Source: Parcubacteria group bacterium GW2011_GWC1_36_108 (GTDB lineage: Bacteria; Patescibacteriota; Minisyncoccia; Moranbacterales; GWC2-37-73). Taken from it: a stretch of 64,000 nt of DNA. The position numbers and the translations under genes were made by a program. The stretch covers positions 39,340-103,339 of the forward strand of contig LBRD01000006.1 in NCBI GenBank assembly GCA_000991245.1. Direction: 5' to 3'. Below are positions 1-64,000 of this stretch, one piece after another. Below the pieces are notes generated by a model that saw only the letters and a list, made by a program, of their open reading frames with translations, did not search any database and had not been told where the DNA came from. Each line of letters begins with the position of its first letter. Within the stretch, counting starts at the first letter, position 1.

Positions 1-410
1 ACAAGTGAGCCTACTTCAACGCTTAATTCAGGCTGTTTTGAGAGTTTCTTAATAAATGATCTATTATTGCCTGTAAAGTCGAAATTATCCATCTCACAGG
101 CCCTAATCCACCTTATTTCATCATGCTCCCTTAATTCAAATTCCCCATTGAAACAATCAACCGAATAAGCAATTATCTTCAAAATTCCTGTTCTATAATG
201 ATGAATATTCTCATCAAAAAATTCGCCAACAACAACATCAATGTCAAGCTCCTCCTTAAGTTCCCTTTTTAGACATTCCTGGGGGGATTCATTATGTTCC
301 ATTTTTCCACCCGGAAATTCCCATTTGCCACCAACAACACCGCCAGCTTTTCTCTTGGCAATCAAAAATTTTTCATCCTTTTTAATTATGGCCACTGTAA
401 CGAGTTGCAT
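1..410 (-). CDS. Nudix (MutT-like) hydrolase, partial. The C-terminus lies beyond the window start. Not in the ORF track because there is no in-window stop.
   Basis: Minus-strand translation from the ATG at 410-408 reads MQLVTVAIIKKDEKFLIAKRKAGGVVGGKWEFPGGKMEHNESPQECLKRELKEELDI, which contains a Nudix box (G-x5-E-x7-REUxEE). Confidence 0.6.
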   Translation of the reverse strand, partial: MQLVTVAIIKKDEKFLIAKRKAGGVVGGKWEFPGGKMEHNESPQECLKRELKEELDIDVVVGEFFDENIHHYRTGILKIIAYSVDCFNGEFELREHDEIRWIRACEMDNFDFTGNNRSFIKKLSKQPELSVEVGSL

Positions 411-482
411 AATATTATATCAATTATGATACACTATAAAATATTATACAGTCTCTAGGCAATAATATTGCATCATTTCAAG

Positions 483-2294
483 CTAGTCTACATCCCCCAT
501 TTGTTGCAGATCAAGAAGTTTTTTATAAAGGCCATCGTTGGTCTTGGAAAGTTCGGCGTGAGAACCAGTCTCAACAACCATTCCTTTTTCCAACACCACA
601 ATCTTGTCAGCTTTTTTGATCGTGCTTAATCTGTGCGCAATAATAATAACTGTTCTGTTTTTGGTAATCTTATCCATTGCATTTTGAATAAGATATTCAC
701 TTTGCGAATCAAGATTACTGGTTGCCTCATCAAAAATGAGCACTTTCGGATTTGCCAAAATGGCTCGCGCAATTCCAATGCGTTGCCTTTGCCCGCCTGA
801 TAATTTTATTCCTCGCTCGCCAACAATCGTGTCGTAACCATCATTCAATTGCTTGATGAATTCTTCTGCATTAGCAATTTTAGCCGCGGCTTGAATTTCA
901 AGTTTACTAGCACTGGGTTTTGCATAAGCAATATTTTCGCTCACACTAGCATTGAATATCTCAACATCTTGCGGAACAATCGCAAAAAATTTACGAAATC
1001 CATACAAATCATATTCTCGTAAATCTTTTCCATCCAAAAGAACTTGTCCGCCAGTTGGATCATAATGACGATATATCATCCTAGCCAAAGTTGTTTTTCC
1101 ACCGCCCGATGGTCCAATCAAAGCTGTCGTGGCTCCTTCAGGAATAATTAAATTAATATTTTTCAGTGCCCTAAGTTTGCTATCCGCATAAGCAAAGCTC
1201 ATATCTTTAAATTCCAAAACTCCTTTAAGATTCTTCGGGGAGAGTCCTGAGCTTGGATTTTCAATATCAATTTCTTCTTTTAAGAGTTGATGGATCCTTT
1301 CCACTGCTTCAGAACTTTCCATAATCTTGTCATATAGTCTAGATATACGATACAAAGATATTAAAGCCTTTTCTGAAATTGTGAATACAAAAACCAGCGT
1401 TCCTAGTGTGATGCTTCCCTTCCAAACAAAATAAGCGCCGAAAAGCATAATAAATAATCGTCCCAAATCAATCACCAAATTTCTCTTGAGATTTTGATTC
1501 ATAATGCCTCCATATTCAAGCAGGAGGGCACCTTTTATTTCTTCGCGCAATTTTCCGAAGCGAACACATTCCCTTTTTTCCTGCGTGAATGACTTCACGG
1601 TATTAATATTCACAATTGATTGAGTCATCATTCCTGCAGCTTTTTCATATGAATCATATCGCTTTTTCCTATATGGAAAAACCTTGCGATTTACGCGTAT
1701 AGTTAAATACAAAAAAATCGGAACAAAGAAAATGACAACCATACCAAATCTCCAATCAACCCAGAACAAGACTACGGTTGTAAAGATAATTTGCAAAATT
1801 GTCGGTGCAACGTCCCATGAGAGATTACCAATCAGGTCGCCAATTTTATCAATACCTCGCTGGACCTTGCTAGCCTTACTGCCAGAATTTTCTTTTTCGT
1901 GATATTTAAGTCCCAAATAAATAAGTTTTTCATGCGCCTGTTGAAAAAGATGGGATTCCGTATTGGCAAATATTTGAAAAATTCTCTTATCATTAAAATA
2001 TTGCAAGACAGAAACTGTTTCATTAACCAAAAACATCAAAGCAATCAGAATGATAATATAACCAACCTTATCCAAAGAAAAATTAGTGATTGAATCTATA
2101 ATCAATTTGAGCACGTAAGGACCACCAAGACGCATAATTTCCACCAATAACATCCAAGACAAAACTTTTTTAATCATTTTGTGCGTTGGAAATAGCAATT
2201 CCCAAAGACGCACCCAAAAACCACGGATATCAAAGCCGCGCTCAGGATTTTCAAATTGTTGCTTTTTTTCTGTCATATTATTATATTGTATCAC
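483..2294 (-). CDS. ABC transporter, fused permease and ATPase (MsbA-like exporter)
   Basis: 603 aa. N-terminal transmembrane domain, Walker A GPSGGGKTT, ABC signature LSGGQRQRIGIARA, Walker B LIFDEATSNLD. True start may be the internal Met (MTEKKQQ). Confidence 0.85.
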   Translation of the reverse strand: MIQYNNMTEKKQQFENPERGFDIRGFWVRLWELLFPTHKMIKKVLSWMLLVEIMRLGGPYVLKLIIDSITNFSLDKVGYIIILIALMFLVNETVSVLQYFNDKRIFQIFANTESHLFQQAHEKLIYLGLKYHEKENSGSKASKVQRGIDKIGDLIGNLSWDVAPTILQIIFTTVVLFWVDWRFGMVVIFFVPIFLYLTIRVNRKVFPYRKKRYDSYEKAAGMMTQSIVNINTVKSFTQEKRECVRFGKLREEIKGALLLEYGGIMNQNLKRNLVIDLGRLFIMLFGAYFVWKGSITLGTLVFVFTISEKALISLYRISRLYDKIMESSEAVERIHQLLKEEIDIENPSSGLSPKNLKGVLEFKDMSFAYADSKLRALKNINLIIPEGATTALIGPSGGGKTTLARMIYRHYDPTGGQVLLDGKDLREYDLYGFRKFFAIVPQDVEIFNASVSENIAYAKPSASKLEIQAAAKIANAEEFIKQLNDGYDTIVGERGIKLSGGQRQRIGIARAILANPKVLIFDEATSNLDSQSEYLIQNAMDKITKNRTVIIIAHRLSTIKKADKIVVLEKGMVVETGSHAELSKTNDGLYKKLLDLQQMGDVD

Positions 2295-2580
2295 GATTGC
2301 TTTTGCACATCAAAAAACATTCCCACAAGAGAATGCTTCCACAACCATAGAGCAAAATTAGGGTCATACTCAATTTATGGTTCAAAAAAAATAAAGATTT
2401 ATTTTTTGTTTTGCCTGTTTTCTTTCGAGGCAACAGAGAGCGACAGCGAACTCTTAGCGAGCAATCATAGTTCTTCGATTGCGAAGCGTGCCTAGAAAGG
2501 AAGCAGGCAAAACAAAATTGCACCAATCTTTTGAAGCTTAGAACTATAGATTACGCACAATTCCAAAATTACAGCTTTTG

Positions 2581-2775
2581 TTACTTTTTATGAGCAGCCA
2601 GTGCCTTTATTTTTTCTAGTTCCTCCTTTGGCACATTTTCTTCGATTCGCCTGACAATCTGATGAGCCCTGGTGGCAGAAATTTTGCATTCCTTTGCAAT
2701 ATCACGAAAAAACTTACCTTCAGCGTGAAGTTTATATATCTTTTTCCTTTCCTTTGTAAAATTATATGCTCCCAT
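2581..2775 (-). CDS. Small helix-turn-helix protein (sigma-70 region-4-like) at the 3' end of the R-M cassette. Possible controller or regulator.
   Basis: 64 aa. FFRDIAKECKISATRAHQIVRR resembles a sigma region 4 / LuxR-type HTH. Directly follows the Dam-like MTase gene. Confidence 0.4.
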   Translation of the reverse strand: MGAYNFTKERKKIYKLHAEGKFFRDIAKECKISATRAHQIVRRIEENVPKEELEKIKALAAHKK

Positions 2776-2795
2776 AATGTTTATATGTAACGAAT

Positions 2796-3866
2796 TTACT
2801 CACAGCAAACGTAATGTAAATATTCCACAGTTTTATTTGCGGAGTAATCCCTGTTTTTATCCTTGTCAGCTTTAAATCTGTTATATTCTTTTTTGAAACA
2901 TCCGTATTTTCCACGCAATCCCATTATGTCTCTCACTTCTTGAGGAGTCATTAGTCCTTCATTGTTATAGCTTAAAAATATATACTTCGCCTTAATATTC
3001 AAAATTAAATCCTTAAATGATTTCTTAACTTCATTTTTAGAACAATACAATGATTTTTGCTTGGAATATTCTCTTAAGCCAGTTTTTCCCTTCAACTCTG
3101 GATTATCATATTTTGCGATAGTTTCCAATACGTGATAATTAGAAGCATATTGTCTTTGATTGTATGGTGGATCCAAATAAACAATATCCCCTTTAATCTT
3201 TTTAGTTAACGTATTTATATCTTCATTATAAACCTGATGTTCATGATCATTAATAAAAAACGGGGCGGGCTTTAATAGCATTGTTTTCTGCGCTGTTTTT
3301 TTCAATTTCTTTAAAAAAGCACCATATACTGAGGCAGTATTTGCACATTTATCAATAGATTCGATCAAACTTGTAAGTAAAAAGAAATATTCGTTTTCAT
3401 TTATTATTTTTTTATTTCTCCACCGCTCAAGCTGTTGCCTAATGACATCACATTTCATTCCATTCTCATCAGAAAAATATAATCTCTGGATTTTCTTATT
3501 TTTAGTTCCACCCTGACAATAGTTTTTATAAACGAAACCCTTGTTTCCTTTCAGATTAGAAAGATATTCACAAACAAATTCTTTTTTATTTTTTACATCA
3601 ACACTCCTTAATTCTGGCAACACACTCTCCAATTTTTTAAACCTAAATTCCTTATGATTACCGATATAATGCCTATTTAAAACATAGCTATAATACTGAA
3701 TATCATTTGCAATAACTTTATATCCCTTTTTCTTAAAATGCGCCCCAACAGCTCCTGTACCAGCAAATAAATCACAAAAAACATGGTTATCATCATTCTT
3801 AACCACCTTACTAATTGAATCTTCCAAAAATTCCAACAGGGATAATTTACTTCCTATGTAATTCAT
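2796..3866 (-). CDS. Dam-like (D12 / alpha class) N6-adenine DNA methyltransferase
   Basis: N-terminal YIGSK...DLFAGTGAVG (motif I) and a later DPPY (motif IV). This order is typical of the Dam/DpnM family. Confidence 0.8.
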   Translation of the reverse strand: MNYIGSKLSLLEFLEDSISKVVKNDDNHVFCDLFAGTGAVGAHFKKKGYKVIANDIQYYSYVLNRHYIGNHKEFRFKKLESVLPELRSVDVKNKKEFVCEYLSNLKGNKGFVYKNYCQGGTKNKKIQRLYFSDENGMKCDVIRQQLERWRNKKIINENEYFFLLTSLIESIDKCANTASVYGAFLKKLKKTAQKTMLLKPAPFFINDHEHQVYNEDINTLTKKIKGDIVYLDPPYNQRQYASNYHVLETIAKYDNPELKGKTGLREYSKQKSLYCSKNEVKKSFKDLILNIKAKYIFLSYNNEGLMTPQEVRDIMGLRGKYGCFKKEYNRFKADKDKNRDYSANKTVEYLHYVCCE

Positions 3867-3869
3867 AAT

Positions 3870-4739
3870 TTATTTTACAATAAACAAAACCTTGGAATGA
3901 GCTTGGTATTGTTTTTTCTGTTTTTTACCATAACTAAAATTTACCGCGTCTAATTCCACCTTTTGTTCAAAAAATTCACCCACATTTTTTTTGATTAATT
4001 CATAATCGCGCTTAATTTTCCAGCTTTCTGACGGATTGCTCTTGTCGTAAATTAAAATAAACAAACGATTATCATCTCCAAATCTAGCTTCTCCCTGATA
4101 TTCATACAAATATTTTGCAACAAGAATGGGATTTTTTATGGCTTCATCAATTGTTCGCTTGTCCTTAAACCACTCCTTGGGTAGATTTGTAACCTTTATA
4201 TCAACTGGCTGTTCATTCCAGATTACATCGACACCTTTTACTTTTTTTATTATTGGAACAACGTTTTTATTTTCACAAATTAAATCCTCCAAAAACACGG
4301 TACTCCAATGATTATACCAAGTACACAGAGTATAGGATTTGATTGTATCATAAAGCCTGCTGCTGACCGCATTAACAATATCATTATATAAAAAATATTT
4401 TCTCACATAATTTGCTTGAATGTGAGAATCAACAGCACCCTGAATCATTCCCCAGATATGAGAATCAACCTTATCCAACTCTTCAATAATTTTTTGGTGA
4501 GTTGCACCTGTTAAACCAATTTCACCCTCCCTCATCTCTTTATAAAGATCTCTAATATAATCATTTATTTGAGTTGTTGTAACTTTTTTATTATCAAATG
4601 CCTCAAGAATATTGGCTATCGTTTGTGTTACATCCCTTGAAGATTCAATGATAAATTTATTGCAAAATTTAAATAAATCGGCCTTTTTTAAGGATTTTAA
4701 TTTTATAAAATTTACATCACGAGAACTTGAAATAGCCAT
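3870..4739 (-). CDS. Candidate type II restriction endonuclease (289 aa) sandwiched between two MTase genes
   Basis: Position between the two methyltransferases with 4-19 nt spacing. Possible PD-(D/E)xK-like GVDVIWNEQPVDIKV. No recognisable family from sequence alone. Confidence 0.4.
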   Translation of the reverse strand: MAISSSRDVNFIKLKSLKKADLFKFCNKFIIESSRDVTQTIANILEAFDNKKVTTTQINDYIRDLYKEMREGEIGLTGATHQKIIEELDKVDSHIWGMIQGAVDSHIQANYVRKYFLYNDIVNAVSSRLYDTIKSYTLCTWYNHWSTVFLEDLICENKNVVPIIKKVKGVDVIWNEQPVDIKVTNLPKEWFKDKRTIDEAIKNPILVAKYLYEYQGEARFGDDNRLFILIYDKSNPSESWKIKRDYELIKKNVGEFFEQKVELDAVNFSYGKKQKKQYQAHSKVLFIVK

Positions 4740-4757
4740 GCCATTTTCTATTAAAAT

Positions 4758-5543
4758 TTAGATATTTTTGAAAATAAAAATATATTCATGTTTAAAGATA
4801 TAATAATCGCTGGAAAGTGCTCGGTATCTCCAAATAGATTCCTTGTTTTGCTTTGCGCGATTACCTCCCATATTTTTAACTATAACACTTTTTAGTGTTA
4901 ATCCTAATTTTTGTGCTTCGGCCATACAATAAAATCCTAGTGGAATCCATTGCCCTTGTGTATATTTATCGCCTATTATAATAGCCAAATAACCATCCTT
5001 TGCCAAAACTGAAATGGTGTTTTCCAAAACTCCTGAAAATTTTTCTAAAAACGCTTTCAATGAAGTCGCGTTCGATAAATCCTCTCTGTGATCGCTAAAT
5101 TTTATAATATCAGCATATGGTGGATGCAAAATAGCCAACTGAACATTATTTTTATTATTTTCTTCTAAAATATTTTGAACTTTTAAAAAAGTTTTTTTAT
5201 CTCCACTATCTCCCGTCAATAATTTAAGAAAGTTTCTTTTGCTATCTAATTTCTCCTCAACATGCTTAATGATATCCTCCTTAATATCTATGCCTATAAA
5301 ATTCCTGCCAAGACTTTCAGCTTCATATGCAGCAGTTCCACTCCCTACGAATGGATCCATCACAACATCATTTTTTTTACTATACCTTAAAATCAATTGG
5401 TGTGGAATCTGTGGGACAAAATTTCCATGATAAAAGCCATCGTGCTTACCACTTTTATCTCTTTCAGGAATAACCCAGAGACTATCCGTCCACACCTCAG
5501 AATCTTTCCAATTTTCCAAATCTATATCATTAAATTTTGGCAT
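4758..5543 (-). CDS. Second DNA methyltransferase (amino-MTase, N6A or N4C), motif I before motif IV
   Basis: DPFVGSGTAAYEAESLGRNFIGID (AdoMet motif) followed by HPPY about 75 residues later. 261 aa. Confidence 0.7.
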   Translation of the reverse strand: MPKFNDIDLENWKDSEVWTDSLWVIPERDKSGKHDGFYHGNFVPQIPHQLILRYSKKNDVVMDPFVGSGTAAYEAESLGRNFIGIDIKEDIIKHVEEKLDSKRNFLKLLTGDSGDKKTFLKVQNILEENNKNNVQLAILHPPYADIIKFSDHREDLSNATSLKAFLEKFSGVLENTISVLAKDGYLAIIIGDKYTQGQWIPLGFYCMAEAQKLGLTLKSVIVKNMGGNRAKQNKESIWRYRALSSDYYIFKHEYIFIFKNI

Positions 5544-5712
5544 ACTATCTTGTTTTTATTTTATTATAGTGATATTTTAACACTATAAATATTCCCGCGC
5601 AACTGTGGACAACTTTTTCAAAAATAAAGCACTACCACGTGCAACACACAACGCACTAATATCCTCATTATCCCACATCCCAAGCCCAAAATCAACCAAA
5701 TTTTTGGATATT

Positions 5713-5738
5713 AAAAACCCCGCCGGGGCGGGGTTTTT
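5713..5738. terminator. Bidirectional rho-independent terminator between hup and the R-M cassette
   Basis: AAAAACCCCGCCGGGGCGGGGTTTTT: a GC hairpin flanked by an A-run and a T-run. Confidence 0.7.
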
Positions 5739-5764
5739 GGTGTGTGTATTGAAAACCGTTTTTA

Positions 5765-6061
5765 TTACAATACTGCTTCTTTTGCAGCTTTTGCAAGACG
5801 GAATTTAACAACAGTTTTTGCAGCAATTTTGATTTTTGCTCCAGTTGCTGGGTTTACACCCATTCGTGCCTTTCGTTTTGCTTTAACCATTTTACCAAAT
5901 CCAGGAAGAACGAATTCTCCAGTTTTTTTAACTTCTTTGTAAGCGATTGCAACTAGTTCATCGAAGAATCCAGTTACTTCTTTTTTAGCCAAGCCTGTTT
6001 TTTCAGACAAGACTGTCACTAGTTGTGACTTTGTCATTTTTGCCATAGCGTGTGTTTTCAT
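5765..6061 (-). CDS. hup: DNA-binding protein HU
   Basis: MTKSQLVTVLSEKTGLAKKEVTGFFDEL...PGFGKMVKAKRKARMGVNPATGAKIKIAAKTVVKF. Confidence 0.9.
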   Translation of the reverse strand: MKTHAMAKMTKSQLVTVLSEKTGLAKKEVTGFFDELVAIAYKEVKKTGEFVLPGFGKMVKAKRKARMGVNPATGAKIKIAAKTVVKFRLAKAAKEAVL

Positions 6062-6143
6062 TTTTAGTCCGTTTTTATGCGGGCAAAAAACAAATTATTT
6101 ATTATTTATTTATTACTTTGCATGTTGGCTCATGCATATCACA

Positions 6144-6153
6144 ATTATACACC
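6144..6153 (-). promoter_or_regulatory. Candidate extended -10 (TGTGTATAAT) for hup
   Basis: Minus strand reads GGTGTATAAT about 80 nt upstream of the hup ATG. No good -35. Confidence 0.35.
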
Positions 6154-6225
6154 ATTATTAAAAGCTTTGCTAGTGCTATTTAAAATATTGTCAATAGTAA
6201 TGGGGTGCATATCCCCTCTCGCAAA

Positions 6226-7212
6226 CTATTTGACTGCTGGCTGCGGAATATCTGTCTTTTTCAAAGCAACGCGCTTGAAACAAAAGTTGCCCCCGTCATG
6301 CTTCCAGCTTTTCATATACGGATCATTTTGAGATTGAATGTCATTCAAACTTGAACGCATAAAATCTGCACATAAGGAGTATCCATCAGTGTTTTCCACT
6401 TTATATTCAATAGCTTTAACATTCTGAATTTCTATCGAAAATTTTGTTGAACCCAAATCATCCAATTTTTGTGGCAACTTTCCAGTCTCGCTGAAATAGC
6501 TTTGAATAGAATTATCAACAGATTGCAAATCATTAACAACTTGCTGATCAATATTTTTCTGCCTAGAAACTGCTGGAGAATCAATAATGAAAAATCCAGA
6601 AATAAAGGTCACGATTACCACCGCAATAGCAACATAGGCTGAAATCTTATTCATTGGAGAAGAAATTTCTGTTCTACGCATATCCCAGAAATAGTAACCG
6701 AAAATTCCACCGGCAATCAACAAAATTGCAAAAACTTTAAGCAAGAAACTTGCGGCATAATCTCCACTCAAAAAGTTCACAACGAGAGTGATGAGATCGC
6801 CGATGATGGTTGCCGATGCAAAAAATAACACCAAATATGTGAGCCATTTTCTGACTTTTGATTCAAGCGATATTTTCTGCTCATTGATTCTTTTGGTAAT
6901 AATTCGCGAAATCGCAAAGAAAATCGGTCCAGCGATTATAAGAGCCGCGATCCCAAATTTTACCATTCCCTGATTAAAAGCAGGAAACATCCTAGACTCA
7001 GCATCGGTAACAAATTTATCAATAAAACCAAACAAAATAGAGCCCTCGCCAAAAGCCACAAAGGCTAGAGAAAAGAAAACTACGAGATACAAAAAGAAAT
7101 CCTGCGCACTACCTTCTTGATCCTGCCTGCCAAAACCAGTTTCTTGATTATTCATAAGTGTAAAAAAAATAATTAAAAAAATTATTAAAAACAGTATCAT
7201 TAATACAACCAT
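6226..7212 (-). CDS. Hypothetical multi-pass membrane protein with a C-terminal soluble domain
   Basis: Several hydrophobic helices. No catalytic motif recognised. Confidence 0.5.
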   Translation of the reverse strand: MVVLMILFLIIFLIIFFTLMNNQETGFGRQDQEGSAQDFFLYLVVFFSLAFVAFGEGSILFGFIDKFVTDAESRMFPAFNQGMVKFGIAALIIAGPIFFAISRIITKRINEQKISLESKVRKWLTYLVLFFASATIIGDLITLVVNFLSGDYAASFLLKVFAILLIAGGIFGYYFWDMRRTEISSPMNKISAYVAIAVVIVTFISGFFIIDSPAVSRQKNIDQQVVNDLQSVDNSIQSYFSETGKLPQKLDDLGSTKFSIEIQNVKAIEYKVENTDGYSLCADFMRSSLNDIQSQNDPYMKSWKHDGGNFCFKRVALKKTDIPQPAVK

Positions 7213-7385
7213 ATTATAACATTATTACGAATTTAAGACTTACGCATTTTCTCAACTATTTCTTTTTTGGCACGCTTTTGGATAAATACTCAATATCCAA
7301 AAGCTCAAGAGTCGCTGTCGCCAACAATTGGCCAAAAAAGAAATGTTTCGAAATGCGTAACTTCTTGAGTTAATAAAAAATCAAC

Positions 7386-7415
7386 CAAAAAAACAGAGTC
7401 TGAACTCTGTTTTTA
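7386..7415. terminator. Bidirectional terminator downstream of smc
   Basis: AAAAAAACAGAGTCTGAACTCTGTTTTT. Confidence 0.6.
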
Positions 7416-7420
7416 AAATT

Positions 7421-9730
7421 TCATTTCGCGATAATCTTACCACCTTGTCCTACTTGGTCCAATTTTACTGAAAGAAGTTTTGAAATTCCATCATCGCCCA
7501 TAGTCACACCATATAGAAGTGAGGCTTGGCGCATAGTTTCGCGATTATGAGTGATAGCAATAAATTGCGTAGTTCCAGAAAGCTCTTGAAGAATCTTGCT
7601 AAAGCGAGCTGAATTTGCTTCATCAAGCGCTGCTTCAACTTCATCAAGAATTGCGAATGGTGGTGGATTATGAGCAATAATTGCAAACAAAAGAGCTAGC
7701 GATGTCAGTGAACGTTCGCCACCTGAAAGCATAGACAAATTAGCAATCTTCTTCCCCGGAGGACACGCGAAAATATCAACACCAACTTCATCCCTTTGAT
7801 CATCTTGATCTTCTTGGTTTTCATTTTCAGCATCTTGTTCAGAAATATTTTCTTCCTCTAAAACTTTCGACTTTCTACTTTTAACTTTCAACTTAATGAG
7901 GTGTGCATTTCCACCACCAAAAATAATACGGAAATATTTAGTAAATTCTTTGTTTATTTGTTCAAAAGCTTCTTCAAATTCAATCTTAATACGCTGATCC
8001 ATTTCTTTAATAATTGCCTCCAGTGAAATAAGCGCGTCTGCCAAATCCTTAAGTTCTTGTGTTAGAAAATCAAAGCGCGCCGTGGTTTCATTGTATTCAT
8101 CAACAATCATCGGATCAATACCACCAATTTGTTCCATTTGCAATTTAAGTTTTGAAATTTCTCGCTCAAGCATTTCCTTGTCGATTACTTCTCCATCAAA
8201 CTTAAGTGCACTAACTTCGCATTTAAGCTCATCCTTAATTTCATTAGTCAAATCTTCCTCTCGCACCTCCACTCGAGCCAATTTAATTTTTGCATCATTA
8301 AACTGATCTTTAAGGACATTCAATTGTTCTTGCTTAACGCGAGATTCACGTTCCAATTGAAAAAATCTTTCACGAAGCTGTCTAACCCTTTGCACTTCTT
8401 GTCCAATTTCTTTTTCAATTTTTTCAAATTGAGCTTTTAATTCAATTTCATTAGCCTTAAAACCTTTCTTTTTTTCTTCAAGCTCTTCAATATTTTTGTT
8501 GATCTCTCCAACTTCTTTTGAATTGTCTTTCTTAATGGAAACTTCTCCTTTGCCAGATTCTTCATACAAATCAAAAAGTTGTTGTTGAATTGCGCGAGCA
8601 GATTCCTTGATGTCCTGCAAATCATCCATATTTTCAGCTTCTTCAACTCGAAGAATCAAACGCTCTTGCGCCATTCTGATGTTAGAAAGTTTTGTCTGAA
8701 CATATTTCAAATCAACCGGAATAATTTCGATAACCTTCTGATTGGCCAATTTTTCTCTTTCCACCACCACGCGCCCTTCTGAAATAATCAGCTCGCGTTC
8801 AACATTATTAAGCTCATGTCTAATTTGTGTTTTTTTTCTATCCAATTCCTGCTCAGCTCCAGAGTCCTGCGCTTTACCAGATTCACGATTAAGCTCGTCA
8901 GTCATTTTATCCACCTCGCGCTGCATATTCATCATCGTTGCGCCAAGAGCTTCTTTTTCGCTTGAAAATTGCTGACGCTGCGTCTGAAATTCATGCCACA
9001 AAAATGAAAACAATTTTGTTTGTTTTTCCTTAAGCTCATCAGCTACCACTCTGCCCTGCTGTGCTTTTTCAGCTTGACGCTTCAACATTCGAAGATGCGG
9101 TTCAATCTCACGAATAAGCCCAGCGGTGCGTTCCATATTCTCTCGCGTTGAATCAAGCTTCTTGAGCGCTCTGTCTTTCTTGATTTGATATTGTTTCACT
9201 CCAGCAGCATCTTCAAGCACACTGCGACGATCAGTCGGCGACGCATTTAAAAGAGCATCGGACATTCCTTGATTAATCACGCAATAGCTTTCCTTGCCAA
9301 CTCCAGCCTTAGCCAATAAGTCGCTAACATCCAGTAATCTTGAACGATTTCCATTAATCAAATATTCTGATTCGCCAGAGCGATACAATTTTCTAGTAAT
9401 AATAACCTCCGTAAACTCCAATGGTATTCTTTTATCTGAATTGTCAAAATGCAGCGACACTTGCGCGCTTGAAAGTCTAGCCTTTGTCCCAGAGCCAGCA
9501 AAAATAATATCCTCAGCTTTTTTCCCGCGCAGTGTTTTCATGGACTGTTCTCCCATCGCCCATTTGATCGCATCAGATGCATTTGATTTTCCAGATCCAT
9601 TGGGTCCAACAATTGCGGTGATTCCCTTGGCATCACTTCCAGCATTAAAATTCCCCGCTGGCAAAAATTCCAGCGTGGTCTTATTAGCAAACGATTTAAA
9701 TCCTAATATTTCAACTTTCTTTAAGTACAT
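7421..9730 (-). CDS. smc: SMC-family chromosome segregation ATPase (short form, 769 aa)
   Basis: N-terminal Walker A GPNGSGKSN, central coiled coil, C-terminal LSGGERSLTSLALLFAI and Walker B FAILDEVEAALD. Confidence 0.85.
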   Translation of the reverse strand: MYLKKVEILGFKSFANKTTLEFLPAGNFNAGSDAKGITAIVGPNGSGKSNASDAIKWAMGEQSMKTLRGKKAEDIIFAGSGTKARLSSAQVSLHFDNSDKRIPLEFTEVIITRKLYRSGESEYLINGNRSRLLDVSDLLAKAGVGKESYCVINQGMSDALLNASPTDRRSVLEDAAGVKQYQIKKDRALKKLDSTRENMERTAGLIREIEPHLRMLKRQAEKAQQGRVVADELKEKQTKLFSFLWHEFQTQRQQFSSEKEALGATMMNMQREVDKMTDELNRESGKAQDSGAEQELDRKKTQIRHELNNVERELIISEGRVVVEREKLANQKVIEIIPVDLKYVQTKLSNIRMAQERLILRVEEAENMDDLQDIKESARAIQQQLFDLYEESGKGEVSIKKDNSKEVGEINKNIEELEEKKKGFKANEIELKAQFEKIEKEIGQEVQRVRQLRERFFQLERESRVKQEQLNVLKDQFNDAKIKLARVEVREEDLTNEIKDELKCEVSALKFDGEVIDKEMLEREISKLKLQMEQIGGIDPMIVDEYNETTARFDFLTQELKDLADALISLEAIIKEMDQRIKIEFEEAFEQINKEFTKYFRIIFGGGNAHLIKLKVKSRKSKVLEEENISEQDAENENQEDQDDQRDEVGVDIFACPPGKKIANLSMLSGGERSLTSLALLFAIIAHNPPPFAILDEVEAALDEANSARFSKILQELSGTTQFIAITHNRETMRQASLLYGVTMGDDGISKLLSVKLDQVGQGGKIIAK

Positions 9731-11256
9731 GGCGCGCAGCGCAAGTTAAAAGTATAAAGTTTTTAAAGTTTATAAAGTAAAATGCAAACAAAATCCATCC
9801 ATGGACTTTATGAACTTTCAACTTTATGAACTTTATAACTTCTTTATTGTACTACACTTTTTTATTTTGGGAAAGAAAACAGCACTATAAAGAAATCTTT
9901 ATAGTGCTGTATTTGGATCGGGAATTATTATGGTTGTTTTTGAGGTTTTGTTGAGTGTTCTAATTCTCAACTATAATAATTCCCAATTGAATTTGGTTCC
10001 CGTGCTGATTGCCTCGTGAATCACGTGACCTGTCAGCACGGGTGCAGATTTTGGGTGTTGCGGAAATTAGATCAGAGTAATCGTCGAATTTTTTGCCTAA
10101 GCAAGTTTGTCCACGTCATATGGGACAATGTTATCGACATTCCTTACCAATTCCCTGGCCAAAATAACTTTACGTCCCTCTCACTGGCTCTTAGACCTAG
10201 AGGATACTCAACGCTATTTAAGTATAACCCCACATCAATACTTGTCAAGCGATTTTATACAAATTAAAAAGGCATGTCTGGATAGATCATGCCTTCGTGC
10301 CTCCGTGGAGGTTATGTGAGTTGAAGCAAATTCAGAAAAATGGTTTCATTTTCTTGCCTCCTTTTTTGAGTTTTGAGATTTTTTGTACCGACCCGAGGGA
10401 ATGTTTTCCCTCGGGCCATATTATACACCAAATTTGAGAAAATTTTGCGGAGGCACGGGGAATTTTTCATCCCCGAGCCTTTCCGCGGTCAGATTTTTGC
10501 GGAGGTCGTGAGCGATTCGCTATCCCGAGCGAGGCAACCAATGTCTTGGTGCCGATGGGTCCATGATCAGCATGACCCGTGGGAGATGCTCCCGACCGTC
10601 CGCGTTTACTACCTGGCAAGTTGATATATATCAGTCATTTGCTGATATATATTTTATGCCAAGCTAGACAAAGCCACTGGTATACATTTCTGCCTCCTTC
10701 CGAGGATATCTTTACGAATCTCCTCGTAAACTCTGGTTGGCCGCGGCTCAGGCGCCGGCGATCAGGGCGGTAATCTTGGCGGCTATGTTTGTTCCAAAGG
10801 TTGCCACGGGCTGTCTTCGTTTCATGTTACACCTCCGATTTTTTGGTCCTCCCTCTACGAGGCGAGGTTGTTAATGCCTTCCTTTTGGGATTTGGAAGGT
10901 ACAAACAGAAAAGTATTTATATTGTCTTTTTCTCTAATGATTTCTTACAAAAATACCTTTCCCGTTTGTGCCTTCCAAAATTTTCTCTTTTCCAAAGAAC
11001 TTTTTAACTTTTTATCGTTAAAGACCAGTATAGCAAATAAAATCGATGTTGTCAAGGGCTTACTATACACAATCCATTTTTTGGCTTAAATAAAGCAAAT
11101 AATAAGAATTTTATAATTTTTAATTTTGTAATTTTATAAATAAATCAAAATTTTTAATGTTTAAAACATTTAAAAATTAAGAAATTATTTAAAAATTAAA
11201 AATTGGAAATTAAAAATTTAAAGTCAATAAGTTACCAAAAAGATAACAATGACTTA

Positions 11257-12267
11257 TTATTTTGATATATATTCCGCCATCTCAACCAATCTATTGGAAT
11301 ATCCCCATTCATTGTCATACCAACCCACGATTTTAACCTGATTTCCCATCGACATTGTTAGTGGCAGATCGACAATTGAAGAATGCGGGTTCATCTTATA
11401 ATCCATAGAAACTAATTCTTTTCTGGTTGCATCAAGAATGTTGAGCATGTTTCCGAGAGCTGCCTTTTCAAAAGCAGCATTAATTTCCTCCACGGTTTTT
11501 GGTTTTTCTACTGTGCAGATAAAATCGACAATCGAAACAACTGGGGTTGGAACGCGAAGCGCTATTCCATCAAGCTTGCCTTTTAAATGTGGAATAACCT
11601 TCCCTACCGTTTTGGCAGCACCTGTGGTGGTTGGGATAATTGAAAGTGCGGCAGCCCGAGCGCGGCGCAGGTCGCGATGTGGCAAATCTAAAAGATTCTG
11701 ATCGTTGGTGTAAGAATGCGTGGTGGTCATGAAACCTTGCTCAACATTGCAAAGATCATCCAATACTTTAATCATTGGAGCTAAACAGTTTGTTGTGCAA
11801 GAACCATTAGAAACAATCGTTTCACCTTTATATTCCTTTTCATTAATTCCTAAAAGAAACACCGGCACATCATCTTTTGGAGGAGCTGACAAAACAACTT
11901 TTTTTGCGCCGGCCTCAATATGCTTTCCAGCGCCTTCTTGATCCAAAAATATTCCAGTGCAATCAAGCACAACATCAACCTCCATTTTTTTCCAAGGCAA
12001 ATTTAATGGATCTTTTTCAGAAAAATATTTGATTGGCTTTCCATCAATAATGAGCTCACTGTTTTCCTTGTCCACATCAACATTGCGCTGCCAAATACCG
12101 TATGATGAATCATATTTAAGAAGATGCGCACTTGTTTCAATATCAGTCAAATCATTAATCGCCACAACCTCCATTCCCTTTTTCTCAAACGCGATTTTTA
12201 ATGATGGTCTTCCTATTCTCCCAAAACCATTAATTGCAACTTTCAACATACAATATTCAACAGTCAA
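11257..12267 (-). CDS. gap: Glyceraldehyde-3-phosphate dehydrogenase
   Basis: INGFGRIGR NAD-binding motif, catalytic SCTTNCLAP. Confidence 0.9.
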   Translation of the reverse strand: MTVEYCMLKVAINGFGRIGRPSLKIAFEKKGMEVVAINDLTDIETSAHLLKYDSSYGIWQRNVDVDKENSELIIDGKPIKYFSEKDPLNLPWKKMEVDVVLDCTGIFLDQEGAGKHIEAGAKKVVLSAPPKDDVPVFLLGINEKEYKGETIVSNGSCTTNCLAPMIKVLDDLCNVEQGFMTTTHSYTNDQNLLDLPHRDLRRARAAALSIIPTTTGAAKTVGKVIPHLKGKLDGIALRVPTPVVSIVDFICTVEKPKTVEEINAAFEKAALGNMLNILDATRKELVSMDYKMNPHSSIVDLPLTMSMGNQVKIVGWYDNEWGYSNRLVEMAEYISK

Positions 12268-12374
12268 TATACAAAATGCAATAATTAATTTTGTATAATA
12301 ATTGTTTTTTATTTTAAATTTTTATTTATAGTATCCATACTAGACCAGAGCATCTTGCTAACCTCCTCCGCATC

Positions 12375-12650
12375 TTATTCTCCATCAATACTAACCAAGT
12401 GCCAATGATCGCCTTGAACTTTTTTGATATTGAATTTTGTTTTTTCTAAAATTGTTCCTTTGACAATATTTTTGATTCCAAATTTCAAATTGTCCACACT
12501 AATATCTTCCACGTGTTCGTCGTGACCATCGTGCGCCAAAGCAATCTGTCCAATCTCAAGAGAAGCAGAATTAACCTGCGAAAGTTTTTCACTTTTTACA
12601 ATCTTCATCAAATCATCAACAATTTCCTTGGCTAACATAAAATCATGCAT
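12375..12650 (-). CDS. HypA-like hydrogenase nickel-insertion protein with only the N-terminal Ni-binding domain (no Zn-finger cysteines)
   Basis: The trimmed start gives MHDFMLAKEIVDDL (MHE-like N-terminus) and the LEIGQIA core. There are no CxxC pairs. The ORF-track N-terminus MLHAICYMLHEL is the translation of an intergenic repeat. Confidence 0.4.
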   Translation of the reverse strand: MHDFMLAKEIVDDLMKIVKSEKLSQVNSASLEIGQIALAHDGHDEHVEDISVDNLKFGIKNIVKGTILEKTKFNIKKVQGDHWHLVSIDGE

Positions 12651-12751
12651 GAGCTCATGTAACATGTAGCATATAGCATGTAGCATTTTTGAATTCAGGA
12701 ACCCAAATGCATTTTTGTTATATGTTATATGTTGTATGTTATATGTTTAAT

Positions 12752-14014
12752 TTAGTGGACTGCGCAGCTGATACAAGGATCATATGCGCGAATGAATGCG
12801 CGCATCTTTCGCTCCATAGCTTTTTCATCTTTCTCAATAATTCCAGGAATAAACGCCGCAATATCATCCTCCAGATGTGTCAAAAATTGAGCGGTTGGGG
12901 TGATGATGTTCACGTTTTTAATATAACCCTTTGGATCAATATCAACCCAATAATAAAGCGTTCCGCGTGGAGCTTCAACAGCGGCTGCAGCTGTTCCCTC
13001 ACGCACCACGTAATCCTTTGTAATCGCATTGGCAAGATCCAGATGAGTAAGCTCCTTCAATAATTGCACAGATTCCTCAACACAATGAATCACTTCCACC
13101 ATTTGATACAGAACATTGTGAAATGGATTATAATCCGGAAGATTAAAGTTAAGCGACTTTAAATACTTCTGAGCGGCCGAGCTTAATTTTTCGTGATTAT
13201 TATTAACCCTTGCAATTGCCCCAACCATATAACTTGTTTTACCATCGCGCTGTACCCGCTTAACAATTTCATTGGGTCGCTGAAATTCATGAAAATTATC
13301 TTCAAAGTGTTGGACATCAACATGAAGTCCTTTATTAGAAGTCACATCTCCGTCATAAATCGCGTATTCCCCTTTTGTTTTCAAACAGACATATTCAGTG
13401 GGACGAGAAAAATTTGGAGTTTTAATAGTCTTAAAAAATGCTGCTAATTCTAAGGCTATTGGCATCGTTTCTTCACCCTTAGTAATTAAGAGTTTTAACT
13501 CTTCAGCTGTTGGAACTTTTTTAAAGCCACCAATTTCATTAGTCAGAGGATGCACCACTCGTCCACCAATAATTTTAATAAGTTCCATTCCATATTCTCG
13601 AATTTTCACAGCTTTTTTTGTTTCTTCTGGATATTCCTTCACTAGTTGCAAATCATTTTCAATATCCAAAAAATCAGCCAACGACAAGAAAAACAAATGC
13701 AAAGCATGCGAATGAATAAATTGGGCATGCTCCATAACTCTTCGCAATTTTTCAGTTTCCGGCGTAACCTCAATCTTCATCGCGTTTTCAATAGCCTTTA
13801 TTGCGGTTAAATTATGCACCACAGGACAAATGCCACAAATACGCTGAGCGATTACTGGCATGTCTTTATAATGTCGTCCGATTAAAATTCCCTCAATCAA
13901 ACGAATTCCTTCTTGCACTTCAAACTTAGCACTTTTAACATCACCTTTAATAACACTCGCCATAAAGCCAGTGTGTCCTTCAATTTTTGCAATGTGGTTT
14001 ATTTTTATATTCAT
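12752..14014 (-). CDS. [NiFe] hydrogenase large subunit (group 3-like, 420 aa)
   Basis: N-terminal RICGICPVVH and C-terminal DPCISCAVH Ni-Fe ligand motifs. The protein ends at the His with no C-terminal extension. Confidence 0.85.
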   Translation of the reverse strand: MNIKINHIAKIEGHTGFMASVIKGDVKSAKFEVQEGIRLIEGILIGRHYKDMPVIAQRICGICPVVHNLTAIKAIENAMKIEVTPETEKLRRVMEHAQFIHSHALHLFFLSLADFLDIENDLQLVKEYPEETKKAVKIREYGMELIKIIGGRVVHPLTNEIGGFKKVPTAEELKLLITKGEETMPIALELAAFFKTIKTPNFSRPTEYVCLKTKGEYAIYDGDVTSNKGLHVDVQHFEDNFHEFQRPNEIVKRVQRDGKTSYMVGAIARVNNNHEKLSSAAQKYLKSLNFNLPDYNPFHNVLYQMVEVIHCVEESVQLLKELTHLDLANAITKDYVVREGTAAAAVEAPRGTLYYWVDIDPKGYIKNVNIITPTAQFLTHLEDDIAAFIPGIIEKDEKAMERKMRAFIRAYDPCISCAVH

Positions 14015-14141
14015 AACACAGTTTATAAAGTTATATTAAATATTTTCTGCATTCGCTCGGAAATAAAAACTTTTTTTATTTCGCTCGCTTCATTTGAAAA
14101 TAAAGTTCGTAAAGTTTATAAAGTAAGAGCTGAGAATAGTT

Positions 14142-14936
14142 CTATTTATCCGTATGATCTGATTCCCACTTTTCGATATCGTCACGCAATCCGTAGATTT
14201 CAGTTGTGTTTTCAAATTCTTCGTCGGTCATCATTGTTTTCAAAGTCATTTTCATAGCTTTCACATTTCCTGTTGGACGAAGTCCTCGACAACCCTGACA
14301 ACCCATGCGCGAAGTTGGACAAACAGCATCACAACCACCCAAAATCATTGGTCCAAAACAAGGTTTCTTATCCAAAAGCAAACAGCGATTGCCTTTCTTT
14401 TTACATTCAACGCAAACAGGACTATCAGGAATTGTTGGCAACTCGCCCTCACCTTTCACATTAGCAAGAAGTATTGGAAAATATTTTAAGAATTCTTCAC
14501 CCGTAATAGGACAACCCGGAAAAGTAAAATCAACTTTCACAAAATTATCAACTTCCTGAACTTCTTCAGTTTCAATGCCTTGAATATATTTATACACATG
14601 TTTTGCTGTTTGCTGCTTTTCATGATAATTTCTAATTTCAGGGATTCCACCCATTGCCGCACAGTTACCAATCACCACCAAAAGTTTACTGCGCTTTCGA
14701 AGTTCCATTAAAGTTTTTTTATTGGCCGCCGTCATTGGGTTACCTTCCACAAATCCAATATCAATTGGCTCGCCAGCATCCTCATCATCTTCAAGTAAAC
14801 GAAAATCAACCATCTCAACTAAACTCATAGCTTCCAAAAACTTCTCACCCAAATCCAGCAGCGCAAACTGACAACCCTCGCAAGACGTCAAAGAAACGAT
14901 AGCAATTTTAGGCTTTTTAATCTCCTCAATTTCCAT
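14142..14936 (-). CDS. [NiFe] hydrogenase small (delta-type) subunit with proximal plus two additional Fe-S clusters
   Basis: SCEGCQ near the N-terminus, GNCA, GCP, then CVECKKKGNRC...CFGP...GCDAVCP...CQGC. Confidence 0.8.
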   Translation of the reverse strand: MEIEEIKKPKIAIVSLTSCEGCQFALLDLGEKFLEAMSLVEMVDFRLLEDDEDAGEPIDIGFVEGNPMTAANKKTLMELRKRSKLLVVIGNCAAMGGIPEIRNYHEKQQTAKHVYKYIQGIETEEVQEVDNFVKVDFTFPGCPITGEEFLKYFPILLANVKGEGELPTIPDSPVCVECKKKGNRCLLLDKKPCFGPMILGGCDAVCPTSRMGCQGCRGLRPTGNVKAMKMTLKTMMTDEEFENTTEIYGLRDDIEKWESDHTDK

Positions 14937-15026
14937 ATCTTTTATTTTTATATTCCCATTAATAAGATCATTGTAACATATTTTTTACAATAAAAAAATG
15001 GAGAACTTGTTTATTAGTTCTCCATA

Positions 15027-15692
15027 TTATTTTCCAGCCATTTTTAGTGACCGTGGATAATAATGCATAGTTGCAAAATCCATTTTTTCCTTTATAACAT
15101 CAATCGCATCATTATAAAGAAAACTTTTCTTGTTTATAGTATGCAAAATATCCATTTTTGCACCGGAAGTCATTCCGATAATAAAACCATAATGCATAAG
15201 CACAACATCCCCCTGCAAATACAAAGTTTTATCACCATCAATTGTAAGCAAATGCTCAATTGTTATGCCATTACTATCAACAGCAGTTTTTTCTTCTGAG
15301 TCATTGATAATAATCGGTATAAGCAAATGACCATAAACTACTTTTAATGAATACGCCAAATGAAGTCCATCCCTTTGCGCGTTAGCCAGTATTTTTTCGG
15401 CATGGATATTTCCACCAAAATATTCCATTATTTCAAGCTCATCAATCTTATTTTTTTGCGTGTTTTCCAGTAAATGCGTATATACATCCATTTCACCTTC
15501 GCATCTGCAAAGAAGCTCTTTGTCTACCACTGCACGAAGTTCACAGCCAAGAATATCTCCTCCTTTTTTACAAAGTTTTTGCAAATGTTTTTTTGCATGT
15601 TCACCACCATTAAGTGGCGTTGCTGGACATGTTTGCATTATCTTCAAAAGAAGTTCCAATCCTGCGGGTGTAATCACTTTTTTATCAATCAT
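15027..15692 (-). CDS. Hypothetical Cys-containing protein translationally coupled to hypC (hydrogenase-associated, function unknown)
   Basis: 4-nt overlap with hypC. Cys pattern C22, C41, C50, C62xC64. No known maturation motif recognised. Confidence 0.3.
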   Translation of the reverse strand: MIDKKVITPAGLELLLKIMQTCPATPLNGGEHAKKHLQKLCKKGGDILGCELRAVVDKELLCRCEGEMDVYTHLLENTQKNKIDELEIMEYFGGNIHAEKILANAQRDGLHLAYSLKVVYGHLLIPIIINDSEEKTAVDSNGITIEHLLTIDGDKTLYLQGDVVLMHYGFIIGMTSGAKMDILHTINKKSFLYNDAIDVIKEKMDFATMHYYPRSLKMAGK

Positions 15693-15904
15693 ATTGTGCC
15701 TCCTTGTTCTTGTAAGATGTTAAGGATCTCTTTGGCTTGCTCAATATCCATGATTTCAATGATTATTCCTCTTTGAGAAATAACGAAATCACCGATTGCT
15801 AAGTCTACAATGGTTTTTAATTCCTGTCTAGCTCCATCGTGATTTTCCACGATAACAGAATTTTCTTTTATTTCAATAACTTTTTTAGGTAAAGTTAGAC
15901 ACAT
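15689..15904 (-). CDS. hypC: Hydrogenase maturation chaperone HypC/HupF
   Basis: Starts MCLTLP (the MC(L/I)(A/G)(I/V)P signature). 71 aa. Confidence 0.8.
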   Translation of the reverse strand: MCLTLPKKVIEIKENSVIVENHDGARQELKTIVDLAIGDFVISQRGIIIEIMDIEQAKEILNILQEQGGTI

Positions 15905-16023
15905 AGCGCTTTGCGCAAGTCAAAAGCAGAAAGTCAAAAGCTAAAAGCATTACAAAACTGCATTTTTCTTTATGGACTTTACAGACTTGAGACTTTACAG
16001 ACTAATTATTATTTTCTAGTGAA

Positions 16024-16075
16024 GTCGAGAGAAATAAAAGTAATCTTTTATTTCCGAGCGAACGACGAAACCAAG
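16024..16075. other. Conserved ~55-nt intra-operon element (GAGAGAAATAAAAG...TTTTATTTCCGAGCGAACGACGAAAC)
   Basis: Near-identical copy at 27284-27345. Variants at 14048-14097 and 49247-49276. Confidence 0.6.
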
Positions 16076-16088
16076 AGTTTACTAACTC

Positions 16089-17030
16089 TTATTCTTCATC
16101 AATAGCGGTATCAACAGCAGTTAACTTATTTATCGGAGCAACAAAGTCAGCTGGATGAGATGAAATTGAGCATTTTCCACTACTGCAAAAATCAATCATC
16201 TTTTGAGCAACAGTTTTTTTAACTTCATCTTGAGCATCTCCTAGTATTTTTCTGATATCAAAAGCGATTTCTTCTTTTTTGTGCACAGTTTTAATGATGC
16301 TGTTTACAAAAGCCACGCGGGTCGCTGTGTCAACATTGAAACAACAAATCCCGTTAGCCACAGCTTCTTTCACTCTTCCGTTTTCCCAATCAGAAGCGCC
16401 ATGCAAAATAAGTGGCACAGAAACAAGCTCACAAATTTTTGCCAACCTTTCATAATCTGGCTCTTTTCTCTCTTTAACAAAACCATGCGCATTTCCAATT
16501 GCGACAGCCAAAGCATCAATTCCTGTTCGCTGCACAAATTCAGCAGCTTGCTCCGGAACTGTCATATATTTATCCCAGTCAACCTCACCTGATTCCATTT
16601 CTCCAATATATGGAACGCTTCCCAATTCGCCTTGAACATCAACGCCTTTTTCATGACAATAATCTACTATTTTTTTTGTAATTGCAACATTATCATCGAA
16701 ATCTTTTCTTGATCCGTCAATCATAACAGATGTGAATCCGATATCAACACAGCGTTGAACGATATCAAAATTTTTGCCATGATCAAGATGTATTCCAACA
16801 GGAATTTCCGGAGCATAACATTCAACCATATTTTTTATAATGTTAAATATCATTCTTCCGCCAGCATAATCCATGGTTTTTTCAGTGATTTGCAAAATAA
16901 CCGGACTTTTCATTTCTTGAGCCGCTTCAATAATAGCCCTGGTTGTTTCCATGTTTGTGGTATTAAACGCTCCCACAGCATATCCTTCTTCTTGTGCCTT
17001 TGTAAGAATTTCTTTTACTGATGTTATCAT
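16089..17030 (-). CDS. fba: Class II fructose-bisphosphate aldolase
   Basis: EGYAVGAFN, HLDHG and related motifs. 313 aa. Confidence 0.85.
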   Translation of the reverse strand: MITSVKEILTKAQEEGYAVGAFNTTNMETTRAIIEAAQEMKSPVILQITEKTMDYAGGRMIFNIIKNMVECYAPEIPVGIHLDHGKNFDIVQRCVDIGFTSVMIDGSRKDFDDNVAITKKIVDYCHEKGVDVQGELGSVPYIGEMESGEVDWDKYMTVPEQAAEFVQRTGIDALAVAIGNAHGFVKERKEPDYERLAKICELVSVPLILHGASDWENGRVKEAVANGICCFNVDTATRVAFVNSIIKTVHKKEEIAFDIRKILGDAQDEVKKTVAQKMIDFCSSGKCSISSHPADFVAPINKLTAVDTAIDEE

Positions 17031-17120
17031 TAGTCATGTAACATATAGCATATAGCATGCAACAAACAGTGACATCAACAATGTGTGTTTGAATTTTTGT
17101 TATATGTTGTATGTTTTATG

Positions 17121-17891
17121 TTATATGTTTTGATTTATTATTTCTGCAATTTTAACAAACTCCATTGGAATCAAGCTTTCTCTTCCAACCAAGACACCAT
17201 CCATTCCTGGATCAATGCAAAGTTGTTTGGCAGTTGCAGCTTTCACACTGCCTCCGTATAAAATCTTGATTTTTTCAGCCACTGGTTGACCAAAAGTATC
17301 GGCAAATATTTTCTTAATCAAAATCCTAACTTCCATAATTTCATCGCTGGTTGGAACACTATCACTACCAACAGCCCACACCGGTTCATATGCAATAACC
17401 ACTGTTGCAATTTTTGAAACTGGAACATCAGCAAGTCCTTCATGAATCTGTTTGATTATAACATCGGTTGTTTTTCCATTTTGTCTATCTTCAAGTGTTT
17501 CGCCTACACAACAAATTGGAGCAAGACCCGCATTTAAAATGCTATTTATTTTCATCTTTACAACCTCATTTGTTTCATTAAAATTTTTCCTTCGCTCACT
17601 GTGCCCAACAATAGCATACTCACCGCCAATGTTTTTCACCATTGGTGCAGAAATTTCACCCGTAAAAGATCCGCGATCTTCCCAGAAAATATTTTGCGCT
17701 CCTACGGAAAAATCATTTTTTTCAATTTTACCAACAAATGATTCGAGATGAATTGATGGTGGGCAAAGAACAATTTCACACTCAGAAACATTTTTTCCTT
17801 GCAACTCTTTTTTAAAAGACTCCAAATAGCGATCCCGTTCAGCAACGGTAAGAAGGTTCATTTTTAAATTTCCCACAATCAATTTACCCAT
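17121..17891 (-). CDS. tpiA: Triosephosphate isomerase
   Basis: VGNLKMN, AIVGHSERR and YEPVWAVG motifs. Confidence 0.9.
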   Translation of the reverse strand: MGKLIVGNLKMNLLTVAERDRYLESFKKELQGKNVSECEIVLCPPSIHLESFVGKIEKNDFSVGAQNIFWEDRGSFTGEISAPMVKNIGGEYAIVGHSERRKNFNETNEVVKMKINSILNAGLAPICCVGETLEDRQNGKTTDVIIKQIHEGLADVPVSKIATVVIAYEPVWAVGSDSVPTSDEIMEVRILIKKIFADTFGQPVAEKIKILYGGSVKAATAKQLCIDPGMDGVLVGRESLIPMEFVKIAEIINQNI

Positions 17892-17910
17892 AGTTATTTT
17901 ATCTTTAAGC

Positions 17911-18390
17911 TTAAAAATACAAAGTGATTGCTAAAACTATCGCCCCAGCTACCATTGTCCCAGCGAGTAAGAGAGGTAGAGATTTTTTTAGTTTAACATC
18001 AAAAACAAAAGCTGCAAGTGCGCCTGTCATCCCACCCAAAAGTGGAATTGGAGTTGCAGCCAAAATAAAAATTGCCCATTCTCCATATTTTTCCATTTTT
18101 CCATTAGCGCGTTTTCTAGTATGTTCGAAAAGCCAAACAAAAAACTTTTCAAAAATAGGAATATATTTTGACAAAAGTTTTGCAATTGGATCAAGTAATA
18201 AAACGATGATAACCATCACAAAATATGTTCCCGCGACCGAATAAAACCAAGCAGCTAAAGGACTTAGACCATAAACCTTAACTGCCAATGGTATTGAGGC
18301 CCGAAGTTCCGTTACTGGAATAAAGGCAATCAGAAACGTTGCCAGCTCACGAGGAACGTTCGAAAATAAACTAATAATATATTCTGACAT
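17911..18390 (-). CDS. Small integral membrane protein (Sm_multidrug_ex-like)
   Basis: PVTELRASIP motif. Four predicted helices. Confidence 0.45.
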   Translation of the reverse strand: MSEYIISLFSNVPRELATFLIAFIPVTELRASIPLAVKVYGLSPLAAWFYSVAGTYFVMVIIVLLLDPIAKLLSKYIPIFEKFFVWLFEHTRKRANGKMEKYGEWAIFILAATPIPLLGGMTGALAAFVFDVKLKKSLPLLLAGTMVAGAIVLAITLYF

Positions 18391-18475
18391 AAATAAAAAG
18401 TTTATAAAGTAAAAAGTTTTTAAAGTTTATAAGGAAAATTCAAAATACTTTATGAACTTTATAAACTTGATGAAC

Positions 18476-19582
18476 TTATTTCTCCAGTTGTTTTCTTAAA
18501 AATTCTGCTGCTACTTCTGGCTGAAGTGTTGAAATTTCAATGCCAGTGTCCAATTCAAATCCAGCCCAAGTTGCAGTATGAGGCAAAATTTCAATATGCC
18601 AATGAAAATGAGGATAATCTCTCCCATCACACGGAGCGGAATGAATATAAAAATTGTAAGGAGGATCGTTGAGCGCTTTATAAATTGCGCCAAGAGCTTT
18701 ACCAAAGACTTCCGCCAACTTCACTTTCTGCTCATCATTAATTCTTTCAAAATATGGACTATGTTTTTTTGGCATCACATGAACTTCAAATGCTGCTCTT
18801 GAAGCAAACGGACAAAATGCAATAAACTCCTCATTTTCAAAAATCGTACGCTTTCCTTCTTCACTTTCATATTCAGCCATGGTGCAAAAAACACACTCTT
18901 TATTACTTTTATAATATTTTTCCGCACCATCTAATTCTAACTTGATATATGGAGCAACAACGGGAATAGCCATTAATTGTGAATGTGGATGTGAAATTGA
19001 AGCTCCCGCTTCCTTGCCATGATTATGAAAAACTGTTACATAATTGACACCTTTTTTATTCATATGCTCAAGATATCTATCTTGATAAGCGTCAAAAACC
19101 TCGGCAATCTCCATCGTATCCATCATTGCTAATTGACGATAATGATCACGAGTTACAACAATCTCATGATATCCAACACCAGACATTGCAAAATATGGTC
19201 CCTCAGAAATAGGATGTGGCAATTCTCCTTGAGAAAATGCGGGGTATTTATTAGGAAAAACACGCAGCGTCCAATCACCATCAGCTTTGTGATAAATCAA
19301 AACATCCTTTTCCTGACCACTTGCCACAGGATCTTCAAAAAGACATTCCTCAATCCCCTTATCATCTTTATTTCTTTCAAAATTAGCAAAATCACCAGGA
19401 CGCTTTGCGCGTCCCGTTGCAATAACAACCCAATCACCAGAAACAATATCTTGCCTCAACTCTGAAGCTGAGACTTCTTTTGTTTCCTCTTTGGGTTCGT
19501 TTTCTTTTGAATTGTTAATGGAAATATTCACAATTTCTTGCCCTGTTAAATTGTTTACCCAGTTGAATTTATTTATATTCAA
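18476..19582 (-). CDS. galT: Galactose-1-phosphate uridylyltransferase-family (HIT superfamily) enzyme. Start codon uncertain.
   Basis: SHPHSQLMA (HxHxQ) and the CVFC zinc motif. The first ~14 codons of the ORF overlap a conserved leader element, so a downstream (possibly GTG) start is likely. Confidence 0.7.
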   Translation of the reverse strand: MNINKFNWVNNLTGQEIVNISINNSKENEPKEETKEVSASELRQDIVSGDWVVIATGRAKRPGDFANFERNKDDKGIEECLFEDPVASGQEKDVLIYHKADGDWTLRVFPNKYPAFSQGELPHPISEGPYFAMSGVGYHEIVVTRDHYRQLAMMDTMEIAEVFDAYQDRYLEHMNKKGVNYVTVFHNHGKEAGASISHPHSQLMAIPVVAPYIKLELDGAEKYYKSNKECVFCTMAEYESEEGKRTIFENEEFIAFCPFASRAAFEVHVMPKKHSPYFERINDEQKVKLAEVFGKALGAIYKALNDPPYNFYIHSAPCDGRDYPHFHWHIEILPHTATWAGFELDTGIEISTLQPEVAAEFLRKQLEK

Positions 19583-19609
19583 CAGGGCGGAAACACTATT
19601 TAACTGGGG
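19541..19609. other. Structured leader element, copy a (overlaps the annotated galT start)
   Basis: CCCTGTTAAAT...[CCCAGTTGAAT-loop-ATTCAACAGGG]...ATTTAACTGGGG. Confidence 0.7.
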
Positions 19610-19678
19610 TTGTTTTTATTTTTGATTTTGTATTTTTCAATTTGCCAGTTACCAGTTATTGATTACTGGTTACTATTC

Positions 19679-20428
19679 CTACTTCCCAATATTGTATTTT
19701 CCGGTAATCAGTCTCCATTTTGTCTTAAACAAATCAATCAACACCTGAATAAATCCATTTGGTCCGGTCAGACTCACTGTTGAACCTTCTTCATTGAGCC
19801 ATCTTACTGGCATTTGTTTAATCTTGAAACCAAGCTCTTTTGCTAAAATAATCAATTCAAAATCAAAACCGAAACGATCAACAACCATGCGCTGCGCAAC
19901 TTCGTGAGCAGCTTTGCCGGTCAACATTTTAAAACCACATTGAGTATCTGGAAAACTCCAGAGCCCCAATATAATCCTAATAAGCCAATTTCCACCTTCG
20001 CCCATAAATTCTCGATATTTTGGTTGATGAATTTGAACAAATGCTCCTTTTATTTTTCGTGAACCAACAACGACATCAACACCAGACTCCAATTCTGGTA
20101 GACACTTCTCCACATGCGTAATTGAAGTTGAACCATCAGCATCTAAAAATACAACGTACTTACCTTTAGCTTCAAGTAATCCCTGACGAACAACATAACC
20201 CTTACCATGATTAACTTCGTTGTTTATAACACGAAGGTTTTTTATTTGTTTTGCATAATTTCGCGCCACCTCAGCCGTATTATCAGGTGAGCCATCAATA
20301 ACAATAATAACCTCATATTCAAAATTCTTGTCTGACAAAAATTTTTCAATTTCCAATAAGTTAGCACCTATTCTTTCTTTTTCTTTATATGCCGGAATCA
20401 CCACCGACAAGTATGGCTGCTGTTCCAT
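19679..20428 (-). CDS. Family 2 glycosyltransferase (polyprenyl-phosphate sugar transferase-like)
   Basis: SVVIPAYKE...IIVIDGSPDNT...FLDADG motifs. Confidence 0.75.
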   Translation of the reverse strand: MEQQPYLSVVIPAYKEKERIGANLLEIEKFLSDKNFEYEVIIVIDGSPDNTAEVARNYAKQIKNLRVINNEVNHGKGYVVRQGLLEAKGKYVVFLDADGSTSITHVEKCLPELESGVDVVVGSRKIKGAFVQIHQPKYREFMGEGGNWLIRIILGLWSFPDTQCGFKMLTGKAAHEVAQRMVVDRFGFDFELIILAKELGFKIKQMPVRWLNEEGSTVSLTGPNGFIQVLIDLFKTKWRLITGKYNIGK

Positions 20429-20486
20429 TTTTTTTAAATATTACTGATTAAACACCTTTTAAACTATTTTAATTATAACACATGAT

Positions 20487-20915
20487 TTAATTTGTATCTA
20501 GCCATGATTGGAGGATTATCCTAGCAGCTTCTTGATCATCAGTTTTAGCAATATCTCGTCCTCCACGCATTTTAATGTTTGCCTGTGCCATTTTAGTTGT
20601 GAACATTTCTTCTTGAAACATAACACTAATTCCGGATTCTTTCTCAATCTTTTTTGCAAAATCCATTTTCTCTTGCTCACTTTGCTTGTCATTAGTATGC
20701 TTTGTCATTCCAAGTACAATCATTTTTATATCTTCTTTTTTGATAATCTCTTTTAATTTTTGCAAAAACTCACCATCATTCTTGATTGTGTCATATGCGA
20801 AAGCCATTTTCGTTTCACTGTCAGCAATTGCTAATCCAATTTTAGACTTACCAAAATCTACCCCCAAAATGTGGCTTACTTCAGCCATATCTGACTGGTC
20901 TATTGACTTATTCAT
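20487..20915 (-). CDS. ruvX: RuvX/YqgF Holliday-junction-resolvase-like nuclease
   Basis: ILGVDFGKSKIGLAIAD N-terminal RNase H-like motif. Confidence 0.8.
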   Translation of the reverse strand: MNKSIDQSDMAEVSHILGVDFGKSKIGLAIADSETKMAFAYDTIKNDGEFLQKLKEIIKKEDIKMIVLGMTKHTNDKQSEQEKMDFAKKIEKESGISVMFQEEMFTTKMAQANIKMRGGRDIAKTDDQEAARIILQSWLDTN

Positions 20916-20996
20916 AAATATATGCTATTATTAATCATCGATATACGTAGTATATCATATATCCTAAATTTCAGTTCTTACAAAAAGGAGAATGCT

Positions 20997-21302
20997 ATGG
21001 AAAAGTTCAGACCGGAATCACAATACATGCGCAAAGGCGTTATGGCATTATTTGCAGTAGCAATACCTCTGGCCATATTTTTTTGCTGGTACTGGGTAAG
21101 CTACATATTCCGCGTTTCAAATGAGGCGTTCTATGAATCTGTACCAGGAGGTATTCCCTGGTGGATGCCAACACTCGCTATGTTTATTGCCAGCTACATA
21201 ATAAGTATAGCTCGTAAGATACAAATAAGAGATGCTCGAAAGAATAAATATATCTCTTATGACGGAAAAGATTCGAGGTTTCATAGCTGTCTCCTTAAAT
21301 AA
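20997..21302 (+). CDS. Small two-helix membrane protein (hypothetical). The only plus-strand gene in this stretch.
   Basis: AAGGAG RBS 8 nt upstream of the ATG at 20997. Followed by a strong terminator. GC visibly higher than the neighbours. Confidence 0.5.
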   Translation: MEKFRPESQYMRKGVMALFAVAIPLAIFFCWYWVSYIFRVSNEAFYESVPGGIPWWMPTLAMFIASYIISIARKIQIRDARKNKYISYDGKDSRFHSCLLK

Positions 21303-21325
21303 GGCCGCTACTCAGCAAGTATTCA

Positions 21326-21368
21326 GAACCCCACCTCCAGAACATCGGAGACTAGGGGTTCTTTTTTT
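21326..21368 (+). terminator. Rho-independent terminator
   Basis: GAACCCC...GGGGTTC stem followed by TTTTTTT. Confidence 0.7.
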
Positions 21369-21508
21369 ATTTCAAAATATCCTTTTTTGTCATTCTCAGC
21401 TTGACTGGGAATCCAGCCCTTATCAGCCTCGGTAAATTTATTATTTCAAATATGTAGTAACGATTAGTGTCGGGTCTGGATTCCCGTTTTCACGGGAATG
21501 ACAATGAC

Positions 21509-22273
21509 CTACACCGTCAGAACTTCCACTCCGTTTTTCGTGATTAAAATTGTGTTTTCATAGTGGGCGCTGAGTTTTCGGTCAGCAGTCAAATATGCCC
21601 AACCATCGGGGCTCATAACAGTAAGATGGGTTCCAACATTAACCATTGGTTCCAGCGCCAAAGTCATCCCCTGCTCCAATACCAAATCCCTGAAACCTTT
21701 TTCGAAATAATTTGGAACTTGTGGATCTTCGTGAAGATTTTTTCCAATACCGTGACCAACCAAATTTTTCACTACTGAAAAACCAGCATCCTCAGCAATC
21801 TTTTGCGCAGTTTTGCAATATTCGCTAAGCATTGATCCGGCTTTTAAATTTTTAATTCCTTTCCAAAAAGCTTTTTCAGTAATTTCCATTAATTTCTGAG
21901 CTTCTGCGCTAATTTCTCCAACAGCAAAGGTGCGTGCCATATCAGAATAAAAACCTTCTATTTCAATACCAATATCAATCTTAAAAATGTCGCCATTTTT
22001 CAAGATTTTGTCTTCGCTGGGAATACCGTGCACAATTTCATCATTAATCGAAGCGCAAATTGTGGCAGGAAAAGGATTGCTGCCTCCGCCATATCCCTTA
22101 AAAGCTGGGGTTCCACCAGCATTTAAAACAAGCTCCTCGGCGAGCTTGTCAATTTCTATTGTGCTCACGCCAGGTCTAACTTGCTCACCAATTTCTCGCA
22201 TAATTTCAGCCAGCATTTTGCCAGCGCGACGCATAATAGCTATTTCTGATTCAGTTTTAATTGAAATACTCAT
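21509..22273 (-). CDS. map: Methionine aminopeptidase type I
   Basis: IKTESEIAIMRRAG and metal-ligand motifs. Start trimmed to MSISIK. Confidence 0.85.
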   Translation of the reverse strand: MSISIKTESEIAIMRRAGKMLAEIMREIGEQVRPGVSTIEIDKLAEELVLNAGGTPAFKGYGGGSNPFPATICASINDEIVHGIPSEDKILKNGDIFKIDIGIEIEGFYSDMARTFAVGEISAEAQKLMEITEKAFWKGIKNLKAGSMLSEYCKTAQKIAEDAGFSVVKNLVGHGIGKNLHEDPQVPNYFEKGFRDLVLEQGMTLALEPMVNVGTHLTVMSPDGWAYLTADRKLSAHYENTILITKNGVEVLTV

Positions 22274-22414
22274 AATATTATTTAAAACTCGAAATTCGAA
22301 TATCGAAACTCGAAACAAATTTTAATATCAAATTTTCAAAATTCAAAACATTTTTAATTATTTGAATTTATTATTTTGATATTGTTTCGGATTTCGGATT
22401 TCGTGCTTCGGATT

Positions 22415-23053
22415 TTAAAACTCTTCAATAATATCTTCAAAAACTTTCTCCACACTTTGGTTTCCATCCACTTCAATAAGCATTCCTTTTTCTCTGTATT
22501 TTTCAATAACTGGAACTGTGACTTCATAAAAAGTTTTTAGTCTTTTGGCCACGCCATCGGGAGTGTCATCGCCTCGTTGCATCACAGGTCCACCACAAGT
22601 AGGACAAGGATCTTCATCACCGGAAATGTGTTTACCTAAAATGAAATGCCGATAGCAAACTGTGCAAGCATAACGTTTTGTGATGCGAGCAACAGATTCA
22701 TCATATGGAAGAGTAATGTAAATTGCCTTATCTATCGGCCTGTTGAGCTCTTGCAGCATTTTTTCAATAGGCTCAATTTGTCCTATTGTTCGCGGCGCAC
22801 TGTCCAATATGACGCCCTTTTGGGAAGAAACTTTTTCTAAACTATTTTTAATAACATCAACCGTGATTTCATCCGGGATCATTTCCTTATGATCATTTAA
22901 TTCTTTGATTTTCTTTCCCAACTCTGAATTTTCTCTGCCAATTTCACGAAAAATTTGCCCTGTTTCAATATGCGCAAGATTATATTTTTCAGCCAAAAGA
23001 TCTGCTTGTGTGCCCTTGCCGGAGCCTTGAGGACCGAAGATAATTAGATTCAT
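22415..23053 (-). CDS. adk: Adenylate kinase with a Zn lid (CxxC...CxxC)
   Basis: MNLIIFGPQGSGKGTQA, CTVCYRH and CPTCGG. Start trimmed because the ORF N-terminus overlaps a repeat. Confidence 0.9.
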   Translation of the reverse strand: MNLIIFGPQGSGKGTQADLLAEKYNLAHIETGQIFREIGRENSELGKKIKELNDHKEMIPDEITVDVIKNSLEKVSSQKGVILDSAPRTIGQIEPIEKMLQELNRPIDKAIYITLPYDESVARITKRYACTVCYRHFILGKHISGDEDPCPTCGGPVMQRGDDTPDGVAKRLKTFYEVTVPVIEKYREKGMLIEVDGNQSVEKVFEDIIEEF

Positions 23054-23074
23054 GCAGCATGTATCATATAGCAT

Positions 23075-23148
23075 GTAACATAAGACTCAAAGAAAAAAGC
23101 TGAATCTGTATTTTTGTTATATGTTATATGTTGTATGTTATATGTTTT
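23075..23148. repeat. Representative intergenic tandem-heptamer inverted array (CATATAG-type arm, AT spacer, TTATATG-type arm)
   Basis: CATGTATCATATAGCATGTAACAT...TTGTTATATGTTATATGTTGTATGTTATATG. Same architecture at about 19 other intergenic sites. Confidence 0.8.
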
Positions 23149-24420
23149 TTAGAATCCTTCGTAATCTCTCATCACGAGTTGACCTTCAATTTGCTTGATT
23201 GTCTCAATCACAACTGAAACAACAATAAGAATGCTTGTGCCACCAATTTGAATAGCTTGAATATTGGTTAATCCCTGAACTATAAACGGAAGCACAGCAA
23301 TGATTCCTAGAAATATTGACCCCGTAAGGGTAATGCGATTCATAATCTTATAAAGAAAATCTGCGGTTGTTGCCCCCGGTCTGATGCCTGGAATATATCC
23401 TCCTTGTTTTTGCAAATTTTCTGCAATTTTAACTGGATCAAAAACGACAGCAGTATAAAAATATGTAAACATCACAATCAAAACAAAATACATACTACTA
23501 TAAAAAACTTGATTTTGGAAAAGAGTGTTCACGAAAGTTGCTGCATTGGCAATCATTGGGCTGCTAGCTTTCATTAAAAAAGTTGCAATCATTCCAGGAA
23601 AAAGCATAATGGACATCGCAAAAATGATTGGAATCACACCAGCTTGATTAACCCTAAGTGGCAAATGTGAAGATGAACCGCCATAAGTTTTGTCCCCTCT
23701 AACTCTCTTTGCATATGAAACTGGGATATTTCTTTGACCCTCTGTTACCATCACAACTCCACTAATAGTAATGAGCGTTACTACCAAAAGTCCGATGTAA
23801 ATGAATATTTGGGTGGAATCAAATGTCAAAAACAATTTTGACATACTTGAAGGCAAGCCACTGACAATTCCGGCAAAGATAATCAAGGAAACCCCGTTTC
23901 CAATTCCCTTTTCTGTGATAAGTTCTCCAAGCCACATCAAAAAAACTGTTCCTGCGGTTGCAATAACAACGATAACAAAAATTTCAAAAGTTGAAGTTAT
24001 TGAAAGCACTCCTTGGGAGCGAAGAAGTGTTACCATAGAAAAAGTCTGAATTACCGCCAAAGGAACAGTGAGCCACCTTGTCCACATATTAAATTTCTGA
24101 CGACCAGCTTCACCCTCTTCTTTGTATAATTGTTCTACTCGTGGCACAATCATCGTCAAAAGCTGCATAATAATTGACGCAGTAATATACGGTCCAACAC
24201 CGAGCATTACGATTGAAATATTTGTCAAACCTCCTCCAGAAAAAACATTCAACATCCCCAAAAATTGATTGCCTTCAAAAAGTCTTCGAAGTTGTTCGAT
24301 ATTCACACCTGGAAGAGGAATGTTGGCGGCTATGCGGAAAACAATAAGAATCCCCAAGATAAAGAGGATTTTATTGCGAAGCTCGGTTATTTTAAATATT
24401 TGTGTTATTTTTTCAAGCAT
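23149..24420 (-). CDS. secY: Preprotein translocase SecY
   Basis: Ten-helix profile and conserved SecY segments. Confidence 0.9.
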   Translation of the reverse strand: MLEKITQIFKITELRNKILFILGILIVFRIAANIPLPGVNIEQLRRLFEGNQFLGMLNVFSGGGLTNISIVMLGVGPYITASIIMQLLTMIVPRVEQLYKEEGEAGRQKFNMWTRWLTVPLAVIQTFSMVTLLRSQGVLSITSTFEIFVIVVIATAGTVFLMWLGELITEKGIGNGVSLIIFAGIVSGLPSSMSKLFLTFDSTQIFIYIGLLVVTLITISGVVMVTEGQRNIPVSYAKRVRGDKTYGGSSSHLPLRVNQAGVIPIIFAMSIMLFPGMIATFLMKASSPMIANAATFVNTLFQNQVFYSSMYFVLIVMFTYFYTAVVFDPVKIAENLQKQGGYIPGIRPGATTADFLYKIMNRITLTGSIFLGIIAVLPFIVQGLTNIQAIQIGGTSILIVVSVVIETIKQIEGQLVMRDYEGF

Positions 24421-24519
24421 AAAAGACAGCTTTTTAGGCTTTAGCTTCTTAGCTTCTTAGCCGTTAAATTAAATATAATTTTAATTTCCTGAAAAGCTGC
24501 GAAGCTGATGCCTGAGAAG

Positions 24520-24957
24520 CTATTCTAGGATTTTTCCGCCTGCTTTGATTATAGCATCTTTTGCAGTTTGAGAGCAAAGAAGCTCTGCTGAAATAGTAAG
24601 TTTTTTAGTAACAGTTCCAGTAGCTAAGATTTTCACACCATCTTTCGCATCAGCTTTATCAATAAGCTTAGTTTTGAGCAATGTTTCAACAGAAACAACA
24701 TCTCCATCTTTGTAAAATTTTTCCAAAGCTTCCAATTTTACAACTGTTTTCTTGGCAGCAAGAGATTTAAATCCACGAACTTTTTTCAAACGTTCAACAA
24801 GTGAAGATCGTCCACCTTCAAACAATGGATCAATAGATGCTCCAGAGCGAGCTTTCTGACCCTTGTTTCCTTTTCCAGAATAAGTTCCGCGTTTTCCTCC
24901 GCGACCAACGGTTTTTTTATCCTTTCGTTTTTTTACTGTAAGTTGATGAATTTGCAT
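24520..24957 (-). CDS. rplO: Ribosomal protein uL15
   Basis: GRGGKRGTYSGKGNKGQKARSG. Confidence 0.9.
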   Translation of the reverse strand: MQIHQLTVKKRKDKKTVGRGGKRGTYSGKGNKGQKARSGASIDPLFEGGRSSLVERLKKVRGFKSLAAKKTVVKLEALEKFYKDGDVVSVETLLKTKLIDKADAKDGVKILATGTVTKKLTISAELLCSQTAKDAIIKAGGKILE

Positions 24958-24958
24958 A

Positions 24959-25489
24959 TTATTTTACTGCTTTAATTTCCTTAGCTTCTTTAACTTCAAC
25001 GTCTTTAGTCATTTTAATGCGTGGAGCCTTGAGAGCTTTCAAAGCTTCAATTGTTGCTCGCGCAACATTAAGCTTATTCGCTGTTCCCAAAGATTTTGAA
25101 ACAATGTCGCGAATACCAGCCAAATCAACCACTGCTCGCACAGCACCTCCAGCAATAACACCTCGTCCCTCTGAAGCTGGCTTAAGCAAAACTTTTGCGC
25201 TTCCCAATTTCATTCTAATGTCATGAGGAATAGTATTGTCGGACAAATTAACCGTGATCATACATTTCTTTGCATCATTGTAAGCCTTGGTAATAGCATC
25301 AGAAACATCCGATCCCTTAGACACACCAACACCAACTCTTCCTTTGCGATCACCGATCACCAAAGTTGCACGAAAACGAAATCTTCGTCCTCCTTTTACT
25401 ACACGAGTAACACGAGCTAAATCCAAAAGTTTTTGTTCAAATTCTGGTTTCTCTCTGCGTGTATTTTTTTTGCCTGGTCTCTTATTCAT
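24959..25489 (-). CDS. rpsE: Ribosomal protein uS5
   Basis: GRRFRFRATLVIGDRKGRVGVGVSKG. Confidence 0.9.
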   Translation of the reverse strand: MNKRPGKKNTRREKPEFEQKLLDLARVTRVVKGGRRFRFRATLVIGDRKGRVGVGVSKGSDVSDAITKAYNDAKKCMITVNLSDNTIPHDIRMKLGSAKVLLKPASEGRGVIAGGAVRAVVDLAGIRDIVSKSLGTANKLNVARATIEALKALKAPRIKMTKDVEVKEAKEIKAVK

Positions 25490-25519
25490 AGGATAATATA
25501 GTATTTATAATTCAAAACA

Positions 25520-25870
25520 TTAAAACTGCAGTCCGCCTTCTCTAGCACCATCAGCTAAAGATTTAACTTTTCCATGATATTGATATCCTGCTCTATCAAA
25601 TGTCACTGATTCAATTTTAAGTGCAACGCATTTCTTAGCAATAAGCTTTCCAACTTCTTTTGCACCCTCAATTGTATTGGCTGCCTTTTTTATTTCTGCA
25701 AGATTTGCGCTTGCGAGAGTCTTTCCAACAGTGTCATCAATAACTTGAACATAAATGCCCTTCAGGCTTTTAAACACGGCTAACCTCGGCCTGCTTGCAG
25801 ATCCTGAGATCTTTGCGCGAACTCTACGTTTTCTTTGTAATCGGCCGCTATTGCTACTTAATTTGTTCAT
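25520..25870 (-). CDS. rplR: Ribosomal protein uL18
   Basis: RPRLAVFKSLKGIYVQVIDD. Confidence 0.9.
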   Translation of the reverse strand: MNKLSSNSGRLQRKRRVRAKISGSASRPRLAVFKSLKGIYVQVIDDTVGKTLASANLAEIKKAANTIEGAKEVGKLIAKKCVALKIESVTFDRAGYQYHGKVKSLADGAREGGLQF

Positions 25871-25989
25871 AAAATTATACTAATTATGCGAATTTATGCT
25901 AATACACGAATATGCGAATTACGAATGTTATATTTGCGTCATTTGCATATTTGCAGCATTCGCATTCATTCGTGTATTCGTATCGCTAA

Positions 25990-26526
25990 TTATTTACTTG
26001 ATTTTTTACCTTCTTTTCTTCGTACATGCTCTCCAACATATTTAAATCCTTTTCCCTTGTACGGTTCAACTGGCTTAAGTGCTCTAATATTAGCAGAAAA
26101 TTGCCCAACCTTGTGTTTGTCAATTCCTGATACTGTCATCACATTTCCCTCAATCACAACATCCAAATCTGCAGGAACTTCAACAACTACAGGATGTGAA
26201 AATCCGAGCGCAAGAGTAATGGTCTTTCCTGCAATCGCCATACGAAAACCAACTCCATTAAGTTCAAGTTGTTTCTTGAATCCAGTTACCACTCCTTCGA
26301 TCATATTTTCAATCACACGAGCTGTTGTGCCCCAAAGAGCAGGAACATTTTTACCTTTAGCTTCTTTTTCAACCGTAAATTCTTTTTCTCCAAATTTAAT
26401 CGAAACATCAAAATGATGCTGAAATGTCATCGTGCCTTTTGGACCAACAACAGTAACCAGATTTTTATCTGTTGTTACAGTTACGCCTTCTGGGATAGCT
26501 ACAGATTTTTTTCCAATTCTACTCAT
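25990..26526 (-). CDS. rplF: Ribosomal protein uL6
   Basis: MSRIGKKSVAIPEGVTV. Confidence 0.9.
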   Translation of the reverse strand: MSRIGKKSVAIPEGVTVTTDKNLVTVVGPKGTMTFQHHFDVSIKFGEKEFTVEKEAKGKNVPALWGTTARVIENMIEGVVTGFKKQLELNGVGFRMAIAGKTITLALGFSHPVVVEVPADLDVVIEGNVMTVSGIDKHKVGQFSANIRALKPVEPYKGKGFKYVGEHVRRKEGKKSSK

Positions 26527-26623
26527 ATATATTTAACTTACAACTCATAACTTATAACTTATAACGTGCCATGCTTGAGTTTTTTAAGTTGTTTGTTATT
26601 GGTTATTAGTTATTAGTTATTTC

Positions 26624-27028
26624 TTACCAAACTTCACAAATTACTTCACCACCGAGACCAAGTTTTTTTGCCTTATCGCCTGTCATCATTCCTTGCGATG
26701 TTGATATCACTGAAATTCCATATCCATTCTTAACACGCTTTATATCAGTCTTTTTCACATAAATTCTCTGACCTTGGCGACTTACACGCTTGATTTCAGA
26801 AATTGCAGGATTCTTTTCAGTATTTGAAACAACTTCATATCGAAGGACAATTCTAAGCACTGGAAATGTTTCTCCCATTTCTTTTTTCACAGATTCGATG
26901 AAATTTCTTTGCTCTAAAATTTTAGCGATAGACAGTTTCAATTTCGAAAAAGGCACTAACACTTCTTTGTGTTTAACCATTTGCGCATTTCGAATTCTTG
27001 TAAGCATGTCTGCTATTGGATCTAACAT
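26624..27028 (-). CDS. rpsH: Ribosomal protein uS8
   Basis: DPIADMLTRIRNA. Confidence 0.9.
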   Translation of the reverse strand: MLDPIADMLTRIRNAQMVKHKEVLVPFSKLKLSIAKILEQRNFIESVKKEMGETFPVLRIVLRYEVVSNTEKNPAISEIKRVSRQGQRIYVKKTDIKRVKNGYGISVISTSQGMMTGDKAKKLGLGGEVICEVW

Positions 27029-27070
27029 ATTCTAATTCTTTATCCTAATTATAATTATACTAATTCAAAT

Positions 27071-27256
27071 TTACCAACTACTCTTTGTTACTCCCGGTAG
27101 CTCACCCTTGCTTGCTAATTCTCGGAAGCAGATTCTGCAGATATCGTATGCACGAAGATAGCCATGCTTACGACCACATCGCCAACAACGGCGCACAATT
27201 CTGGTTGAAAACTTTGGTTTCTTCTCTGCTCGAGCTTCTGTAGATGTTTTTGCCAT
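27071..27256 (-). CDS. rpsZ: Ribosomal protein uS14, zinc-binding type Z
   Basis: 61 aa. [20 protein letters not shown]. Confidence 0.9.
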
Positions 27257-27283
27257 AAAATTCTTGTGTTAATTCTTATTGTC

Positions 27284-27345
27284 TAGCGGAGCGAGAGAAA
27301 TGAAAATTCTTTTTCATTTCCGAGCGAGCGACGACAACAAAACGT
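27284..27345. other. Second copy of the TTTCCGAGCGARCGACGA element, between rplE and rpsZ
   Basis: GAGCGAGAGAAATGAAAATTCTTTTTCATTTCCGAGCGAGCGACGACAAC. Confidence 0.6.
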
Positions 27346-27352
27346 ACTCGTT

Positions 27353-27910
27353 TTATTCGCTTTTTAGTGGAAATCCTAATAATTTAAATAATTCTAATCC
27401 TTCTGCTTGTGTGTGTGCATTTGTTGAAACTGTGATCTGCATTCCGAACGTATGCTTTACTTTTTCTGGAGAAATTTCAGGAAAAATCATATGCTCCTTG
27501 AGTCCAATATTCAGATTACCTCCCGTATCAACAGCTTTTCTATTTAACCCTTGAAAATCTCTGGTTCGTGGAAGTGTTGCTGCTACAATCCTATCGATAA
27601 ACTGCCACATCCTAGCTCCACGCAAAGTAACTTTGACACCAATCTCCATCCCCTCTCTAATTTTAAATCCAGAAATAGCTTTCTTCGCTTTTGTCTTTAC
27701 AGGTTTTTGACCAGTAATTGCAGTAAGCGCAGTTACAATTTCTTCTATTTTGTCATTTTCCTTAACAATCTTTCCAATTCCAACATTAACAACAACCTTC
27801 TGAATTCGAGGTACAGCCATAACACTTTTATAGCTAAACTTCTTCTTCATCTCAGCTACAGCTATTTTGGTATATTTATCTTTTGCTGGAGTTATATTCA
27901 TACAATTCAC
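27353..27910 (-). CDS. rplE: Ribosomal protein uL5
   Basis: Conserved uL5 core. Confidence 0.9.
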   Translation of the reverse strand: MNCMNITPAKDKYTKIAVAEMKKKFSYKSVMAVPRIQKVVVNVGIGKIVKENDKIEEIVTALTAITGQKPVKTKAKKAISGFKIREGMEIGVKVTLRGARMWQFIDRIVAATLPRTRDFQGLNRKAVDTGGNLNIGLKEHMIFPEISPEKVKHTFGMQITVSTNAHTQAEGLELFKLLGFPLKSE

Positions 27911-27968
27911 TTAAAACGAATAAATTAAGGGCTATTTACTATATTAAAACATTTTCTCAAAATTCAAA

Positions 27969-28274
27969 TTATATTTCTTTTCCGCATTTCTTGCATACCC
28001 GAACTTTCTTTCCATTAGTTGTTTGATATGAAACTCGAGTTGTCTTTCCGCATCCTGGGCAAATAATCATTGCATTGGAAGCATCGAATGGGGCTGCGAT
28101 TTCAACACGTTGTCCTCGCTGTCCTTCTCGACGAGACTTTTGATGTTTCGTCACAATATTCAATTTTTCAACCACAATTTTTCCCTCGCTTGGCACAGTA
28201 CGAACAACCTTTCCTTGCTTTCCCTTATCTTTGCCAGCTATTTTTTTTACGAGGTCTCCTTTTTTAATTCTCAT
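27969..28274 (-). CDS. rplX: Ribosomal protein uL24 carrying a C4 zinc-ribbon in its C-terminal half
   Basis: MRIKKGDLVKKIAGKDKGKQGKV, then CPGCGKTTRV...VCKKCGK. Confidence 0.85.
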   Translation of the reverse strand: MRIKKGDLVKKIAGKDKGKQGKVVRTVPSEGKIVVEKLNIVTKHQKSRREGQRGQRVEIAAPFDASNAMIICPGCGKTTRVSYQTTNGKKVRVCKKCGKEI

Positions 28275-28303
28275 ATATATATCTTATTTATGGACTGCAA
28301 TTA

Positions 28304-28669
28304 TTATAATACCTCTGGTGCTAATGAAACGATCTTTGAGAAACCTTTTTCACGAAGTTCTCGAGCAATCGGTCCAAAAATACGAGTTCCTTTTGGCTCT
28401 TTATCATTCAAAACCACAGCAGCATTTTCATCAAATCGAATATATGAACCATCTTTTCTGCGAATAGCTTTCTTCGTTCTAACAACCACAGCGCGAATCT
28501 TATCACCTTTTTTTACCAATCCTCGCGGTTCTGAAGATTTTACAGAGCAAACAATAATATCACCAACAGAAGCATAGCGTCTTCTGGTTCCACCAAGAAC
28601 TTTAAAACACTCAATGATTTTTGCTCCTGAGTTATCAGCTGCCTTTAATTTTGTTTCTGCTTGAATCAT
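28304..28669 (-). CDS. rplN: Ribosomal protein uL14
   Basis: [17 protein letters not shown]. Confidence 0.9.
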
Positions 28670-28691
28670 ATATTTACTACTATACTAAATG

Positions 28692-28943
28692 TTATGCTAT
28701 TACTGTGTGGCTCTTATCTTTACTGATTGGTCGACACTGAATAAATTCAACCTTTTCGCCTTTCTTAAATTTATTCTCAGCGTCGTGAACCTTATATTTC
28801 ACTGTTGATTTATATTTCTTATGATACTTGGGATGAGTTTTCAATGACTGAACAGCAACAACAATTGTTTTGTCCATTTTATCACTAACAACAACTCCCT
28901 TTTTCTTTGCTAAATTTTTTGTAACATTTGTCATAATAGTCAC
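28692..28943 (-). CDS. rpsQ: Ribosomal protein uS17
   Basis: KGVVVSDKMDKTIVVAV. Confidence 0.9.
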   Translation of the reverse strand: MTIMTNVTKNLAKKKGVVVSDKMDKTIVVAVQSLKTHPKYHKKYKSTVKYKVHDAENKFKKGEKVEFIQCRPISKDKSHTVIA

Positions 28944-28982
28944 TTCGCTAAATTTTAAATTTGAAATTTGAAATTATTGTAA

Positions 28983-29177
28983 TTACTTTTGCTCAGCTCT
29001 TTCTTTTAAGATAGTCAGTGTGCGAGCAATATCAGTTTTTAATGCTCGATATTGTCGATGATTCTTAAGCTGCCGAGCAGCAATATCAAACCTAAGCTTA
29101 ACAGCTTGAGTTCTTTTTTCAGCGAGCATCTTTTTCAGTTGCTCAATATTCATATCTCTAATTTCCTGAATTTTCAT
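28983..29177 (-). CDS. rpmC: Ribosomal protein uL29
   Basis: 64 aa. EIRDMNIEQLKKML. Confidence 0.85.
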   Translation of the reverse strand: MKIQEIRDMNIEQLKKMLAEKRTQAVKLRFDIAARQLKNHRQYRALKTDIARTLTILKERAEQK

Positions 29178-29187
29178 ATATGATTTC

Positions 29188-29601
29188 TTATTTTTCTTTA
29201 ACTACAAACTTTGTCTTAACATTAAGCTTATGAGAGGCTAGTCGCATTGCTTCTTTGGCAATTGCTTCTGTTATACCATCCATTTCAAATAAAACTCTTC
29301 CTTGCTTAGTTTTTGCTACGAAATGATCAACACTTCCTTTTCCCTTACCCATAGGTGTTTCATCACCCTTCTTTGTCATTGGCTTGTCAGGAAAAATTCT
29401 AATCCAAATTTTGCCTCCTCGCTTGACATATCTTGTCATCGCACGACGAGCAGCTTCGATTTGACGTGCAGAAATCAATCCAGAAGTCATAGCCTTGAGT
29501 CCAAAGCTACCAAAACTAACAGTGTTACCAGTTTGGGCAACTCCGCGGATTTCTCCACCTCGATGAATCTTTCTGTGTTTAACTTTTTTCGGCATCAACA
29601 T
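29188..29601 (-). CDS. rplP: Ribosomal protein uL16
   Basis: [16 protein letters not shown]. Confidence 0.9.
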
Positions 29602-29639
29602 ATGCGTATCTTTTAATCAAAATGTAAAATTTTTCTTGG

Positions 29640-30287
29640 TTACTCCTTATCAAATACTTCTCCTTTGTACAACCATGTCTTTACTCCAATTGCTCCATAA
29701 GTTGTAAACGCAGTAGCTTTTGAGAAATCAATGTCAGCACGAAGTGTGTGAAGTGGAACTGTTCCACGTGACAACCATTCTCTTCGTGACATTTCTGCTC
29801 CTCCCAATCGTCCAGAAACTTCAATCTTCACTCCTTTAATGTTCTTGTTCTTTTCAACTTGATCCAACATTGATTTTAGAATCCTTCTAAAAGGCACACG
29901 TTTTTCAAGTTGTTCTGCAACATTTTGAGCAACCAATGAAGCATTCTCTTCAAATTGTCTAACTTCTTGAGCTTCAATTCTTAGATCAATCTTCTTTCCT
30001 GCAAAAAATTTAGTTTTAATTGCTGCACTCATATCGCCAATCCCTGTCCCACCTCTTCCAATCAAAACTCCCGGACGAGATGTTTTTATGATCAATTTCA
30101 GCGTATTAGCGCTTCTTTCAATTTCAACATCAGCAATAGCTGCAGATTTCCATTTTTTCATCACAAACTCACGAACCTGAACATCCTCTTTGAGTTTTTT
30201 GGTGTAATCTTTACCAGCAAACCACCTTGATTTCCAAGTTGTTGTGATTCCTAGACGCAGCCCTGTTGGATTGACTTTATGTCCCAT
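29640..30287 (-). CDS. rpsC: Ribosomal protein uS3
   Basis: MGHKVNPTGLRLG and a KH domain. Confidence 0.9.
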   Translation of the reverse strand: MGHKVNPTGLRLGITTTWKSRWFAGKDYTKKLKEDVQVREFVMKKWKSAAIADVEIERSANTLKLIIKTSRPGVLIGRGGTGIGDMSAAIKTKFFAGKKIDLRIEAQEVRQFEENASLVAQNVAEQLEKRVPFRRILKSMLDQVEKNKNIKGVKIEVSGRLGGAEMSRREWLSRGTVPLHTLRADIDFSKATAFTTYGAIGVKTWLYKGEVFDKE

Positions 30288-30350
30288 AATTTTATCTCTA
30301 ATTAACTGTATTTTTTATCATTTATTATCTCTAAAATTCAATGTTTCAAT

Positions 30351-30920
30351 TTATGCTCCAGATTTTCTTTGAAAAACTTTTTTCAAAAATCCACTATCTT
30401 GTCCTTTCTTTATTGTTTCTTTGCTAGCGGTAGTTTTTTTAGCAACAGTTTTTTCCTGAACAACTTCCTCACCAGCTTCTGCTTTTTCCATTTCCGCTAC
30501 AGCTTCTTTCATCGCTTTGGTTCTAGCAGCTTCATTTTCAGCTTTTTGTTTATCCAATTCGGCTTTTGTCTTCTTGTTTTTTCCTTCTATTCTTTCTTCC
30601 AATTCCAGTTTAATATGAGATGTTCTTTTCAAAAGCAATGTTGCTCGTCCCTGAGCTCTCGGAAGCCATCTCTTAAGTTTAGCTCCTTCTCCCACGAGAA
30701 TACTGCTAACAAACATATTTTCTTTGTCCAATCCAAAATTATTTTCAGCATTTGACAAAGCACTGTTCAATAGTTTCTCCAAAGGTTCACTTGTCTTTTT
30801 TACAAGATGATGAAGCTGAACAAGAGCTGCGCTTGCATTCATTCCGACAATGCTGTTTGTTACCAAACGAACTTTTCGCGGAGATGTTCTTAAATTGTTG
30901 AGTGATGCTATTACTTTCAT
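30351..30920 (-). CDS. rplV: Ribosomal protein uL22 with a ~75-aa Lys/Glu-rich C-terminal extension
   Basis: uL22 core in the first ~110 aa, then a KAELDKQKAENEAARTKAMKEA...-type tail. Confidence 0.85.
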   Translation of the reverse strand: MKVIASLNNLRTSPRKVRLVTNSIVGMNASAALVQLHHLVKKTSEPLEKLLNSALSNAENNFGLDKENMFVSSILVGEGAKLKRWLPRAQGRATLLLKRTSHIKLELEERIEGKNKKTKAELDKQKAENEAARTKAMKEAVAEMEKAEAGEEVVQEKTVAKKTTASKETIKKGQDSGFLKKVFQRKSGA

Positions 30921-30972
30921 AATAATATATATGTCTCTAATTTACACTAATTTCTAATTATATCCTTCCAAT

Positions 30973-31314
30973 TTATTTCTTTTTTGCTGGAGCATCATTC
31001 TTAGCGGCCTTTACAGCATCTTGTTGTTTCTGTTTAGCTGCTTGTTCCATTTCTTTCTGCATCTTACCTCCATGACGAGTGAACTTACGAGTTGGAGAAA
31101 ACTCTCCAAGTCTGTGTCCAACCATTTCTTCGGTAACATATACTGCAGTGTGCTCTCGTCCATTGTGAACTCCGAATGTAAATCCGATCATTTCAGGTGC
31201 AATTGTACAAGCTCGAGACCAAGTTTTAATTGTTCCTTCACCAGCTTTTGCATTTAAAACTTTTTTCATTACTCGTGGATCAACGTATGGTCCTTTCTTT
31301 AAACTTCTTGACAT
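30973..31314 (-). CDS. rpsS: Ribosomal protein uS19 (C-terminal basic extension)
   Basis: [12 protein letters not shown]...GHRLGEF. Confidence 0.9.
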
Positions 31315-31374
31315 ATTTTTCTTTAATTAGTTCATTAATCTCTCTAAAAGAGAAATCATTTTAACTATTTTTAA

Positions 31375-32205
31375 CTATTTCTTAATCCTTCGTTTTACAA
31401 TAAATTTATCACTATATCTATTCTTCTTTCTTGTTTTCTTTCCAAGTGCAGGTTTTCCCCAAGGAGTTTTAGGATATTTAAGTCCAATTCCTTGTTTACC
31501 TTCTCCTCCTCCGTGTGGATGATCAACAGGATTCATTGCTGATCCTCGAACTTCCGGTCTCTTTCCTTTCCACCTGTTTCTTCCAGCTTTACCAAGTGTT
31601 TCAGCACTATGTTCAAAATTGCTCACTTTTCCAATGGTTGCGTAACATTCTTTGCTTACAATTCTGATTTCTCCAGATGACATCTTAAGTTGTGCCATTT
31701 TTTCATCAATAGCCATCAGAATTGCACCAGATCCAGCGCTACGAGTGATTTGTCCACCTTTTCCAGCAATCAATTCAATATTTGAAATAGCTGTTCCTGA
31801 TGGAATATTTTTCAAAACCGTACGATTTCCTTTTTTAATCGGAGCGTCCACGCCAGACATAATTTCCATTCCAGCTTTCATCCCTTCCGTAGCTAAGATA
31901 TATTTTTTGTCTCCATCAATATATGAGATAAGAGCAATCAGCGCGCTTCTGTTAGGATCTTTTTCAATTGCAACAACTCGTCCAAGCACACCAAATTTCT
32001 GTTGCTTGAAATCTACCAAACGATATCGTCTTTTGTGTCCACCTCCTTGATGACGGGTTGAGATCTTTCCGTGAGATCGTCCAGCTTTCTGAGTCATCGG
32101 TGCAAGCAGGGATTTCTCAGGTTTTTTGTCAGTCAAATTATCAGGTTTAACAATAGACATATTTCGTCTACCAGCTGTATTTTTTTTGTATACTTTAATT
32201 GCCAT
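31375..32205 (-). CDS. rplB: Ribosomal protein uL2
   Basis: 276 aa. Conserved uL2 C-terminal HPHGGGEGK. Confidence 0.9.
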
Positions 32206-32282
32206 ATCTTTCTTAACTCATGGAACATGGAGCATGGAACATGCATTCTTGCTCTATGTTTTATGTTATGTGTTCTATGTTA

Positions 32283-32681
32283 TTATGCTCCTTGAAATAA
32301 TTCAATCTTATCTCCCTGTTTCAATGTTACTGTTGCTTTTTTGAATCCTGCCTTTGTCCCCATATGACGACCATATGCTTTCTTTTTAGACTTGATGTTC
32401 ACAACACTAACTTTTTCAACTTTCACACTATACATTCCCTCAATTGCCAATTTCACTTGTTTTTTTGTTGCGCTGTGGATAACCTTGAAAGTATACTTAT
32501 TGTCAGCCATTGCTTTGTGAGTCTTTTCAGTAATCCAAGGTTCAGTAAGAACACGATATGCAATATCCGAATTTTTTGCAGCAACAATCACTTCTTTTTT
32601 GTCAGCAGCCTTTTTAACTGCTTTCTTAACAGTCGGCTTTGAAGGGGTTGCTAATTCTTTTTTTTCTTCTATTACTGCCAT
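32283..32681 (-). CDS. rplW: Ribosomal protein uL23 (N-terminal extension)
   Basis: YRVLTEPWITEKTH...KVIHSATKKQVKLAIE. Confidence 0.85.
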   Translation of the reverse strand: MAVIEEKKELATPSKPTVKKAVKKAADKKEVIVAAKNSDIAYRVLTEPWITEKTHKAMADNKYTFKVIHSATKKQVKLAIEGMYSVKVEKVSVVNIKSKKKAYGRHMGTKAGFKKATVTLKQGDKIELFQGA

Positions 32682-32782
32682 ATATTTAACTTATAACTCA
32701 CAACTTACAACCGACAACGGTCTTCTCATCTTAATTGTGATTTTTCTTGTTGTTAGTTGTTAGTTGTTAGTGGTTTGTTAAT

Positions 32783-33412
32783 TTATTTTGCAAACTTTTC
32801 TTCCAAAAATGCAATCGAGGCTTTGCTCAAAAGCAAAAACTTATTGTTCAGCAAATCCATTACATTTAAATCTTTCGTTTCAATATTTGAAATATTCTTA
32901 AGGTTTCTGCTGATAACTGAAGTTTTCTTTTCCTCCTCAGAGAAAGAAACTAAAACTTTTCCAGTCAACTTAAGATTTTTCAAAATCTGATCAAACTCTT
33001 TTGTCTTTGCTTTCGCAACTGCCAATGAATCAATCGCAATCAAAGTTCCACTGCGAAGTTTTTCACTGATCGCAATAACAACTGCTTTTTGCTTCATTTT
33101 CTTATTTAAATCTCTCTTGAAATTTCTTTCATTAGTTGGACCAAAAGCAACACCTCCGCCTTTCATCACAGGATTTCTCTTTTGCCCTTGTCTAGCTGAG
33201 CCAGTTCCTTTTTGTTTAAAAGGTTTCTTGCCAGATCCTGCAACTTCACTTTTATCCTTGGTGTGTGCAATTGGATTTCGCTGATTTCCAGCAATAACCA
33301 TAAAAACCTGATGCAGCAACTCATCATTTGCTTTTGCACCAAAAACAGCATCCTTGACTTCCAGATCTTCTATTTTTTTTCCTTCTTGATTGTGAATAGC
33401 AATTGTAGCCAT
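32783..33412 (-). CDS. rplD: Ribosomal protein uL4
   Basis: KPFKQKGTGSARQG. Confidence 0.9.
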   Translation of the reverse strand: MATIAIHNQEGKKIEDLEVKDAVFGAKANDELLHQVFMVIAGNQRNPIAHTKDKSEVAGSGKKPFKQKGTGSARQGQKRNPVMKGGGVAFGPTNERNFKRDLNKKMKQKAVVIAISEKLRSGTLIAIDSLAVAKAKTKEFDQILKNLKLTGKVLVSFSEEEKKTSVISRNLKNISNIETKDLNVMDLLNNKFLLLSKASIAFLEEKFAK

Positions 33413-33467
33413 AATATTCTCGCTTCGCTAAATTTTAAATTCTAAATTCTAAATTTTAAATTGATAT

Positions 33468-34034
33468 CTATGCTCTTACTTCAACGATTCTTCCAACAAC
33501 TCCTGGCACTGCACCTAAAACTCCCATAATGCTTCTTTCGGTGTCAATATATACAATTTTGATTCCCTTGGTTGTTGATCTTTTTCCTCCCATTCGTCCA
33601 GCCATTCTCTTTCCTTTGATAACGTGTTGTGGTTGCTGAGCACCAATTGATCCAGGAGCTCTGTTGTCATGCTTATGACCGTGTGTTGCAGGAGAACCAG
33701 CAAATCCATGTCGTTTTACAACTCCTTGAAATCCCTTTCCTTTTGCAATACCACTGATTTGAACTTCATCCCCGATTGCGAAAGTTTCAACTGTGATTTG
33801 GTCACCAACAGCAACTTTTGCATCTTCGTCCAAACGAAATTCTTTTCTATGAGTAACATTCTTAGTTTTAGCAAGTTCCAATTGAACTGCAGAATAACCA
33901 TTTTTTTCCTGTGTTCGAATTACTGAAACAGTATTCACTGGACATTCAATCAAAGTCACATTAAGTGCTCCCTGCTCTTTGTCATACAGTGTGGTCATTC
34001 CCAATTTTTTCCCTAAAATATATTTTATATACAT
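33468..34034 (-). CDS. rplC: Ribosomal protein uL3
   Basis: Start trimmed to MYIKYILGKKLGMTTLYD. The upstream 19 codons of the ORF are likely spurious. Confidence 0.85.
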   Translation of the reverse strand: MYIKYILGKKLGMTTLYDKEQGALNVTLIECPVNTVSVIRTQEKNGYSAVQLELAKTKNVTHRKEFRLDEDAKVAVGDQITVETFAIGDEVQISGIAKGKGFQGVVKRHGFAGSPATHGHKHDNRAPGSIGAQQPQHVIKGKRMAGRMGGKRSTTKGIKIVYIDTERSIMGVLGAVPGVVGRIVEVRA

Positions 34035-34258
34035 ATTGTTCTTTATAAAGCGTTTCTTGATAAAAAAAATCTGGCTTCTCAGCCAGCACAACTCAAGATT
34101 TCTCTCGTATTGGCTAGTTGAGTATCCCGATTTATCAGGACTTTAACTAGTATTTCTTCTGTTTTTTCTAACTTATCTATATTAAACCATTTTCTAAAAT
34201 AATGCAAGCCCTCGGCTTATCCGTGAAAATTCGTCTGCAATTCGTAAAATTCGTGTTT

Positions 34259-34591
34259 TTACATCTTTATCTCAACATCAACTCCAGCTGGCAAGTCAAG
34301 ACTTGTTAGATTTTCAATCGTTTTTGGAGTTGGATCCCAGATATCAATCAAACGTTTGTGAATTCGCATTTCGTATTGGTCTCGAGCATCCTTATACACA
34401 AATGTTGACTTATTCACAGTAACTTTATGAATTTCTGTAGGAAGTGGTACAGGACCAGTGAAACTAGAGCCAGAGCGCTCAACCGTTTCTGCAATTTTAC
34501 GAGCAGACTGATCAATAACCTTACTATCGTAAGCCTTGATCTTGATTCTGATTCTTGTAGCTTGTTCGTTTTCTGTTTTTTTCGCAGCCAT
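34259..34591 (-). CDS. rpsJ: Ribosomal protein uS10
   Basis: [10 protein letters not shown]...SGPVPLPT. Confidence 0.9.
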
Positions 34592-34692
34592 CTGATTCTT
34601 TTGTGATAAACAATTTAAATTACAATTTTTACTTTATTCTAGTAAACACTAGCAGACACAAGCTAATTGTGTCTGCAAAGTTTTCTCGAACC

Positions 34693-35886
34693 TTATTTTA
34701 TGATTTTTGTTGCAACTCCAGCACCAACAGTCTTTCCACCTTCGCGAATTGCGAATCTCATTCCTTCTGCCATAGCTACAGGAGCGATCAATTTGATAAC
34801 CAAGTTGATTGTGTCTCCAGGCATAACCATCTCAGTTCCTTCTGGAAGCACAACTTCTCCAGTTACATCAGTTGTTCGGATGTAGAATTGAGGTTTATAT
34901 CCTTTGAAGAATGGAGTATGTCGTCCACCTTCTTCTTTTGTCAAAATGTAAATTTCACCTTCGAATTCAGTATGAGGAGTGATTGAACCAGTCTTAGCCA
35001 AAACTTGTCCGCGTTCAACATCTTCCTTTTTAATTCCACGAATCAAAAGTCCAGCATTGTCTCCAGCTTGTCCCTTATCAAGTGATTTGTTGAACATTTC
35101 GATTCCAGTCACAACTGTTTTTGCAGTTGGACGAAGACCAACGATTTCAACTTCTTCATTGATGTTGATTGTTCCTGATTCGATTCTTCCAGTTACCACT
35201 GTTCCACGACCTTCAATTGAGAAGATATCTTCAATAGGCATAAGGAAAGGTTTTTCTGTTTCACGAACAGGTTCTGGAATTTGAGCATCCAAAGCAGCCA
35301 TAAGGTCATAGATTGGCTTCACAACTGCATCATCAATTGATTTTGCTGTCAAAGCTTGAGTTGCTGATCCACGGATAACTGCTGCGTTATCACCATCAAA
35401 TTCATATTTTGAAAGAAGTTCACGAACTTCAGCTTCAACAAGCTCAATAAGTTCCTCATCATCAACCATATCAACCTTATTGATGAAAACAACGATTGCA
35501 GGTACACCAATTTGTTTTGCAAGCAAGATGTGTTCACGTGTTTGAGGCATAGGACCATCAGTAGCAGAAACTACCAAGATTGCTCCATCCATTTGAGCAG
35601 CACCAGTAATCATGTTTTTGATGTAATCAGCATGTCCTGGGCAGTCTACGTGAGCGTAATGACGAACGTCTGTTTCGTATTCACAATGTGAAGTAGCGAT
35701 AGTAATTCCACGTTCTCTTTCTTCTGGAGCATTATCAATTTCACCAACTCCTCTTTCTTTTGCAAATCCTTTCAAAAATTGACCATGAAGAATAGCCGCG
35801 GTCAAAGTTGTCTTGCCGTGGTCAACGTGTCCAATTGTTCCTACGTTTACATGTGGTTTTGTTCGTTCAAACTTTTCTACTGCCAT
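34693..35886 (-). CDS. tuf: Elongation factor Tu
   Basis: [26 protein letters not shown]. Confidence 0.95.
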
Positions 35887-36223
35887 AGTGTTTTTTTCGC
35901 TATTCCCTGCGAGCTATTTTTGCTCAAGAGTGCGATTGTTTAAAGATGATTTATTATTTAATATAACATGGATTTACTCTTAATTGCAAATCCAAAAAAT
36001 TCCTTTTGCGGAAATTAGATACTTAATTACTTTACACGAATAGAAAATATCTGTCAAGGGCTGAAGATTAGCTTTTTAGGCATTAGCTTTTTAGCTTTTC
36101 AGTTAACGAATTTTTTGGCTTATTTAAAGCATCTTTTACAGATAATAGTTCATGCCAAATTCAAAATATCCACACATCTGCATAGTTATATATTGTTATT
36201 AAAATCATTGACTAAATATTGAT

Positions 36224-36259
36224 ACAAAAAGCTATCAACCCAATAAGGCCGATAGCTTT
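36224..36259 (-). terminator. Terminator for the coiled-coil gene
   Basis: AAAGCTATC...GATAGCTTT 9-bp stem, followed by a T-run on the minus strand. Confidence 0.6.
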
Positions 36260-36285
36260 ATAAAAGAAAGGTGTTTTTACTGTGC

Positions 36286-36642
36286 TTACTGAGAATATGA
36301 ATGTTTTTCCAGTTTGACGACGCGTTTTTCAAGTTTCTCAAATTGTTCAGCGTCAACCTTGCGTTTCAGTTCAAATTTCACCTCTACCATATCGTCTTGC
36401 AATCTGTCGATTTTTGTTTCGACTAATTCGAGTCGACCCTCAACACCACCAAGCCTAACTTCCACCTTTTCAAGTCTGTTCTCAACTTTTTCCAGCCTAT
36501 TATCTATACCATCAAGACGAACATTAGTCCCTGATTGAGCTTCAGCCAGTATCTTAATAGAATCATCCATTCTTTCAAGAATAGAGCCGATTTGATTTAC
36601 TGTGAAAACTTTTTCTTCTTTTGTTTGAGATGTATTTTTCAT
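36286..36642 (-). CDS. Hypothetical coiled-coil protein with RLEKVE-type heptad repeats
   Basis: IDNRLEKVENRLEKVEVRLGGVEGRLELVETKIDRL. Confidence 0.5.
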   Translation of the reverse strand: MKNTSQTKEEKVFTVNQIGSILERMDDSIKILAEAQSGTNVRLDGIDNRLEKVENRLEKVEVRLGGVEGRLELVETKIDRLQDDMVEVKFELKRKVDAEQFEKLEKRVVKLEKHSYSQ

Positions 36643-36681
36643 GTTTGTATTTTATAACTATAAATTAGGTGCGTCAAACCT

Positions 36682-36753
36682 GCCCCGTGAAATTGTTTAC
36701 CCTATTGAATTTATTTTATTCAATAGGGCGGTACTCAGCACTATTTCACTGGG
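36682..36753. other. Structured leader element, copy b (40 nt upstream of the coiled-coil gene)
   Basis: CCCCGTGAAAT...[CCCTATTGAAT-loop-ATTCAATAGGG]...ATTTCACTGGGG. Confidence 0.7.
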
Positions 36754-36764
36754 GTCAATTTTAA

Positions 36765-37031
36765 TCACTGCAAATAAGTTTTTGCTTCTTCGAGCGTTGC
36801 AATGAAATTTGCAGTGTGATCCTTAAAAATCATCACGCGATTGGTCACATTTTCACCCTTTTGATTCTTATACGAATCAGTAATGGTCAGATAGTTGCTA
36901 CCATTACTAGCTTTTTTCACATCAAAGAAATAATTTTTACCCCCAGCGCGCAGCATTTTTGAAAACACGCTTTCTTTGATTTTGTTTTCTCCGTTATAGG
37001 TGGCTGATTGGTTTTGATTTTGGTTATACAT
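36765..37031 (-). CDS. Small nucleic-acid-binding-like protein (PUR-alpha / DUF3276-like). Tentative.
   Basis: GGKNYFFDVKKASNGSNYLTITDS...RVMIFKDH...ATLEEA repeat pattern. Start trimmed to MYNQNQ. Confidence 0.3.
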   Translation of the reverse strand: MYNQNQNQSATYNGENKIKESVFSKMLRAGGKNYFFDVKKASNGSNYLTITDSYKNQKGENVTNRVMIFKDHTANFIATLEEAKTYLQ

Positions 37032-37328
37032 ATAAATTGACTTACAACTAACAATTCCCAACCAACAACACACTAATGCAAACTAGCTGCACACATGTAT
37101 TGTGGTTAAAAGTTATTAGTTATGAGTTGTGAATTATTGGTTGTTAGTTGTTTGTTATAAGTTGTTAGTTATTCATAAGCCTGGCCACTGCTCATAGTGA
37201 TATCATAGCACTTACCCAATATCACTGCAAGCATCAACGGCTGTGGATAACTTGGGGTAGGTTTTAGGTGTTAGGTTGTAGCTATTAGGTTTACAAAAAA
37301 ACAGCCCTTGCGAGCTGATTTTAGAGAT

Positions 37329-37349
37329 GGGTATTTAAATGGGTATTTA
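37329..37349. repeat. GGGTATTTAAAT(GGGTATTTA) near-palindromic motif, copy 1
   Basis: Direct reading. Confidence 0.8.
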
Positions 37350-37351
37350 TT

Positions 37352-37738
37352 TTATAAAGTCTCTATCCATTTGTCATCAATGAGTTTAAGCACTGACTGA
37401 CCACTGATTGGAATTTCATCCTCATTAAAATATGTGACATGAACTGCGGTCTCAGATGCAGAGCCTCCTGCAAGCCCCCTCGCTTTATAATCACCTTTTC
37501 TGATGTATGAATATTCCACGCTGCCTCCATCTTCTTGCGTAATTTTAATTTCCCAAAGATAAAGTCCTTGCTCATCTTCCAATTTACGACGAGTTTCAAA
37601 TTTAAGCTCACCCAATATTTTTTCAAATAATGAGCAAACCTCTTCCAAATTTGGAATATGCTCAGGAGTTGGAATATTTTCCGGTATAAAATTTTTAAGC
37701 GGTTCAGCAAATGGATTGTTTGAAAATTTTTCAGACAT
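37352..37738 (-). CDS. Hypothetical protein (island cassette gene)
   Basis: Start trimmed to MSEKFSNNPF. The ORF N-terminus MMIIVQLNTHLNTHL is a translation of the repeat motif. Flanked on both sides by the GGTGGGTATTTAAAT motif. Confidence 0.4.
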   Translation of the reverse strand: MSEKFSNNPFAEPLKNFIPENIPTPEHIPNLEEVCSLFEKILGELKFETRRKLEDEQGLYLWEIKITQEDGGSVEYSYIRKGDYKARGLAGGSASETAVHVTYFNEDEIPISGQSVLKLIDDKWIETL

Positions 37739-37758
37739 ATTTTTTTCTAAAATTTTTA

Positions 37759-37782
37759 GGTGGGTATTTAAATGAGTATTTA
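37759..37782. repeat. GGTGGGTATTTAAATGAGTATTTA motif, copy 2
   Basis: Direct reading. Confidence 0.8.
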
Positions 37783-37797
37783 ATTGCACAATAATCA

Positions 37798-38505
37798 TCA
37801 TTTCAGACCTATGATTGCAATCATCGCATCAACGAATGGCGTTTTATCCCTTCGAAAAGAGAACAGATTATCCGCTTCAAAAGTACAGGTCTCATTATTT
37901 TCAATATTGGTTTCTTTTATGCCCAGCCCCGTAAGTTGTTTTTTGATTATACTCTTGAGGTCTACAAACATTTTGCCGTCTCTTTTAGTGATAAATTCAT
38001 GATAATCCGCAAACGATTCCAACGCATCAGCCTTTATCTCAAAATGGCATTCATTTATTCCTGGTCCTAGTGCAACAAACAAATCATTTTTATTTCCACC
38101 CAAGCTTGAAATTCCATCCACTGTGTTTTTCAATACATCCCCAACAATACCTCTCCAACCAGCATGCGCAAGAGCAACAATTCCCTTTTCTTTTTCATAG
38201 AAAAATACCGGCACGCAGTCAGCAATCGTTATTGCAAGAAACGCGCCTTTTTCAGTTGTGATTAAGGCATCGGTCTTTGTGATGATTTTCGTTTCGGCAT
38301 CAGTCACAACTTCAACATGATTACCGTGAACCAAATTGGCACTGACCACCGCACCACCATCAATTCCAAACTTTTCAAAAAATAATTCTCGATTTTTCTG
38401 ATTTTTCCTTCTAATTGCCTCATCTGAAGCAATTCTCAATGAGCCGTCTTCCTTTTCGGACATAATAGCTGTGAGTTCGGGAAATTGTTCAAAAAAATTC
38501 AACAT
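37798..38505 (-). CDS. pgeF: YfiH/PgeF (DUF152) laccase-domain protein
   Basis: HGNHVEVV and CVPVFFYEKEKGIVALAHAGWRG. Confidence 0.8.
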   Translation of the reverse strand: MLNFFEQFPELTAIMSEKEDGSLRIASDEAIRRKNQKNRELFFEKFGIDGGAVVSANLVHGNHVEVVTDAETKIITKTDALITTEKGAFLAITIADCVPVFFYEKEKGIVALAHAGWRGIVGDVLKNTVDGISSLGGNKNDLFVALGPGINECHFEIKADALESFADYHEFITKRDGKMFVDLKSIIKKQLTGLGIKETNIENNETCTFEADNLFSFRRDKTPFVDAMIAIIGLK

Positions 38506-38526
38506 ATTATTTTAGCAGATAGGTGT

Positions 38527-39111
38527 TTAATTATCTATTATGACAAACTCATCTTCACGAATCGCATAGGCTGGTAATTTTTCTTTATAATCTTCCAACA
38601 TCTTAAATTTATCATCACCACTCATAGCAGCGTATTCTCCATTGGACATGTAATGCGTAATCATCTTAACTGACAAAAAATTCAAACCATCGAACACTCT
38701 ATCATAATCCTGATCATAATAATATTTGGCAAACACCAATGACCCAGCCGAAGAACCTATGACGATTTTATTCTCCAAGAGCTTTTCTGGGTCAGAAATC
38801 TCTTCCAATTTTTTCTGAAGCATCGGAGTGTCACCTCCCCTAAAATAAACAACTTCACATTTTTTTATTTGGTTGGCAAATTCAGATGGATTATCTGATG
38901 CCAAAATGTAATCAATATCCCAACGAGCCAAAACAAGCCTGAATCTTTTCGTTTCCAGCAAAAGATCTTCCCAATTTTCTTTAGGTCTAGCGAAAAATAC
39001 CAACAAGACTTTTGACTCTCTTGGAATCAAACTTAAGAGCTTCCAAAGATTGAAGTATTTCTTAATCGAGAATTTTTTTGTCGAGCCACCCTGCAGGATA
39101 TATTTTGTCAT
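38527..39111 (-). CDS. Peptidase S51 (PepE/cyanophycinase-like) family protein
   Basis: GGSTKK, VYFRGGDTPML, IGSSAGSLVF. Confidence 0.55.
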   Translation of the reverse strand: MTKYILQGGSTKKFSIKKYFNLWKLLSLIPRESKVLLVFFARPKENWEDLLLETKRFRLVLARWDIDYILASDNPSEFANQIKKCEVVYFRGGDTPMLQKKLEEISDPEKLLENKIVIGSSAGSLVFAKYYYDQDYDRVFDGLNFLSVKMITHYMSNGEYAAMSGDDKFKMLEDYKEKLPAYAIREDEFVIIDN

Positions 39112-39113
39112 AA

Positions 39114-39527
39114 TTATTTTTCTAAATTATCAACCAAAAACTTTTTCAAGCTCTCCAAATCTTTTCTCTCTGCGTCGTAAAAATATGTTTTAATGCCGAC
39201 TGACTCCGCGCTTTTGACGGCTTCGGCGCCATGTTCGAAATAAATGACATCATCTGCTTTTAGGTCAAAATGTTCCAGCATCATTTCATGGTATTTCGGA
39301 TCAGTCTTTTCGGGATCGTGTTTCAAAGTAAAAACTTCATATGGCGCATCATGCAGCTTGAATGTTTCCATCTGCTCATCATTTGCTCCGGTTAGAATTA
39401 TTTTCCTGTTTGGAAATTCCTCAAGAAGCTCGTGCATTTCTTCAAATACATTTCCATCTTCCTCGATTAATGTAAAAACCGCGTCTACTAAGATTGTTTT
39501 CATAGAATTTTTAATTATTTTTATCAA
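39114..39527 (-). CDS. Small HAD-superfamily hydrolase
   Basis: ILVDAVFTL (motif I-like), ILTGAND and a terminal D motif. Confidence 0.5.
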   Translation of the reverse strand: MIKIIKNSMKTILVDAVFTLIEEDGNVFEEMHELLEEFPNRKIILTGANDEQMETFKLHDAPYEVFTLKHDPEKTDPKYHEMMLEHFDLKADDVIYFEHGAEAVKSAESVGIKTYFYDAERKDLESLKKFLVDNLEK

Positions 39528-39792
39528 AGGTTGTGCCTAAAGTATACCCAATTATTCCACTAAATATCGTTGCAACCAATGAGCCTTCCAGTATTCCAAG
39601 AACAGCCAAGGCTAGCGTACCTATTGTTATAAATATAATTGCAACACTTTTTAAGGTATTATTTGGAGTAAGCCAATGCTTCAATTCGCCAGTAGTTGCC
39701 TTCATTGCCCACATTAAAGTAATCCACCAAATTGTAACTGCAGAAAATGGCACCACCAACATTATTAATAGTAACCAAAAGTTTTTTTCCAT
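39511..39792 (-). CDS. Small two-helix membrane protein
   Basis: Hydrophobic profile only. Confidence 0.35.
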   Translation of the reverse strand: MEKNFWLLLIMLVVPFSAVTIWWITLMWAMKATTGELKHWLTPNNTLKSVAIIFITIGTLALAVLGILEGSLVATIFSGIIGYTLGTTFDKNN

Positions 39793-39815
39793 ACTTCTTT
39801 AAATTAGTTTAAATA

Positions 39816-39992
39816 TTATTTCTTCCAATCTTTAATCTCAATTCCACCGTGGATTCTTTTAACTACGACTTTCTGTTTTGTTTTCCAACCCAATTCCCGC
39901 ACCATTTCAACTGGCAAAGTTAAACCAACTGACTGTTTGCCGATTTTGCACAGCTTGCGGATGTTTTTATCTTCTGATTTTCGAACTGCCAT
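39816..39992 (-). CDS. AbrB/MazE/SpoVT-fold small DNA-binding protein (58 aa). Not in the ORF track.
   Basis: Minus-strand translation MAVRKSEDKNIRKLCKIGKQSVGLTLPVEMVRELGWKTKQKVVVKRIHGGIEIKDWKK. The looped-hinge-helix pattern is typical of MazE/AbrB antitoxin-like proteins. Confidence 0.55.
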   Translation of the reverse strand: MAVRKSEDKNIRKLCKIGKQSVGLTLPVEMVRELGWKTKQKVVVKRIHGGIEIKDWKK

Positions 39993-40054
39993 ATGTTTTT
40001 TGCCATACCCTCGTTACAATATACTGAAATATTGTAATGAAGTCTGTATAATTT

Positions 40055-41008
40055 TTATTTTTTCAATAATAACAAAACAAGGCCAATAACTCTATCCTTG
40101 TCTTTTGGATTGCTTTCGGCAATAAGTAAAGTGAGTGCAGTAAGCGCTTCTGGGGTGATTTTTTTTCTGAAATCAAAACCAGCTTTTTGCAAAAACCAAA
40201 TAAAAGAAAACGCACCGCTTCTTTTGTTGCCATCAACAAATGGATGGTTCTTCACCACAAAATAAAGCAGATGCACAGCTTTTTCCTCGATTGTTGGATA
40301 CAAATCTTTTCCGCCAAAAGCCTGGAAAACATTTCCCACAATTCCAGCCAAACTGCTTCCCTTGCGCTCGATGGCAAAAATTTCAGTCGCCTGCCCTTTT
40401 CGAATAAGTTCTTTTTTGAGTTGTCCAATGGAATCTTCCAATTCTTCCCCGGTCAAAGCAACTTTCTTTTTTGTGGCGCCCTTAACTGGAAGCGCTTCTT
40501 TGTCATACGCATCCAATGAAAACCAGGTTCCTGCAAACATCTTCACGAGCTCCATCGCATCTCGAGCTGTGATACGGTCGTCCGACGGAAGCAACTTTTT
40601 TGTCTCCTCAACTGCAATCAAAAACTTTTCGTAATTTTGTTCAATACGGGAAGGGTTGATTACAAAGCCATTCGTAATATAGTTACGAAGAATTTTAGAA
40701 GCCCACTTTCTAAAAATTATAGCATTGCTGGAATTTGCCCTATATCCCACAGCCAGAATCATATCCAGTGAGTAAAACGACACCGGCTTATCAGAATTTG
40801 CAATGTGCATTTTTTGCACATTGCTTTTTTCATCAACTTCTTTGTTTTTTAAAATATTACCAATATGCTTTGTGACTACTGATCTTTCTAGATTAAAAAC
40901 GTCGGCGATCTGTTGCTGAGATGCCCAGATTGTTTCTTTTTTCGCATCAACAGAAAGCTCAATAGCTCCATTTTTCGCTTGATAAATTTCAATGTTTTTT
41001 TGTTTCAT
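40055..41008 (-). CDS. Fic/Doc-family protein of the RhuM type
   Basis: C-terminal HPFVDGNKRSGAFS (the Fic motif HPFx[DE]GNxR). N-terminal RhuM-like IEIYQAKNGAIELSVD...TIWASQQQIADVF. Confidence 0.75.
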   Translation of the reverse strand: MKQKNIEIYQAKNGAIELSVDAKKETIWASQQQIADVFNLERSVVTKHIGNILKNKEVDEKSNVQKMHIANSDKPVSFYSLDMILAVGYRANSSNAIIFRKWASKILRNYITNGFVINPSRIEQNYEKFLIAVEETKKLLPSDDRITARDAMELVKMFAGTWFSLDAYDKEALPVKGATKKKVALTGEELEDSIGQLKKELIRKGQATEIFAIERKGSSLAGIVGNVFQAFGGKDLYPTIEEKAVHLLYFVVKNHPFVDGNKRSGAFSFIWFLQKAGFDFRKKITPEALTALTLLIAESNPKDKDRVIGLVLLLLKK

Positions 41009-41045
41009 TTTTTAATGAATTATTGATTATAATGATATTATATCA

Positions 41046-41054
41046 CTATATATT
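41046..41054 (-). promoter_or_regulatory. Candidate extended -10 (TGATATAAT) for the Fic gene
   Basis: Minus strand reads TAGTGATATAAT about 38 nt upstream of the ATG. Confidence 0.35.
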
Positions 41055-41093
41055 TTTTATGCAATACCTAACATATTTTTTATATTAGTATTT

Positions 41094-41115
41094 AATACCT
41101 ATTTAAATACCCACC
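41094..41115. repeat. Motif copy 3, opposite orientation (AATACCTATTTAAATACCCACC)
   Basis: Direct reading. Confidence 0.8.
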
Positions 41116-41215
41116 TCGTCGCAACTGCTTCAAGTTTACTCCTATAATCCTTGATATTCAAGCATTAAAAAAGGACCGGAAAATACTATTTCCCGGTCCT
41201 GAGGCGTTGTGTGAT

Positions 41216-41404
41216 TTATTCACTGTACGATTTAAGCAATCTTGCCATCGCCCTGTGCCCGTCTGGATCGTACCTGCGATGGATCGCAGCTAGACGCCTA
41301 GTAACGTCAACACCTTCCAAAACTTTACGTCTGTCTGTTGCAGCAGCCAATGCCCAACTGAAGTTTTTGGCTCTTGGTTTTTCAGGAACTTTTTCTTTAC
41401 TCAT
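41216..41404 (-). CDS. Small basic Ala/Arg-rich protein (62 aa). GC-rich cassette gene.
   Basis: GGGAGG RBS 7 nt upstream of the MSKEKVPEKP start. Overlaps the stop of the upstream ORF (ATGA). Confidence 0.3.
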   Translation of the reverse strand: MSKEKVPEKPRAKNFSWALAAATDRRKVLEGVDVTRRLAAIHRRYDPDGHRAMARLLKSYSE

Positions 41405-41421
41405 TTTAATCCCTCCCATCT

Positions 41422-41637
41422 TCATGGCCAAGCATTTAATATTGTCTGGATTTCAGACTCCCGACATCCAAGACAATTTCCTTGACCACCACAGGTGCAA
41501 ACCCCATAATCAGGGTCGTTACGCATACGAGGCATTTCATCTGCATTCTTTCTGCAAAATCGTGCTAGCTCAAGATTCACAGTGTATGCTTGTTTTTTTT
41601 CTGGTTCAGCTTGAAATCCACGACATCCGCAATGCAT
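41422..41637 (-). CDS. Small Cys-rich protein (71 aa). GC-rich cassette gene.
   Basis: AGGAGGTG RBS immediately upstream of MHCGCRGFQ. The sequence contains CGC, CRK and CTCGGQGNCLGC. Confidence 0.3.
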   Translation of the reverse strand: MHCGCRGFQAEPEKKQAYTVNLELARFCRKNADEMPRMRNDPDYGVCTCGGQGNCLGCRESEIQTILNAWP

Positions 41638-41664
41638 AACCCACCTCCTGTGTTTTTTGTATAG

Positions 41665-41680
41665 ATTTAAATACCCACCC
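41665..41680. repeat. Motif copy 4, opposite orientation (GATTTAAATACCCACC)
   Basis: Direct reading. Confidence 0.8.
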
Positions 41681-41731
41681 AACCCAAGTCTAAACCTAAA
41701 CTGATATTTGGACAAGAAAAAGGGTTCTTTT

Positions 41732-42307
41732 TCACATGAACACATTTTCTGCATTGTTTCTATCGCGATGCCACATTTCGGGATTGATTTTTATGTATTC
41801 TCTGATTTTATTCAGTGATTCGTCGTCGCGAATTATGTGATCATAGAAACGAGGCTGCCAAGCAAAATTCATAGTTTGACCAATATGATTTATTTCAAAT
41901 GAACATCGACCCTTATACCATCTAATTATTTTTGACAAAGAATATGGGTTATTCATAGGATTATTTTTTCCCGTGATACCACCCGTAGAGACGCGATTAA
42001 TCGCGTCTCTACGCATTGCCATGTTAATATCATTTTTGCAAATTTCAATTATCCCATGAACATGATTAGGCATCACAACAAATTCATCCAAAACAATAAA
42101 TGGAAAATGATCTGGAATTCCCTTCCAACATTCTTCTGCGATTTTTCCAATTTTATTCAACACCATTTTTCCATCCACAATCTCGCCAAAAAATTCCTCG
42201 CGATTTTTTGTGCAGATAGTCACGAAATACATCCCATTTTGAGAATAATCATAACCCTCTAATCTTGCAGATTTAATTGTGTATTTATTTTTAAATTTTT
42301 CTTGCAT
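41732..42307 (-). CDS. HuH tyrosine transposase, IS200-like / REP-associated (RAYT) type
   Basis: HuH motif MPNHVHGII and a downstream IIRWYKGRCS (Y-KG-S pattern). No tnpB partner. REP-like palindromes sit inside the gene and upstream. Confidence 0.65.
   Translation of the reverse strand: MQEKFKNKYTIKSARLEGYDYSQNGMYFVTICTKNREEFFGEIVDGKMVLNKIGKIAEECWKGIPDHFPFIVLDEFVVMPNHVHGIIEICKNDINMAMRRDAINRVSTGGITGKNNPMNNPYSLSKIIRWYKGRCSFEINHIGQTMNFAWQPRFYDHIIRDDESLNKIREYIKINPEMWHRDRNNAENVFM
41985..42012. repeat. REP-like 28-bp perfect palindrome GTAGAGACGCGATTAATCGCGTCTCTAC (copy inside the RAYT coding sequence, in frame)
   Basis: Direct reading. Identical to the copy at 42400-42427. Confidence 0.85.
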
Positions 42308-42399
42308 TTTTGTTTATTTTATATATCCATTATTGCATAAAAATTAATATAACAAAAAACGATTTCATTAGGAAATCGTTTTTTGTATAGAAACGTTGC

Positions 42400-42427
42400 G
42401 TAGAGACGCGATTAATCGCGTCTCTAC
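42400..42427. repeat. REP-like 28-bp palindrome, second copy, between fusA and the RAYT gene
   Basis: Direct reading. Confidence 0.85.
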
Positions 42428-42440
42428 CACAAATTGAAAT

Positions 42441-44534
42441 TTATTTTTTAGCAATAATCTCATCAGCAACATTCTTTGGAACTTCTGAATAATTTGAAAA
42501 TTCCATTGAATAACTGGCGCGTCCTTGAGTCATTGATCGCATTTGAGTTGCGTAACCAAACATATTTGCAAGAGGAACTTCTGATTCAATTTCTTTCACG
42601 CGAGCGTTTCCTTCTCCGCGATCATTGATTTCTTTGATCATTCCACGACGTGAGTTGATGTCACCAACAATGTCTCCCATAAATTGTTCTGGGCAAGTCA
42701 CTACCACTTTCATGATAGGTTCAAGAATAACTGGGTTGGCGCGCTTTACTGCTTCCTGCACTGCCATTGAACCAGCGATTTTGAAAGCTGCTTCGTTGGA
42801 GTCAACTTCATGGAAGGATCCGTCATACAAAGTTACAACCACATCAACCATTGGATATCCAGCCAAAACTCCATTTTCCAAAGCTTCCTTGGCTCCAACA
42901 GAAATAGGTTTGATGTATTCTTGTGGAATAACACCACCTTTAATTTCGTCAAAGAATTCAAAGCCTTTACCTTTTTCTTCTTGAGGACGAACTTTAAGCC
43001 AACAATGACCATACTGTCCGCGACCTCCAGATTGTTTAACATATTTTCCTTCAGCTTGAGCTTCAGCTTTGATTGTTTCGCGATATGCAACTTGAGGCTG
43101 ACCGATATTTGCTTCAACACCAAATTCTCGTTTCATACGATCAACAATAATATCAAGATGAAGTTCACCCATTCCTGAGATAATCGTTTGTCCTGATTCT
43201 TCATCAGTGCGAAGTCGTAGTGTTGGGTCTTCGCCAGCAAGTTTGCGAAGAGCAACTCCCATTTTTTCTTGATCAGCTTTTGTCTTTGGTTCAACTGCAA
43301 TATCAATCACAGGTTCTGGGAAAACAATATTTTCAAGTTGAATTGGGTTTGCTTCATCACAAAGAGTGTCTCCAGTTGTTGTATTCTTAAGTCCAACCAA
43401 AGCTCCAATTCCACCAGCGCGAATCTCATCAATTTCTTCACGATGATTTGCATGCATTTGAAGAATTCGTCCAATTCTTTCTCTTTCTCCATTGGTTGAA
43501 TTGATAACATATGAGCCAGCTTTAAGTGTTCCTGAATATACGCGGAAGAATGTTAGTTGTCCTACAAATGGATCAGTTGCGACTTTGAAAGCCAAAGCAG
43601 AAAATGGTTCGTTGTCATCAGCGTGACGTTCAATTTCCAATTCTGTTTTTGGATCAATTCCTTTGATAGAAGTAACATCCAATGGAGATGGAAGATAATC
43701 AACCACAGCATCCAAAACTAATTGCACACCTTTGTTACGAAGAGCAGTTCCAGTAAAAACTGGCACAAGTTTTGCATCGATAACTCCTTGGCGTAGTGCA
43801 ACTTTCAATTCATCAATAGAAATTTCCTCTCCGTTTAAATATTTTTCAGTCAAAGCATCATTGGTTTCAGAAACTTTTTCAATCATTTTTTCTCTCCAAG
43901 CTTGCGCCTTTTCCAAAAGCTCTGCAGGAATTTCACTTTCAACCACGATTTCACCCATCGGACCATCAAAAGAATATGCTTTCATTTTGATCAAATCAAC
44001 CACGCCAGAAAAATCATTACGTTCTCCGATTGGCATTTGAAGAGCGATTGCATTTGGGGTTAAACGATTCCAAATTGAATTGATCACGTAATCAAAATCA
44101 GCACCTTCTTTGTCAATCTTATTGATAAAACAAATTCGAGGCACCTTATATTTGTCAGCTTGACGCCAAACAGTTTCAGATTGTGGCTCAACACCTTCTT
44201 TACCATCAAAAATAACAACAGCACCATCAAGCACTCGTAGTGAGCGTTCAACTTCTACTGTGAAGTCCACATGTCCCGGGGTGTCAATAATATTAATTGG
44301 ATGACCCTTCCAGAAACATTTGGTTGCAGCGGATGTGATGGTGATTCCACGCTCCTGTTCTTGAGCCATCCAGTCCATTGTGGCTGAGCCATCATGAACT
44401 TCACCAATCTTATGAGTGATTCCAGTATAAAACAAAATACGCTCAGTGGTTGTTGTTTTTCCACCGTCGATATGAGCAATAATACCAATATTTCTTAATT
44501 TTGCGATTTCACTTTCTGTGGATACTATAGACAT
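42441..44534 (-). CDS. fusA: Elongation factor G
   Basis: [20 protein letters not shown] and a full five-domain length (697 aa). Confidence 0.95.
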
Positions 44535-44675
44535 AAAGATAAATTTAACTTTTTATTTAATTTAGTTTGATCCAGTTTATAGCAAATGTCCCAACTAATG
44601 TACGAATAAATTACTAATATACTAATAGGGTTTGTACATTAGTATATTCGTAAAAGATTCGTATTTTAGCGGGGA

Positions 44676-45143
44676 TTAAGCGAAATGAGCAAACGCTTTG
44701 TTTGCTTCAGCCATTCGGTGAGTATCGTCACGCTTTTTCATTGCAGATCCAACTTTATTTGATCCATCAATAAGTTCATCAGCGAGTTTTTCAGCCATTC
44801 TTTTTCCTTTCTTAGCCCGACATGCTGTCAAAATCCATCTAACTGCAAGTGTTTGACGACGTTCTCCAGAAACTTGAATCGGAACTTGATAGTTTGCGCC
44901 ACCAATTCTTTTTGATTTAAGTTCAAGTAGTGGAGAAATATTTTTAATTGCTTGTTCAAAAACATTAAGACCACCTTTTTTGGTTCGTTCGTGAATCACA
45001 TCAAAACAATCATAGATCACTCTTTCTGCAACACTTCTTTTTCCGTCTTGCATCACGTTACCAATAAAGCGTCCCACCAAAATGTTTCCATATCGTGAGT
45101 CTGGTTTCCATTGTTTTACAAATGTTCGTTTTCTTCGTGCCAT
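44676..45143 (-). CDS. rpsG: Ribosomal protein uS7
   Basis: Conserved uS7 sequence. Confidence 0.95.
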   Translation of the reverse strand: MARRKRTFVKQWKPDSRYGNILVGRFIGNVMQDGKRSVAERVIYDCFDVIHERTKKGGLNVFEQAIKNISPLLELKSKRIGGANYQVPIQVSGERRQTLAVRWILTACRAKKGKRMAEKLADELIDGSNKVGSAMKKRDDTHRMAEANKAFAHFA

Positions 45144-45328
45144 ATATGCAATTAATTTTTAATTTTGTAATTTTATAATTTTTAAATAATTTCTAATTTA
45201 TAAATGTTTAAACATTAAAAATTTTGATTTATTTATAAAATTAAAAATTGTAAAAATTAAAAATTGTAAGTCCTAATCTTTAATTATAATATATTTAATT
45301 CAGATATCTTTTTTATAAATCCAGCTAA

Positions 45329-45751
45329 CTACTCTGTTTTTGCCTTTGGACGTTTTGCGCCATATTTAGAGCGAGATCGATTTCTTCCCTCAACTCCAGC
45401 ACTGTCCAAAACTCCGCGAACAATGTGATATCGAACACCAGGAAGATCTTTCACGCGTCCTCCGCGAATCATAACGATTGAATGTTCTTGCAAATTGTGT
45501 CCAACTCCTGGAATGTATGCGGTAACTTCCATTCCGTTTGTTAATCGAACTCTAGCAATCTTTCGAAGAGCAGAGTTAGGTTTCTTTGGAGTGGTTGTGC
45601 TTACCTTAATACAAACTCCTCGCTTAAAAGGGTTTACAGTTTTCTTTGGCTTATTTTGCAAAGTGTTAAAAGTCATTGTCATTGCTGGCGACTTTGTTTT
45701 CTTCACTGCTGATTTTCGGCTTTTTTTCACTAACTGATTTATTGTTGGCAT
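45329..45751 (-). CDS. rpsL: Ribosomal protein uS12
   Basis: PTINQLVKK...[10 protein letters not shown]. Confidence 0.95.
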
Positions 45752-45999
45752 ACTCTTCAGATTTATTTATTCATTTATATATACAATACTAAACATTTGA
45801 TATTATATTGAAATCCCAACCAGAACGAAGTGAGCTTCAATTAATACCTTTCTAACCCAAAATAGCCAAGAAATTGGCTATTTCACTAGCAAAACTATTC
45901 TACACAATATTTAAAAATGTGTCAAACACATGCACCCACCCAAACCTCACTCCAACCCTCTCCTTTTCTAAGGAGAGGGAGAAACTTGGAAGGAAACTT

Positions 46000-46644
46000 T
46001 TAGACCGCGAGTCCAAAGAACAGATTAAGCATTGTATTTAAGAAAAAACCAAGTGGCGCGGAGAAAATAAATATGAACAACAAAAGCAGCATAAAGCCGT
46101 ATTGCTCAAGCATTATCATCACTTCTGTTCTAAGTGGAAAAACCGCAAACAGCAATTTTGAACCATCAAGCGGTGGAAATGGAATTAAATTGAAAAAGGC
46201 CAAAATAACATTCCAAAAAATAACCAGCATTGAAATTTCAAAAAATATTGAACCAATTGACCCAGAAATCAAAGTTGAAACGTCTGCCCAATTATTGAAG
46301 TTATGAATTATTTCAAGTTTAATTGAAGCTGGAATCGAAATCATGCGAGCTATAATTGCAAAAACAAAAGCGATTAAAATGTTTGATCCTGGACCACCAA
46401 GCGCCACCAACGCTGGTCCCCATTTTTGATTTTTAAGATTATATGGGTTGTAAGGCACAGGTTTTGCCCATCCAAAAGCAAACCCCGTGGTCATTATCAT
46501 AAACAAAGGAACCACGATTGAGCCCCAGGGGTCAATATGTTTAATTGGATTGAAATTAAGACGACCTGCATATTTTGCAGTACTGTCACCAAGCCAAAGA
46601 GCCACAAAGCCATGCGCGACCTCGTGTACTATGATTGTAAGCAT
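46000..46644 (-). CDS. M50-family (site-2-protease-like) membrane zinc metalloprotease
   Basis: HEVAHG (HExxH) inside a transmembrane helix. Multi-pass membrane profile. Confidence 0.6.
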   Translation of the reverse strand: MLTIIVHEVAHGFVALWLGDSTAKYAGRLNFNPIKHIDPWGSIVVPLFMIMTTGFAFGWAKPVPYNPYNLKNQKWGPALVALGGPGSNILIAFVFAIIARMISIPASIKLEIIHNFNNWADVSTLISGSIGSIFFEISMLVIFWNVILAFFNLIPFPPLDGSKLLFAVFPLRTEVMIMLEQYGFMLLLLFIFIFSAPLGFFLNTMLNLFFGLAV

Positions 46645-46855
46645 GTAGCAAATCTGAAAGATATAAATTTTTTCAAATTTGAAGCATTGTTATATATTAT
46701 ACGTTGTATGTTAAACGATTAACTCTTGCCAATTCATAACATCCATGATATATTAAAACTTGTAATAAATCAAATGGTTATGGCATACAATTTATAGTGT
46801 TTAGCAAGAGATTGTTATATGTTATATGTTATATGTTATATGTTGTCTAAATATG

Positions 46856-47026
46856 AGTAAAACATGCAGCGTGTGTGGCCGAGGAACAATTGCTGGAAAT
46901 TCTCGAAGTCATTCAAATATCGCATCTAAAAGAAAATTTTCAATCAATATCCAGACTAAAAAAGTTGATGGGAAAAAAGCTAAGGTTTGCACTAAGTGCA
47001 TCAAAACTGAAAACAAAGAAGCTTAA
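46856..47026 (+). CDS. rpmB: Ribosomal protein bL28 (zinc-binding form)
   Basis: MSKTCSVCGRGTIAGNSRSHSNIASKRKF...CTKC. The ORF-track N-terminus MLYVICCLN translates a repeat and was trimmed. Confidence 0.85.
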   Translation, partial: SKTCSVCGRGTIAGNSRSHSNIASKRKFSINIQTKKVDGKKAKVCTKCIKTENKEA

Positions 47027-47054
47027 TCCCATATGCCTTTTCTAACGAAAAATT

Positions 47055-47082
47055 CCCTGACATATTGTCGGGGGATTTTTTT
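47055..47082 (+). terminator. Terminator after rpmB
   Basis: CCCTGACA-TAT-TGTCGGGG followed by a T-run. Confidence 0.6.
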
Positions 47083-47130
47083 ATTTGCTAAGTATTTGCT
47101 ACGTAACATGCTACGTAGCAAAATAAAAAT

Positions 47131-47172
47131 AAAAAGACAGGAGAGAAAATTCTAATTCTCCTGTCTTTTTTT
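47131..47172. terminator. Bidirectional terminator (serves the 619-aa gene on the minus strand)
   Basis: AGACAGGAGA...TCTCCTGTCT 10-bp stem, A-run on the 5' side and T-run on the 3' side. Confidence 0.65.
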
Positions 47173-47187
47173 GCAATACTTGACTGC

Positions 47188-49047
47188 TTACCCGACGGCG
47201 ATGACCTCAATCTCGCCTCTGCGAGAATTTATCATTTCAAGCAATGCTTTTTTCGCTTTTTCTCCTTGCGCATAATTCCATGCCTCAAGAAGCTTTTTAA
47301 TTGAGATGCGATTGCTTTTTTTCTTAATGCGAGCAATCACTTCAGCCTCGGCCTTTCCTTTTGCACACACAGCCATTTCAAGCAGATAACCAATTGTGAG
47401 ATCATTGCGATCGCCAACAGCAGAAAGAATACTAAGCTGAACGTCTTCATTGCTGCTAGAAAGAAAATCATTCAATCCAATATGTGTCTTATAACTTGGC
47501 AATGAAGAAATTGCGATCGTCTTTGCATTCATCACACTCATGAAACCACCGTTCTCAATTTCTCCAAAGTCGATTGCTTCGACATTCTGACATGAGCGCA
47601 ATTTTTCAATCATGCAAAAAATGGTTTGTTCATGTTTTTTCATCATCTCGGGAATTTTACCGAAATTCTTCAAGAGCAACTTCGGTTCACATTCCTCAAG
47701 ACTCACCATTGATGACAAAATTTCCTTAACAACTTCGGAAGCTATGGCATATGGAAGAGCTTTCTCAAGCATGCCCATGGTTGCTCCAGCACGCTCTTTA
47801 CAACCGGTCACGATTGCCATTTGAACCATGCTGTTTTTTGCCTTTTCCATCAGAAGAAAAATGTCACGGGTCGAACAGGTTCCATGTTCATACATCTCCT
47901 TGATTATCTTCACCTGCAAATTTGGAATATCACATTCAAAAAGTTTCCAGAGCTTGTCTGTCTGAATGCGACTCAAAAGATGCTCGATCATATACGGAGC
48001 AAGCTTCTGCAATCCACTTTTTTCCTCCTGATTCATGCATGCAGAAAAAATCTCGTTCGTATTGATGTCATCACGACTTACCAATGCTTCAGCAAATTTC
48101 TCATCATTGCCAACAATGTGAATTATCCATGATAACTCGCACAGATCACGAAAACTGTATTCATTATTTTTCGCCACTGTAATGAGAACAGTTGCCTCAT
48201 GCGGACCACTGAGTCGACCACTCTGTAAGGATTTTTTCACCACATCAAAGGGACAATCAGGAAGCTTTACCACATCAAGTATAAATTCCCATAAATTATT
48301 TGCGCAGTAGCAAGCCTCAATAAAAGGCGCCAATTGCTCTTTTGGGATAAGATGAATTTTTTCCCTTGCCAACCTGACCAACCCGCTTCGTATGTCAACA
48401 TTGGCAGGCGTTGCATAGAGCAAAATCGGGTTCACAATATCGGCAATTTCATAATCACCTTTCTGTAAAAGAACTGCTACGTAAATCCCGGTAAGATTAT
48501 GGTCGTCCGAATTGAGCAAATATTCCATCACTTTTTTTGTCGGCATGTTATGTAGCCTTTTTTTGAAACCAATTTCGAGAGCATCACTTATTTCGCAGGA
48601 ATAATTTTTTTTCCAGATCGGGTACATATCCTCGATTGTAAACTCATCAAAGGACGCAATAGCCACAGCCAACTTTCGAGTTGCTGGGTAGTTACCCTTC
48701 ATCAAGTCAATCATTTCGAGCAAATATTTTCCAGGACGCTTTTCAGCCACTTCAGCAATACTTTCACGAACAGAAAGCTCATTCCAGCTGTTACGCATCA
48801 ATTTCACAAGATGCACTGGATTGTAGTCATCCCTTTTTGCCAGCGTACGAACGACGGAAACTTTTGCCTGCGGAACGCCGAAGACAAGATCGAAAAGCTC
48901 AAAAAGTACCGGTGTGGAACACTGATCAAGCTTCTTGTACAGTTTCAGCCACTCCTCCTTAGTCCACCATTTCATCTCCAGAAGTGCAAATGTTGCCAGC
49001 CATTGAAACTTTGCCTTTTGCGAAAGTTGCTGTTTTGCAGTTTTCAT
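47188..49047 (-). CDS. Large (619 aa) predicted alpha-helical-repeat protein of unknown function
   Basis: Long uninterrupted ORF with moderately elevated GC. No nucleotide-binding or catalytic motif recognised. Confidence 0.5.
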   Translation of the reverse strand: MKTAKQQLSQKAKFQWLATFALLEMKWWTKEEWLKLYKKLDQCSTPVLFELFDLVFGVPQAKVSVVRTLAKRDDYNPVHLVKLMRNSWNELSVRESIAEVAEKRPGKYLLEMIDLMKGNYPATRKLAVAIASFDEFTIEDMYPIWKKNYSCEISDALEIGFKKRLHNMPTKKVMEYLLNSDDHNLTGIYVAVLLQKGDYEIADIVNPILLYATPANVDIRSGLVRLAREKIHLIPKEQLAPFIEACYCANNLWEFILDVVKLPDCPFDVVKKSLQSGRLSGPHEATVLITVAKNNEYSFRDLCELSWIIHIVGNDEKFAEALVSRDDINTNEIFSACMNQEEKSGLQKLAPYMIEHLLSRIQTDKLWKLFECDIPNLQVKIIKEMYEHGTCSTRDIFLLMEKAKNSMVQMAIVTGCKERAGATMGMLEKALPYAIASEVVKEILSSMVSLEECEPKLLLKNFGKIPEMMKKHEQTIFCMIEKLRSCQNVEAIDFGEIENGGFMSVMNAKTIAISSLPSYKTHIGLNDFLSSSNEDVQLSILSAVGDRNDLTIGYLLEMAVCAKGKAEAEVIARIKKKSNRISIKKLLEAWNYAQGEKAKKALLEMINSRRGEIEVIAVG

Positions 49048-49289
49048 GCTGTCTCTCCCTTTTTTGGTTAGATGTGAAATCTATATGTGTTTTTGCCTAT
49101 TCAACTGTCAAAAAACTTAGTTATTTATTAAATCATTTTATATCCATTAATGCAAGGGTTTCTAAAAACAAAAAATTCCCAACTTTGTAGTGGGGATTTT
49201 TTGTTATAATTGCTAGTGATTCAGTAAATGAAAGTAACAGCAAATATTTTCATTTGTGACGAGCGACGCAATTTCCAAGCACGAAGTGA

Positions 49290-49625
49290 TTATTTCTTTT
49301 CTGTTGAAGTTGTAGTGATAACCTCTTTTACTATTTCATCTCCCTTCTTTTTCTTTTCAACTTTGAAAATTCTGGCCAAATACAAAGAAATAGCCACGAC
49401 AGCGACTGTCACAATAGTGGCATATAGAAATTTAGCCTTAAGCCCATCCCCCGGTTCAGCAAAAAATCTCTCGATGAAAGCTTTAATAGCATCATTCCAA
49501 GCAAGACCCGCCACGAGTCCAAAACTGGTAATGATATATCCCAAGGTTTTTTCGCGAATCTCTCTTTCAAGTTCCGCACCCTTGTCCTTTATTGTGACTA
49601 TTTTTTCAGTAATTTTTTTCATCAT
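49290..49625 (-). CDS. Small protein with a C-terminal transmembrane helix (hypothetical)
   Basis: Charged N-terminal half and a hydrophobic helix LYATIVTVAVVAISLYLA. Preferred over the antisense plus-strand ORF. Confidence 0.35.
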   Translation of the reverse strand: MMKKITEKIVTIKDKGAELEREIREKTLGYIITSFGLVAGLAWNDAIKAFIERFFAEPGDGLKAKFLYATIVTVAVVAISLYLARIFKVEKKKKGDEIVKEVITTTSTEKK

Positions 49626-49683
49626 GGTTTAGTTTACGCGGTTTATATCAGCTTTCTTTCAAAAATATATTACACAAGTCACT

Positions 49684-49750
49684 CGAATACATTTTTCTTT
49701 TTGTCCCGTGGAAGTACTCTTCCAAGCGAAAAAAGAAAAAGTATTCTCGC
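49684..49750. repeat. Hairpin repeat R2, inverted copy
   Basis: CGAATACATTTTTCTTTTTG-[CCCGTGGAAGTACTCTTCCAAGC]-GAAAAAAGAAAAAGTATTCTCG is the reverse complement of 50696-50767. Confidence 0.8.
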
Positions 49751-49761
49751 TCCAACTTTTG

Positions 49762-50424
49762 CTAAAATAATCGACTTGCGGGTTTTTCAAAAGTCATCTT
49801 ACGATAAACGTCGCGAGTAGTTTGCACGTCGCGTTTGCAATATTCCAAAATGTCATTCACTTTTCCATCGGCAAAAAATTGAGCAACTTGCGATCCATCA
49901 ATGCCATCTTTTGGCGAAGGAATGTCGAGAGCTAGTGCCAAATATTCCAAACCAATACTTGAATTTGACCATTTTACCCACTCCTTCATCGTGTCATAAA
50001 TTGGATAACCTCTGTAGCGTGCAAAGTTCAATTCATATGCAGGTTTAACTCCAAGCACAATTGAGCGTTGATAGATGAAGCGCAAATCAAAATCCATCAC
50101 ATTGTGCCCGATAAATTGCAGATCATAATCTGGATATTGCATATTGCGCGGAGTCGAACTAAGCGCATCAACCAAATGCCAAAATTGCTGCAGGGTTTCC
50201 TTTTCGTTATTTTCGTTATAAAAATTTTGCGGCGCATCGTCGTCCACAGCATATCCAATGCAAAGGATTCTTCCAAAAGCTCCGTCAAAGTTTGTCTTTT
50301 GAACAAATTCATCGAATTTTTCCTGATCAAATTCAGGATTTTTTTTATCAAAAAGAAGTCGCAATGTTTCCATTTTGCTTTCTTCAGCCGGCAAAGTTTC
50401 AATATCCAAAAATAGTTTTCGCAT
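49762..50424 (-). CDS. RNase H-fold 3'-5' exonuclease related to the PolB exonuclease domain (COG3298-like)
   Basis: Exo I LFLDIETLP, Exo II FIGHNVMDFDLRF, Exo III YCKRDVQTT. Confidence 0.6.
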   Translation of the reverse strand: MRKLFLDIETLPAEESKMETLRLLFDKKNPEFDQEKFDEFVQKTNFDGAFGRILCIGYAVDDDAPQNFYNENNEKETLQQFWHLVDALSSTPRNMQYPDYDLQFIGHNVMDFDLRFIYQRSIVLGVKPAYELNFARYRGYPIYDTMKEWVKWSNSSIGLEYLALALDIPSPKDGIDGSQVAQFFADGKVNDILEYCKRDVQTTRDVYRKMTFEKPASRLF

Positions 50425-50471
50425 AAATATTTTTTCAATGATTACCTAGATAGTATAACACAAAAGACTCT

Positions 50472-50767
50472 TTTCCACATTTCTTTTTCCGCAAAAGAAA
50501 CGTGGAGCAAAGAAAACTCGCACCTGATGAAGGTACTGTGGCAAAAACTTCGCTCTTCGCTAAAATTTACACTTCGCGCCTACGCTTGCTAGCGGGCGCT
50601 ACGTTTTAAAATTTCTTAACGCGAAATCGCTTGTTTTTCGCCTACGTACTTCATATGGTGCAAAGGGAATGCGGGATGCAAATGCAACTAAGTAAGAGTG
50701 AGAATACTTTTTATTTTTTCGCTTGGAAGAGCACTTCCACGGGAAAAAATAAAAATGTATTCGAACG
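50472..50767. repeat. Composite intergenic repeat element (R1 module, 92-nt insertion, R2 hairpin module)
   Basis: Homologous at roughly 85-90% identity to 54661-54892 apart from the insertion. Confidence 0.8.
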
Positions 50768-50837
50768 ACACAAAAAATATAACTACGCTACACTAAATTA
50801 GAAAACAATAAAAAAACATTTCCCAAAGAAAATGTTT

Positions 50838-51548
50838 TTAGAGAACTTTCAATTGTTTTACAATCCTTTCATATTCAGGGATTGTCTGACCAACGAGATT
50901 CCAGAAACGCTTGCCGTGGTTAAATTCTTTCAAATGGCAAAGCTCATGAACGATAATGTAATCCGCGTGGCGTTGCGGCAAAAGCAAAATCTTGTAATTA
51001 AAATTCAAATTGCCCTTTGAAGAACATGAGCCCCAACGAGTTTTTTGATTTCTAATTGCAACCCCATTATATTGAAAACCATAAAATTCAGCATACTTTT
51101 CCAAACGACTTTTTACCATTTCGCGAGCAGTTTCCTTAAGTTTCAGATATTCAGCTTGATCATGACGTGCAAAAAGACTATTTCGTCCGATTTTTTTCAT
51201 GGTCTTCATTTTTTCAAGCACCCACTCAGCATTTTTTCGGATAAAATCATCAGCGCTAACAAACCCCATGCGCCATGGCAAGGTTACAGTACAATTTCCA
51301 TCACAAGAAATGACTAATTTAAGCCTTTTTGCGGTTCTGTGCTTTCTTACGGTATATTCAATTTTCTCGCTTCGCAGCGTCATTTTTTTCTGAATAGTCA
51401 TCTTGGTTTCATCAACTGGTTTATTGTTTTCTTCATCAATATCAAGCCAATCTTGCAATGAAATACCCTCTTTTAAGGAAAAACTTTCCCCAAAATTGGT
51501 TAGGTTTGACAAATATACATTAAAATGTTTTAATATGTATTTTTTCAT
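50838..51548 (-). CDS. YgjP-like (DUF45) metal-dependent hydrolase
   Basis: HELCHLKEFNHGKRFWNLV (HExxH plus a downstream H). Confidence 0.65.
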   Translation of the reverse strand: MKKYILKHFNVYLSNLTNFGESFSLKEGISLQDWLDIDEENNKPVDETKMTIQKKMTLRSEKIEYTVRKHRTAKRLKLVISCDGNCTVTLPWRMGFVSADDFIRKNAEWVLEKMKTMKKIGRNSLFARHDQAEYLKLKETAREMVKSRLEKYAEFYGFQYNGVAIRNQKTRWGSCSSKGNLNFNYKILLLPQRHADYIIVHELCHLKEFNHGKRFWNLVGQTIPEYERIVKQLKVL

Positions 51549-51735
51549 GAGCCTGTTTAAAATCTCATGCCTTGATAAAATGTTCTGATTTCGAGCGAAA
51601 ACCGTGAAAAGCGAGGAGGGCTATCGAGATAACCCGACGAGTTTTGAGCGGTTTGCAGCCGAAATCAGGACATTTTAGCAGGCAAGCGATGTAATTCCGA
51701 CCCTACATAAGAGCGATGAGACTTTAAACAGGCTC

Positions 51736-52950
51736 CTATTGCTTGATCAATATGTTATACCTCGCGACAGATTTGTTGTAAAGTGCCACCTTTTCGTTAT
51801 ACTTTTTCACATCTTTTTTATAATTATCCAAATAATTATTATATTCTTTGACGAGTTCATTATATTTTTCAACATTTTGATCATTTTGAAATGCATCAAG
51901 CTCCTTTTTCATATCCCCCAGTTTTTTTTCTTCTTTTGCAATTGTTTTTTTCTGCGCTTGAAGCTGCGGCAACAGTGTTGCTATACTTTTTTTGAGACTA
52001 TCAATTTCGGCAATGATTTTTTTTGTTTCAATTATTCCTAAATACTGTCGCCCAGAAGTTTTTTGATAGATCGTCACCAGTGTTAGTTGTTGCAATACTG
52101 CTTGCTGAGCCTGCTGAGAATCAAGAGCGGTCAATTCATCCGCACCAACAGCCTTGTTACTAGCTGAATCAAATGATGGAATGATTCCAATCTTGTTTCC
52201 CACACTAGTTGTTTCTGCGTAACAATACCCGCTACCATAAGTAGAAGAATCTTTCGGACAAGCAATTCCAATTGCCATATGATTATCCTGCTCATAAGCA
52301 AAGATAGCCGTCCCATATCCCATCTCTCTAAGCAGTGCTACGGCAAGCAGGCTCTTGTCCGAACAAACACCGGCTTGCTCAAACAATGTTTCGTATGGAT
52401 ACAAAATTGTTTCAGAATTTGTTTGTGCCAAAATATTTTTAGCCTTGGCATCGTCATAAACAATTGCTTGTACAAAAGCCAACGTCAAATCAACAATTTG
52501 ATCATCCGAAAGTTTGTGCTTAAGGCCGAGCTCCTGAAGCTTGGCAGCGAGACTAGCAATTGATTTATCATTTTCATCGCGAGTCAAAAACATTCCGTAG
52601 TATTCTTCTTGCCAATTCTGCTTGAGTTCGCCAGTATAAGAAAACATTTTTGGTGCTGTTTTGTAATATTCATAAACTGATTGATACAATGTTTCAGTCA
52701 GTTTATATTTCGCACCTTTATATTCCCAATTAAATTCGCGAGAAACAGGATTTTGCAACTCCGGAAAAGGGTTTGTCTTTTTTTCTATTTCCAATTGGGT
52801 TTTTGTTTCCGACACAAGCTCTTGCAAAGCAGGAATAATCTGAGAGGGAGACTCCAAACCTTTCTTTTGATACACATACAAAAGCAACCCCGCAATAACT
52901 GCGAGTTCTATCAATATTATTCCTATTTTTTTCAGCCAACTCGTAAACAT
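51736..52950 (-). CDS. Membrane-anchored transglutaminase-like protein with a C-terminal coiled coil
   Basis: N-terminal transmembrane helix. GVCSDKSLLAVALLREMGY...NHMAIGI resembles a Cys-His transglutaminase core. The C-terminus is Lys/Glu-rich. Confidence 0.45.
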   Translation of the reverse strand: MFTSWLKKIGIILIELAVIAGLLLYVYQKKGLESPSQIIPALQELVSETKTQLEIEKKTNPFPELQNPVSREFNWEYKGAKYKLTETLYQSVYEYYKTAPKMFSYTGELKQNWQEEYYGMFLTRDENDKSIASLAAKLQELGLKHKLSDDQIVDLTLAFVQAIVYDDAKAKNILAQTNSETILYPYETLFEQAGVCSDKSLLAVALLREMGYGTAIFAYEQDNHMAIGIACPKDSSTYGSGYCYAETTSVGNKIGIIPSFDSASNKAVGADELTALDSQQAQQAVLQQLTLVTIYQKTSGRQYLGIIETKKIIAEIDSLKKSIATLLPQLQAQKKTIAKEEKKLGDMKKELDAFQNDQNVEKYNELVKEYNNYLDNYKKDVKKYNEKVALYNKSVARYNILIKQ

Positions 52951-53084
52951 TAGGATTTAGGAATTAGGAGTTAGAATTTGGAAGTTAGGGCATTAATAAG
53001 TATTGTTAGAGGTCAGTTTATATTAATACGAAAACAGCATTAACTTTCTTTAATATGCTCCAATCATAGCAAAATTAAGGCAAA

Positions 53085-53121
53085 GAAAAAAGGGGCGTCG
53101 CATTTATTGCAAACACCCCTT
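53085..53121 (-). terminator. Terminator for the 90-aa gene
   Basis: AAGGGG...CCCCTT stem, with a T-run on the minus strand. Confidence 0.5.
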
Positions 53122-53212
53122 ATATTTTATCCATTACTTTTTAAGTAATACGCCTCCTTGTAATTGGCGCCGCCATATCTGCATTGTGGTGCAGACTGAC
53201 TGGGATAAAAAA

Positions 53213-53485
53213 TTACGAAATAATCAGCTGAGAACACTGCCTCTGAAGATTGTTTGGCAGCGGCACATTGAGCTCCCTGAATCTTTTTACGGTAGTGATA
53301 ATATTTTTCAAGATTGGAACAATGTTGCGTCGCCCTATTCTTTTTGCTTTATCAAGCTTTGCGAGATTGTTATGAAGATTTTGACGCATTTTTCCGAGTT
53401 CACGATTTTCGATTTTGGCAACTATTGCTTGCCTTGCCAATCCTGGATCCCCAACAAAAGAAATCTGTTGCTTGAACATAATCAT
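53213..53485 (-). CDS. Hypothetical 90-aa protein
   Basis: AAGGGGGAA RBS upstream of the ATG and a terminator downstream. Confidence 0.4.
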   Translation of the reverse strand: MIMFKQQISFVGDPGLARQAIVAKIENRELGKMRQNLHNNLAKLDKAKRIGRRNIVPILKNIITTVKRFRELNVPLPNNLQRQCSQLIIS

Positions 53486-53915
53486 TTCCCCCTTTTCATT
53501 TGAAAGTGTGCTGCCTAACTATTTGTCATTTTTAATTATAACTGAACATTTATCTCCTGCGATTACTTGTAAATTGTTTACTAAGTTTAAATTTTGAGAG
53601 GGCAAAGATTCTTGTGTTACTATTAAATCATTGCCGTATCTGACAACACAAAAATCAACATCCACATTATTCAAGTTCTCTTTAGCTCGATCTGCCATCG
53701 CAGTATCCCCCTTCTTAGTTGTTAAAAAACAAAAAACCAGCTTTCGCTGGGTGGTTTTTACATAAATTCTGCTAACAATTTTTATGCAATATTACCCAAC
53801 GAAAATTTGCCTCCGACTAGGAGAATGTTCAGGTCCAAGAGGACAATCGCAAATTTTATTGAGAAATTATTCATATACAGTCATTATAGCTGGTTTTTAC
53901 TGATTGTCAATAGCA

Positions 53916-53945
53916 AAAAGCTGGCCATCAAAGGCCAGCTTTTTA
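53916..53945. terminator. Bidirectional terminator downstream of ndk
   Basis: AAAAAGCTGGCC-ATCAAA-GGCCAGCTTTTT. Confidence 0.75.
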
Positions 53946-53966
53946 AATCTTCCTAATACCTAATAC

Positions 53967-54569
53967 CTATTCCAGTATTCCATCAAGGTTTACATCATAC
54001 AACATTGCTTCTGAAATTGAACGATATGCAATGATCTCACTTTCATCAAACCAAATTTTAATTTCTCTTTCTGCTTCTTCTGGTTTGTCGGAGCAATGGA
54101 TCAAGTTTCGCACGGCGCGACCATCCATCCCTGCCAAGTCATATGAATCCAAAGTGAGGTCGCCACGAATTGTTCCGATATCAGAAGTCAATGGTTCAGT
54201 TCCACCAACCAATTTTGTCACAATTCCAACTGCAGAATTTCCCTCAATTACCATTGCAAGCACTGGCCCAGAAGTCATAAATGTTACCAACTGACCAATA
54301 ATATCACGACCATACTCAATCGCCTCTTTTTCAACAGGAAGTTTCATTTCTTCTCGTCCTTTCACAATTCGTTCCCCTTTTGATTGAAACCACGCCTCAT
54401 CTTTATTATAATGCGTCCAGCATTGCTCAGCTTTGGGAACCAACATTTTCATTGCAGTAAGTTTAAGACCAACTCTTTCAAAACGAGAAATGATCTCGCC
54501 AACCATAGAACGTTGAATTCCATCGGGTTTGATAATTACAAATGTTCTTTCTTTTTTTGGATGTTGCAT
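53967..54569 (-). CDS. ndk: Nucleoside diphosphate kinase (with internal insertions and a C-terminal extension)
   Basis: ERTFVIIKPDGIQRSMVGEIISRFE and the active-site NLIHCSD. Start trimmed to MQHPKK. Confidence 0.8.
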   Translation of the reverse strand: MQHPKKERTFVIIKPDGIQRSMVGEIISRFERVGLKLTAMKMLVPKAEQCWTHYNKDEAWFQSKGERIVKGREEMKLPVEKEAIEYGRDIIGQLVTFMTSGPVLAMVIEGNSAVGIVTKLVGGTEPLTSDIGTIRGDLTLDSYDLAGMDGRAVRNLIHCSDKPEEAEREIKIWFDESEIIAYRSISEAMLYDVNLDGILE

Positions 54570-54660
54570 ATTACTTTGTCTTTTATAAATTAAAAAGCGA
54601 TTATCTCGCTGAATATTCATATTTTAGCAGAAAATTGAGATTAATCAAGAGCCGTGCTTA

Positions 54661-54892
54661 TTTCCACATTTCTTTTTCCCGCAAAAAGAAACCTGGAGGA
54701 AAGAAAAGCTCGCACCGGATGAAGATACTGTGGCAAAAACTTCGTTCTTCACTAAAATCAAAGGGATGCGGAATGCAAAAAAAGCAAGAGTGAGAATGAT
54801 TTTTGTTTTTTCGCTTAAAACAAGTCTCATTGGCGTTATGTCAAAAGTTGCAATTGTTTTTCTGTGACAAAAACAAAAAGGCATTCTCACGA
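54661..54892. repeat. Composite intergenic repeat element (R1 plus R2 with a nested insertion)
   Basis: See 50472-50767. The R2 loop carries the insert AAAACAAGTCTCATTGGCGTTATGTCAAAAGTTGCAATTGTTTTTCTGTGACAAAAAC, which is also present at 61871-61927. Confidence 0.8.
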
Positions 54893-54902
54893 TTTTCAAA
54901 AA

Positions 54903-55775
54903 TCAATTAGCACCCTTTAAAACACATTTCGAAGAATTATTCATACATTCATAAACAATGTTACCCAACTCATCTGTTCTGAGAATGTTTGCTCGATGTT
55001 GTGTAAGTCTTTGCAAGACTTCAGGATTTGGATGTCCGTAGGAATTATTTTTGCTGACAGAAATGATTGCATCGGTTGGGGTCACTTTATCCAAAAATTC
55101 ATTACCGGTTGCATATTTTGACCCGTGATGTGCAACTTTCAAAAAGTCTGCATCGATATCGATATTTTTTGCCAACAGCTCATTCTCCTGCTCACTTGTC
55201 AAATCCCCTGTGAACAAAAATTCATTCTCCCCAATTGTTAATTTTACCAACACACTATTACTATTTGTATCCTTGTCATTAACATTAGCAACCGTTTCAA
55301 GTGGATATAAAATTTCAGCCGCAGCTCCATTGGAAAACTTGATACTAACATTTTTCTTAGCTTCAATTTTTTCCACTTTATTCTTTTCAATTTCCTCTTC
55401 CAATTTTTTATAGGTCTGAGATTCACTTTGTATTTTTGTTTCCAAAATAGAATTGACATTATACGCATTTATAACATCCACCAGTCCTCCAATATGATCT
55501 TGATCTGGATGCGAAACAATAATCGCTTCAATATTACGATCCCAAAATGGAATATACTTGCCCATTTTTTCCAGAAGCAACTTGCCATCTTTCCCACCAT
55601 CAATCAAAAGTTGCTGAGAACCATTAGAAATCAAAATTGCATCTCCCTGCCCAACATTCAAAAAAACCACGGCAAGCGGAGAATTTTTACTATGAAAAAT
55701 AATTGCAATCAAAATAATTGCAATCGCGGCAAGCGATGCCAGCACTGTGTAAATTAATTTTCTATTATTTTTCAT
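54903..55775 (-). CDS. Metallo-beta-lactamase-fold protein corresponding to the ComEC C-terminal domain (own N-terminal transmembrane helix)
   Basis: LNVGQGDAILI and SHPDQDHIGG. 4-nt overlap with the upstream comEC ORF. Confidence 0.7.
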   Translation of the reverse strand: MKNNRKLIYTVLASLAAIAIILIAIIFHSKNSPLAVVFLNVGQGDAILISNGSQQLLIDGGKDGKLLLEKMGKYIPFWDRNIEAIIVSHPDQDHIGGLVDVINAYNVNSILETKIQSESQTYKKLEEEIEKNKVEKIEAKKNVSIKFSNGAAAEILYPLETVANVNDKDTNSNSVLVKLTIGENEFLFTGDLTSEQENELLAKNIDIDADFLKVAHHGSKYATGNEFLDKVTPTDAIISVSKNNSYGHPNPEVLQRLTQHRANILRTDELGNIVYECMNNSSKCVLKGAN

Positions 55776-57295
55776 TTTCCATTTTTTGTCCTACTTGTCA
55801 AAAGATCGTTATACAACATTTCCTCCTCAAGTTTAATTCTAGCATATTCCTGCTTCTTTTTTATCCAGAAAATAACTATCGCAAGTGTTACATAATACAA
55901 AAAAACCTGCCACGGCGTAACTTTTTCTATTTCAACACTTGCCCAAGGAAACTGCGCTAGAATATGAATTAGTTTTATCTCATAAAATAAGAGTACAAAC
56001 GCCAGCCAAGAAAAAACCAGCGAAAGTGGCGAAAAAATAAAACCGAAAAGACACACAAGAAAAACTAGCAGCATCGAGAGCGGAACGATTGGCAAAATAA
56101 AAACATTAGCCAAGAGTGAAATTGGCGACACAATATTGAAATTATATGCAATTATTGGAAGCACAAAAATCTGCGCACTGAGAGACAACAATATAATTTC
56201 AGAAATCCCAAAGGCTTTATGATTTTTAATGAAACTTTTTTCCCAAAAAGATGCGCTCGCAACAATTCCAAGAGTTGCCAAAAATGACAATTGAAAACCA
56301 ACATCCCACCGGAGTAATAGTGGATTAATCGCGAGCATAATTGCACCCGCGAAAATAATCGCATTTTCGCAGTTTGCCAACCGCCCATTTTTCATCGCCC
56401 AAAGTAAAATAGAGCTCATCACCCCCGCTCGCACTGCTGAAGAAGGAAATCCCACCATAACAACAAACAAAAATATTCCAACAATTGCAAACCAAATTGC
56501 TTGCTTGCGCCAAAGTCCCAAAAAAATTCCCAGCATTATTAAATATTCCGCAATGATTGTCACATTATATCCAGAAACAGCTACAATGTGTGTCATCCCA
56601 GTGCGAGAAAAATCATTTTGAATTTCTTTTGAAAGTCCGCTTCCACCACCAAACAAAAGTCCACTGGCCAATGCGCCATAAGGCTGTGGAACAACCTTTG
56701 TTATCTTATTTTCAAACGTTGTTCGCGCTAAAATTATTTTAGAATAAATCCAATTACCTTTTTTCTCAGCAATCTTTTCTATTTTTCCCTTGCATTGATA
56801 CAGCACGCCTTCTTTTGCCATATACATCTTGTAATCAAAACTGGCATTCAAATTTTCAATTGGTTTTAATATGCAAGAAACATCCAATAGATCGCCATAA
56901 AAATATTCTGGATATTTCGCGGATTGAATTAAGACTAAAATTTTTTCCTTTGAAAATTCTGCAACAATATTCTGTCCGAAAGCTGAGGGAGTAACTTTTT
57001 CAACTATTGCAGTTTCCTTGAATGTTTTGCCTGAATAAATTAAGTTTTTTGTTCTTTCAATTTCTTTGTCAGTAATCCACCCACCCAAAACAAAAGCGAG
57101 CGCAAAAAAAGCAGCCAGCGCTGCGAATTTATTTTTGCCTGCCTGCCGGTAGGCAGGTAAAAAAATAAACAACATTATCAAAGAAAAAAGTGCTAGCAGA
57201 AAAAAATAATATTGATTTATTTCAAAAAACGACCGCACAAAAACACCCCCAACAAAATTCAACAGCACAAACAAAAAGACGCGTGATCTACTCAT
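55772..57295 (-). CDS. comEC: ComEC/Rec2 competence channel protein (DUF4131 plus competence domains, no lactamase domain)
   Basis: Multi-pass membrane protein with MTHIVAVSGYNVTIIAEYL, the typical ComEC segment. Confidence 0.7.
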   Translation of the reverse strand: MSRSRVFLFVLLNFVGGVFVRSFFEINQYYFFLLALFSLIMLFIFLPAYRQAGKNKFAALAAFFALAFVLGGWITDKEIERTKNLIYSGKTFKETAIVEKVTPSAFGQNIVAEFSKEKILVLIQSAKYPEYFYGDLLDVSCILKPIENLNASFDYKMYMAKEGVLYQCKGKIEKIAEKKGNWIYSKIILARTTFENKITKVVPQPYGALASGLLFGGGSGLSKEIQNDFSRTGMTHIVAVSGYNVTIIAEYLIMLGIFLGLWRKQAIWFAIVGIFLFVVMVGFPSSAVRAGVMSSILLWAMKNGRLANCENAIIFAGAIMLAINPLLLRWDVGFQLSFLATLGIVASASFWEKSFIKNHKAFGISEIILLSLSAQIFVLPIIAYNFNIVSPISLLANVFILPIVPLSMLLVFLVCLFGFIFSPLSLVFSWLAFVLLFYEIKLIHILAQFPWASVEIEKVTPWQVFLYYVTLAIVIFWIKKKQEYARIKLEEEMLYNDLLTSRTKNGK

Positions 57296-57329
57296 ACGTC
57301 TATTATATCAAATTTATTAAATATATCCA

Positions 57330-57548
57330 TCAACCAATATCAACCATTTTTATCTTGGTAGTTTTTCCTCCGACAATATTTATCATGCTTTTGGAAACTT
57401 TAAAATGTTGTGACAACAATTTTATCAGAGCCTCATTGGCTTTGCCGTCGACTGGCGGAGCTGTAAGCTTCACTTTATATTCGCCCTCAGAAACTTTGAT
57501 GATTTCATTTTTGGAAGATTTGGGGGAAACTTTTATATATATTCTCAT
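57330..57548 (-). CDS. yggU: YggU/DUF167 family protein
   Basis: KVSPKSSKNEI...LTAPPVDGKANEALIKLL. Confidence 0.7.
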   Translation of the reverse strand: MRIYIKVSPKSSKNEIIKVSEGEYKVKLTAPPVDGKANEALIKLLSQHFKVSKSMINIVGGKTTKIKMVDIG

Positions 57549-58480
57549 CGTACTATATCTCCATTATTAATACTTTCAACATTTCTTCTGGCAATATTTT
57601 GTTTAATGCGAATAAACATATTAACAAGCATCAAGATAATCAAAAATATGTTTGCATAAACAAATATATTTCGTATGATTTCATTTTTCATATCAGTACC
57701 CAAAAAATAAGCGTGGACAATAACTCCGACGTATAAAATAATATTTAAGAAATGCACAGCTCGCCATAATTTAAATGAAAGGTGTTTGCGAGCATACGAT
57801 GTGACAACTAAAATTAGCATCAAATAAAATCCGATGATTCCCATCGCTACAAGTGCTGGCTCGTAAGTTGAAGCAAGCGGCACCAAAACATCAATCAGGT
57901 TGAATCCCATAAACTTGTCAAAAATCAAAACCGTGCCATGAACAAGCGCAAACAAAGTTGCTTGCAGTGCAATCCAACCATGCGCGTTCAGCGCATATAC
58001 AGGTGCAAAAACTTTTCGCAAAAATGGAACTCTTATTGTTAACGCTAAAAATATAGAAATATACAAAAGAGTAAAACCAAGCAAGCCACTAGCGCGAGAA
58101 ACGTACCAAGCCCAAGGAGTTTCATTTTGAGATTGGTTTATATCATCTTGAGTCACTGCCGGCTTTCCTGGGATTGAAATAGCGTCTAACGGATCACTTT
58201 TAGCCAAGATTTCCGTGCCATCATAATATCCATCATTATCACTGTCCGGGTTTTTAGGATCAGTTTTGTATATCTGATCTTCAGCCTGATCAGTGAGTCC
58301 ATCCAAATCCAAATCAACTATTGGCTGCCCTTGATAATCAATTTGCTGTTGCCCTGTTTCAACTTGCTGAGCATTTGCATACCAAAAAGAAAACAACCCA
58401 AAAAACACAACGGTCAAGAGCATTTTTCTCCCGTCAAAAGTATTTCTTTTTTGCTGCAATGTTTTTTCAGCTTTTTTCAT
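57545..58480 (-). CDS. Membrane protein with N-terminal Asp-rich (thrombospondin-type-3-like) repeats and a C-terminal multi-helix domain with conserved His residues
   Basis: DLDLDGLTDQAEDQ...DSDNDGYYDG. Helices containing AHGWIALQATLFALVHG. Confidence 0.35.
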   Translation of the reverse strand: MKKAEKTLQQKRNTFDGRKMLLTVVFFGLFSFWYANAQQVETGQQQIDYQGQPIVDLDLDGLTDQAEDQIYKTDPKNPDSDNDGYYDGTEILAKSDPLDAISIPGKPAVTQDDINQSQNETPWAWYVSRASGLLGFTLLYISIFLALTIRVPFLRKVFAPVYALNAHGWIALQATLFALVHGTVLIFDKFMGFNLIDVLVPLASTYEPALVAMGIIGFYLMLILVVTSYARKHLSFKLWRAVHFLNIILYVGVIVHAYFLGTDMKNEIIRNIFVYANIFLIILMLVNMFIRIKQNIARRNVESINNGDIVR

Positions 58481-58512
58481 TTTTTCAATATTATATTAAA
58501 TTAACTGGATGT

Positions 58513-58539
58513 GTCATTCCCGTGAAAACGGGAATCCAG
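58513..58539. repeat. Hairpin repeat GTCATTCCCGTGAAAACGGGAATCCAG
   Basis: Reverse-complement copy at 21476-21502. Variant at 21389-21419. Confidence 0.8.
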
Positions 58540-58615
58540 GGCTGGGCATCGCTCTGGATCCCCAGTCCCTCCAGAGGCGGGCACGGCAAGCTGAGGATGA
58601 CAACACAAAAAAATA

Positions 58616-59560
58616 TTACAAATTATGCAAATATTTTTTAGCTTCAGGAGAAATCCAGGCGCTGCCGCGACAATCCAAAAAGACTGCTGCTACATTATTT
58701 TCTCTTGCATATATTATACCATTTTTCTTTCCCATTAAAAACAGGCTCTTTGCCCACACGTCAGCCTCGGTGGTTGAATCCGCAATAACAGAAAACGATT
58801 TTATATCAAATAAAAACTGATTTGCATTCTTTGGGTTGATAATGTGATGCATCATCTTGCCATCAATCTCCCACCTTCTTTTTCCTATACCAGATGTTGC
58901 AATTGCCATATTTGAAAGTGCAAACATTATTTTTTCAGCAGAAATACCTTCAACATCAACTGTCCACAATTTTCCATCCTCATCGTTTCCTCGCATAAAA
59001 ATATCCCCGCCGGAATCAATCAGAAAATTTTCCCATCCTTTGCTATCAAAGAAATTAACGACTTTGTCAGTAACATATCCCTTAACAATTCCTGAAAAAT
59101 CCATTTTTACTCCAAAAAAAACTTTGTCGTCTTTTATTTTTAAATCTTCATTTAACTTCTTATTTGAAAGCAGTGTTTGGTTTTGAATATTTTTTCCCAA
59201 TTTACGTGTTCCCATTTCAAAATCATCAGCATAACCAATATTCTCAAGCACGCCTAATATTCTTGGATCAAACAACCCCTCGGTTTTTTTGTTATATTCT
59301 AAGGAGAGCGAAGCAACTTCTCTCATAACATCAGAAGCAAAATTCCAATCTCCAACAGCCAGATTTAACTTTGATAATTCACTTTCAAAAATGAAGCGAC
59401 TGAACGTATTTGTGAAATCAACATACATTTCTTTTGCTTGCGCAATGTTTTCAATGGCATTTTTTTGCTGCACTTCATCAAGCGCAACTACCTGAAAAAC
59501 AATATCCGTCCCAAGTGCACGAAATTGTTCTCGAATGATGCAAGGAAATTTCATATCCAT
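58616..59560 (-). CDS. apbE: ApbE-family FAD:protein FMN transferase
   Basis: ALGTDIV, IVKGYVTDK, FLIDSGGDIFMRG, AIATSG. Confidence 0.7.
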   Translation of the reverse strand: MDMKFPCIIREQFRALGTDIVFQVVALDEVQQKNAIENIAQAKEMYVDFTNTFSRFIFESELSKLNLAVGDWNFASDVMREVASLSLEYNKKTEGLFDPRILGVLENIGYADDFEMGTRKLGKNIQNQTLLSNKKLNEDLKIKDDKVFFGVKMDFSGIVKGYVTDKVVNFFDSKGWENFLIDSGGDIFMRGNDEDGKLWTVDVEGISAEKIMFALSNMAIATSGIGKRRWEIDGKMMHHIINPKNANQFLFDIKSFSVIADSTTEADVWAKSLFLMGKKNGIIYARENNVAAVFLDCRGSAWISPEAKKYLHNL

Positions 59561-59563
59561 TTT

Positions 59564-59926
59564 TTAATTTTCAAATGTATCAACGATTCCGTTTAGATCA
59601 TCGTCTTTTACGATATATATTTCTGCGATGTCCGGATGTTTGTCCTCATCATCAGGAATACCGTCGCGATCACGATCTGAAAGTGAAATTGTTTGCAGCT
59701 GATTTTCTGTAACTATTTTTGCAGGCTCAACAACAATCGTTTCTTCGACCGTTACAGTTTTTTCCGATGATGAAGAAGGTTCAACTTTGACATCTTCATT
59801 TTCATCATCATCTTCTTCGTATTCTTCCTCATCATCATCGGCATTTGCAAAATGAAAAACACTTAAGCCTCCGCCAAAAACCAAAGAAAAAACCATAAAC
59901 AGAACTGCAAATTTTTTCTTGAACAT
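59564..59926 (-). CDS. Secreted acidic protein (signal peptide plus an Asp/Glu-rich segment)
   Basis: MFKKKFAVLFMVFSLVFGG, then DDDEEEYEEDDDENED. Confidence 0.4.
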   Translation of the reverse strand: MFKKKFAVLFMVFSLVFGGGLSVFHFANADDDEEEYEEDDDENEDVKVEPSSSSEKTVTVEETIVVEPAKIVTENQLQTISLSDRDRDGIPDDEDKHPDIAEIYIVKDDDLNGIVDTFEN

Positions 59927-59955
59927 AATTTATATGTTTTTAAATATTTTAAACT

Positions 59956-60357
59956 TTATGATTTTTTTGTGGTTGTTTTTGAGGAAGTTGAGCTTGATGC
60001 TGGTTTTGTCACTGTCACTGTTTTTGTTACTGCTGGAATAGTTTTTGTTACCGACACGCCAACTTGCCGCTCCACCGTGCCCGGATTGTTAGCAACGCTA
60101 TTAACTTTTGTCGCCTTATCCGTCAAGATACGCTGCTGAGCATCAAGAGCATAATCAGTTGCTGATTTATAATTTTGCAAGTCAGCCTCAGCAATCACAC
60201 TTTTTGCTTCTTCAACATTTTTTTGACGCATAAAAAGAACAGCCGAAAACACAAGCACGGCATTCATAACAAAAAACATTAATTTCCCGCCATGTTTTTT
60301 TAATTTTTCTAATAACATTGTTTTATTTTTTATTGTTAAACAATTAATCACACACAA
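59956..60357 (-). CDS. Membrane-anchored Thr/Ser-rich protein (hypothetical). Start uncertain.
   Basis: One hydrophobic helix, then VTKTIPAVTKTVTVTKPASSSTSSKTTTKKS. Confidence 0.3.
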   Translation of the reverse strand: MCVINCLTIKNKTMLLEKLKKHGGKLMFFVMNAVLVFSAVLFMRQKNVEEAKSVIAEADLQNYKSATDYALDAQQRILTDKATKVNSVANNPGTVERQVGVSVTKTIPAVTKTVTVTKPASSSTSSKTTTKKS

Positions 60358-60564
60358 TTTATGACTTTAAACACTGAGTTCAGCGCTTAATTTTTGTTTG
60401 CCTATTTCCTTTTTGAGCACGTTCTTGACCCAAGACTATGGTCAAGAACTCAAAGAATTGCTGTCGCAATAATTGGCCAACCGCCTATTTGATATTACGC
60501 CTTGTGAGTATATTTTATTCATTTTTTTGATATATTCAAAAAAATGCCCGCGCAAGAGCATTTT

Positions 60565-61263
60565 TTAGTTATTTTCGCGTATTCCACAAATATCAAAATT
60601 GTTCTCAATGCTTTTCTTTATTTTTTCCAAATCAAGTGTTTTTCCGCTTGTTATTTTTTTCATATTTGGGTTAATGGTTCGCATTTCACGATATTCTTGC
60701 AAATAATATGCCTTTGCACCCTTGATCCATTTGGCAATTTTTAAAAAATCATCTTCACTATGAATCCCTGGAACAACCGTGGTGCGAAACTCATATGGAA
60801 CACCACTTTGCATAATCATAATCACACTCATTTTTATTCTTGCAATATCGGTAGTGAGTCCTGTTGCTATGCTGTACTTTTTAGGCGAATGTTTTATGTC
60901 CATCGCAATAAAATCAACGAGCTTTTCTTTTATAATTCTTCTCAAAACATCTGGGCGTGTTCCATTGGAATCAAGTTTTACCTTATATCCCATCGCTTTT
61001 ATTTTTTTGATAAACTCAATAATATCCGGTTGTATTGTTGGTTCTCCACCAGTAATGCAAACTCCCTCAAGTCTACCCTTACGTTTTTCCAAATGCTGAA
61101 AAAATTCTTCTTCCAATTTATTCAAAGCTGGAAACTGAGACCTGATTACCAGCTCTGGATTATGACAAAAGGGACAACGAAAACTGCAACCAACAGTAAA
61201 AACCGTTGTTGCAATTGTCCCCGGAAAATCTATTAAAGTTAGTTTTTGAAACCCACCGATGCG
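60565..61263 (-). CDS. nrdG: Anaerobic ribonucleotide reductase activating protein (radical SAM)
   Basis: GCSFRCPFCHN (CxxxCxxC). Start trimmed to MRIGGF. Confidence 0.8.
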   Translation of the reverse strand, partial: RIGGFQKLTLIDFPGTIATTVFTVGCSFRCPFCHNPELVIRSQFPALNKLEEEFFQHLEKRKGRLEGVCITGGEPTIQPDIIEFIKKIKAMGYKVKLDSNGTRPDVLRRIIKEKLVDFIAMDIKHSPKKYSIATGLTTDIARIKMSVIMIMQSGVPYEFRTTVVPGIHSEDDFLKIAKWIKGAKAYYLQEYREMRTINPNMKKITSGKTLDLEKIKKSIENNFDICGIRENN

Positions 61264-61349
61264 CATATTTGTTTTTTTCTTTATCAAAAAGGAAATTTGA
61301 GGCAATTGCAAGCTGTGCGCAATTGCCTCATCATCATCCTTGCGAATTC

Positions 61350-61616
61350 TTAGCAAGAAGCGCAAGCTCCGTCGGTTACAACATATTCATTGCGATCTGC
61401 AAATTCTGCTTGTTTGCCCTTGTTCCATTGTGTCACTGGACGAATGTATCCAACAACACGAGAATAAACTTCTGTTTGTTGAAAATTCTTAAGAACAGGA
61501 TCTTTTTGATGACAAGCTTTGCATTTAGTGTAAACTTCACTACCAACTTTGTACGGCATATATTCCTCATTGTTTTCGATTGATTTGCCACAATCATGGC
61601 ATGTGTATTTTTCCAT
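61350..61616 (-). CDS. Stand-alone Zn-ribbon plus glycyl-radical domain protein, paralogous to the NrdD C-terminus
   Basis: CHDCGK...CKAC, then TEVYSRVVGYIRPVTQWNKGKQAEFADRNEY. This nearly matches the NrdD C-terminus TEVYSRVVGYIRPVEQWNKGKQAEFGDRKEY. Confidence 0.6.
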   Translation of the reverse strand: MEKYTCHDCGKSIENNEEYMPYKVGSEVYTKCKACHQKDPVLKNFQQTEVYSRVVGYIRPVTQWNKGKQAEFADRNEYVVTDGACASC

Positions 61617-61627
61617 ATTTTTTCTTG

Positions 61628-61723
61628 CCCCGTTAAATTGCGGTAATCCGCAATATTTAACTGGGGTTTTTTATTTTAATTTTTAGACCCCAGTGAAATA
61701 GTTGCTTCGCAAATTTCACGGGG
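61628..61723. other. Two tandem copies (opposite polarity) of the CCCCNGTNAAAT...ATTTNACNGGGG structured element in the leader of the small nrd ORF
   Basis: 61628-61666 and 61688-61723. Related to 19541-19609 and 36682-36753. Confidence 0.7.
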
Positions 61724-61753
61724 TAAATATTTAATCATCTCAATCAAGAACGT

Positions 61754-61945
61754 CTTCTTGATTAAAATGCTGTTTTAATAACAAGGAGTGAAAATACTTT
61801 TTATTTTTTCACTTGCACCCTCCGGGTATATATTGTCTGGACAAAATCAAAGATTTTGAAAGCCAATTAAAACAAGTCTCATTGGTGTTATGTCAAAGGT
61901 TGCAATTGTTTTTCTGTGACAAAAATAAAAATGTATTCTCACGAC
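61754..61945. repeat. Partial R1 tail plus R2 hairpin module with a nested insertion, downstream of nrdD
   Basis: GAGTGAAAATACTTTTTATTTTTTCACTTGC...AAAACAAGTCTCATTGGTGTTATGTCAAAGGTTGCAATTGTTTTTCTGTGACAAAAATAAAAATGTATTCTCACGA. Confidence 0.75.
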
Positions 61946-61953
61946 GCTAATCA

Positions 61954-64000
61954 TTATTTCTTCTTCCCCACTTTTTCAAGCTTCTTGGCGGGAACTGTGC
62001 CGCAATTTCCATTTGTATACTCTTTACGATCACCAAATTCTGCTTGCTTACCTTTGTTCCATTGCTCCACAGGACGGATATATCCTACTACGCGTGAATA
62101 CACTTCTGTTTTCTGCTCAATCACACATTTTGGACAAATAGGTTGTTCCCCTGGAATGTATCCATGCACAGGACAAATGCTAAAGGTTGGCGTAAGCGTG
62201 AAATATGGAAGTGCATAATTTTCAGCAATTTTTCTTACCAAATTTTTTACCATTTCAATGTCCCAAATACGTTCGCCCAAGAAGCCATGCAAAACTGTTC
62301 CACCTGTATATTTTGTTTGCAATTTTTCTTGCAAATCAAGAGCCTCGAACAAATCTTCAGTGAATTGCACTGGCAATTGAGATGAGTTTGTATAATACGG
62401 CTCAGCTCCATTTGTTCGAACAGCCAAATCATTGGCAAAAATAATATCTGGGTATTTCTCACGATCCTTTCTTGCCAAGCGATATGAGGTTCCTTCTGCA
62501 GGAGTAGCTTCCAAGTTATACATACTGCCAGTTTCTTCTTGGAATTTGAGCATTTTTTCTCTCATATGTGACAAGATTTCTTCTGCCAAAGCTTGTCCTT
62601 CTTTGGTGGTAATATCTTTGCCAATCAAATTAACCAAAGCTTCATTCAATCCAACCAAGCCAATGGTTGAAAAATGATTTGACCAATAAGCTCCTTGTCG
62701 CATCTTGATCGCATCTAAATAAAATTTTGTGTATGGATACAATCCTTTTTCAGTTAAACTTTCAACAAGTTTACGTTTAGTTTCCAAACTTTCTTTTGCA
62801 ATGTCCATCAAGGAATCAAGTTGTTTGAAAAATTCTTTTTTGTTTTTAGCAACATAACCAATTCGCGGCATATTAATCGTCACCACTCCAACACTACCAG
62901 TAAGTGGATTTGCTCCAAACAATCCTCCTCCACGCTTACGCAATTCGCGGTTATCAAGACGAAGTCGACAACACATTGAACGAGCATCGTCAGGATCCAT
63001 ATCTGAATTTACGAAGTTTGCAAAATATGGAATACCATATTTGGCTGTCATTTCCCAAACTGCATCAAAACGTTTGTCGCTCCAGTCGAAATTCTTAGAA
63101 ATATTGTAAGTTGGAATTGGGAAAGTGAAAATTCTTCCACTTGCATCTCCTTCAGTCATAACCTCAGCAAAAGCACGGTTGATGATGTTCATTTCCTCTT
63201 GAAATTCTCCATATGTTTCTTTTTGCGGTACACCTCCGGCAATCACAGCTTCTTTTGCCAGCGCAGTTGGAGCTGTCATATCCATTGTGATGTTAGAAAA
63301 TGGAGTTTGAAATCCAACACGAGTAGAAACATTCATATTGAAAACGAAAGACTGAATTTCTTGTTTTACTTGTGCATAAGTCAATTTATCATAGCGTACA
63401 AACGGAGCAAGCAAGGTGTCAAAATTTGAAAATGCTTGCGCTCCAGCAACTTCTCCTTGAAGAGTATAAATAAAATTAACCATTTGTCCCAAAATTGAAC
63501 CGAGATGTTTGGCAGGCTTGCAAGCAACTTTCCCCGGAACGCCAGTGAAACCTCTTCGAAGCAAATCTTGCAAATCCCAACCGCAACAATATGCTGCCAC
63601 CAATTGCAAATCATGAATGTGAAAATCTCCACTTTCATTAGCTTCGCGAATTTCTTTGGAATAAACACGATTCATCCAATATTTACTACTAACAATTGAA
63701 GCGATGTAATTATTAAGACCTTGCAAAGAATATGCCATATTAGCATTTTCCTTCACTTGCCAATCAATTTCTTGAATATATTTATCCACCAAACTTACCG
63801 CCTCATCCAATGAATGTTCCGTTTCACGAATTTTTCTGTGTTGTTCGCGATAAAGAATATATGACTTGGCAGTTTCATCAAAATCCAAAATCATCAGCAC
63901 GCGCTCAACCAAATCTTGCAATTGTTCGATGGCTGGAATTTCACCTTTTTTGAAATTTTTATTAAGCAACTGCACAACCTTATCTGCAACTCTTTTTGCG
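61954..64000 (-). CDS. nrdD: Anaerobic ribonucleoside-triphosphate reductase (class III). The N-terminus continues beyond the window end.
   Basis: C-terminal CPVHGY...CPKC zinc site and the glycyl-radical motif RVVGY. The first in-window residues (LQDLVERVLMILDFDETAKSYILYREQHRK) look like the end of an ATP cone, so the true start is upstream of 64000. Confidence 0.85.
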   Translation of the reverse strand, partial: AKRVADKVVQLLNKNFKKGEIPAIEQLQDLVERVLMILDFDETAKSYILYREQHRKIRETEHSLDEAVSLVDKYIQEIDWQVKENANMAYSLQGLNNYIASIVSSKYWMNRVYSKEIREANESGDFHIHDLQLVAAYCCGWDLQDLLRRGFTGVPGKVACKPAKHLGSILGQMVNFIYTLQGEVAGAQAFSNFDTLLAPFVRYDKLTYAQVKQEIQSFVFNMNVSTRVGFQTPFSNITMDMTAPTALAKEAVIAGGVPQKETYGEFQEEMNIINRAFAEVMTEGDASGRIFTFPIPTYNISKNFDWSDKRFDAVWEMTAKYGIPYFANFVNSDMDPDDARSMCCRLRLDNRELRKRGGGLFGANPLTGSVGVVTINMPRIGYVAKNKKEFFKQLDSLMDIAKESLETKRKLVESLTEKGLYPYTKFYLDAIKMRQGAYWSNHFSTIGLVGLNEALVNLIGKDITTKEGQALAEEILSHMREKMLKFQEETGSMYNLEATPAEGTSYRLARKDREKYPDIIFANDLAVRTNGAEPYYTNSSQLPVQFTEDLFEALDLQEKLQTKYTGGTVLHGFLGERIWDIEMVKNLVRKIAENYALPYFTLTPTFSICPVHGYIPGEQPICPKCVIEQKTEVYSRVVGYIRPVEQWNKGKQAEFGDRKEYTNGNCGTVPAKKLEKVGKKK

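Follow-up and report, generated by a model that had tools for sequence, protein, structure and literature searches.

Gene layout between fusA and tuf

The window, i.e. the whole 64-kb stretch of DNA that was analysed, belongs to a Candidatus Moranbacteria (Patescibacteria) genome from Rifle groundwater. Its minus strand carries rpsL, rpsG, fusA, twelve ORFs, tuf, rpsJ and rplC, with the twelve co-oriented ORFs separating fusA from tuf, as the first-pass annotation had stated. An identical tuf was found on 24 independently assembled contigs (JGI, NCBI and ENA assemblies; contigs supporting the arrangement reach about 156 kb); the arrangement was the same in all four places shown, and a further 18 contigs were classed as similar to one of these. 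The heterogeneous functions previously assigned to the twelve genes agree with Pfam, in which two small genes (g10 and g11) have no family match. In the direction of transcription, the features are:

42441-45751, minus, rpsL-rpsG-fusA, conserved left flank, syntenic wherever a relative's contig reaches
45329-45751, minus, rpsL (gene layout)
44676-45143, minus, rpsG (gene layout)
42441-44534, minus, fusA
42400-42427, no strand, copy 1 of the GTAG-type REP palindrome, its start 13 nt past the fusA stop
42352-42386, minus, hairpin terminator with a 15-bp stem, in place of the usual fusA terminator
41732-42307, minus, RAYT-like Y1 (HUH) transposase, Y1_Tnp (Pfam PF01797, 36.7 bits)
41985-42012, REP palindrome, copy 2, in frame within the RAYT ORF, encoding RDAINRVST
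41665-41715, minus, module head A, predicted promoter (TTGTCC, 17 nt, TAGACT, then TTGGGTGGGTATTTAAAT)
41172-41637, minus, small-gene module (g11, g10, strong terminator), GC 43-45%
41422-41637, minus, g11, Cys-rich small gene with a good Shine-Dalgarno site
41216-41404, minus, g10, small gene with a good Shine-Dalgarno site
41088-41161, minus, module head B, predicted promoter (TTGAAT, 17 nt, TAAACT, 16 nt, then AGGTGGGTATTTAAATAGGTATT)
40055-41008, minus, RhuM-Doc/Fic fusion (Pfam RhuM and Fic; Doc motif HPFVDGNKR at residue 255)
39816-39992, minus, AbrB/MazE-like gene (Pfam), next after RhuM-Doc/Fic
37798-39792, minus, enzyme block comprising the next four genes
39511-39792, minus, small membrane protein
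39114-39527, minus, HAD-like, weak (Pfam)
38527-39111, minus, Peptidase_S51 (Pfam)
37798-38505, minus, PgeF/Cu-oxidase_4 (Pfam)
37352-37738, minus, orphan gene g3, within 37324-37785, bracketed by two reversed motif copies
37295-37317, minus, fusA-type terminator hairpin CAGCTCGCAAGGGCTG-T7 at the far end of the cargo
37241-37253, minus, invariant TTATCCACA box inside AAGTTATCCACAG, conserved upstream of DUF3276
37198-37230, minus, predicted DUF3276 promoter
36765-37073 (36765-37031 as a conserved resident), minus, DUF3276/PUR-like gene (Pfam)
36286-36642, minus, coiled-coil protein, weak DUF7310 (Pfam)
34693-36131, minus, conserved right flank (tuf and leader)
36066-36099, minus, tuf upstream repeat
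36029-36057, minus, predicted, conserved tuf promoter (TTGACA-17-TAAAGT)
34693-35886, minus, tuf

Terminator-like hairpins lie on the gene strand at 42352-42386, 41172-41200 and 37302-37317, so the stretch does hold terminators of its own, as annotated. Given the terminators after fusA and the conserved tuf promoter, fusA and tuf are predicted to be separate transcription units, and the site would therefore be an operon boundary rather than the interior of a core translation operon, where the annotation had placed it. No tRNA or Rfam family was found anywhere in the 64-kb window.

The patches of deviating GC reported earlier shrink to the two small genes, which span ~0.5 kb (43-45% versus 36%). 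Elsewhere the composition of the cargo is native, and the tetranucleotide distance along the island stays between -1.2 and +0.7 sd of the window. A search of the tuf and fusA borders found no direct repeat or target-site duplication, and none of the 12 genes matched an integrase or any other recombinase in the profile searches (Pfam, NCBIfam). Since the composition is native and a target-site duplication was not found, recent foreign integration is not indicated.

Conserved residents and variable cargo in related genomes

We compared the locus with 12 relatives whose EF-G or EF-Tu is 87-99% identical. The rpsL-rpsG-fusA and tuf-S10 flanks recurred wherever a contig reached, with one exception (L086), whereas each distinct relative examined had a different interval content, no two being alike, contrary to the refuting case named at first pass, in which all relatives would share one gene set. 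Because most relatives' contigs stop inside the slot, only six intervals, window included, could be followed end to end (EF-G 89-100%, genus level). In relatives with both flanks, DNA homology ends at the fusA stop codon (42441/42433); beyond it, the sequences match again only at the DUF3276 gene (36985), at the coiled-coil gene and at the tuf leader. The relatives' intervals contain:

L124/125 (EF-G 98.6%), MNT-HepT, 190-aa gene, head A with small genes, head B with hydrolase
L085 (EF-G 98%), DUF3276, coiled-coil, 170-aa gene; cargo-poor
L093 (EF-G 98%), two ORFs, head B with AbrB, AAA ATPase, S51, PgeF
L118 (EF-G 97%), reversed ORF, head with 57-aa gene, g11' and g10'
L088 (EF-G 97%), eight other genes, DUF3276 and coiled-coil among them
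L126 (EF-G 96.7%), reversed ORF, head B with AbrB and HAD
L086 (EF-G 95%), PilM-like, 636-aa gene, then infA
L087 (EF-G 94%), GNAT, cupin, NUDIX, SNase and others
L089 (EF-G 90%), MNT-HepT
L090 (EF-G 89%), DUF5655, MNT-HEPN, Alr, EamA
L114 (EF-Tu 97%), Fic-AbrB, 610-aa TPR protein, DUF3276, two other genes

The DUF3276/PUR-like and coiled-coil genes, each with its own predicted promoter, are present in all six end-to-end intervals (besides the window, L085 and L087-L090), and DUF3276 also in L114. What had been described as a twelve-gene island of roughly 6.5 kb is indeed variable, but these two residents are conserved and the lineage-specific cargo amounts to only about 5.1 kb (about 37326-42432) and ten genes. 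Nor is a normal fusA-tuf linkage broken specifically here, as had been supposed: it is interrupted in every relative examined, and fusA-tuf gaps of 0.5-5 kb with lineage-specific genes are common in Patescibacteria, versus 33-200 bp in most other bacteria in the same search. The split is old in the clade and common in Patescibacteria. Turnover is visible only between species-level relatives (fusA DNA 82-89% identical), because the 24 population contigs are identical.

Shared modules recur among relatives in new combinations, with breakpoints at a repeated motif (see below). The small-gene module, which had only 8 matches among 1.84 billion representative proteins, has homologues in the same slot of L118 (60% and 71%) and L124 (g10, 46%). 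The Fic-AbrB pair is found in L114 (99% and 93% identical), and L001 carries a 58% identical Fic downstream of fusA. S51-PgeF recurs in L093 (79% and 75%) and HAD in L126 (83%), there directly after AbrB. The terminator at 37295-37317 aligns with the single terminator directly 3' of fusA in cargo-poor L085, and similar terminators occur at both ends in L089, L090 and L093; it may be the displaced fusA terminator or a second copy of it.

Repeated motif, predicted promoter heads and the RAYT/REP unit

The sequence GGTGGGTATTTAAAT, annotated as a 16-bp near-palindrome, follows two repeated predicted promoter heads that start several units. Within the window, TGGGTATTTAAAT occurs in exactly four copies, all inside the island as claimed (37328+, 37761+, 41101- and 41665-), but only its 10-bp core TATTTAAATA is palindromic; the motif is built as a direct 12-nt tandem repeat. 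Every forward copy is part of a longer conserved head resembling a promoter, in which a -10-like hexamer precedes the copy by 5-16 nt (by 42 nt in L118). Elsewhere, head A was found before a RhuM-like gene (L115) and a g11/g10-like module (L124). Head B stands before AbrB in both L093 and L126, before Fic in L100 and before an alpha/beta hydrolase in L124. Four unrelated genes are preceded by head B and two by head A. A generic sigma-70 scan showed no enrichment of the region (40 sites versus 36 expected). The motif pattern was present in 29 metagenome stretches, several of which are the same slot in relatives. Most likely, the motif marks a transcription start region, as a candidate operator-like site whose 12-nt units are repeated in tandem and have TATTTAAATA as their palindromic core. 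The window and L093 also hold two copies each that point against the gene direction and have no promoter part; the operator/promoter reading leaves these four unexplained. Those in the window (37758-37785 and 37324-37352) surround g3; in L093 the order is PgeF, reversed motif, terminator, and this locus therefore lacks exactly the stretch between the two reversed copies.

Alternatively, the motif might be a site-specific recombination site and the island a cassette array served by a recombinase encoded elsewhere, like integrons or Xer-dependent dif modules. Indeed, it sits at every module junction in the window, L093, L124 and L126, the stretch gained or lost with g3 runs exactly from one direct copy to the other, and in the window and L093 alike the copies are forward on the cargo's 5' side and reversed on its 3' side; it also marks a second variable spot in L111 (~1.8 kb, versus ~0.76 kb at 52967-53724 of the window). 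However, the island and its neighbourhood carry no recombinase gene, the direct 12-nt repeat differs from the two-arm inverted-repeat architecture of attC or dif, and the position of forward copies after a -10-like hexamer fits a transcription-start or operator element. Ordinary homologous recombination also explains a deletion between direct repeats equally well, and we consider such a cassette array unlikely.

The REP-like palindromes noted at first pass were confirmed: GTAGAGACGCGATTAATCGCGTCTCTAC is a perfect 28-bp palindrome with two copies in the window versus 0 expected. It is absent from the relatives' loci examined and recurs only in contigs of the window's own population, and at the hairpin position relatives instead have CAGCCTCGCAAGAGGCTG-T7. 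The RAYT scores 73.5 bits against NCBIfam REP_Tyr_transpos, below the cut-off of 80, and the HxH, Y, N and P columns of its alignment are invariant. Together with the two GTAG palindromes, it appears to form a separate small REPtron-type insertion seen only in this lineage.

Could this transposase, or a lost integrase, have inserted the whole stretch site-specifically at the fusA 3' end as a single mobile element? A Y1 HUH gene with intact HxH and Tyr abuts fusA, behind a palindrome that begins just past the fusA stop, and the cargo genes are all co-oriented. Yet L093, L114, L118, L124 and L126 lack both RAYT and palindrome over the DNA examined despite common cargo modules, and since relatives without RAYT still carry other modules, it cannot simply be taken for the integration machinery. 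In addition, the second palindrome lies within the RAYT ORF instead of at the far end of the cargo, and RAYTs are known from the literature as single-copy domesticated genes acting on REPs, not cargo carriers (PMC5581495; PMC3733652). Considering also the native composition, the missing recombinase and the borders devoid of target-site duplication or attachment-type repeat, such an element is distinctly improbable.

Gene turnover at a probable operon boundary and comparison with known systems

With a probability of about 0.65, we interpret the fusA-tuf interval as a long-standing gene-turnover hotspot at the boundary of the rpsL-rpsG-fusA and tuf-S10 transcription units, which retains from the annotated integration hotspot the rapid turnover between syntenic core genes. 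DUF3276 and the coiled-coil gene would already have separated fusA from tuf in the ancestor of the genus, leaving a permissive slot between the fusA stop/terminator and the DUF3276 promoter. This slot would gain, lose and exchange transcription units that are complete in themselves, each with a promoter head, one to six genes and a terminator; here, these would be a REPtron (GTAG palindrome, hairpin, RAYT gene), the two small GC-richer genes, RhuM-Doc with its AbrB-type partner followed by membrane protein, HAD, S51 and PgeF, and one orphan gene. We infer that cargo is swapped between related cells by homologous recombination anchored in the very conserved fusA on one side and DUF3276, coiled-coil gene and tuf on the other. 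Within the slot, the repeated promoter heads of 50-80 nt that end in GGTGGGTATTTAAAT could recombine with one another and so reshuffle the cargo, and similar terminators possibly also recombine. The RAYT/REP unit would be an independent small insertion at the fusA 3' end, in the usual terminator's place.

Should the twelve genes be nothing special, but an ancestral, vertically inherited part of the clade's ribosomal gene neighbourhood, their native composition, their co-orientation with the flanks, the two genuinely conserved residents and the identical population contigs would all be expected. The comparison with relatives contradicts this and makes it highly improbable: for 10 of the 12 genes, most relatives (EF-G 89-99%) carry nothing equivalent in this interval, those that recur do so in different combinations, and identity to the best non-self homologue is no higher than 69% for RAYT and 75% for PgeF, though relatives with EF-G at 90-99% are plentiful. 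The chance that metagenome mis-assembly joined the island to fusA and tuf, a general concern with metagenome-assembled genomes, is negligible given the four concordant places from separate assemblies, the 18 similar contigs and the related modules in the same slot of relatives from other sites.

Among known systems, the RhuM-Doc/Fic gene, an RhuM N-terminal domain fused to a Doc-type Fic, matches the PADLOC candidate defence family PDC-S23 over its full length (E = 1e-103) and scores 38.0 against TIGR01550, just below the cut-off of 38.65. With the adjoining small AbrB-fold gene, a toxin or defence role is a candidate function; the AbrB-type gene lies downstream, separated by a 9-bp inverted repeat (40014-40037), whereas the corresponding gene of phd-doc lies upstream. 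REPtron systems (Nunvar 2010, PMC2817692; Di Nocera 2013, PMC3733652; Bertels 2017, PMC5581495) share the RAYT-type Y1 HUH transposase, the GTAG-tagged perfect palindrome beside the gene and the location of REPs within about 20 bp of the upstream ORF's 3' end. Here, however, there are just two palindromes in 64 kb, one of them in frame inside the RAYT ORF, nothing in the window points to a REP or REPIN population, and the RAYT falls under the NCBIfam cut-off. Integron cassette arrays likewise have co-oriented small modules in a row, a short sequence recurring at junctions and single-gene units present or absent between two repeat copies, but intI is absent here, the repeat lacks the imperfect inverted structure of attC and the modules bear their own promoter-like heads and terminators. 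The heads also recall the putative mobile promoters of Matus-Garcia et al. 2012 (PMC3488235), in which highly similar 50-80 nt promoter regions are reused before non-homologous genes within and between related genomes; the heads described here differ in being concentrated in one hotspot, in ending in a specific 12-nt tandem motif and in being accompanied by reversed, promoter-less motif copies. Finally, hotspots that lack recognisable mobile elements but show recombination at the core genes on either side form a recognised class (Oliveira et al. 2017, PMC5635113). The interval resembles these in its turnover bounded by syntenic core genes, in having no recognisable integrative element and flanks suited to homologous recombination, and in its abundance of toxin-antitoxin, defence-like and small accessory genes. 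It differs in that turnover, in the one interval examined, is between species of a genus rather than strains, and in lying within the very conserved str-S10 ribosomal neighbourhood of a small-genome Patescibacteria lineage: an ordinary, known kind of recombination hotspot in an unusual location.

Gene content of the fusA–tuf interval

Every gene of the region is carried on the minus strand, and twelve ORFs separate fusA from tuf, as the first-pass annotation, made from the sequence alone, had proposed. The gene layout and the population contigs bear this out, and Pfam, NCBIfam and PADLOC agree with the gene labels assigned there. Read in the direction of transcription, the region comprises:

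45329–45751, minus strand: rpsL
44676–45143, minus strand: rpsG
42441–44534, minus strand: fusA (EF-G); after its stop codon a REP palindrome and a hairpin terminator with a 15-bp stem
41732–42307, minus strand: Y1 HUH transposase of the RAYT type; then promoter-like head A
41422–41637 (g11) and 41216–41404 (g10), minus strand: two small genes without family; then a strong terminator and promoter-like head B
40055–41008, minus strand: RhuM-Fic (RhuM-Doc) fusion, Doc-type catalytic motif HPFVDGNKR at residue 255
39816–39992, minus strand: AbrB/MazE-fold protein, 58 aa
minus strand, next in order: membrane protein (93 aa), HAD hydrolase (weak match), S51 peptidase and PgeF; then a reversed copy of the junction motif
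37352–37738, minus strand: orphan gene g3, most probably translated from the ATG at 37738; then a second reversed motif copy, a fusA-type terminator (37295–37317) and the DUF3276 promoter
minus strand, next in order: DUF3276 (PUR-like) protein and coiled-coil protein (weak DUF7310 match)
34693–35886, minus strand: tuf, then rpsJ and rplC

The source population belongs to Candidatus Moranbacteria (Patescibacteria) from Rifle groundwater, in which an identical EF-Tu is encoded on 24 contigs from separate assemblies. Four places shown, together with 18 further contigs grouped as similar, share the arrangement of the window, and no locus variants were seen within this population (24 contigs with identical EF-Tu, four places shown). 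Since separately assembled contigs carry the same arrangement, the junctions of the interval are real.

The RhuM-Doc protein matched PF02661 and PF13310 as well as PDC-S23, a PADLOC candidate defence family, over its full length (residues 1–316, E = 1e-103). Judging from their families, this protein and its AbrB-type partner are a candidate toxin–antitoxin or abortive-infection-type pair, while PgeF, the S51 peptidase, the HAD hydrolase and the membrane protein look like housekeeping accessories related to the cell wall or to peptides. In the gap that separates the Fic stop from the start of the AbrB-like gene there is a 9-bp inverted repeat (TTACAATAT N6 ATATTGTAA, 40014–40037), conserved in the relative L114 and a candidate operator for the AbrB-type protein. 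Doc, as characterised, phosphorylates EF-Tu and so inactivates it; here the Doc-like gene lies about 4 kb upstream of tuf, between the genes for EF-G and EF-Tu, a placement that is probably a coincidence.

The GC-richer patch at 41000–41750 consists of the two small ORFs, which have strong ribosome-binding sites, homologues in the same slot of L118 and L124, and a few distant homologues (for g11, only 8 matches among 1.84 billion representative proteins). A non-coding RNA in this patch was rejected, as no tRNA, tmRNA or Rfam family was found in the window.

Variable cargo between conserved flanks

We compared 12 distinct relatives drawn from three sources: species-representative genomes, a series of EF-G homologues from 99% to 79% identity with their contigs, and contigs recovered by the junction motif. 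As far as the contigs reach, rpsL-rpsG-fusA and/or tuf-rpsJ-rplC flank the interval in these relatives, with L086 as the sole exception. The content in between differs in each of the 12, none of which matches the window or any other relative. Their cargo is likewise rich in small modifying enzymes, nucleases and MNT-HEPN pairs, and includes an OLD-like ATPase.

Table. Interval content in relatives (identity of EF-G unless stated)
Relative; identity; content
L124/125; 98.6%; MNT-HepT, 190-aa gene, small genes, alpha/beta hydrolase
L085; 98%; only DUF3276, coiled-coil and 170-aa gene
L093; 98%; two ORFs, AbrB, AAA ATPase, S51, PgeF
L118; 97%; reversed ORF, 57-aa gene, homologues of the two small genes
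L088; 97%; eight other genes
L126; 96.7%; reversed ORF, AbrB, HAD
L086; 95%; two genes, then infA-rpmJ-rpsM
L087; 94%; GNAT, cupin, NUDIX, SNase
L089; 90%; MNT-HepT
L090; 89%; DUF5655, MNT-HEPN, alanine racemase, EamA
L114; EF-Tu 97%; Fic-AbrB, 610-aa TPR protein, DUF3276, two other genes
L001; 87%; 622-aa gene, 141-aa gene, Fic

DNA homology to the relatives ends at the fusA stop codon; in the rest of the interval it is confined to DUF3276 (36985), the coiled-coil gene and ~230 nt of tuf leader. Because homology resumes there, the DUF3276 and coiled-coil genes count as residents of the interval that are conserved across the genus, and an invariant predicted promoter region lies upstream of them. 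The lineage-specific cargo is therefore smaller than the 6.5-kb island of twelve genes first described: it spans about 37326–42432, about 5.1 kb, and comprises ten genes. Nor is the split of fusA from tuf an event of this genome, as had been supposed. In the same search, gaps of 0.5–5 kb with lineage-specific genes were common among Patescibacteria, so the split is old and clade-wide; most other bacteria had a gap of 33–200 bp. Among the patescibacterial gap genes are some for pilin-like and for large surface proteins, and one for a small conserved protein next to tuf on its upstream side. The latter, a different gap resident (N-terminus about MSKQLKQVINLAKKTGDRIIVFD), was observed directly upstream of tuf in other Patescibacteria lineages (L004 3897–4319; L005 13420–13713; L006 5729–6010; L019 12753–13127).

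Two further signals were noted beside the resident genes and tuf. A perfect DnaA-box-like TTATCCACA within AAGTTATCCACAG (37241–37253), invariant in six out of six genomes (alignment A3), is located shortly before the -35 element of the conserved promoter of DUF3276 (37198–37230) and hints at DnaA-linked control of this PUR-like gene. In addition, the window and three relatives share a ~30-nt repeat, AAGCTAA(A/G)AAGCTAATGCCTAAAAAGCT, ahead of the tuf promoter; about 10–15 nt (9 nt in the window) separate it from the -35, and L087 has a more diverged copy. Further copies, in either orientation, were seen between other genes of the ribosomal cluster and, in L001 and L086, immediately behind fusA (window 36066–36099 (-), 24447 (-) and 24502 (+); L085 13918; L088 15796; L090 19914; L001 7114; L086 5863/10193/11267).

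Gene order in the ~10 kb flanks of the relatives, to which this comparison was confined, is mostly conserved, with smaller differences such as an SNF2/ABC insertion upstream in L089/L090. A second variable spot was observed where L111 is collinear with window 49353–56185: window 52967–53724 (about 0.76 kb) corresponds to L111 3674–5490 (about 1.8 kb), with the GGTGGGTATTTAAAT motif at the junction. In L086 (3753–14663; GCA_028715015.1), fusA is followed by a PilM/FtsA-like gene, a 636-aa gene and infA-rpmJ-rpsM-rpsK-rpsD-rpoA-rplQ; this place lacks tuf and the entire S10-spc cluster, which indicates a larger rearrangement at the same boundary.

Composition, module junctions and the RAYT gene

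The composition of the cargo is native. Indeed, the tetranucleotide distance of the interval ranges from -1.2 to +0.7 sd of the window and GC skew is unchanged across it, on which grounds we rejected compositional foreignness; of the patches of deviating GC noted previously, only the two small genes stand out (43–45% vs 36%). No direct repeat, whether attL/attR or target-site duplication, is common to the two borders (about 42432 and about 37326). Searches with Pfam, NCBIfam and PADLOC revealed no integrase, serine recombinase or DDE transposase in the interval, the RAYT-type Y1 gene being the only such candidate, and no tyrosine recombinase, intI included, is encoded in the interval or the immediately adjacent genes. 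Of the traits expected of an integrated element, be it an ICE, IME, prophage or transposon, these searches found no enzyme able to move the unit, no border repeats and no foreign signal in composition or in matches to phages and viral contigs. A phage or virus origin was rejected, as viral contigs held no relatives of g11 or the RAYT, and a search of 5.2 kb of cargo against 50,697 phage records gave no DNA match.

Modules of the cargo reappear in relatives, in other combinations. The Fic and AbrB genes are 99% and 93% identical in L114, but other genes come next; AbrB is joined directly to HAD in L126; and L093 combines AbrB with an ATPase, S51 and PgeF. Orphan g3, missing from L093, is exactly the stretch between the two reversed motif copies. 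The motif itself, TGGGTATTTAAAT, previously reported as four copies of a 16-bp near-palindrome, indeed has exactly four copies in the window, all inside the interval and two per strand. Three of these continue into a second half unit shifted by 12 nt, and at the junctions the motif takes the form of 12-nt units repeated directly in tandem, placed after a -10-like hexamer at the module 5' end. Heads A and B are predicted promoter-like units of 50–80 nt, built of TTGTCY or TTGAAT, 17 nt, TAGACT or TAAACT, 5–16 nt and GGTGGGTATTTAAAT. In relatives, head B precedes AbrB (L093, L126), a hydrolase (L124) or Fic (L100), and head A precedes a RhuM-like gene (L115) or a g11/g10-type module (L124); in the more distant contigs L106, L113 and L123 the motif directly follows a TATAAT box. 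From this arrangement we infer that the motif may be a transcription-start-proximal operator of 12-nt units with a palindromic TATTTAAATA core.

Several other roles for the motif were considered. A dif/Xer site was rejected, because the two halves are direct repeats and not inverted arms, as was a general promoter of the genome, since the remaining ~58 kb of the window carry no copy. An obligatory partnership with the AbrB-like protein is unsupported, as this protein is encoded at only 4 of the 15 motif-bearing loci checked (part of 29 metagenome stretches plus L093, many of them short). It is also conceivable, albeit unlikely, that the motif is the recombination site of a novel cassette system, a reading kept alive by the reversed, promoter-less copies.

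The terminators noted in the first-pass annotation correspond to three terminator-like hairpins on the gene strand. In relatives, the terminator CAGCCTCGCAAGAGGCTG-T7 directly follows fusA; in the window, the REP and a different hairpin occupy this place and a fusA-type terminator lies at the far end of the cargo. It could be either the displaced fusA original or a second copy, since L089, L090 and L093 carry a terminator of this type at both ends.

The REP-like palindromes likewise proved real, as two copies of a perfect 28-bp palindrome, GTAGAGACGCGATTAATCGCGTCTCTAC, which begins with GTAG as does the GTAG class of REPs. One starts 13 nt after the fusA stop and lies 92 nt upstream of the RAYT start; the other (41985–42012) lies inside the RAYT ORF rather than downstream of it, in frame, and encodes RDAINRVST. 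RAYT genes flanked or overlapped by REPs are known from the literature as "REPtrons" (PMC3733652). As no further copies occur in the 64-kb window or the relatives' loci examined, but only in the population contigs L081, L082 and L084, a REP population is not visible. In alignment A2, RAYT homologues from other phyla (Melainabacteria, Bacteroidota and Omnitrophota) carry RDAINRVST, sometimes in tandem, and others have VETQFIAS, VETHFNAS or VETQNFAS at this place. Back-translation of these peptides suggests that the VETQFIAS type may be the GTAGAGACGC...GCGTCTCTAC stem read in another frame, which would mean that a DNA/RNA hairpin is conserved, not a peptide.

Even though the RAYT has the features of a Y1 HUH transposase (HxH and catalytic Tyr; H82, H84, Y171, N175 and P176 invariant in the alignment; PF01797 above cut-off, NF047646 at 73.5 bits with a cut-off of 80), it is very improbable that it integrated the island. 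Relatives share modules without it, L118 and L124 carrying the small-gene module without any RAYT; its closest homologue is only 69% identical; the second hairpin lies inside the gene; and RAYTs count as domesticated genes present in single copy (PMC5581495). The integration hotspot proposed initially is thus supported in part: turnover is seen in the 12 differing relatives, but the split is old, two genes are residents, the composition is native, and nothing indicates that the transposase assembled the island.

Gene turnover at an operon boundary

The best-supported reading is that the fusA–tuf interval is a gene-turnover hotspot of the kind outlined by Oliveira et al. (PMC5635113), namely an interval between conserved core genes, without recognisable integrative element, that is diversified by recombination. 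The flanking core genes are conserved and syntenic, and the accessory content differs across related genomes. The slot is an operon boundary, with terminators after fusA and predicted conserved promoters of their own for DUF3276 and tuf, so insertions should be tolerated. Cargo could be exchanged by homologous recombination, with fusA as anchor on one side and DUF3276, the coiled-coil gene and tuf on the other, and the repeated heads and similar terminators may serve as internal substrates for shuffling. More speculatively, and with a low probability in our estimation, Moranbacteria might possess an integrase-less cassette system, in which modules headed by a family of GGTGGGTATTTAAAT-ending promoters/operators are moved, swapped or deleted at few slots, mainly fusA–tuf, the motif being both the control site of a lineage-wide accessory-gene regulator and a recombination substrate.

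Patescibacteria have tiny genomes; few integrases or classical islands are known from them, and the routes by which they gain and rearrange accessory genes are poorly understood. The hotspot offers a concrete, easily located slot, anchored by two of biology's most conserved genes, in which toxin–antitoxin/defence-like modules and small enzymes turn over between species. As fusA and tuf assemble well and are easily found, accessory gene flux in uncultured Moranbacteria can be sampled there from metagenomes. It follows for the superphylum that fusA–tuf adjacency is an unsafe assumption. The modular promoter-head structure deserves further attention, the repeated heads making transcription control open to testing in organisms without genetics.

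Compared with known systems, the arrangement differs from an integron cassette array in two respects. An integron carries an attC-type imperfect inverted repeat at the 3' end of each promoter-less cassette, whereas here a 12-nt direct repeat lies at the module 5' end; and intI with attI and Pc adjoins an integron array, whereas here intI is absent from the interval and adjacent genes. Our literature searches found no description of a fusA–tuf hotspot. Hotspots flanked by core genes are known as such; this one lies at an unusual site and in a poorly known group.

Follow-up and report, generated by a model that had tools for sequence, protein, structure and literature searches.

AbrB and Abh of Bacillus subtilis, members of the SpoVT/AbrB-MazE-MraZ swapped-hairpin superfamily, bind DNA through a small beta-beta-alpha-beta-beta domain. 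Their operators contain at least two TGG half-sites separated by A/T-rich spacers, in AbrB sites as TGGNA pairs joined in tandem or palindromic arrangement (PMC3025583), and lie over promoters, including those of the regulator itself. The 64,000-nt stretch analyzed here (the window) is a segment of a Candidatus Moranbacteria (CPR) chromosome with an island of accessory genes between fusA and tuf. The island encodes a 58-aa protein with a weakly predicted fold of this kind, and its repeated motif agrees with published AbrB sites (PMC3025583) in having TGG-containing half-sites and A/T-rich spacers, in tandem or inverted, at promoters where autoregulation is proposed. In contrast to AbrB, the protein lacks a C-terminal multimerization or toxin-binding domain and scores below the Pfam cut-off for the family. 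The site is also far sharper than AbrB sites, with a nearly invariant 12-bp unit, and it is additionally found, always reversed, at the junctions between genes.

Integron arrays (attI, attC, and IntI) share with the island a head site, variable short same-strand and mostly promoterless cassettes, uniform repeats, and a fixed locus. However, attC sites are imperfect palindromes of 57 to 141 bp with R''/L''-L'/R' boxes, whereas the motif has 15 to 27 bp and direct units. The GTTRRRY core is absent from the motif copies, head and internal copies have the same sequence in opposite orientations, and no integrase was detected among the island genes (Pfam, NCBIfam, and PADLOC) or in loci L168 to L192 of related genomes (Pfam families). 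The pdif (Xer) modules of Acinetobacter plasmids are likewise small accessory, toxin-antitoxin, or defense modules bracketed by short sites, with no dedicated recombinase adjacent. In the 28-bp pdif and dif sites, a 6-bp spacer separates two inverted 11-bp arms, and pdif sites alternate in orientation around the modules, whereas the internal motif copies all point the same way and their units repeat directly with 12-bp phasing. The direct arms, seen by inspection, led us to reject a dif/pdif Xer site; only the outer TTAAAT presumably resembles a XerD arm. Type II toxin-antitoxin systems (Doc/Phd and MazEF) offer a further parallel, with a Doc-like domain encoded beside a small MazE/AbrB-like protein and a repeated site at the promoter, but here the toxin gene comes first and the small protein has no toxin-binding tail.

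CPR/Patescibacteria cannot be grown alone, and almost nothing is known about their gene regulation and gene flux. A sharply defined cis element conserved across genomes, together with a candidate 58-aa binder, can be studied in vitro and in Escherichia coli reporters, with no culture needed.

Motif copies and layout of the island

The exact 12-mer GGGTATTTAAAT occurs four times in the window, at 37329 (+), 37762 (+), 41101 to 41112 (-), and 41665 to 41676 (-), whereas 100 dinucleotide-preserving shuffles averaged 0.01 matches. All four copies lie in the island. Their number, orientations, flanked genes, and restriction to the island agree with the first-pass annotation. Allowing up to 2 mismatches in the window added, above chance, only the neighboring second units at 37341 and 37774. 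The sequence conserved in the window is G[G/A]T-GGGTATTTAAAT, and no published description of the motif was found. The features annotated between 37302 and 41715 are as follows, in the order in which the genes are read.

41687-41715, minus strand: predicted sigma-70-like promoter P_D, TTGTCC-N17-TAGACT
41665-41682, minus strand: copy D, forward head copy, one unit, GGGTTGGGTGGGTATTTAAAT on the minus strand
41216-41637, minus strand: two-gene cassette bracketed by copies C and D, comprising orf71 (41422-41637, Cys-rich) and orf69 (41216-41425), with a 4-nt overlap
41172-41200, minus strand: intrinsic terminator of the two-gene cassette, 13-bp stem and T-run
41133-41161, minus strand: predicted sigma-70-like promoter P_C, TTGAAT-N17-TAAACT
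41090-41116, minus strand: copy C, forward head copy, two units, AGGTGGGTATTTAAAT AGGTATT-AAAT
40055-41008, minus strand: RhuM-N plus Fic/Doc protein (Doc/RhuM), 317 aa, candidate defense gene, full-length match to PADLOC PDC-S23
39816-39992, minus strand: 58-aa AbrB/MazE-like protein, proposed motif binder
37798-39792, minus strand: cargo of the C-headed unit, encoding a 93-aa membrane protein and HAD-like, Peptidase_S51, and Cu-oxidase_4/YfiH-like proteins
37758-37785, plus strand: copy B, junction copy, reversed relative to the genes
37352-37738, minus strand: orf128, conserved 128-aa protein of unknown function, bracketed by copies A and B
37326-37352, plus strand: copy A, tail copy, reversed, abutting the orf128 stop codon and followed by the terminator
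37302-37317, minus strand: array-ending intrinsic terminator, CAGCTCGCAAGGGCTG and T7, preceding the DUF3276 promoter and leader

Copies A, B, and C carry a second 12-bp unit that is directly repeated rather than inverted (GGGTATTTATTT, GAGTATTTAATT, and AGGTATT-AAATA, respectively), while copy D has a single unit. The consensus of 54 distinct instances from related loci is tAGGT-GGGTATTTAAAT-RGGTATTTAAaT, the second tandem unit after AGGT-GGGTATTTAAAT being RGGTATTTAAAT. The motif had initially been described as a 16-bp near-palindrome, a description that these direct units replace. With up to 3 mismatches allowed, GGGTATTTAAATACCC matched copy C alone, at exactly 3 mismatches; C is the only near-palindromic copy in the window, and true palindromic versions are confined to other genomes (L135/L155, L186, and L192). 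Copies B and C together form a 27-nt inverted repeat (89%), and the second unit of C has a 1-bp deletion relative to its counterpart in L145.

The two forward copies each lie directly downstream of a conserved predicted promoter. P_D and its flank have a 57-nt match in L160 (84%) and a 37-nt match in L164 (92%), and P_C has a conserved counterpart in L145 (298 nt at 96%) and also occurs upstream of a D-like site in L139. These promoters would place copy D near +1 of its transcript and copy C at about +10 to +15. Copy C, with its last base at 41090, lies 81 nt upstream of the Doc/RhuM gene (ATG at 41008), and the orf71 ATG (41637) is 27 nt past the last motif base of copy D (41665). The sequence of the two-gene cassette begins right after the AAAT of copy D, with a strong Shine-Dalgarno sequence (AGGAGGTG). 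As noted previously, this cassette is GC-rich (44.5% versus 36% for the window). Neither orf71 nor orf69 has a match in Pfam, PHROGs, NCBIfam, or PADLOC, and homologs from this cassette follow a D-like motif downstream of fusA in L139. Copy B is located 12 nt past the Cu-oxidase_4 stop codon and 19 nt ahead of the ATG of orf128, the homologs of which form 71 clusters in Moranbacteria and Parcubacteria. The order of motif, terminator, and DUF3276 at copy A recurs in L183, and L133/L158 have the motif only.

The first-pass annotation had also pointed to the -10-like center of the motif. As a portable core promoter present once per module, the motif would use the A/T-rich TATTTAAAT as its -10 box and GGTGGG as an upstream or discriminator element. 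Many copies do lie 25 to 55 nt upstream of start codons in gene orientation, identical sequences precede unrelated genes in several lineages, and, by inspection, A, C, L118, and L131 have TTG-type hexamers 17 to 18 nt ahead of TATTTA. However, a sigma-70 consensus scan did not pick out the motif on the coding strand; the one call that drew on motif sequence was a plus-strand 9/12 match with TTTAAA of copy B as the -35 box, antisense to the Cu-oxidase_4 gene. In addition, TATTTA lacks the invariant T at -7, better conserved -35/-10 pairs lie upstream of C and D, and about half of the copies run opposite to the only genes there. No degenerate copies (up to 2 mismatches) precede the other operons of the window. 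A sigma-70 core promoter was rejected because the scan made no coding-strand call and because of the separate conserved hexamer pairs, and promoter activity has a low probability as the main function.

The AbrB/MazE-like protein and its association with the motif

The family of the 58-aa protein comprises only 36 clusters, all from Moranbacteria or Parcubacteria. The protein matches Pfam PF04014 with an E value of 1.2e-4 and 22.4 bits, below the cut-off of 24.7. Its AF2 model has a beta-beta-alpha-beta-beta topology (pLDDT of 74), the best Foldseek matches of which are MazE and the AbrB N-domain, although with E values of 0.17 to 1.8, and a PDB profile search with the protein found nothing. 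The AbrB-like gene is next to Doc/RhuM in L158, L160, and the window alone; its neighbors in other loci are genes for dCTP deaminase (DCD), methylases, GmrSD, PGK, and DUF2268 proteins. A dedicated antitoxin was rejected because of these unrelated neighbors in most relatives and the length of only 58 aa.

Eight loci fetched solely through homology to the AbrB-like protein served as an unbiased test set. In five of them (L174, L183, L186, L187, and L188), the motif (up to 1 mismatch) precedes the AbrB gene or its operon by 14 to 100 nt. A sixth locus, L176, carries a tandem pair in degenerate form, and L180 has a related ACGTATTTAATT repeat. By comparison, more than 100 kb of control sequence (the 57 kb of non-island DNA in the window, plus L180, L181, and L189 to L191) contained zero motifs. 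In addition to the five loci, the window, L145, and L160 have a repeated site at the promoter of the protein's own gene or operon, with the motif heading an operon that includes the AbrB gene. The motif is exactly conserved where the AbrB proteins are 74% to 93% identical and other intergenic DNA fails to align. In other lineages, a TATAAT box is found 3 to 4 nt upstream of the motif (L167, L134/L151, L127/L157, and L111/L165). The placement of these boxes and of the -35/-10 pairs suggests that the motif overlaps the start site or follows it closely, as is typical of repressor sites. Copies within one array have no array-specific variants in common with their head, and all are near one consensus, the pattern that a shared trans-acting factor would be expected to produce.

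Based on these sequence comparisons, the motif is tentatively interpreted as a lineage-specific protein-binding array, most likely the operator of the island's 58-aa AbrB/MazE-like protein. The operator for a dimeric helix-turn-helix protein suggested earlier survives in part: the motif and the AbrB-like gene co-occur far above chance, with the motif usually directly upstream of the gene or its operon, but the site is a tandem repeat with no dyad, and the fold match is weak. The binding array would consist of one to four tandem 12-bp units, with the core TATTTAAAT flanked by GGG, and an AGGT cap. Since C and D lie directly downstream of conserved sigma-70-like promoters, protein bound to these forward copies would block initiation or early elongation. 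Such a block would autoregulate the Doc/RhuM-AbrB operon at C and repress the foreign two-gene cassette at D. The reversed copies, B in the stop-to-start gap before orf128 and A in the stop-to-terminator gap, may act as roadblocks or form a loop with the head site.

Against this reading, the window's AbrB-like gene has a different palindrome directly upstream (40013 to 40039). RhuM/Bro-N domain proteins likewise recur beside the motif and could be its binder instead. The six-copy array of L192 has no AbrB-like gene within the flanking DNA examined. Motifs upstream of unrelated genes, which had been named as a sign of a generic promoter element, are found only in other lineages; in the ACD/CAYVME MAG, at least 8 dispersed sites lie by housekeeping genes with no AbrB-like gene in the DNA examined.

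Cassette arrays in related genomes

The island is one case of a hypervariable accessory/defense array in the fusA (or rpoC)-to-tuf gap of Moranbacteria-like CPR genomes, in which the motif marks the heads and the cassette junctions. In related genomes, forward head copies lie just 3' of a conserved sigma-70-like promoter, and reversed copies occupy short gaps between consecutive cargo genes or lie right before the terminator. This orientation rule is strict, with heads forward and at least 7 junction or tail copies reversed, and the copies are tightly coupled to stop and start codons; simple autoregulation predicts neither the rule nor the coupling. The motif lies at gene-to-gene gaps in uniform orientation in the window, L183, L186, L188 (3 reversed), L192 (5 reversed), and L144 (3 copies). 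In the window (C and then B and A), L183, L186, L188, and L192, the array consists of same-strand cassettes bounded by the uniformly oriented repeat after a head site. The variable cargo includes Doc/RhuM, GmrSD, methylase, dCTP deaminase, CYTH, and NUDIX genes. Candidate defense genes (Doc/RhuM PDC-S23, GmrSD, methylases, dCTP deaminase, and CYTH/NUDIX) accumulate in this recurrent array beside the most highly expressed translation genes, a possible place to seek new CPR defense systems.

This architecture bears on the cassette or recombination sites that the first-pass annotation had offered as an alternative. The motif would then be a crossover site, site specific or acting through short homology, at which cassettes of one to four genes are inserted, excised, and shuffled. 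Functionally, the motif would correspond to integron attC or pdif sites, and the direct pairs A/B and C/D would release the cassette between them as a circle. Several observations fit this reading. From one motif to the next, L188 and L192 have the CYTH cassette in common, next to different upstream neighbors, and the orf128 cassette is common to the window and L192, where it is preceded by the same reversed tandem motif and homology stops at the outer edge of B. The motif is also where promoters are reassorted with downstream genes: the window has P_D-motif-cassette, L139 has P_C-like-motif-cassette, and L160 has P_D-like-motif-RhuM. The second unit of copy D is lost just at the point where the foreign GC-rich cassette begins. 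The content from copy A to the AbrB gene is completely different in a 91%-identical relative, and L158 has unrelated DNA in place of the cargo at 37798 to 39792.

Other observations speak against it. In L145, the C block includes about 50 nt of upstream promoter, which puts that boundary away from the motif, and the HAD-like gene is common to the window and L192 with no motif at its borders. No target-site duplication was visible in the flanks as read, and the island is identical at all six places shown (24 same-species contigs read). The arrays have no integrase, resolvase, or transposase in or beside them, the sole exception being a RAYT transposase gene in the window, and the direct repeat is not the inverted-arm core used by tyrosine recombinases. 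The motif is absent around orf128 homologs only in other lineages (L189 to L191). The cassette architecture is real and recurs in relatives. Use of the motif as a crossover site is rather unlikely, but it is the main rival to the operator reading. A more specific version, in which the motif is the junction site of an undescribed integrase-less CPR cassette system, seems somewhat less likely again. In it, small cassettes for defense and nucleotide metabolism would be captured and shuffled by way of a 24- to 27-bp tandem-repeat site in a chromosomal array at the fusA/rpoC-tuf hot spot, with the AbrB-like protein as a site-binding accessory factor and a host or unrecognized enzyme exchanging strands. 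If the junction role were recombinational, it might represent an integron-like cassette mechanism without an integrase.

Possible RNA pairing or interspersed repeats

The opposite orientations of head and internal copies are those needed for intramolecular pairing. If the motif were an RNA element, a transcribed head and the reversed copies would pair over long range on one mRNA, with effects on processing (e.g., by RNase III), stability, or translation. The predicted duplex energies are -29.7 kcal/mol for C:B and -32.1 kcal/mol for C:A, compared with -10 ± 2.7 kcal/mol for shuffled partners, and the head copies downstream of predicted -10 boxes and the reversed copies 5 to 34 nt ahead of start codons are positioned accordingly. 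However, head and internal copies do not covary: the heads of L192 (TTTGAAT) and L188 (TAATTAAAT) deviate, while the internal copies keep the consensus. Copy D has no reversed partner ahead of its terminator, lone sites such as L174 have no inverted copy in the flanking DNA examined, and no Rfam family matches the motif. An RNA element has a low probability, and protein binding to the DNA remains the preferred reading.

A selfish short interspersed repeat of the REP/MITE type, spread by the neighboring RAYT transposase and without host function, is the least probable of the explanations considered and very improbable. REP elements are typically found at gene 3' ends inside operons. The motif resembles REP/BIME-RAYT systems in its intergenic location, including gene 3' ends within operons, and a RAYT gene (NF047646, E value of 1.5e-20) lies 50 nt from copy D. 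In contrast to REP/BIME elements, the motif is AT-rich, is not a GC-rich hairpin, has few copies, all confined to the island, and is found in other arrays without RAYT. The RAYT gene is instead flanked by its own repeat, GTAG-initiated 31-nt palindromes unrelated to the motif, at 41985 to 42015 and 42397 to 42427.

Motif copies in the fusA-tuf island

Almost all of the genes in the window lie on the minus strand, where Pfam assignments give the order rpsL, rpsG, fusA (42441-44534), a 6.5-kb island, tuf (34693-35886), and rpsJ with the ribosomal protein operon. The exact 12-mer GGGTATTTAAAT occurs four times in the window, at 37329 (copy A, plus), 37762 (copy B, plus), 41112-41101 (copy C, minus), and 41676-41665 (copy D, minus), versus 0.01 expected (mean of dinucleotide-preserving shuffles of the window), which bears out the four copies reported in the first-pass annotation. 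Copies with ≤1 mismatch were absent from the controls (the window's 57 kb outside the island and loci L180, L181, and L189 to L191), and the motif is thus limited to the island within the window, as had been claimed. With ≤2 mismatches, the window contains 14 matches versus 11.6 by chance, and the only additional nonrandom matches are the units adjoining copies A and B. All four aligned copies have G[G/A]T-GGGTATTTAAAT; behind it, A, B, and C carry another 12-bp unit in direct orientation, which D lacks. Copies B and C form a 27-nt inverted repeat (89%) enclosing 3.3 kb. The 16-bp near-palindrome originally described at these sites was not recovered, since GGGTATTTAAATACCC, with ≤3 mismatches allowed, matches copy C alone, at 3 mismatches.

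From the fusA side, the island contains a RAYT gene, copy D, a two-gene cassette (orf71 and orf69), a terminator, copy C, and genes for a RhuM-N/Fic-Doc protein, a 58-aa AbrB-like protein (39816-39992), a small membrane protein, and HAD-like, Peptidase_S51, and Cu-oxidase_4/YfiH-like proteins, followed by copy B, orf128, copy A, and a terminator. Beyond it lie a DUF3276 gene, which has a long conserved leader, and a gene for a coiled-coil protein. Features in and next to the island are as follows:

42386-42352, minus, intrinsic terminator
41715-41687, minus, predicted promoter hexamers upstream of copy D (TTGTCC-N17-TAGACT), with equivalents in L160 and L164
41200-41172, minus, intrinsic terminator
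41161-41133, minus, predicted promoter hexamers upstream of copy C (TTGAAT-N17-TAAACT), conserved in relatives
After copy C and before the AbrB-like gene, minus, RhuM-N/Fic-Doc protein (PADLOC PDC-S23, E = 1e-103)
37317-37302, minus, intrinsic terminator

No tRNA gene was found in the window, an Rfam search of the island returned only sub-threshold noise, and orf128, orf71, and orf69 had no match in PHROGs, NCBIfam, or PADLOC. The identical AbrB-like protein and island occur in Rifle groundwater metagenomes and in two Candidatus Moranbacteria assemblies, LBRQ01000011 and LBTM01000011, which places the source organism in the CPR.

The two-gene cassette (41216-41660) has a G+C content of 44.5% and a strong Shine-Dalgarno sequence, AGGAGGTG, whereas the neighboring island genes have A-rich leaders without one, which suggests that the cassette was acquired from a different donor. 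Public gene calls give orf128 149 aa (window 37738-37801; L168 10192-10641), reading through copy B, whose tandem units are then translated as LNTHLNTH; the start at 37738 (128 aa) is backed by homologs.

The motif in accessory-gene arrays

A scan of 185,579 species genomes with TGGGTATTTAAATNRGTATT yielded 30 loci, approximately 18 of which are clearly beyond chance, being capped by AGGT/GGGT and built of two to four units in tandem. Several loci can occur in one genome: MAG CAYVME01 has them on seven contigs and Parcubacteria GW2011_GWD2_38_11 on two. Metagenomes added 27 loci, and the consensus of 54 distinct instances is tAGGT-GGGTATTTAAAT-RGGTATTTAAaT. In viral collections, the tandem pattern had no match, the 15-mer had 109 single matches that look like chance or coding matches, and the palindromic 17-mer had 2, at chance level; the motif is therefore not phage-borne. 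In fusA and tuf, GW2011_GWD2_38_11 and the window share ~91% identity. This genome carries a D-like copy that follows fusA and precedes homologs of the two-gene cassette (L139), together with an A-like copy ahead of the DUF3276 leader (L133/L158), and its DNA from the A-like copy to the AbrB gene is unrelated to that of the window.

Forward copies read with the genes and stand at the heads of arrays, and reversed copies stand at junctions and tails. The layouts are as follows:

Window: forward copy C, followed by reversed copies B and A
L183: forward copy at the head of AbrB-DCD-HisPhos; after these, a reversed copy with the same terminator as in the window, and then DUF3276 and tuf
L186: forward copy ahead of AbrB and methylases, with a reversed copy after them
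L188: forward copy ahead of 195-aa gene-AbrB-GmrSD-CYTH; then 157-aa gene-PPase, CYTH, and NUDIX, each preceded by a reversed copy, and last DUF3276
L192: palindromic forward head; RibD_C-DCD-HAD-AAA, GNAT-cupin, DUF218, CYTH, NUDIX, and orf128 homolog, separated into gene groups by five reversed copies; tuf

Reversed copies overlap or closely trail the preceding stop codon (approximately -6 to +24 nt) and lie 5 to 34 nt ahead of the next ATG or directly ahead of a terminator. The CYTH cassette is common to L188 and L192 from motif to motif, and the orf128 cassette is common to the window (37290-37785) and L192, with homology stopping at the outer edge of copy B. Because the layout recurs and cassettes are common to different arrays, the motif marks the junctions of a hypervariable array of accessory genes that occupies the fusA/rpoC-tuf gap.

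The first-pass annotation had also offered cassette or recombination sites as an explanation, and its first half agrees with the position of the motif at cassette junctions across arrays. A recombination junction would account for the modularity of the cassettes, for promoters and genes being reassorted at the motif, and for the truncation of copy D. However, no recombinase was found close to the arrays, the site is built as a direct repeat, the C block in L145 carries ~50 nt of upstream flank, and the HAD-like gene has moved without the motif at its borders. Population variants were not seen either, as strain-level islands sought through the identical AbrB protein have one gene order at all 6 places shown (24 same-species contigs). 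Recombination at the motif is thus a rather unlikely explanation. Head and reversed copies could pair in RNA at a plausible predicted energy (-30 kcal/mol), and such pairing would fit the orientation rule, but no compensatory variation occurs within the arrays, and we consider it highly improbable.

The array looks integron-style yet fails the defining tests of integrons, and the motif fails those of pdif sites and REPs; the element likewise fails those of toxin-antitoxin pairs. A RAYT-driven REP fits the motif poorly and is a very improbable origin. Literature searches for the motif strings, CPR integrons, and CPR defense islands found nothing describing the element. By inspection, a dif site, whose consensus was compared with the motif arms, was rejected because the arms are direct rather than inverted, and a transposon end was rejected because neither a target duplication nor a transposase is present.

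In Moranbacteria-like genomes, the fusA (or rpoC)-tuf gap is a hot spot of recurrent insertion (window 35887-42440; L183, L188, L192, L139, L149, and L160), with cargo that differs wholly between relatives and includes GmrSD, Dam-type and N4/N6 methylases, dCTP deaminase, CYTH, NUDIX, and Doc/RhuM. In L144 (3.2 kb) and L147, the motif occurs as a variant lengthened by the palindrome TAATTACGTAATTA. L144 has three copies, all reversed and each behind a gene, with an intrinsic terminator after two of the three; Bro-N, HD, and AAA genes are among the cargo. Beyond CPR, GGGTATTTAAAT occurs as two to three tandem units (L148/L154/L163, L120, L115, and L116/L142): in archaeal contigs (56% GC) at 20 nt from a TBP gene, in a Pseudomonadota contig (59% GC) within a large noncoding gap, upstream of pheS in a Bdellovibrio MAG, and in a low-GC contig immediately 3' of a TTGACT-16-TAAAAT promoter. 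Such units may have arisen independently by slippage or may belong to the same element.

Association with the AbrB-like gene and promoters

The AbrB-like family comprises 36 clusters, all from Moranbacteria or Parcubacteria. Since loci found through the motif would carry ascertainment bias, association was assessed only in eight further loci fetched solely via diverged AbrB homologs and then scanned for the motif. The motif lies 23, 68, 73, and 14 nt upstream of the AbrB gene or operon in L174, L183, L186, and L187, respectively, and ahead of a 195-aa gene and AbrB in L188. In L176, the site 77 nt upstream is a tandem pair in degenerate form; L180 has a repeat of the related ACGTATTTAATT type, and L181 an unrelated palindrome. 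The motif also heads the AbrB-containing operon in the window, L145, and L160, and an HMM search of all other motif loci found no AbrB-like ORFs beyond those already known.

A terminator precedes each of the hexamer pairs upstream of copies C and D, and the C pair reads TTGAAT-N17-TAAGCT in L145 and TTGAAT-N17-TAGGCT in L139. Other lineages have a TATAAT or TATATT box 3 to 4 nt upstream of the motif. Because these elements sit just upstream, the motif probably begins at about +1 to +15 of the transcript, relative to predicted start sites. The motif center had been called -10-like; a generic promoter scan gives no coding-strand call on the motif (one weak plus-strand match overlaps copy B), and a plain -10 element fits poorly and is highly improbable. 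Two further candidates were rejected: a mini-ORF per unit (ATG GGT ATT TAA, M-G-I-stop), in which the ATG is ATA in about half of the copies, and, by inspection, a sigma-54 promoter, as the GC at -12 is absent.

The AbrB-like protein is modeled as beta-beta-alpha-beta-beta, with MazE and the AbrB N-domain as top structural matches below formal significance, as is every line of evidence for its fold. The direct-repeat sites of MraZ served as a comparison for the motif. Published AbrB sites are TGGNA pairs, tandem or inverted, with A/T-rich spacers between them (PMC3025583), and the motif, TGGGT-ATTTAAA-TGGGT, is alike in style. The motif behaves like an AbrB-type operator, and quite possibly, though short of probably, it is one for the AbrB-like protein. 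Such a role would account for the association with the AbrB-like gene, for head copies close to promoters, for the sharp conservation, and for the likeness of site style. Of the dimeric operator first proposed, the co-occurrence with the AbrB-like gene stands, whereas the units are direct repeats and the 16-bp palindrome is absent. An operator by itself does not account for why junction and tail copies are uniformly reversed, nor for the L192 array and the ACD/CAYVME dispersed sites, which have no AbrB gene in the flanking DNA examined. Operator and recombination junction are not mutually exclusive, because repeated operators could be homology for cassette shuffling. Like this one, all functional statements on the motif and array are drawn from sequence.

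Other elements of the island

Shortly upstream of the RAYT (REP-associated tyrosine transposase) gene (41732-42307; NF047646, E = 1.5e-20) lies a perfect palindrome of the GTAG type, 31 nt long, GTAGAGACGCGATTAATCGCGTCTCTAC (42397-42427). An identical copy lies within the RAYT ORF (41985-42015) at codons ~98 to 108 (RRDAINRVST), and the RAYT may therefore carry an insertion of its own REP.

The noncoding DUF3276 leader (37032-37300, minus) is 83 to 87% conserved in L158 and L183 and has no Rfam match. It holds repeats of the heptamer AACCTAA, a TTATCCACA that resembles a DnaA box, a promoter (TTGCAG-N17-TATGAT), and a long CA-rich/GT-rich hairpin (37046-37069 paired with 37147-37170), and it may be a structured autoregulatory 5' UTR. 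A 27-nt palindrome, TTACAATAT...ATATTGTAA (40013-40039), conserved in L158, lies between the Doc/RhuM stop and AbrB-like start codons and may serve as a further operator or as a weak terminator. Short dispersed repeats of the window (50510-50642, 54657-54886, and 61870-61938; also 21382-21506) recur within and beside the island of a relative (L133/L158 6805-7028; L139 6350-6474 and 7566-7995) with 86 to 100% identity.

Follow-up and report, generated by a model that had tools for sequence, protein, structure and literature searches.

A small RAYT gene in this Moranbacteria genome carries a perfect 28 bp palindrome in frame within its own coding sequence and an identical palindrome a short distance upstream. 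The locus is probably REPtron-like and of TnpAY1 subclass 2.4 (RAYT Group 4), that is, a fixed single-copy HuH-Y1 gene with two cognate REPs of which the internal one is a tolerated insertion. The features concerned, all in the 64,000 nucleotide stretch of DNA that was analyzed (called the window below), are collected in Table 1.

Table 1. Features of the RAYT locus (coordinates are those of the window)
Feature	Coordinates	Strand	Basis or remarks
fusA (EF-G), upstream neighbor of RAYT	42441..44534	minus	ORF; Pfam domains on syntenic loci
Upstream 28 bp double-foot REP, identical to the internal one	42400..42427	.	13 nt past fusA stop; 92 nt before RAYT ATG
Terminator-like hairpin with T-run (intrinsic type), presumed fusA terminator, between upstream REP and RAYT start	42352..42386	minus	
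RAYT / TnpAREP gene (191 aa, HuH-Y1 nuclease, subclass 2.4-like)	41732..42307	minus	ORF, Pfam Y1_Tnp, homologues, AF2 model
HuH motif N81-H82-V83-H84 (metal ligands)	42056..42067	minus	sequence; strand 82-89 of model
Internal 28 bp double-foot REP, in frame	41985..42012	.	codons R99-T108; peptide RRDAINRVST
W150-Q-P-R-F-Y-D156-H157-I-I-R160 block	41828..41860	minus	profile alignment to 4ER8 residues 90-122; residue roles from PMC6006769
Y motif Y171-I-K-I-N175-P (Y171 predicted to be catalytic, N175 to be the third metal ligand)	41780..41797	minus	alignment of 40 homologues; 4ER8 alignment

Two identical palindromes at the locus

The palindrome, GTAGAGACGCGATTAATCGCGTCTCTAC, is perfect over its 28 bp and occurs twice in the window, the two copies being 387 nt apart. 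The window contains no further match to it at three or fewer mismatches (0 are expected in shuffled sequences), no half-sites, no perfect palindrome of at least 20 nt besides these two, and no copy downstream of the RAYT gene. Both copies had been recognized in an earlier reading made from the letters of the window (the sequence-only reading); its account of an identical copy that encodes RRDAINRVS and leaves the frame intact is correct, and the perfect upstream copy is present at 42400-42427 but is separated from the gene by 92 nt and not by the 90 nt given there. The internal REP starts with the last two bases of codon R99 and ends with the first two of codon T108, in the context MAM-RRDAINRVST-GG, and so sits between H84 and Y171.

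We use the term double-foot REP for a palindrome that begins with a GTAG foot, finishes with the complement CTAC and folds as a 12-13 bp hairpin. The present palindrome gives calculated hairpin energies of -16.3 kcal/mol (z -7.9) as single-stranded DNA and -28 kcal/mol (z -6.0) as RNA. The unit at the RAYT locus is one fully symmetric palindrome and not a REPIN, which consists of two inverted REPs with a short spacer. The inverted repeat formed by the two copies can be extended to 31 nt (TGC before one REP, GCA after the other), and this extension was considered as the true unit or as the border of an invertible or excisable 381 nt segment. It was rejected as chance, because other loci lack it and five assemblies keep one orientation; the flanks of about 35 same-locus REP pairs elsewhere mostly share 0-2 nt, in either orientation, and the rare longer matches are patternless.

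The protein is a RAYT with its catalytic tyrosine in a Y---NP motif

The highest scoring family for the 191 aa protein is the NCBIfam equivalog NF047646 (REP_Tyr_transpos), which matches residues 21-176 with 73.5 bits (E 1.5e-20), under its cut-off of 80. Pfam Y1_Tnp (PF01797) scores 36.7 bits against a gathering threshold of 23, the aligned part being the C-terminal half (residues 120-173), and there are 6303 homologues, many of which are named "REP element-mobilizing transposase RayT". An AlphaFold (AF2) model with a mean pLDDT of 79.5 has PDB entry 4ER8, E. coli TnpAREP, as its best match (E 3.7e-7), followed by the TnpA proteins of IS608 and ISDra2. Residues 95-116 have pLDDT values below 50 and are thus predicted to form a disordered loop, with strand 82-89 on one side and helix 124-142 on the other. 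The C-terminus is 15 residues past YIKINP (residues 171-176), and Pfam shows no further domain.

The sequence-only reading had identified the product as a RAYT/HuH enzyme, and this is borne out by the Y1_Tnp match, by the NHVH, WQ and Y---NP motifs, and by the profile and structure matches to 4ER8. Its HuH motif, read from NHVHGII, is indeed NHVH at residues 81-84, and H82 and H84 are among the invariant residues in an alignment of 40 homologues, which also include K132, W150, Q151, Y171 and N175. Its choice of the tyrosine in WYKGRCS as catalytic was mistaken: in that motif K132 alone is invariant, and Y131 is F in many homologues and so is not the nucleophile, while the invariant tyrosine is Y171 in EYIKINP. 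The profile of the 40-homologue alignment matches 4ER8 as follows: WQPRFYDHIIR...EYIKINP against WQPRFWEHAIR...DYIYINP. Y171 and N175 thereby align with Y115 and N119 of 4ER8, and the W150 block is homologous to the GTAG-binding residues W94, Q95, E100, H101 and R104 of E. coli TnpAREP, in which the catalytic tyrosine, the third metal ligand and the GTAG-reading residues have been assigned (PMC6006769). By this alignment Y171 is predicted to be the catalytic tyrosine, N175 the third metal ligand, and W150, Q151, D156, H157 and R160 the GTAG-reading block.

A fixed gene downstream of fusA

Read along the minus strand, the fusA stop codon (42441-42443) is followed after 13 nt by the upstream REP (42427-42400), after another 13 nt by the terminator-like hairpin (42386-42352), and 44 nt beyond that by the RAYT ATG at 42307; the upstream REP is in the fusA 3' untranslated region, before the hairpin. 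A promoter scan of the interval between the hairpin and the ATG gave nothing convincing, no Shine-Dalgarno sequence precedes RAYT, and an Rfam search of positions 41000-43000 returned chance matches below threshold only. Downstream of RAYT there are two ORFs of about 70 aa, for which a Pfam search gave no match, and a gene for a RhuM/Fic protein. No tnpB-like gene is adjacent, as the sequence-only reading had stated.

The 191 aa protein is 100% identical to US57_C0011G0070 of Candidatus Moranbacteria bacterium GW2011_GWC2_37_73, and the identical protein is encoded on 24 contigs from several projects in the constant context rpsL-rpsG-fusA-RAYT-two small ORFs-RhuM/Fic. Both REP copies are unchanged, and in the same orientation, in five independent assemblies of the source organism, so the two-copy arrangement is not an assembly artefact.

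Could the locus nevertheless be an active insertion sequence of the IS200/IS605 type, with the two palindromes as its left- and right-end hairpins? The HuH-Y1 fold is common to RAYTs and the IS608 and ISDra2 TnpA proteins, the hairpins start with a conserved tetranucleotide, and the NCBIfam model transpos_IS200 gives a weak match; that match, at 18.4 bits, is however far under the cut-off of 55, and the Y motif has the form Y---NP instead of Y---Q. One hairpin would be in the middle of the gene rather than past its 3' end, where the window holds no palindrome copy; there is no tnpB; and the identical gene is found in one fixed context after fusA on all 24 contigs. We regard an active insertion sequence as very improbable, and the label "IS200-like" of the sequence-only reading holds at the superfamily level but fails on the Y motif. 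With its constant context and with neither tnpB nor a downstream hairpin, RAYT fits a fixed, single-copy, "domesticated" gene and not an IS.

The same 28-mer is dispersed in many phyla

Species-representative genomes contain the exact 28-mer in at least 120 stretches, several of the genomes having it more than once. The hosts among the matches listed include Nostoc, Calothrix and Scytonema (Cyanobacteria), many Bacteroidota, Moranbacteria, other CPR bacteria, Altimarinota, Crenothrix and Methylococcales among the Proteobacteria, Myxococcota, Spirochaetia and Abditibacteriaceae. Among these matches a RAYT homologue is in the same stretch in 9 of 120 cases and in none of the remaining 111, and the copies are mainly extragenic: the stop-free stretch that covers them has a median length of 90 aa versus 359 aa for random positions, and 29% of them are in ORFs of at least 200 aa versus 74% of random positions. 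A minority, again among the matches listed, are in frame in real genes, where they read as RDAINRVST or VETRLIASL; those for RecG, UvrC, RNase H and MnmA of CPR genomes are among these genes. The surroundings of 109 genomic copies show no conserved target or flank motif beyond a weak preference for T (45%) at position -1, and target duplication at REP copies was not found. In the source genome two REP copies were seen in the 64 kb window, both at the RAYT locus.

The palindrome is thus a genuine GTAG-type REP, as the sequence-only reading had presumed: it has GTAG/CTAC feet, and its copies elsewhere are dispersed and mostly extragenic.

Internal palindromes vary among homologous genes

Homologous loci were chosen from metagenomes by protein similarity only (80 loci), and a wider set of 88 full-length loci was made by adding 8 loci of the genome scan that have a RAYT homologue. 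An internal palindrome with perfect feet is present in 42 of the 80 loci; another 11 have imperfect ones only, and 27 have none. Thirty of the 42 perfect copies are read as GTA GAG ("VET.."), 12 as xGT AGA ("RDA.."), and 0 in the TAG frame. Internal copies lie between the HuH and WQ motifs in 46 of 52 cases in the wider set, and before the HuH motif in 3 of the 52. The distance from HuH to WQ is 57-132 aa among the 80 homologues and 71 aa in the present RAYT. In the 40-homologue alignment the stretch from the HuH strand to K132 differs by more than 100 residues among homologues and is made of translated palindromes in either open frame, giving "RDAINRVST", "QDALKCVST" or "DEALPRLY" in one and "VETQFIAS" or "VETQNFASL" in the other; several copies are present in some of these proteins, one of which, from Algibacter, has a tandem row of five.

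The 80 loci have 28 distinct palindrome cores (for example ...GACGAGGCAATGCCTCGTC..., ...GACGTTGCATGCAACGTC... and ...GACGCAAAATTTTGCGTC...), in which compensatory changes preserve the complementarity of the arms. The internal and flanking copies of one locus differ by at most 1 nt in 8 of 13 loci, whereas such similarity is seen in only 6% of the 785 pairs formed across loci. Perfect copies are accompanied by decayed remnants, and half-arm tandem arrays are present (VETLHC three times, VETQNI four times); we conclude from these remnants and arrays that internal REPs have been gained and have decayed repeatedly.

The density of double-foot palindromes falls off steeply with distance from the RAYT genes: it is 0.90/kb for the gene itself and 0.78/kb for the nearest 200 nt, then drops to 0.07/kb between 201 and 500 nt and to 0.02/kb or less between 0.5 and 2 kb; farther out than 2 kb there are none in the 147 kb surveyed. 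Compared with DNA at a distance of 0.5-2 kb, REPs are therefore enriched roughly 50-100-fold in the RAYT gene and the 200 nt next to it, and because the densities peak there, one internal copy and one 92 nt upstream constitute a typical arrangement.

The above observations bear directly on whether the decapeptide or the DNA is the unit of interest. If RRDAINRVST were a conserved functional peptide, with the DNA palindromy and the upstream copy incidental, its recurrence in many close homologues, where "RDAINRVST" is followed by "GGITG", would be explained. Thirty of the 42 perfect copies, however, are read in the other frame (VETRLIASL, VETQFIAS), the cores vary while their arms remain complementary, the peptide is in a loop with pLDDT below 50, and the identical 28-mer is found between genes and within unrelated genes of many phyla among the matches listed. 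A conserved peptide is very improbable, the least likely of the readings we considered. The sequence-only reading had suspected either an insertion or a functional, for example autoregulatory, copy, and the alignment agrees with an insertion: the loop of the homologues holds from none to several palindromes, in either frame and with different cores, and the segment is not a conserved part of the protein. The internal segment behaves as an inserted REP and not as a conserved protein motif.

An inserted REP need not be a passenger, and a more serious alternative, though still an unlikely one, is that the internal REP is a maintained cis element or primary site, i.e., a self-encoded recognition hairpin. 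It could be a "home" site for binding or cleavage, a site of autoregulation on single-stranded DNA or mRNA, or a donor or template for new REPs, and its perfection would be kept by selection or gene conversion. Internal copies are in fact commoner than flanking ones (42 of 80 loci versus 10 of the 53 with flanks of at least 500 nt), their density in the loop of about 100 nt is above that in adjacent intergenic DNA, nearly all close homologues in the alignment have at least a remnant, and the mRNA hairpin noted above is strong. The 28 nt palindromes also stay perfect in genes whose proteins are only 40-60% identical, which could mean maintenance rather than mere tolerance. A maintained primary site would explain the internal excess, this perfection in the face of divergence to 40% identity, and the occurrence of an identical 28-mer across many phyla. 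On the other hand, the 27 of 80 homologues in which no palindrome is detectable keep all of the catalytic motifs, and the variation from none to several copies per loop, with remnants beside perfect copies, looks like turnover. Frame and exact position vary, RecG, UvrC and other genes tolerate the same REP just as well, and the loop is peripheral and probably has little effect on activity according to the model of the authors of PMC6006769. That the internal copy is the enzyme's own REP, inserted and tolerated, is thus the most likely explanation.

Relationship to known RAYTs and REPs

Quentin, Siguier, Chandler and Fichant (2018, BMC Genomics 19:475, PMC6006769) classified TnpAY1 proteins and described subclass 2.4 as follows: The motifs are NH[IFV]H, WQ and YIxNNP (Y---NP being the signature of class 2), the median length is 194 aa, an insertion between beta3 and alphaC is variable in length and sequence, there is an 8 aa insertion at the end of alphaB, and a conserved C-terminal tail domain is lacking. 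The REPs of this subclass are "long" or "double foot", with 5' GT[AG]G and 3' C[TC]AC, and are within +/-1000 nt of the gene; REPs in frame within their own RAYT gene are given as a hallmark of the subclass, and the internal region is modelled as a peripheral extension that probably has little effect on activity. Subclass 2.4 corresponds to RAYT Group 4 of Bertels et al. (2017, PMC5581495), in which flanking 16-mers are low in number, about 14 per replicon.

The present RAYT resembles the subclass in its NHVH, WQ and Y---NP motifs, in its length (191 aa versus a median of 194) and in the variable insertion that separates the HuH strand (beta3) from alphaC, and the locus resembles it in its 28 nt double-foot REP with GTAGAGAC...GTCTCTAC feet, in the position of the internal REP between HuH and Tyr, and in its low copy number. 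In Table S1 of the same paper, Chloroflexus aggregans and an organism coded "AesuA01" have 2.4 genes to which 28 nt double-foot REPs, GTAGAGACGCACGGCCGTGCGTCTCTAC and GTAGAGACAAGGCATGCCTTGTCTCTAC, are assigned, and the GTAGAGAC feet of these are also those of the present REP. The text of the supplement contains close variants of the exact 28-mer but not the 28-mer itself. The present locus differs from the published description in that the Y motif is YIKINP and not YIxNNP (the fourth residue is I, not N; the homologues have YIxxNP), in that there is one flanking REP only, upstream, with no dispersed copies in the 64 kb window, and in its host, since CPR/Patescibacteria (here Moranbacteria) are not named among the subclass 2.4 taxa in the available parts of PMC6006769.

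E. coli TnpAREP (RayT/YafM, 4ER8; subclass 2.2 or RAYT Group 2) shares the WQ..(E/D)H..R block and the Y---NP motif with the present protein, although sequence identity is only about 20% and the HuH motif is HMH in 4ER8 and DHLH in subclass 2.2 overall, as opposed to NHVH here. Both systems have a single-copy chromosomal gene beside its REPs, with presumed binding of single-stranded DNA hairpins and cleavage by Tyr. E. coli REPs number hundreds per genome. They consist of an imperfect, bulged hairpin preceded on its 5' side by a single GTAG foot and are outside the gene, whereas the present REP is perfect and is also inside its gene. The IS200/IS605 TnpA proteins of IS608 and ISDra2 have the same HuH-Y1 fold and recognize subterminal hairpins on single strands, but their tyrosine motif is Y---Q, the hairpins are at both element ends outside the gene, and the elements occur in multiple identical copies, often with a tnpB; none of this is seen at the present locus.

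The Rickettsia palindromic elements (RPEs) are another kind of short palindromic repeat that protein-coding genes tolerate in frame. Di Nocera et al. (2013, PMC3733652) described intragenic in-frame REPs, often in DNA repair and replication genes, and the presence of our 28-mer in RecG, UvrC and RNase H genes of CPR genomes is similar; unlike in those cases, the host gene at the present locus encodes the enzyme that presumably mobilizes the repeat.

A possible mechanism

What the analysis shows is the family of the protein (by motifs and fold), the REP nature and copy pattern of the palindrome, its place in the loop, the frame restriction, the local clustering and co-variation of copies, and the dispersal of the 28-mer elsewhere; activity of the enzyme on the present REP, the mechanism of insertion, a preference for action in cis and the neutrality of the insert are what we infer. 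RAYT, if it works like E. coli TnpAREP and the TnpA of IS608, would bind the hairpin of a REP in single-stranded DNA, the GTAG foot would be read by the W150/Q151/D156/H157/R160 block, and Y171 would cut and rejoin the DNA with the metal held by H82, H84 and N175. New REPs would be placed mostly within and beside the enzyme's own gene, and an intragenic REP would persist solely where the loop is structurally permissive and the frame free of stops. Only two frames are usable because the third reads TAG, and since 28 nt is not a multiple of three, an in-frame insertion needs two extra bases or one fewer. At the present locus the low-confidence loop that leads from the HuH strand to the next helix would in this way have gained about 10 residues (RRDAINRVST) from the internal REP.

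Significance

The present locus is a further instance of the pattern published in 2018 (PMC6006769) and adds little to it conceptually. It extends subclass 2.4 and the 28 bp double-foot REP to the CPR/Patescibacteria, for which we found no paper that links such RAYTs to these bacteria. The homologous loci add quantitative detail, namely the strict use of two frames, the co-variation of internal and flanking copies within each locus and the 50-100-fold local concentration of REPs, and the genome matches add a single 28-mer that is exactly identical across many phyla. A small RAYT with a perfectly symmetric substrate would be, in addition, a convenient model for how a base-paired GTAG foot is read and for whether a self-inserted REP has any regulatory role.

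Genes downstream of the RAYT gene and other repeats of the window

Two ORFs of ~70 aa directly adjoin the RAYT gene (HuH-Y1 TnpAREP protein) on its downstream side, and are followed by a RhuM + Fic/DOC protein; the block has fusA on one side and a gene for an S51 peptidase on the other. One of the two small ORFs is Cys-rich and has a strong AGGAGGTG ribosome-binding site before its start; neither has a Pfam match.

The window carries several other kinds of repeats. A second 28-nt sequence, CTGGATTCCCGTTTTCACGGGAATGACA, is unrelated to the RAYT 28-mer and forms the hairpin ATTCCCGT-GAAA-ACGGGAAT; it is REP-like, but the GTAG foot is absent from it. Intergenic elements built of heptad repeats recur in at least 4-7 copies in the 64 kb, with the following layout: an arm like CATGTAACATATAGCATATAGCATG, a spacer of ~25 nt, and then the roughly complementary arm TTGTTATATGTTGTATGTTTTATGTTATATG. 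Several direct repeats of 40-80 nt with 84-94% identity lie between 50 and 62 kb.

Positions of the downstream block and repeats in the window
Feature	Positions	Strand or orientation	Description
Block downstream of RAYT gene	41216-41637 and 40055-41008	minus	two ~70-aa ORFs, then a RhuM + Fic/DOC protein
CTGGATTCCCGTTTTCACGGGAATGACA copies	21476-21503, 58512-58539	inverted relative to each other	perfect match
Heptad-repeat elements	~12655-12749, 17034-17131, 23050-23148, 32218-32283		intergenic
Related arms	37118, 46667, 46792		related to heptad-repeat elements
Direct repeat pair	54815-54892 / 61867-61944		
Direct repeat pair	50513-50566 / 54705-54758		
Direct repeat, three positions	50689 / 54781 / 61779		

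The 28-mer and RAYT loops in other genomes

In other CPR genomes, a 28-mer identical to that of the window lies in frame, read as RDAINRVST, within the genes for RecG, UvrC, an RNase H-like protein and MnmA (loci L007, Moranbacteria UBA4824; L059, Moraniibacteriota; L018, Parcubacteria; and L025, Peribacteria). The RecG of L007 also has an odd low-complexity insert, GMSGPASTRGDNRSSTRLDSARQARGG, in addition to the 28-mer.

The 8-kb locus L009 of Bacteroidales bacterium UBA1715 (DCIX01000041.1) is a dense REPtron in which two types of REP occur. A double-foot REP other than that of the window, GTAGAGACGGTGTGCACACCGTCTCTAC, is present there 9 times, twice within a RAYT gene; the 28-mer of the window is found once, and the locus also has a second RAYT-like gene.

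In four metagenome loci the RAYT loop between HuH and WQ contains half-palindromes or short units in tandem, namely VETQNI x4, VETLHC x3, QQNFAS x3, and GRDV x3 followed by (TN) x13 (L148, L149, L184 and L155). These arrays suggest either slippage or that REP arms were cut and rejoined repeatedly.

Follow-up and report, generated by a model that had tools for sequence, protein, structure and literature searches.

A probable low-copy family of mosaic hairpin repeats in the intergenic spacers of groundwater Candidatus Moranbacteria

Genomic setting and architecture of the repeats

The stretch of DNA studied here, referred to as the window throughout, comprises 64,000 nt from Parcubacteria group bacterium GW2011_GWC1_36_108 (GCA_000991245.1 LBRD01000006.1:39340-103339). 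Essentially all of its genes are encoded on the minus strand, and the GC skew of the plus strand is uniformly negative. In an A/T-rich region of this DNA (GC about 0.36), three spacers separating co-directional genes harbor related hairpin repeats (loci A, B and C; Table 1). The exonuclease gene (exo) next to locus A lies outside the repeat element and belongs to the syntenic core of the Moranbacteria, in which the gene order DUF553-YgjP-exo-DUF5654-M50-S12-S7 is kept in relatives with down to 78% exonuclease identity. Many near-identical contigs from groundwater metagenomes of the Rifle type encode its protein product, as do MAGs that bear the name Candidatus Moranbacteria or Parcubacteria. 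For comparison, about 40 related contigs (Candidatus Moranbacteria from groundwater, labelled L001 and onwards) were used; more distant relatives were reached via the 88-aa protein encoded next to locus C, KsgA homologues, and exonuclease homologues at 98, 96, 89, 86, 84 and 78% identity.

Table 1. Features of the repeat-bearing region, with positions counted from the first nucleotide of the window
Feature	Position	Strand	Remarks
A2, short-form R2	49678-49758	+	Orientation opposite to that of the remaining copies; lies in the gap from the exonuclease stop (49762) to the DUF5654 start (49625)
PolB-like 3'-5' exonuclease gene	49762-50424	-	Pfam DNA_pol_B_exo2, RNase_H_2
Locus A	50425-50837		Spacer from YgjP-like peptidase to PolB-like 3'-5' exonuclease
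Extended -10 promoter-like motif of exo	50452-50462	-	TGTGTTATACT; immediately 3' of the composite
R1b, locus A	50475-50505	-	14-bp hairpin CCACGUUUCUUUU-GCG-GAAAAAGAAAUGUGG
H3, locus A	50520-50661	-	R3 (50569-50660) plus R1a (50520-50568); minimum-energy fold
Tail, locus A	50662-50689	-	Heptamer-like repeats GCATTTG / GCATCCC / GCATTCCC, between R2 and H3
R2, locus A	50690-50769	-	Short derived form; repeat search, BLASTN, covariance model
Terminator-like hairpin with U-run	50810-50840	-	AAAAACAUUUUCUUUGGGAAAUGUUUUUUU; overlaps the YgjP stop codon, composite downstream
Locus B	54621-54902		Spacer from ComEC/MBL-fold protein to nucleoside diphosphate kinase (ndk)
Promoter-like TTGATT-N16-TAAAAT	54621-54648	-	TG upstream of the -10; directly 3' of R1b, upstream of ndk; predicted from sequence
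R1b, locus B	54664-54696	-	
R1a, locus B	54697-54758	-	Orphan 3' arm of H3; R3 missing at junction 54759|54758
Tail, locus B	54759-54779	-	
R2, locus B	54780-54894	-	Long form; begins 9 nt past the MBL-fold gene stop
Locus C	61617-61953		Spacer from NrdD to its 88-aa C-terminal paralogue
R2, locus C	61778-61946	-	Long form with R4; begins 8 nt past the nrdD stop
R4	61815-61868	-	54-nt module (AATTGGCTTTCAAAATCTTTGATTTTGTCCAGACAATATATACCCGGAGGGTGC) after TTTT inside the R2 of locus C

The initial annotation had reported two repeat families, R1 and R2, at these places, and both a repeat search and BLASTN reproduced them far beyond chance. The two R2 copies that flank exo match over 81 nt at 88.9% identity (49678-49758 versus 50769-50690), and the repeat search returned their inverted arms (49693-49758 and 50690-50755) with 88% complementarity. 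The R2 copies of loci B and C are 93.6% identical (54815-54892 versus 61867-61944), and the R1 copies of loci A and B 90.8% (50472-50566 versus 54661-54758). A 25-nt pattern taken from the 3' arm of R2 gave four matches against 0.02 expected, and an R1 26-mer gave two against 0.00. With the R2 covariance model, the R2 elements of loci B and C score 132.8 and 89.6 bits, while A2 scores 59.2 bits on the plus strand.

Read on the gene strand, the repeat unit is a composite of about 330 nt with the order R2 - heptamer tail - H3 - R1b, and it is present intact at locus A. R2 is a hairpin of 105-115 nt with a basal stem that is A/U-rich and covaries, an inner stem of 8 bp, and an apex conserved in sequence; the basal stem, built from its arms, measures about 25 bp (GAAUAC-A-U5NU5 / A5N'A6-GUAUUC) and is followed by a second stem (AGAAAAACAA / UUGUUUU) and the conserved apex of 30 nt. 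The tail that comes next is built from two to three GCATTCC-like heptamers whose number differs among the copies. H3 is a single irregular hairpin of 142 nt; its arms are R3, which corresponds to what had been described as a 92-nt insertion between R1 and R2, and R1a, the first half of the original R1. The second half, R1b, forms a separate hairpin. The GC content of the modules ranges from 0.25 to 0.37, and they are found in the combinations R2 alone, R2+R4, R2-tail-H3-R1b, tail-H3(R4)-R1b, H3(R4) alone, and R1 alone; one R1 copy is situated at the end of a contig.

R4 occurs in two different host hairpins, namely in the R2 of locus C and, in L005 and L027, at the junction of R3 with R1a, where it is 100% and 98% identical, respectively, to the locus C copy. 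Each time it is preceded by TTTT and followed by AAGYG or WAGCG, without a duplication. The H3 element of L027 itself lies within a further, perfect palindrome of 21 bp and is inverted relative to the flanking genes.

Comparison with other assemblies reverses the polarity of several events that had been read as insertions and that are deletions in the other copy. The 92 nt of R3 at locus A represent the normal state, and it is the locus B of the window that has lost them: R3 is present in all ten of the other assemblies of the population that cover this site, and the window alone is without it. In L001-L004, L006 and L037-L040 the 92 additional nucleotides are found exactly at 54759|54758, in most cases between flanks that are 100% identical. 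Since R3 contributes one arm and the apex of H3, its loss accounts for the poor folding of locus B in the window (z -1.35); loci A and C fold far better than their shuffles (z -7.3 and -7.5, respectively). The window is likewise the only assembly without 76 nt at 46640|46639, and the 214-aa M50 variant that it encodes is not on record in public gene calls. These losses of 92 and 76 nt may represent either a real, rare variant or an assembly error.

In the same way, the 60-nt segment that had been taken for an insert in the R2 loop belongs to the ancestral form. The long R2 loop is found in eight of eight long copies, among them every solo copy and the locus A copies of L043 (98% exonuclease identity) and L046 (89%), so that the long R2 is ancestral and the short loop of the locus A and A2 copies is derived. 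A2 was consequently copied from, or together with, the short R2 of locus A. A sequence at 61754-61780 formerly regarded as a partial R1 tail gives no R1 match by BLAST and is ordinary flanking DNA, common to a lineage with a different set of modules.

Several predicted transcription signals adjoin the repeats. The TGTGYTATAMT-like motif upstream of exo is kept in L043, L045, L046 (TATGTTATAAT) and L047, with or without the composite, and its counterpart in L052 reads TGGTATAAT; judged from its sequence, the motif at 50452-50462 probably serves as the exonuclease promoter. L043 and L046 share the terminator-like motif at the YgjP stop codon, which was read from the sequence and has too few G-C pairs in its stem to pass a terminator scan, and L052 has a GC-richer terminator at this place.

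Distribution of the repeats and occupancy of the spacers

Only a single lineage of Candidatus Moranbacteria from groundwater (Parcubacteria, CPR) carries the R family. When 185,579 species genomes were scanned with an R2 pattern of 25-29 nt, matches were obtained in one other species. A scan of JGI metagenomes with the R2 pattern yielded 24 matches, of which 20 are chance occurrences inside coding sequences; the true ones represent four distinct loci. The R2 covariance model recovered the known copies, and no others, from 276 kb of related sequence. The 64-kb window contains four R2 copies, clustered within 12 kb, and other contigs contribute at least five more loci; solo copies are positioned there upstream of rsgA, mraZ, ksgA and tatD. 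Seven of eight R2 copies, including all those of the long form, have the same orientation as the flanking genes. No relevant Rfam match was obtained for the whole window at gathering thresholds or for positions 49500-62100 at E <= 1, and a tRNA/tmRNA scan found none. Two patterns searched against viral contigs, and searches of phage and plasmid collections, gave no match to the repeats; they do not correspond to known cargo of mobile elements.

Relatives without the repeats were found for A2 and for loci A and B. A2 is confined to the lineage of the window, and its site is empty in L043, L046 and L047 (98, 89 and 86% exonuclease identity), where the spacer between exo and DUF5654 measures 38, 68 and 49 nt, respectively; L045 carries at this site an unrelated palindrome of the GTCATTCC...GGAATGAC family. 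The locus A composite is present in L043 (98%) and L046 (89%) and absent from L045 (96%). In the relatives at 84% and 78% exonuclease identity (L052, L051) the corresponding spacer of 58-82 nt contains a terminator and a promoter, and in L052 (84%) the terminator is followed directly by the extended -10 promoter. Given this short terminator-promoter spacer in distant relatives, the locus A composite was inserted between a probable terminator and a promoter in this clade.

Locus B is unoccupied in L036, L041 and L009. A lineage of about 90% identity carries an antisense gene in place of the composite, so that the boundaries cannot be defined in this sister lineage and a clean empty site for the locus B composite was not found. 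At locus C the window has R2 with R4, and L036 and L041, which represent the lineage of about 90% identity, have an R2 stub (GGGAATG-TTTT-GCATTCC) followed by tail-R3-R1. The modules of locus B are about 96% identical to the locus C modules of L036; since this exceeds the identity of the flanking genes (87-94%), locus B looks like a paralogous copy of a composite formerly residing at locus C.

Structured spacers predominate in the window: among its 45 spacers, folding gives z < -2 for 28 and z < -3 for 22. Several further hairpin families are present as well. Among sister lineages, the spacer between the rpfB-like gene and ksgA contains four different, unrelated long hairpins, and that between rpsL and rpsG contains three different hairpins or none. 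The R family is thus one case of a general colonization of spacers by hairpin repeats in these genomes.

Mobility, structure and the competing explanations

We consider R1/R2 to be a low-copy, lineage-restricted mosaic family of interspersed repeats, similar in kind to BIME, BOX and Correia elements, that duplicates slowly and decays by deletion, and we assign to this reading a probability of roughly 60%. The comparisons show that the composite or parts of it were copied into several spacers, that modules were gained in stems and loops, and that pieces were deleted, the deletions beginning or ending in hairpins; copying, nesting and deletion together explain why close lineages differ in the content of the same spacer. 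Several observations count against it: covariation and the gene-strand preference of H3 speak against mere junk DNA and would be expected of a selected RNA or single-stranded DNA structure, the composite has persisted at locus A down to 89% exonuclease identity, seven of eight R2 copies follow the direction of their flanking genes, target-site duplications, clean filled/empty junctions and a transposase with related ends were not found, and the copy number is low in the sequences covered.

The paired substitutions are what lends weight to a different proposal, according to which the hairpins are selected cis-acting RNA structures (stabilizers, RNase III-type sites or attenuators) on the flanking mRNAs that have spread because they are useful. 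In R2, seven of 33 pairs have changed on both sides, a value reached by at most one of 500 shuffles, and slid controls gave 0-1; in H3, eight of the 42 consensus pairs are compensatory among six copies. H3 is in addition strand-specific: a symmetric strand test counted 13 G-U cells in the sense consensus against one in the antisense, and six of six copies fold better on the gene strand by 2.5-10 kcal/mol. R1b behaves like H3, with folding energies of -18.1 kcal/mol in the sense and -13.0 kcal/mol in the antisense direction and one G-U pair, which bears out the earlier description of the R1 stem as pairing with a single G-U on the minus strand. The placement of some copies agrees with such a role too: all long R2 copies are oriented with their flanking genes, solo copies lie 15-60 nt ahead of the next start codon, loci B and C have no terminator between the element and the upstream gene, and a promoter-like site upstream of R2 in L029 would put this hairpin into a 5' UTR.

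However, the main stems of R2 have no strand bias, and pairing in its small apical stem is weak and limited to the antisense strand. Templated correction of quasi-palindromes can moreover yield paired changes without selection on an RNA; since this process leaves the strand asymmetry of H3 unexplained, some selection on single-stranded H3, be it as RNA or as lagging-strand template, is plausible. Position and distribution fit such RNAs poorly. At locus A the composite follows a terminator-like hairpin and precedes the conserved promoter motif, and in L027 and L029, too, the elements are preceded by terminator-like hairpins; the repeats can therefore not act generally as parts of the flanking mRNAs. 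The H3 of L027 is antisense to its neighbors, sister lineages either lack the element or have an unrelated hairpin at the same place, and the downstream genes (exo, ndk, nrdD', rsgA, mraZ, ksgA, tatD) share no common function. Hence, the suggestion of structured RNAs at 3' ends made in the initial annotation fits loci B and C by position and fails at locus A and in L027 and L029. Identical arrangements among relatives, named there as the sign of conserved 3'-UTR structures, were not seen; occupancy varies, and extra copies lie beside unrelated genes. All in all, we regard selected cis-acting RNAs as a possible but unlikely explanation of the family.

Specific RNA or promoter functions were considered as well. 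A riboswitch or another gene-specific cis-regulatory RNA was rejected, as no single gene function is associated with the repeats and Rfam gave no match at E <= 1. R2 was also dismissed as an intrinsic terminator: on either strand its inner stem is preceded by a U-tract and followed by an A-tract, which is the wrong arrangement, canonical terminators are found elsewhere in these genomes, and a U-run does not follow R2, H3 or R1b. A promoter inside R2 or R4 was discarded on inspection by eye and by scans, since the TTGACA in the apex is not followed by a usable -10 on either strand.

A bolder reading, which we judge to be distinctly improbable, holds that a hitherto undescribed single-stranded DNA insertion process, free of duplications, targeting hairpins and perhaps driven by the conserved Y1/HUH protein, would continually seed spacers with many unrelated long-hairpin cassettes that nest in one another's loops, with at least H3 in addition under selection as a structured RNA or DNA specific to one strand. 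The cassettes in this scheme would be R2, H3, R4, the GTCATTCC...GGAATGAC family, and hairpins with heptamer repeats, all of which replace one another at orthologous sites.

It is more doubtful still that the repeats are non-autonomous derivatives of IS200/IS605 or of the REP-RAYT type and are mobilized in trans by a Y1 (HUH) transposase-like protein whose gene is 8 kb distant. All modules are hairpins without target-site duplication, R4 sits 3' of a short conserved TTTT in two hosts, the orientation bias occurs on a replichore with genes on one strand and uniform GC skew, and a Y1_Tnp gene exists in every strain. Yet the palindrome associated with the Y1 transposase-like gene (GTAGAGACGCGATTAATCGCGTCTCTAC; upstream of and inside the gene at window positions 41732-42307) is unrelated to R1-R4, and the sequences analyzed carry no sign of cleavage or excision of R modules, which are also far longer than REPs, low in copy number, and devoid of a 5' GTAG foot.

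A role of the composite as a protein-binding region for the joint regulation of DNA-precursor genes (exo, ndk, nrdD'-nrdG), for instance via NrdR, is very unlikely. Composites do precede the genes for the exonuclease, nucleoside diphosphate kinase, and the class III ribonucleotide reductase fragment and activase, and R1b borders on a promoter-like motif at both locus A and locus B. A canonical NrdR box (ACACAACATATAGTGT) is, however, situated upstream of nrdR and nothing similar occurs in the R loci; solo copies precede rsgA, mraZ, ksgA and tatD, and ndk lacks the composite in the lineage of about 90% identity.

That the inverted R2 copies, 88-89% identical and flanking exo at 49678-49758 and 50690-50769, are the ends of a composite mobile unit carrying this gene is scarcely credible, as exo is syntenic in relatives down to 78% identity, relatives with the upstream copy lack the downstream one, in L005, where exo has different upstream surroundings, the downstream copy is present and the upstream R2 hairpin is missing, and exo together with both ends is never found at a new place. 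The two inverted R2 elements are separate insertions into spacers and not transposon ends, and the bracketing of exo, presented earlier as a unit, is incidental.

Returning to the mosaic repeat family that we favor, the repeats would spread by duplication, entering A/T-rich DNA of spacers or hairpins already in place and leaving no target-site duplication. As a mechanism, recognition of single-stranded hairpins or template switching during replication would fit best. In comparisons of filled with empty sites, which covered A2 (window versus L043), R3 (window versus L001) and R4 (locus C versus locus B, and L005/L027 versus L001), target-site duplications, sought on the suggestion of the initial annotation, were not seen beyond one or two ambiguous bases. 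Neither a transposase with matching ends among the contigs examined nor a clean filled/empty junction among the lineages compared was found. The repeats probably have no dedicated function for neighboring genes; any effect would be exerted through RNA structure where they are co-transcribed.

Relation to known repeats and significance

The R family follows the modular, clustered, base-paired and intergenic pattern of BOX, BIME, NIME and Correia elements (PMC3049150). BOX elements of Streptococcus pneumoniae and S. suis (boxA-boxB(n)-boxC) are likewise modular intergenic composites that are heavily base-paired (PMC3049150). In both families the outer modules pair with each other and the inner ones are variable in number or absent, and both tend to occur in clusters or nested with further repeats and are slowly mobile without a proven transposase (PMC3049150). 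The differences are that no sequence relationship to BOX emerged from the Rfam searches, that R copies amount to a handful and BOX copies to more than 100, that the R2 apex, as the inner module, is more conserved than the outer stem, and that the host is a CPR bacterium. Mosaics of palindromes and linkers between co-directional genes are shared with BIME/REP of enterobacteria and NIME/Correia of Neisseria (PMC3049150), and BIME/NIME-type repeats may act as attenuators, RNase targets or promoters when they are transcribed (PMC3049150). REP units are, however, 20-40 nt long, carry a 5' GTAG foot and are associated with RAYT genes; R modules measure 54-142 nt and are low in copy number, a GTAG foot was not found at the base of their stems, and a RAYT gene flanked by its own REPs was not seen, the GTAGAGACGCGATTAATCGCGTCTCTAC of the Y1 gene not being an R module. 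Correia elements possess 26-bp terminal repeats, in which the R family differs from them.

With MITEs the repeats share A/T-richness, long inverted arms, a high degree of pairing, the lack of coding capacity, and differences in presence and absence among relatives. In contrast to MITEs, neither a target-site duplication at the sites compared nor a matching insertion sequence on the contigs examined was found, the copies in the sequences covered are very few, and the arms, far from being the conserved part, covary from copy to copy. Of the earlier notion of MITE-like elements that insert into each other, the independent nesting of hairpins and the varying occupancy hold up; the affiliation with MITEs is not supported, as target-site duplications were not seen at these sites, a transposase with matching ends was not found on these contigs, and few copies are present in the sequences covered. 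Elements derived from IS200/IS605 and the REP-RAYT systems resemble the R family in that they depend on hairpins, insert without duplication near a short motif, and are strand-biased; the hairpin of the Y1 gene nevertheless has a different sequence, and cleavage motifs were not identified in the R modules. The R family therefore works like BOX, BIME, REP, NIME and Correia, which is a likeness in kind and not a claim of membership in any of these groups, and the target-site duplications typical of MITEs were not seen.

CPR bacteria are usually described as streamlined organisms with little mobile DNA. In the CPR genome studied here, structured repeats occupy most spacers and are gained and lost between lineages that differ by just a few percent, and the R family is a tractable example of this, with defined modules, nesting, and dated gains and losses. 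Such repeats mark structural variation at the strain level and likely trouble spots of genome assembly, they can be mistaken for regulatory RNAs, and they alter the promoter-proximal or intercistronic sequence of core genes (exo, ndk, nrdD/nrdG). If the strand constraint on H3 reflects a function, this hairpin would be a new structured element in an uncultivated phylum.

Rearrangements at the exonuclease operon and a deletion reaching into the M50 peptidase gene

Comparison with related Candidatus Moranbacteria contigs revealed departures from the exonuclease neighbourhood of the window. In one strain (contig L005, positions 1-9140, compared with the window from 50562 onward), the exonuclease operon is fused to a different upstream region that carries glycosyltransferases, an ABC transporter and, on the other strand, an SLFN/AlbA gene. 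The breakpoint falls within the repeat composite, which at this site is devoid of the R2 hairpin, has an expanded tail module and contains an inserted copy of the R4 module. Sequence from two lineages is combined in the mosaic contig L009, with the switch located near the start of ygjP, the gene upstream of the exonuclease gene.

The ten related contigs with which the window was compared all carry 76 nt that it lacks between positions 46639 and 46640. The missing segment takes in the beginning of the M50 peptidase gene, another member of the conserved neighbourhood, and the deletion starts in the loop of a hairpin built from heptamers. No record of the resulting 214-aa product was found in the public gene collection searched.

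Hairpin families and the Y1 transposase gene

Several further hairpin families occupy the spacers of the window (see the table below). The heptamer hairpins, which are repeated between many genes, have arms built from 7-nt units in tandem, in which CATGTAA/CATATAG pairs with TTATATG/TTGTATG, or AACTTAT with ATAAGTT, and the same spacer holds different heptamers in sister lineages. The 187-nt hairpin has terminal arms of 20 bp (GAGCCTGTTTAAAATCTCAT / ATGAGACTTTAAACAGGCTC); with a folding energy of -75.6 kcal/mol and a z-score of -10, it is the most extreme among the window spacers. The GTCATYCC...GGATYCAG palindromes fill, in sister lineages, spacers that are held by R2 in the window, and the L043 copy is nested inside the H3 module of the repeat family. 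Two inverted copies of the CCCCRGTKAAAT...ATTTMACYGGGG family lie between R2 and the 88-aa ORF downstream of nrdD. The palindrome GTAGAGACGCGATTAATCGCGTCTCTAC is found once upstream of the Y1 transposase gene and once in frame within it, where it separates the HUH region from the C-terminal part of the protein.

Positions of the features (window coordinates unless a contig is named)
Feature	Position	Strand	Remark
ORF-free 1.5-kb stretch	9731-11256		predicted structure very stable (-483 kcal/mol)
~90-nt motif, two copies	7213-7345; 60358-60490	minus	
Heptamer hairpins	12655-12749; 17034-17131; 23050-23148; 32218-32283; 46667-46846		intergenic
Further heptamer hairpins	26506-26614; 32659-32775; 37046-37173		intergenic
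Near-perfect hairpin, 187 nt	51549-51735		between transglutaminase-like gene and ygjP
Separate palindromic family, GTCATYCC...GGATYCAG ... CTGGATTCC...GGAATGAC	58481-58615; L045 3665-3795; L049 3875-4000; L043 2720-2835		
Hairpin family CCCCRGTKAAAT...ATTTMACYGGGG	61625-61726; 19534-19629; 36643-36764		
Y1 (IS200-like/RAYT-like) transposase gene	41732-42307	minus	
GTAG...CTAC palindrome, 28 nt, GTAGAGACGCGATTAATCGCGTCTCTAC	41985-42015; 42397-42427		
88-aa stand-alone copy of NrdD C-terminus	61350-61616	minus	between nrdD and activase gene nrdG
nrdD	61954-63975	minus	

Candidate non-coding RNAs and a stand-alone NrdD C-terminus

Two TTGACA-N17-TATACT promoters are present on the minus strand of the ORF-free stretch, at ~11050 and ~10245, each followed by a clean terminator (~750 nt further on, at ~10270, and ~330 nt further on, at ~9885, respectively). 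These units are candidates for unclassified non-coding RNAs; the stretch has no credible Rfam match, its sole hit at E <= 1 being a eukaryotic miRNA family far below threshold. The ~90-nt motif, of which one copy was scanned against Rfam and had no match, has the layout TTGGCCAATTRTTGCGACAGCRAYTCTT-(stem-loop)-GCGTGC..AAAAAGRAAATAG. Its internal stem exhibits compensatory changes between the copies (TTGGATA/TATCCAA versus TTGACC/GGGTCAA), both of which are positioned upstream of ORFs that are unrelated to each other.

The 88-aa protein, which shares 74% identity with residues 621-661 of NrdD, possesses four cysteines in a zinc-ribbon pattern, together with the glycyl-radical loop SRVVGY. It is 100% conserved in a lineage in which the DNA around it is ~90% identical. 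This protein resembles a 'spare part' of the GrcA/YfiD type for the class III ribonucleotide reductase.
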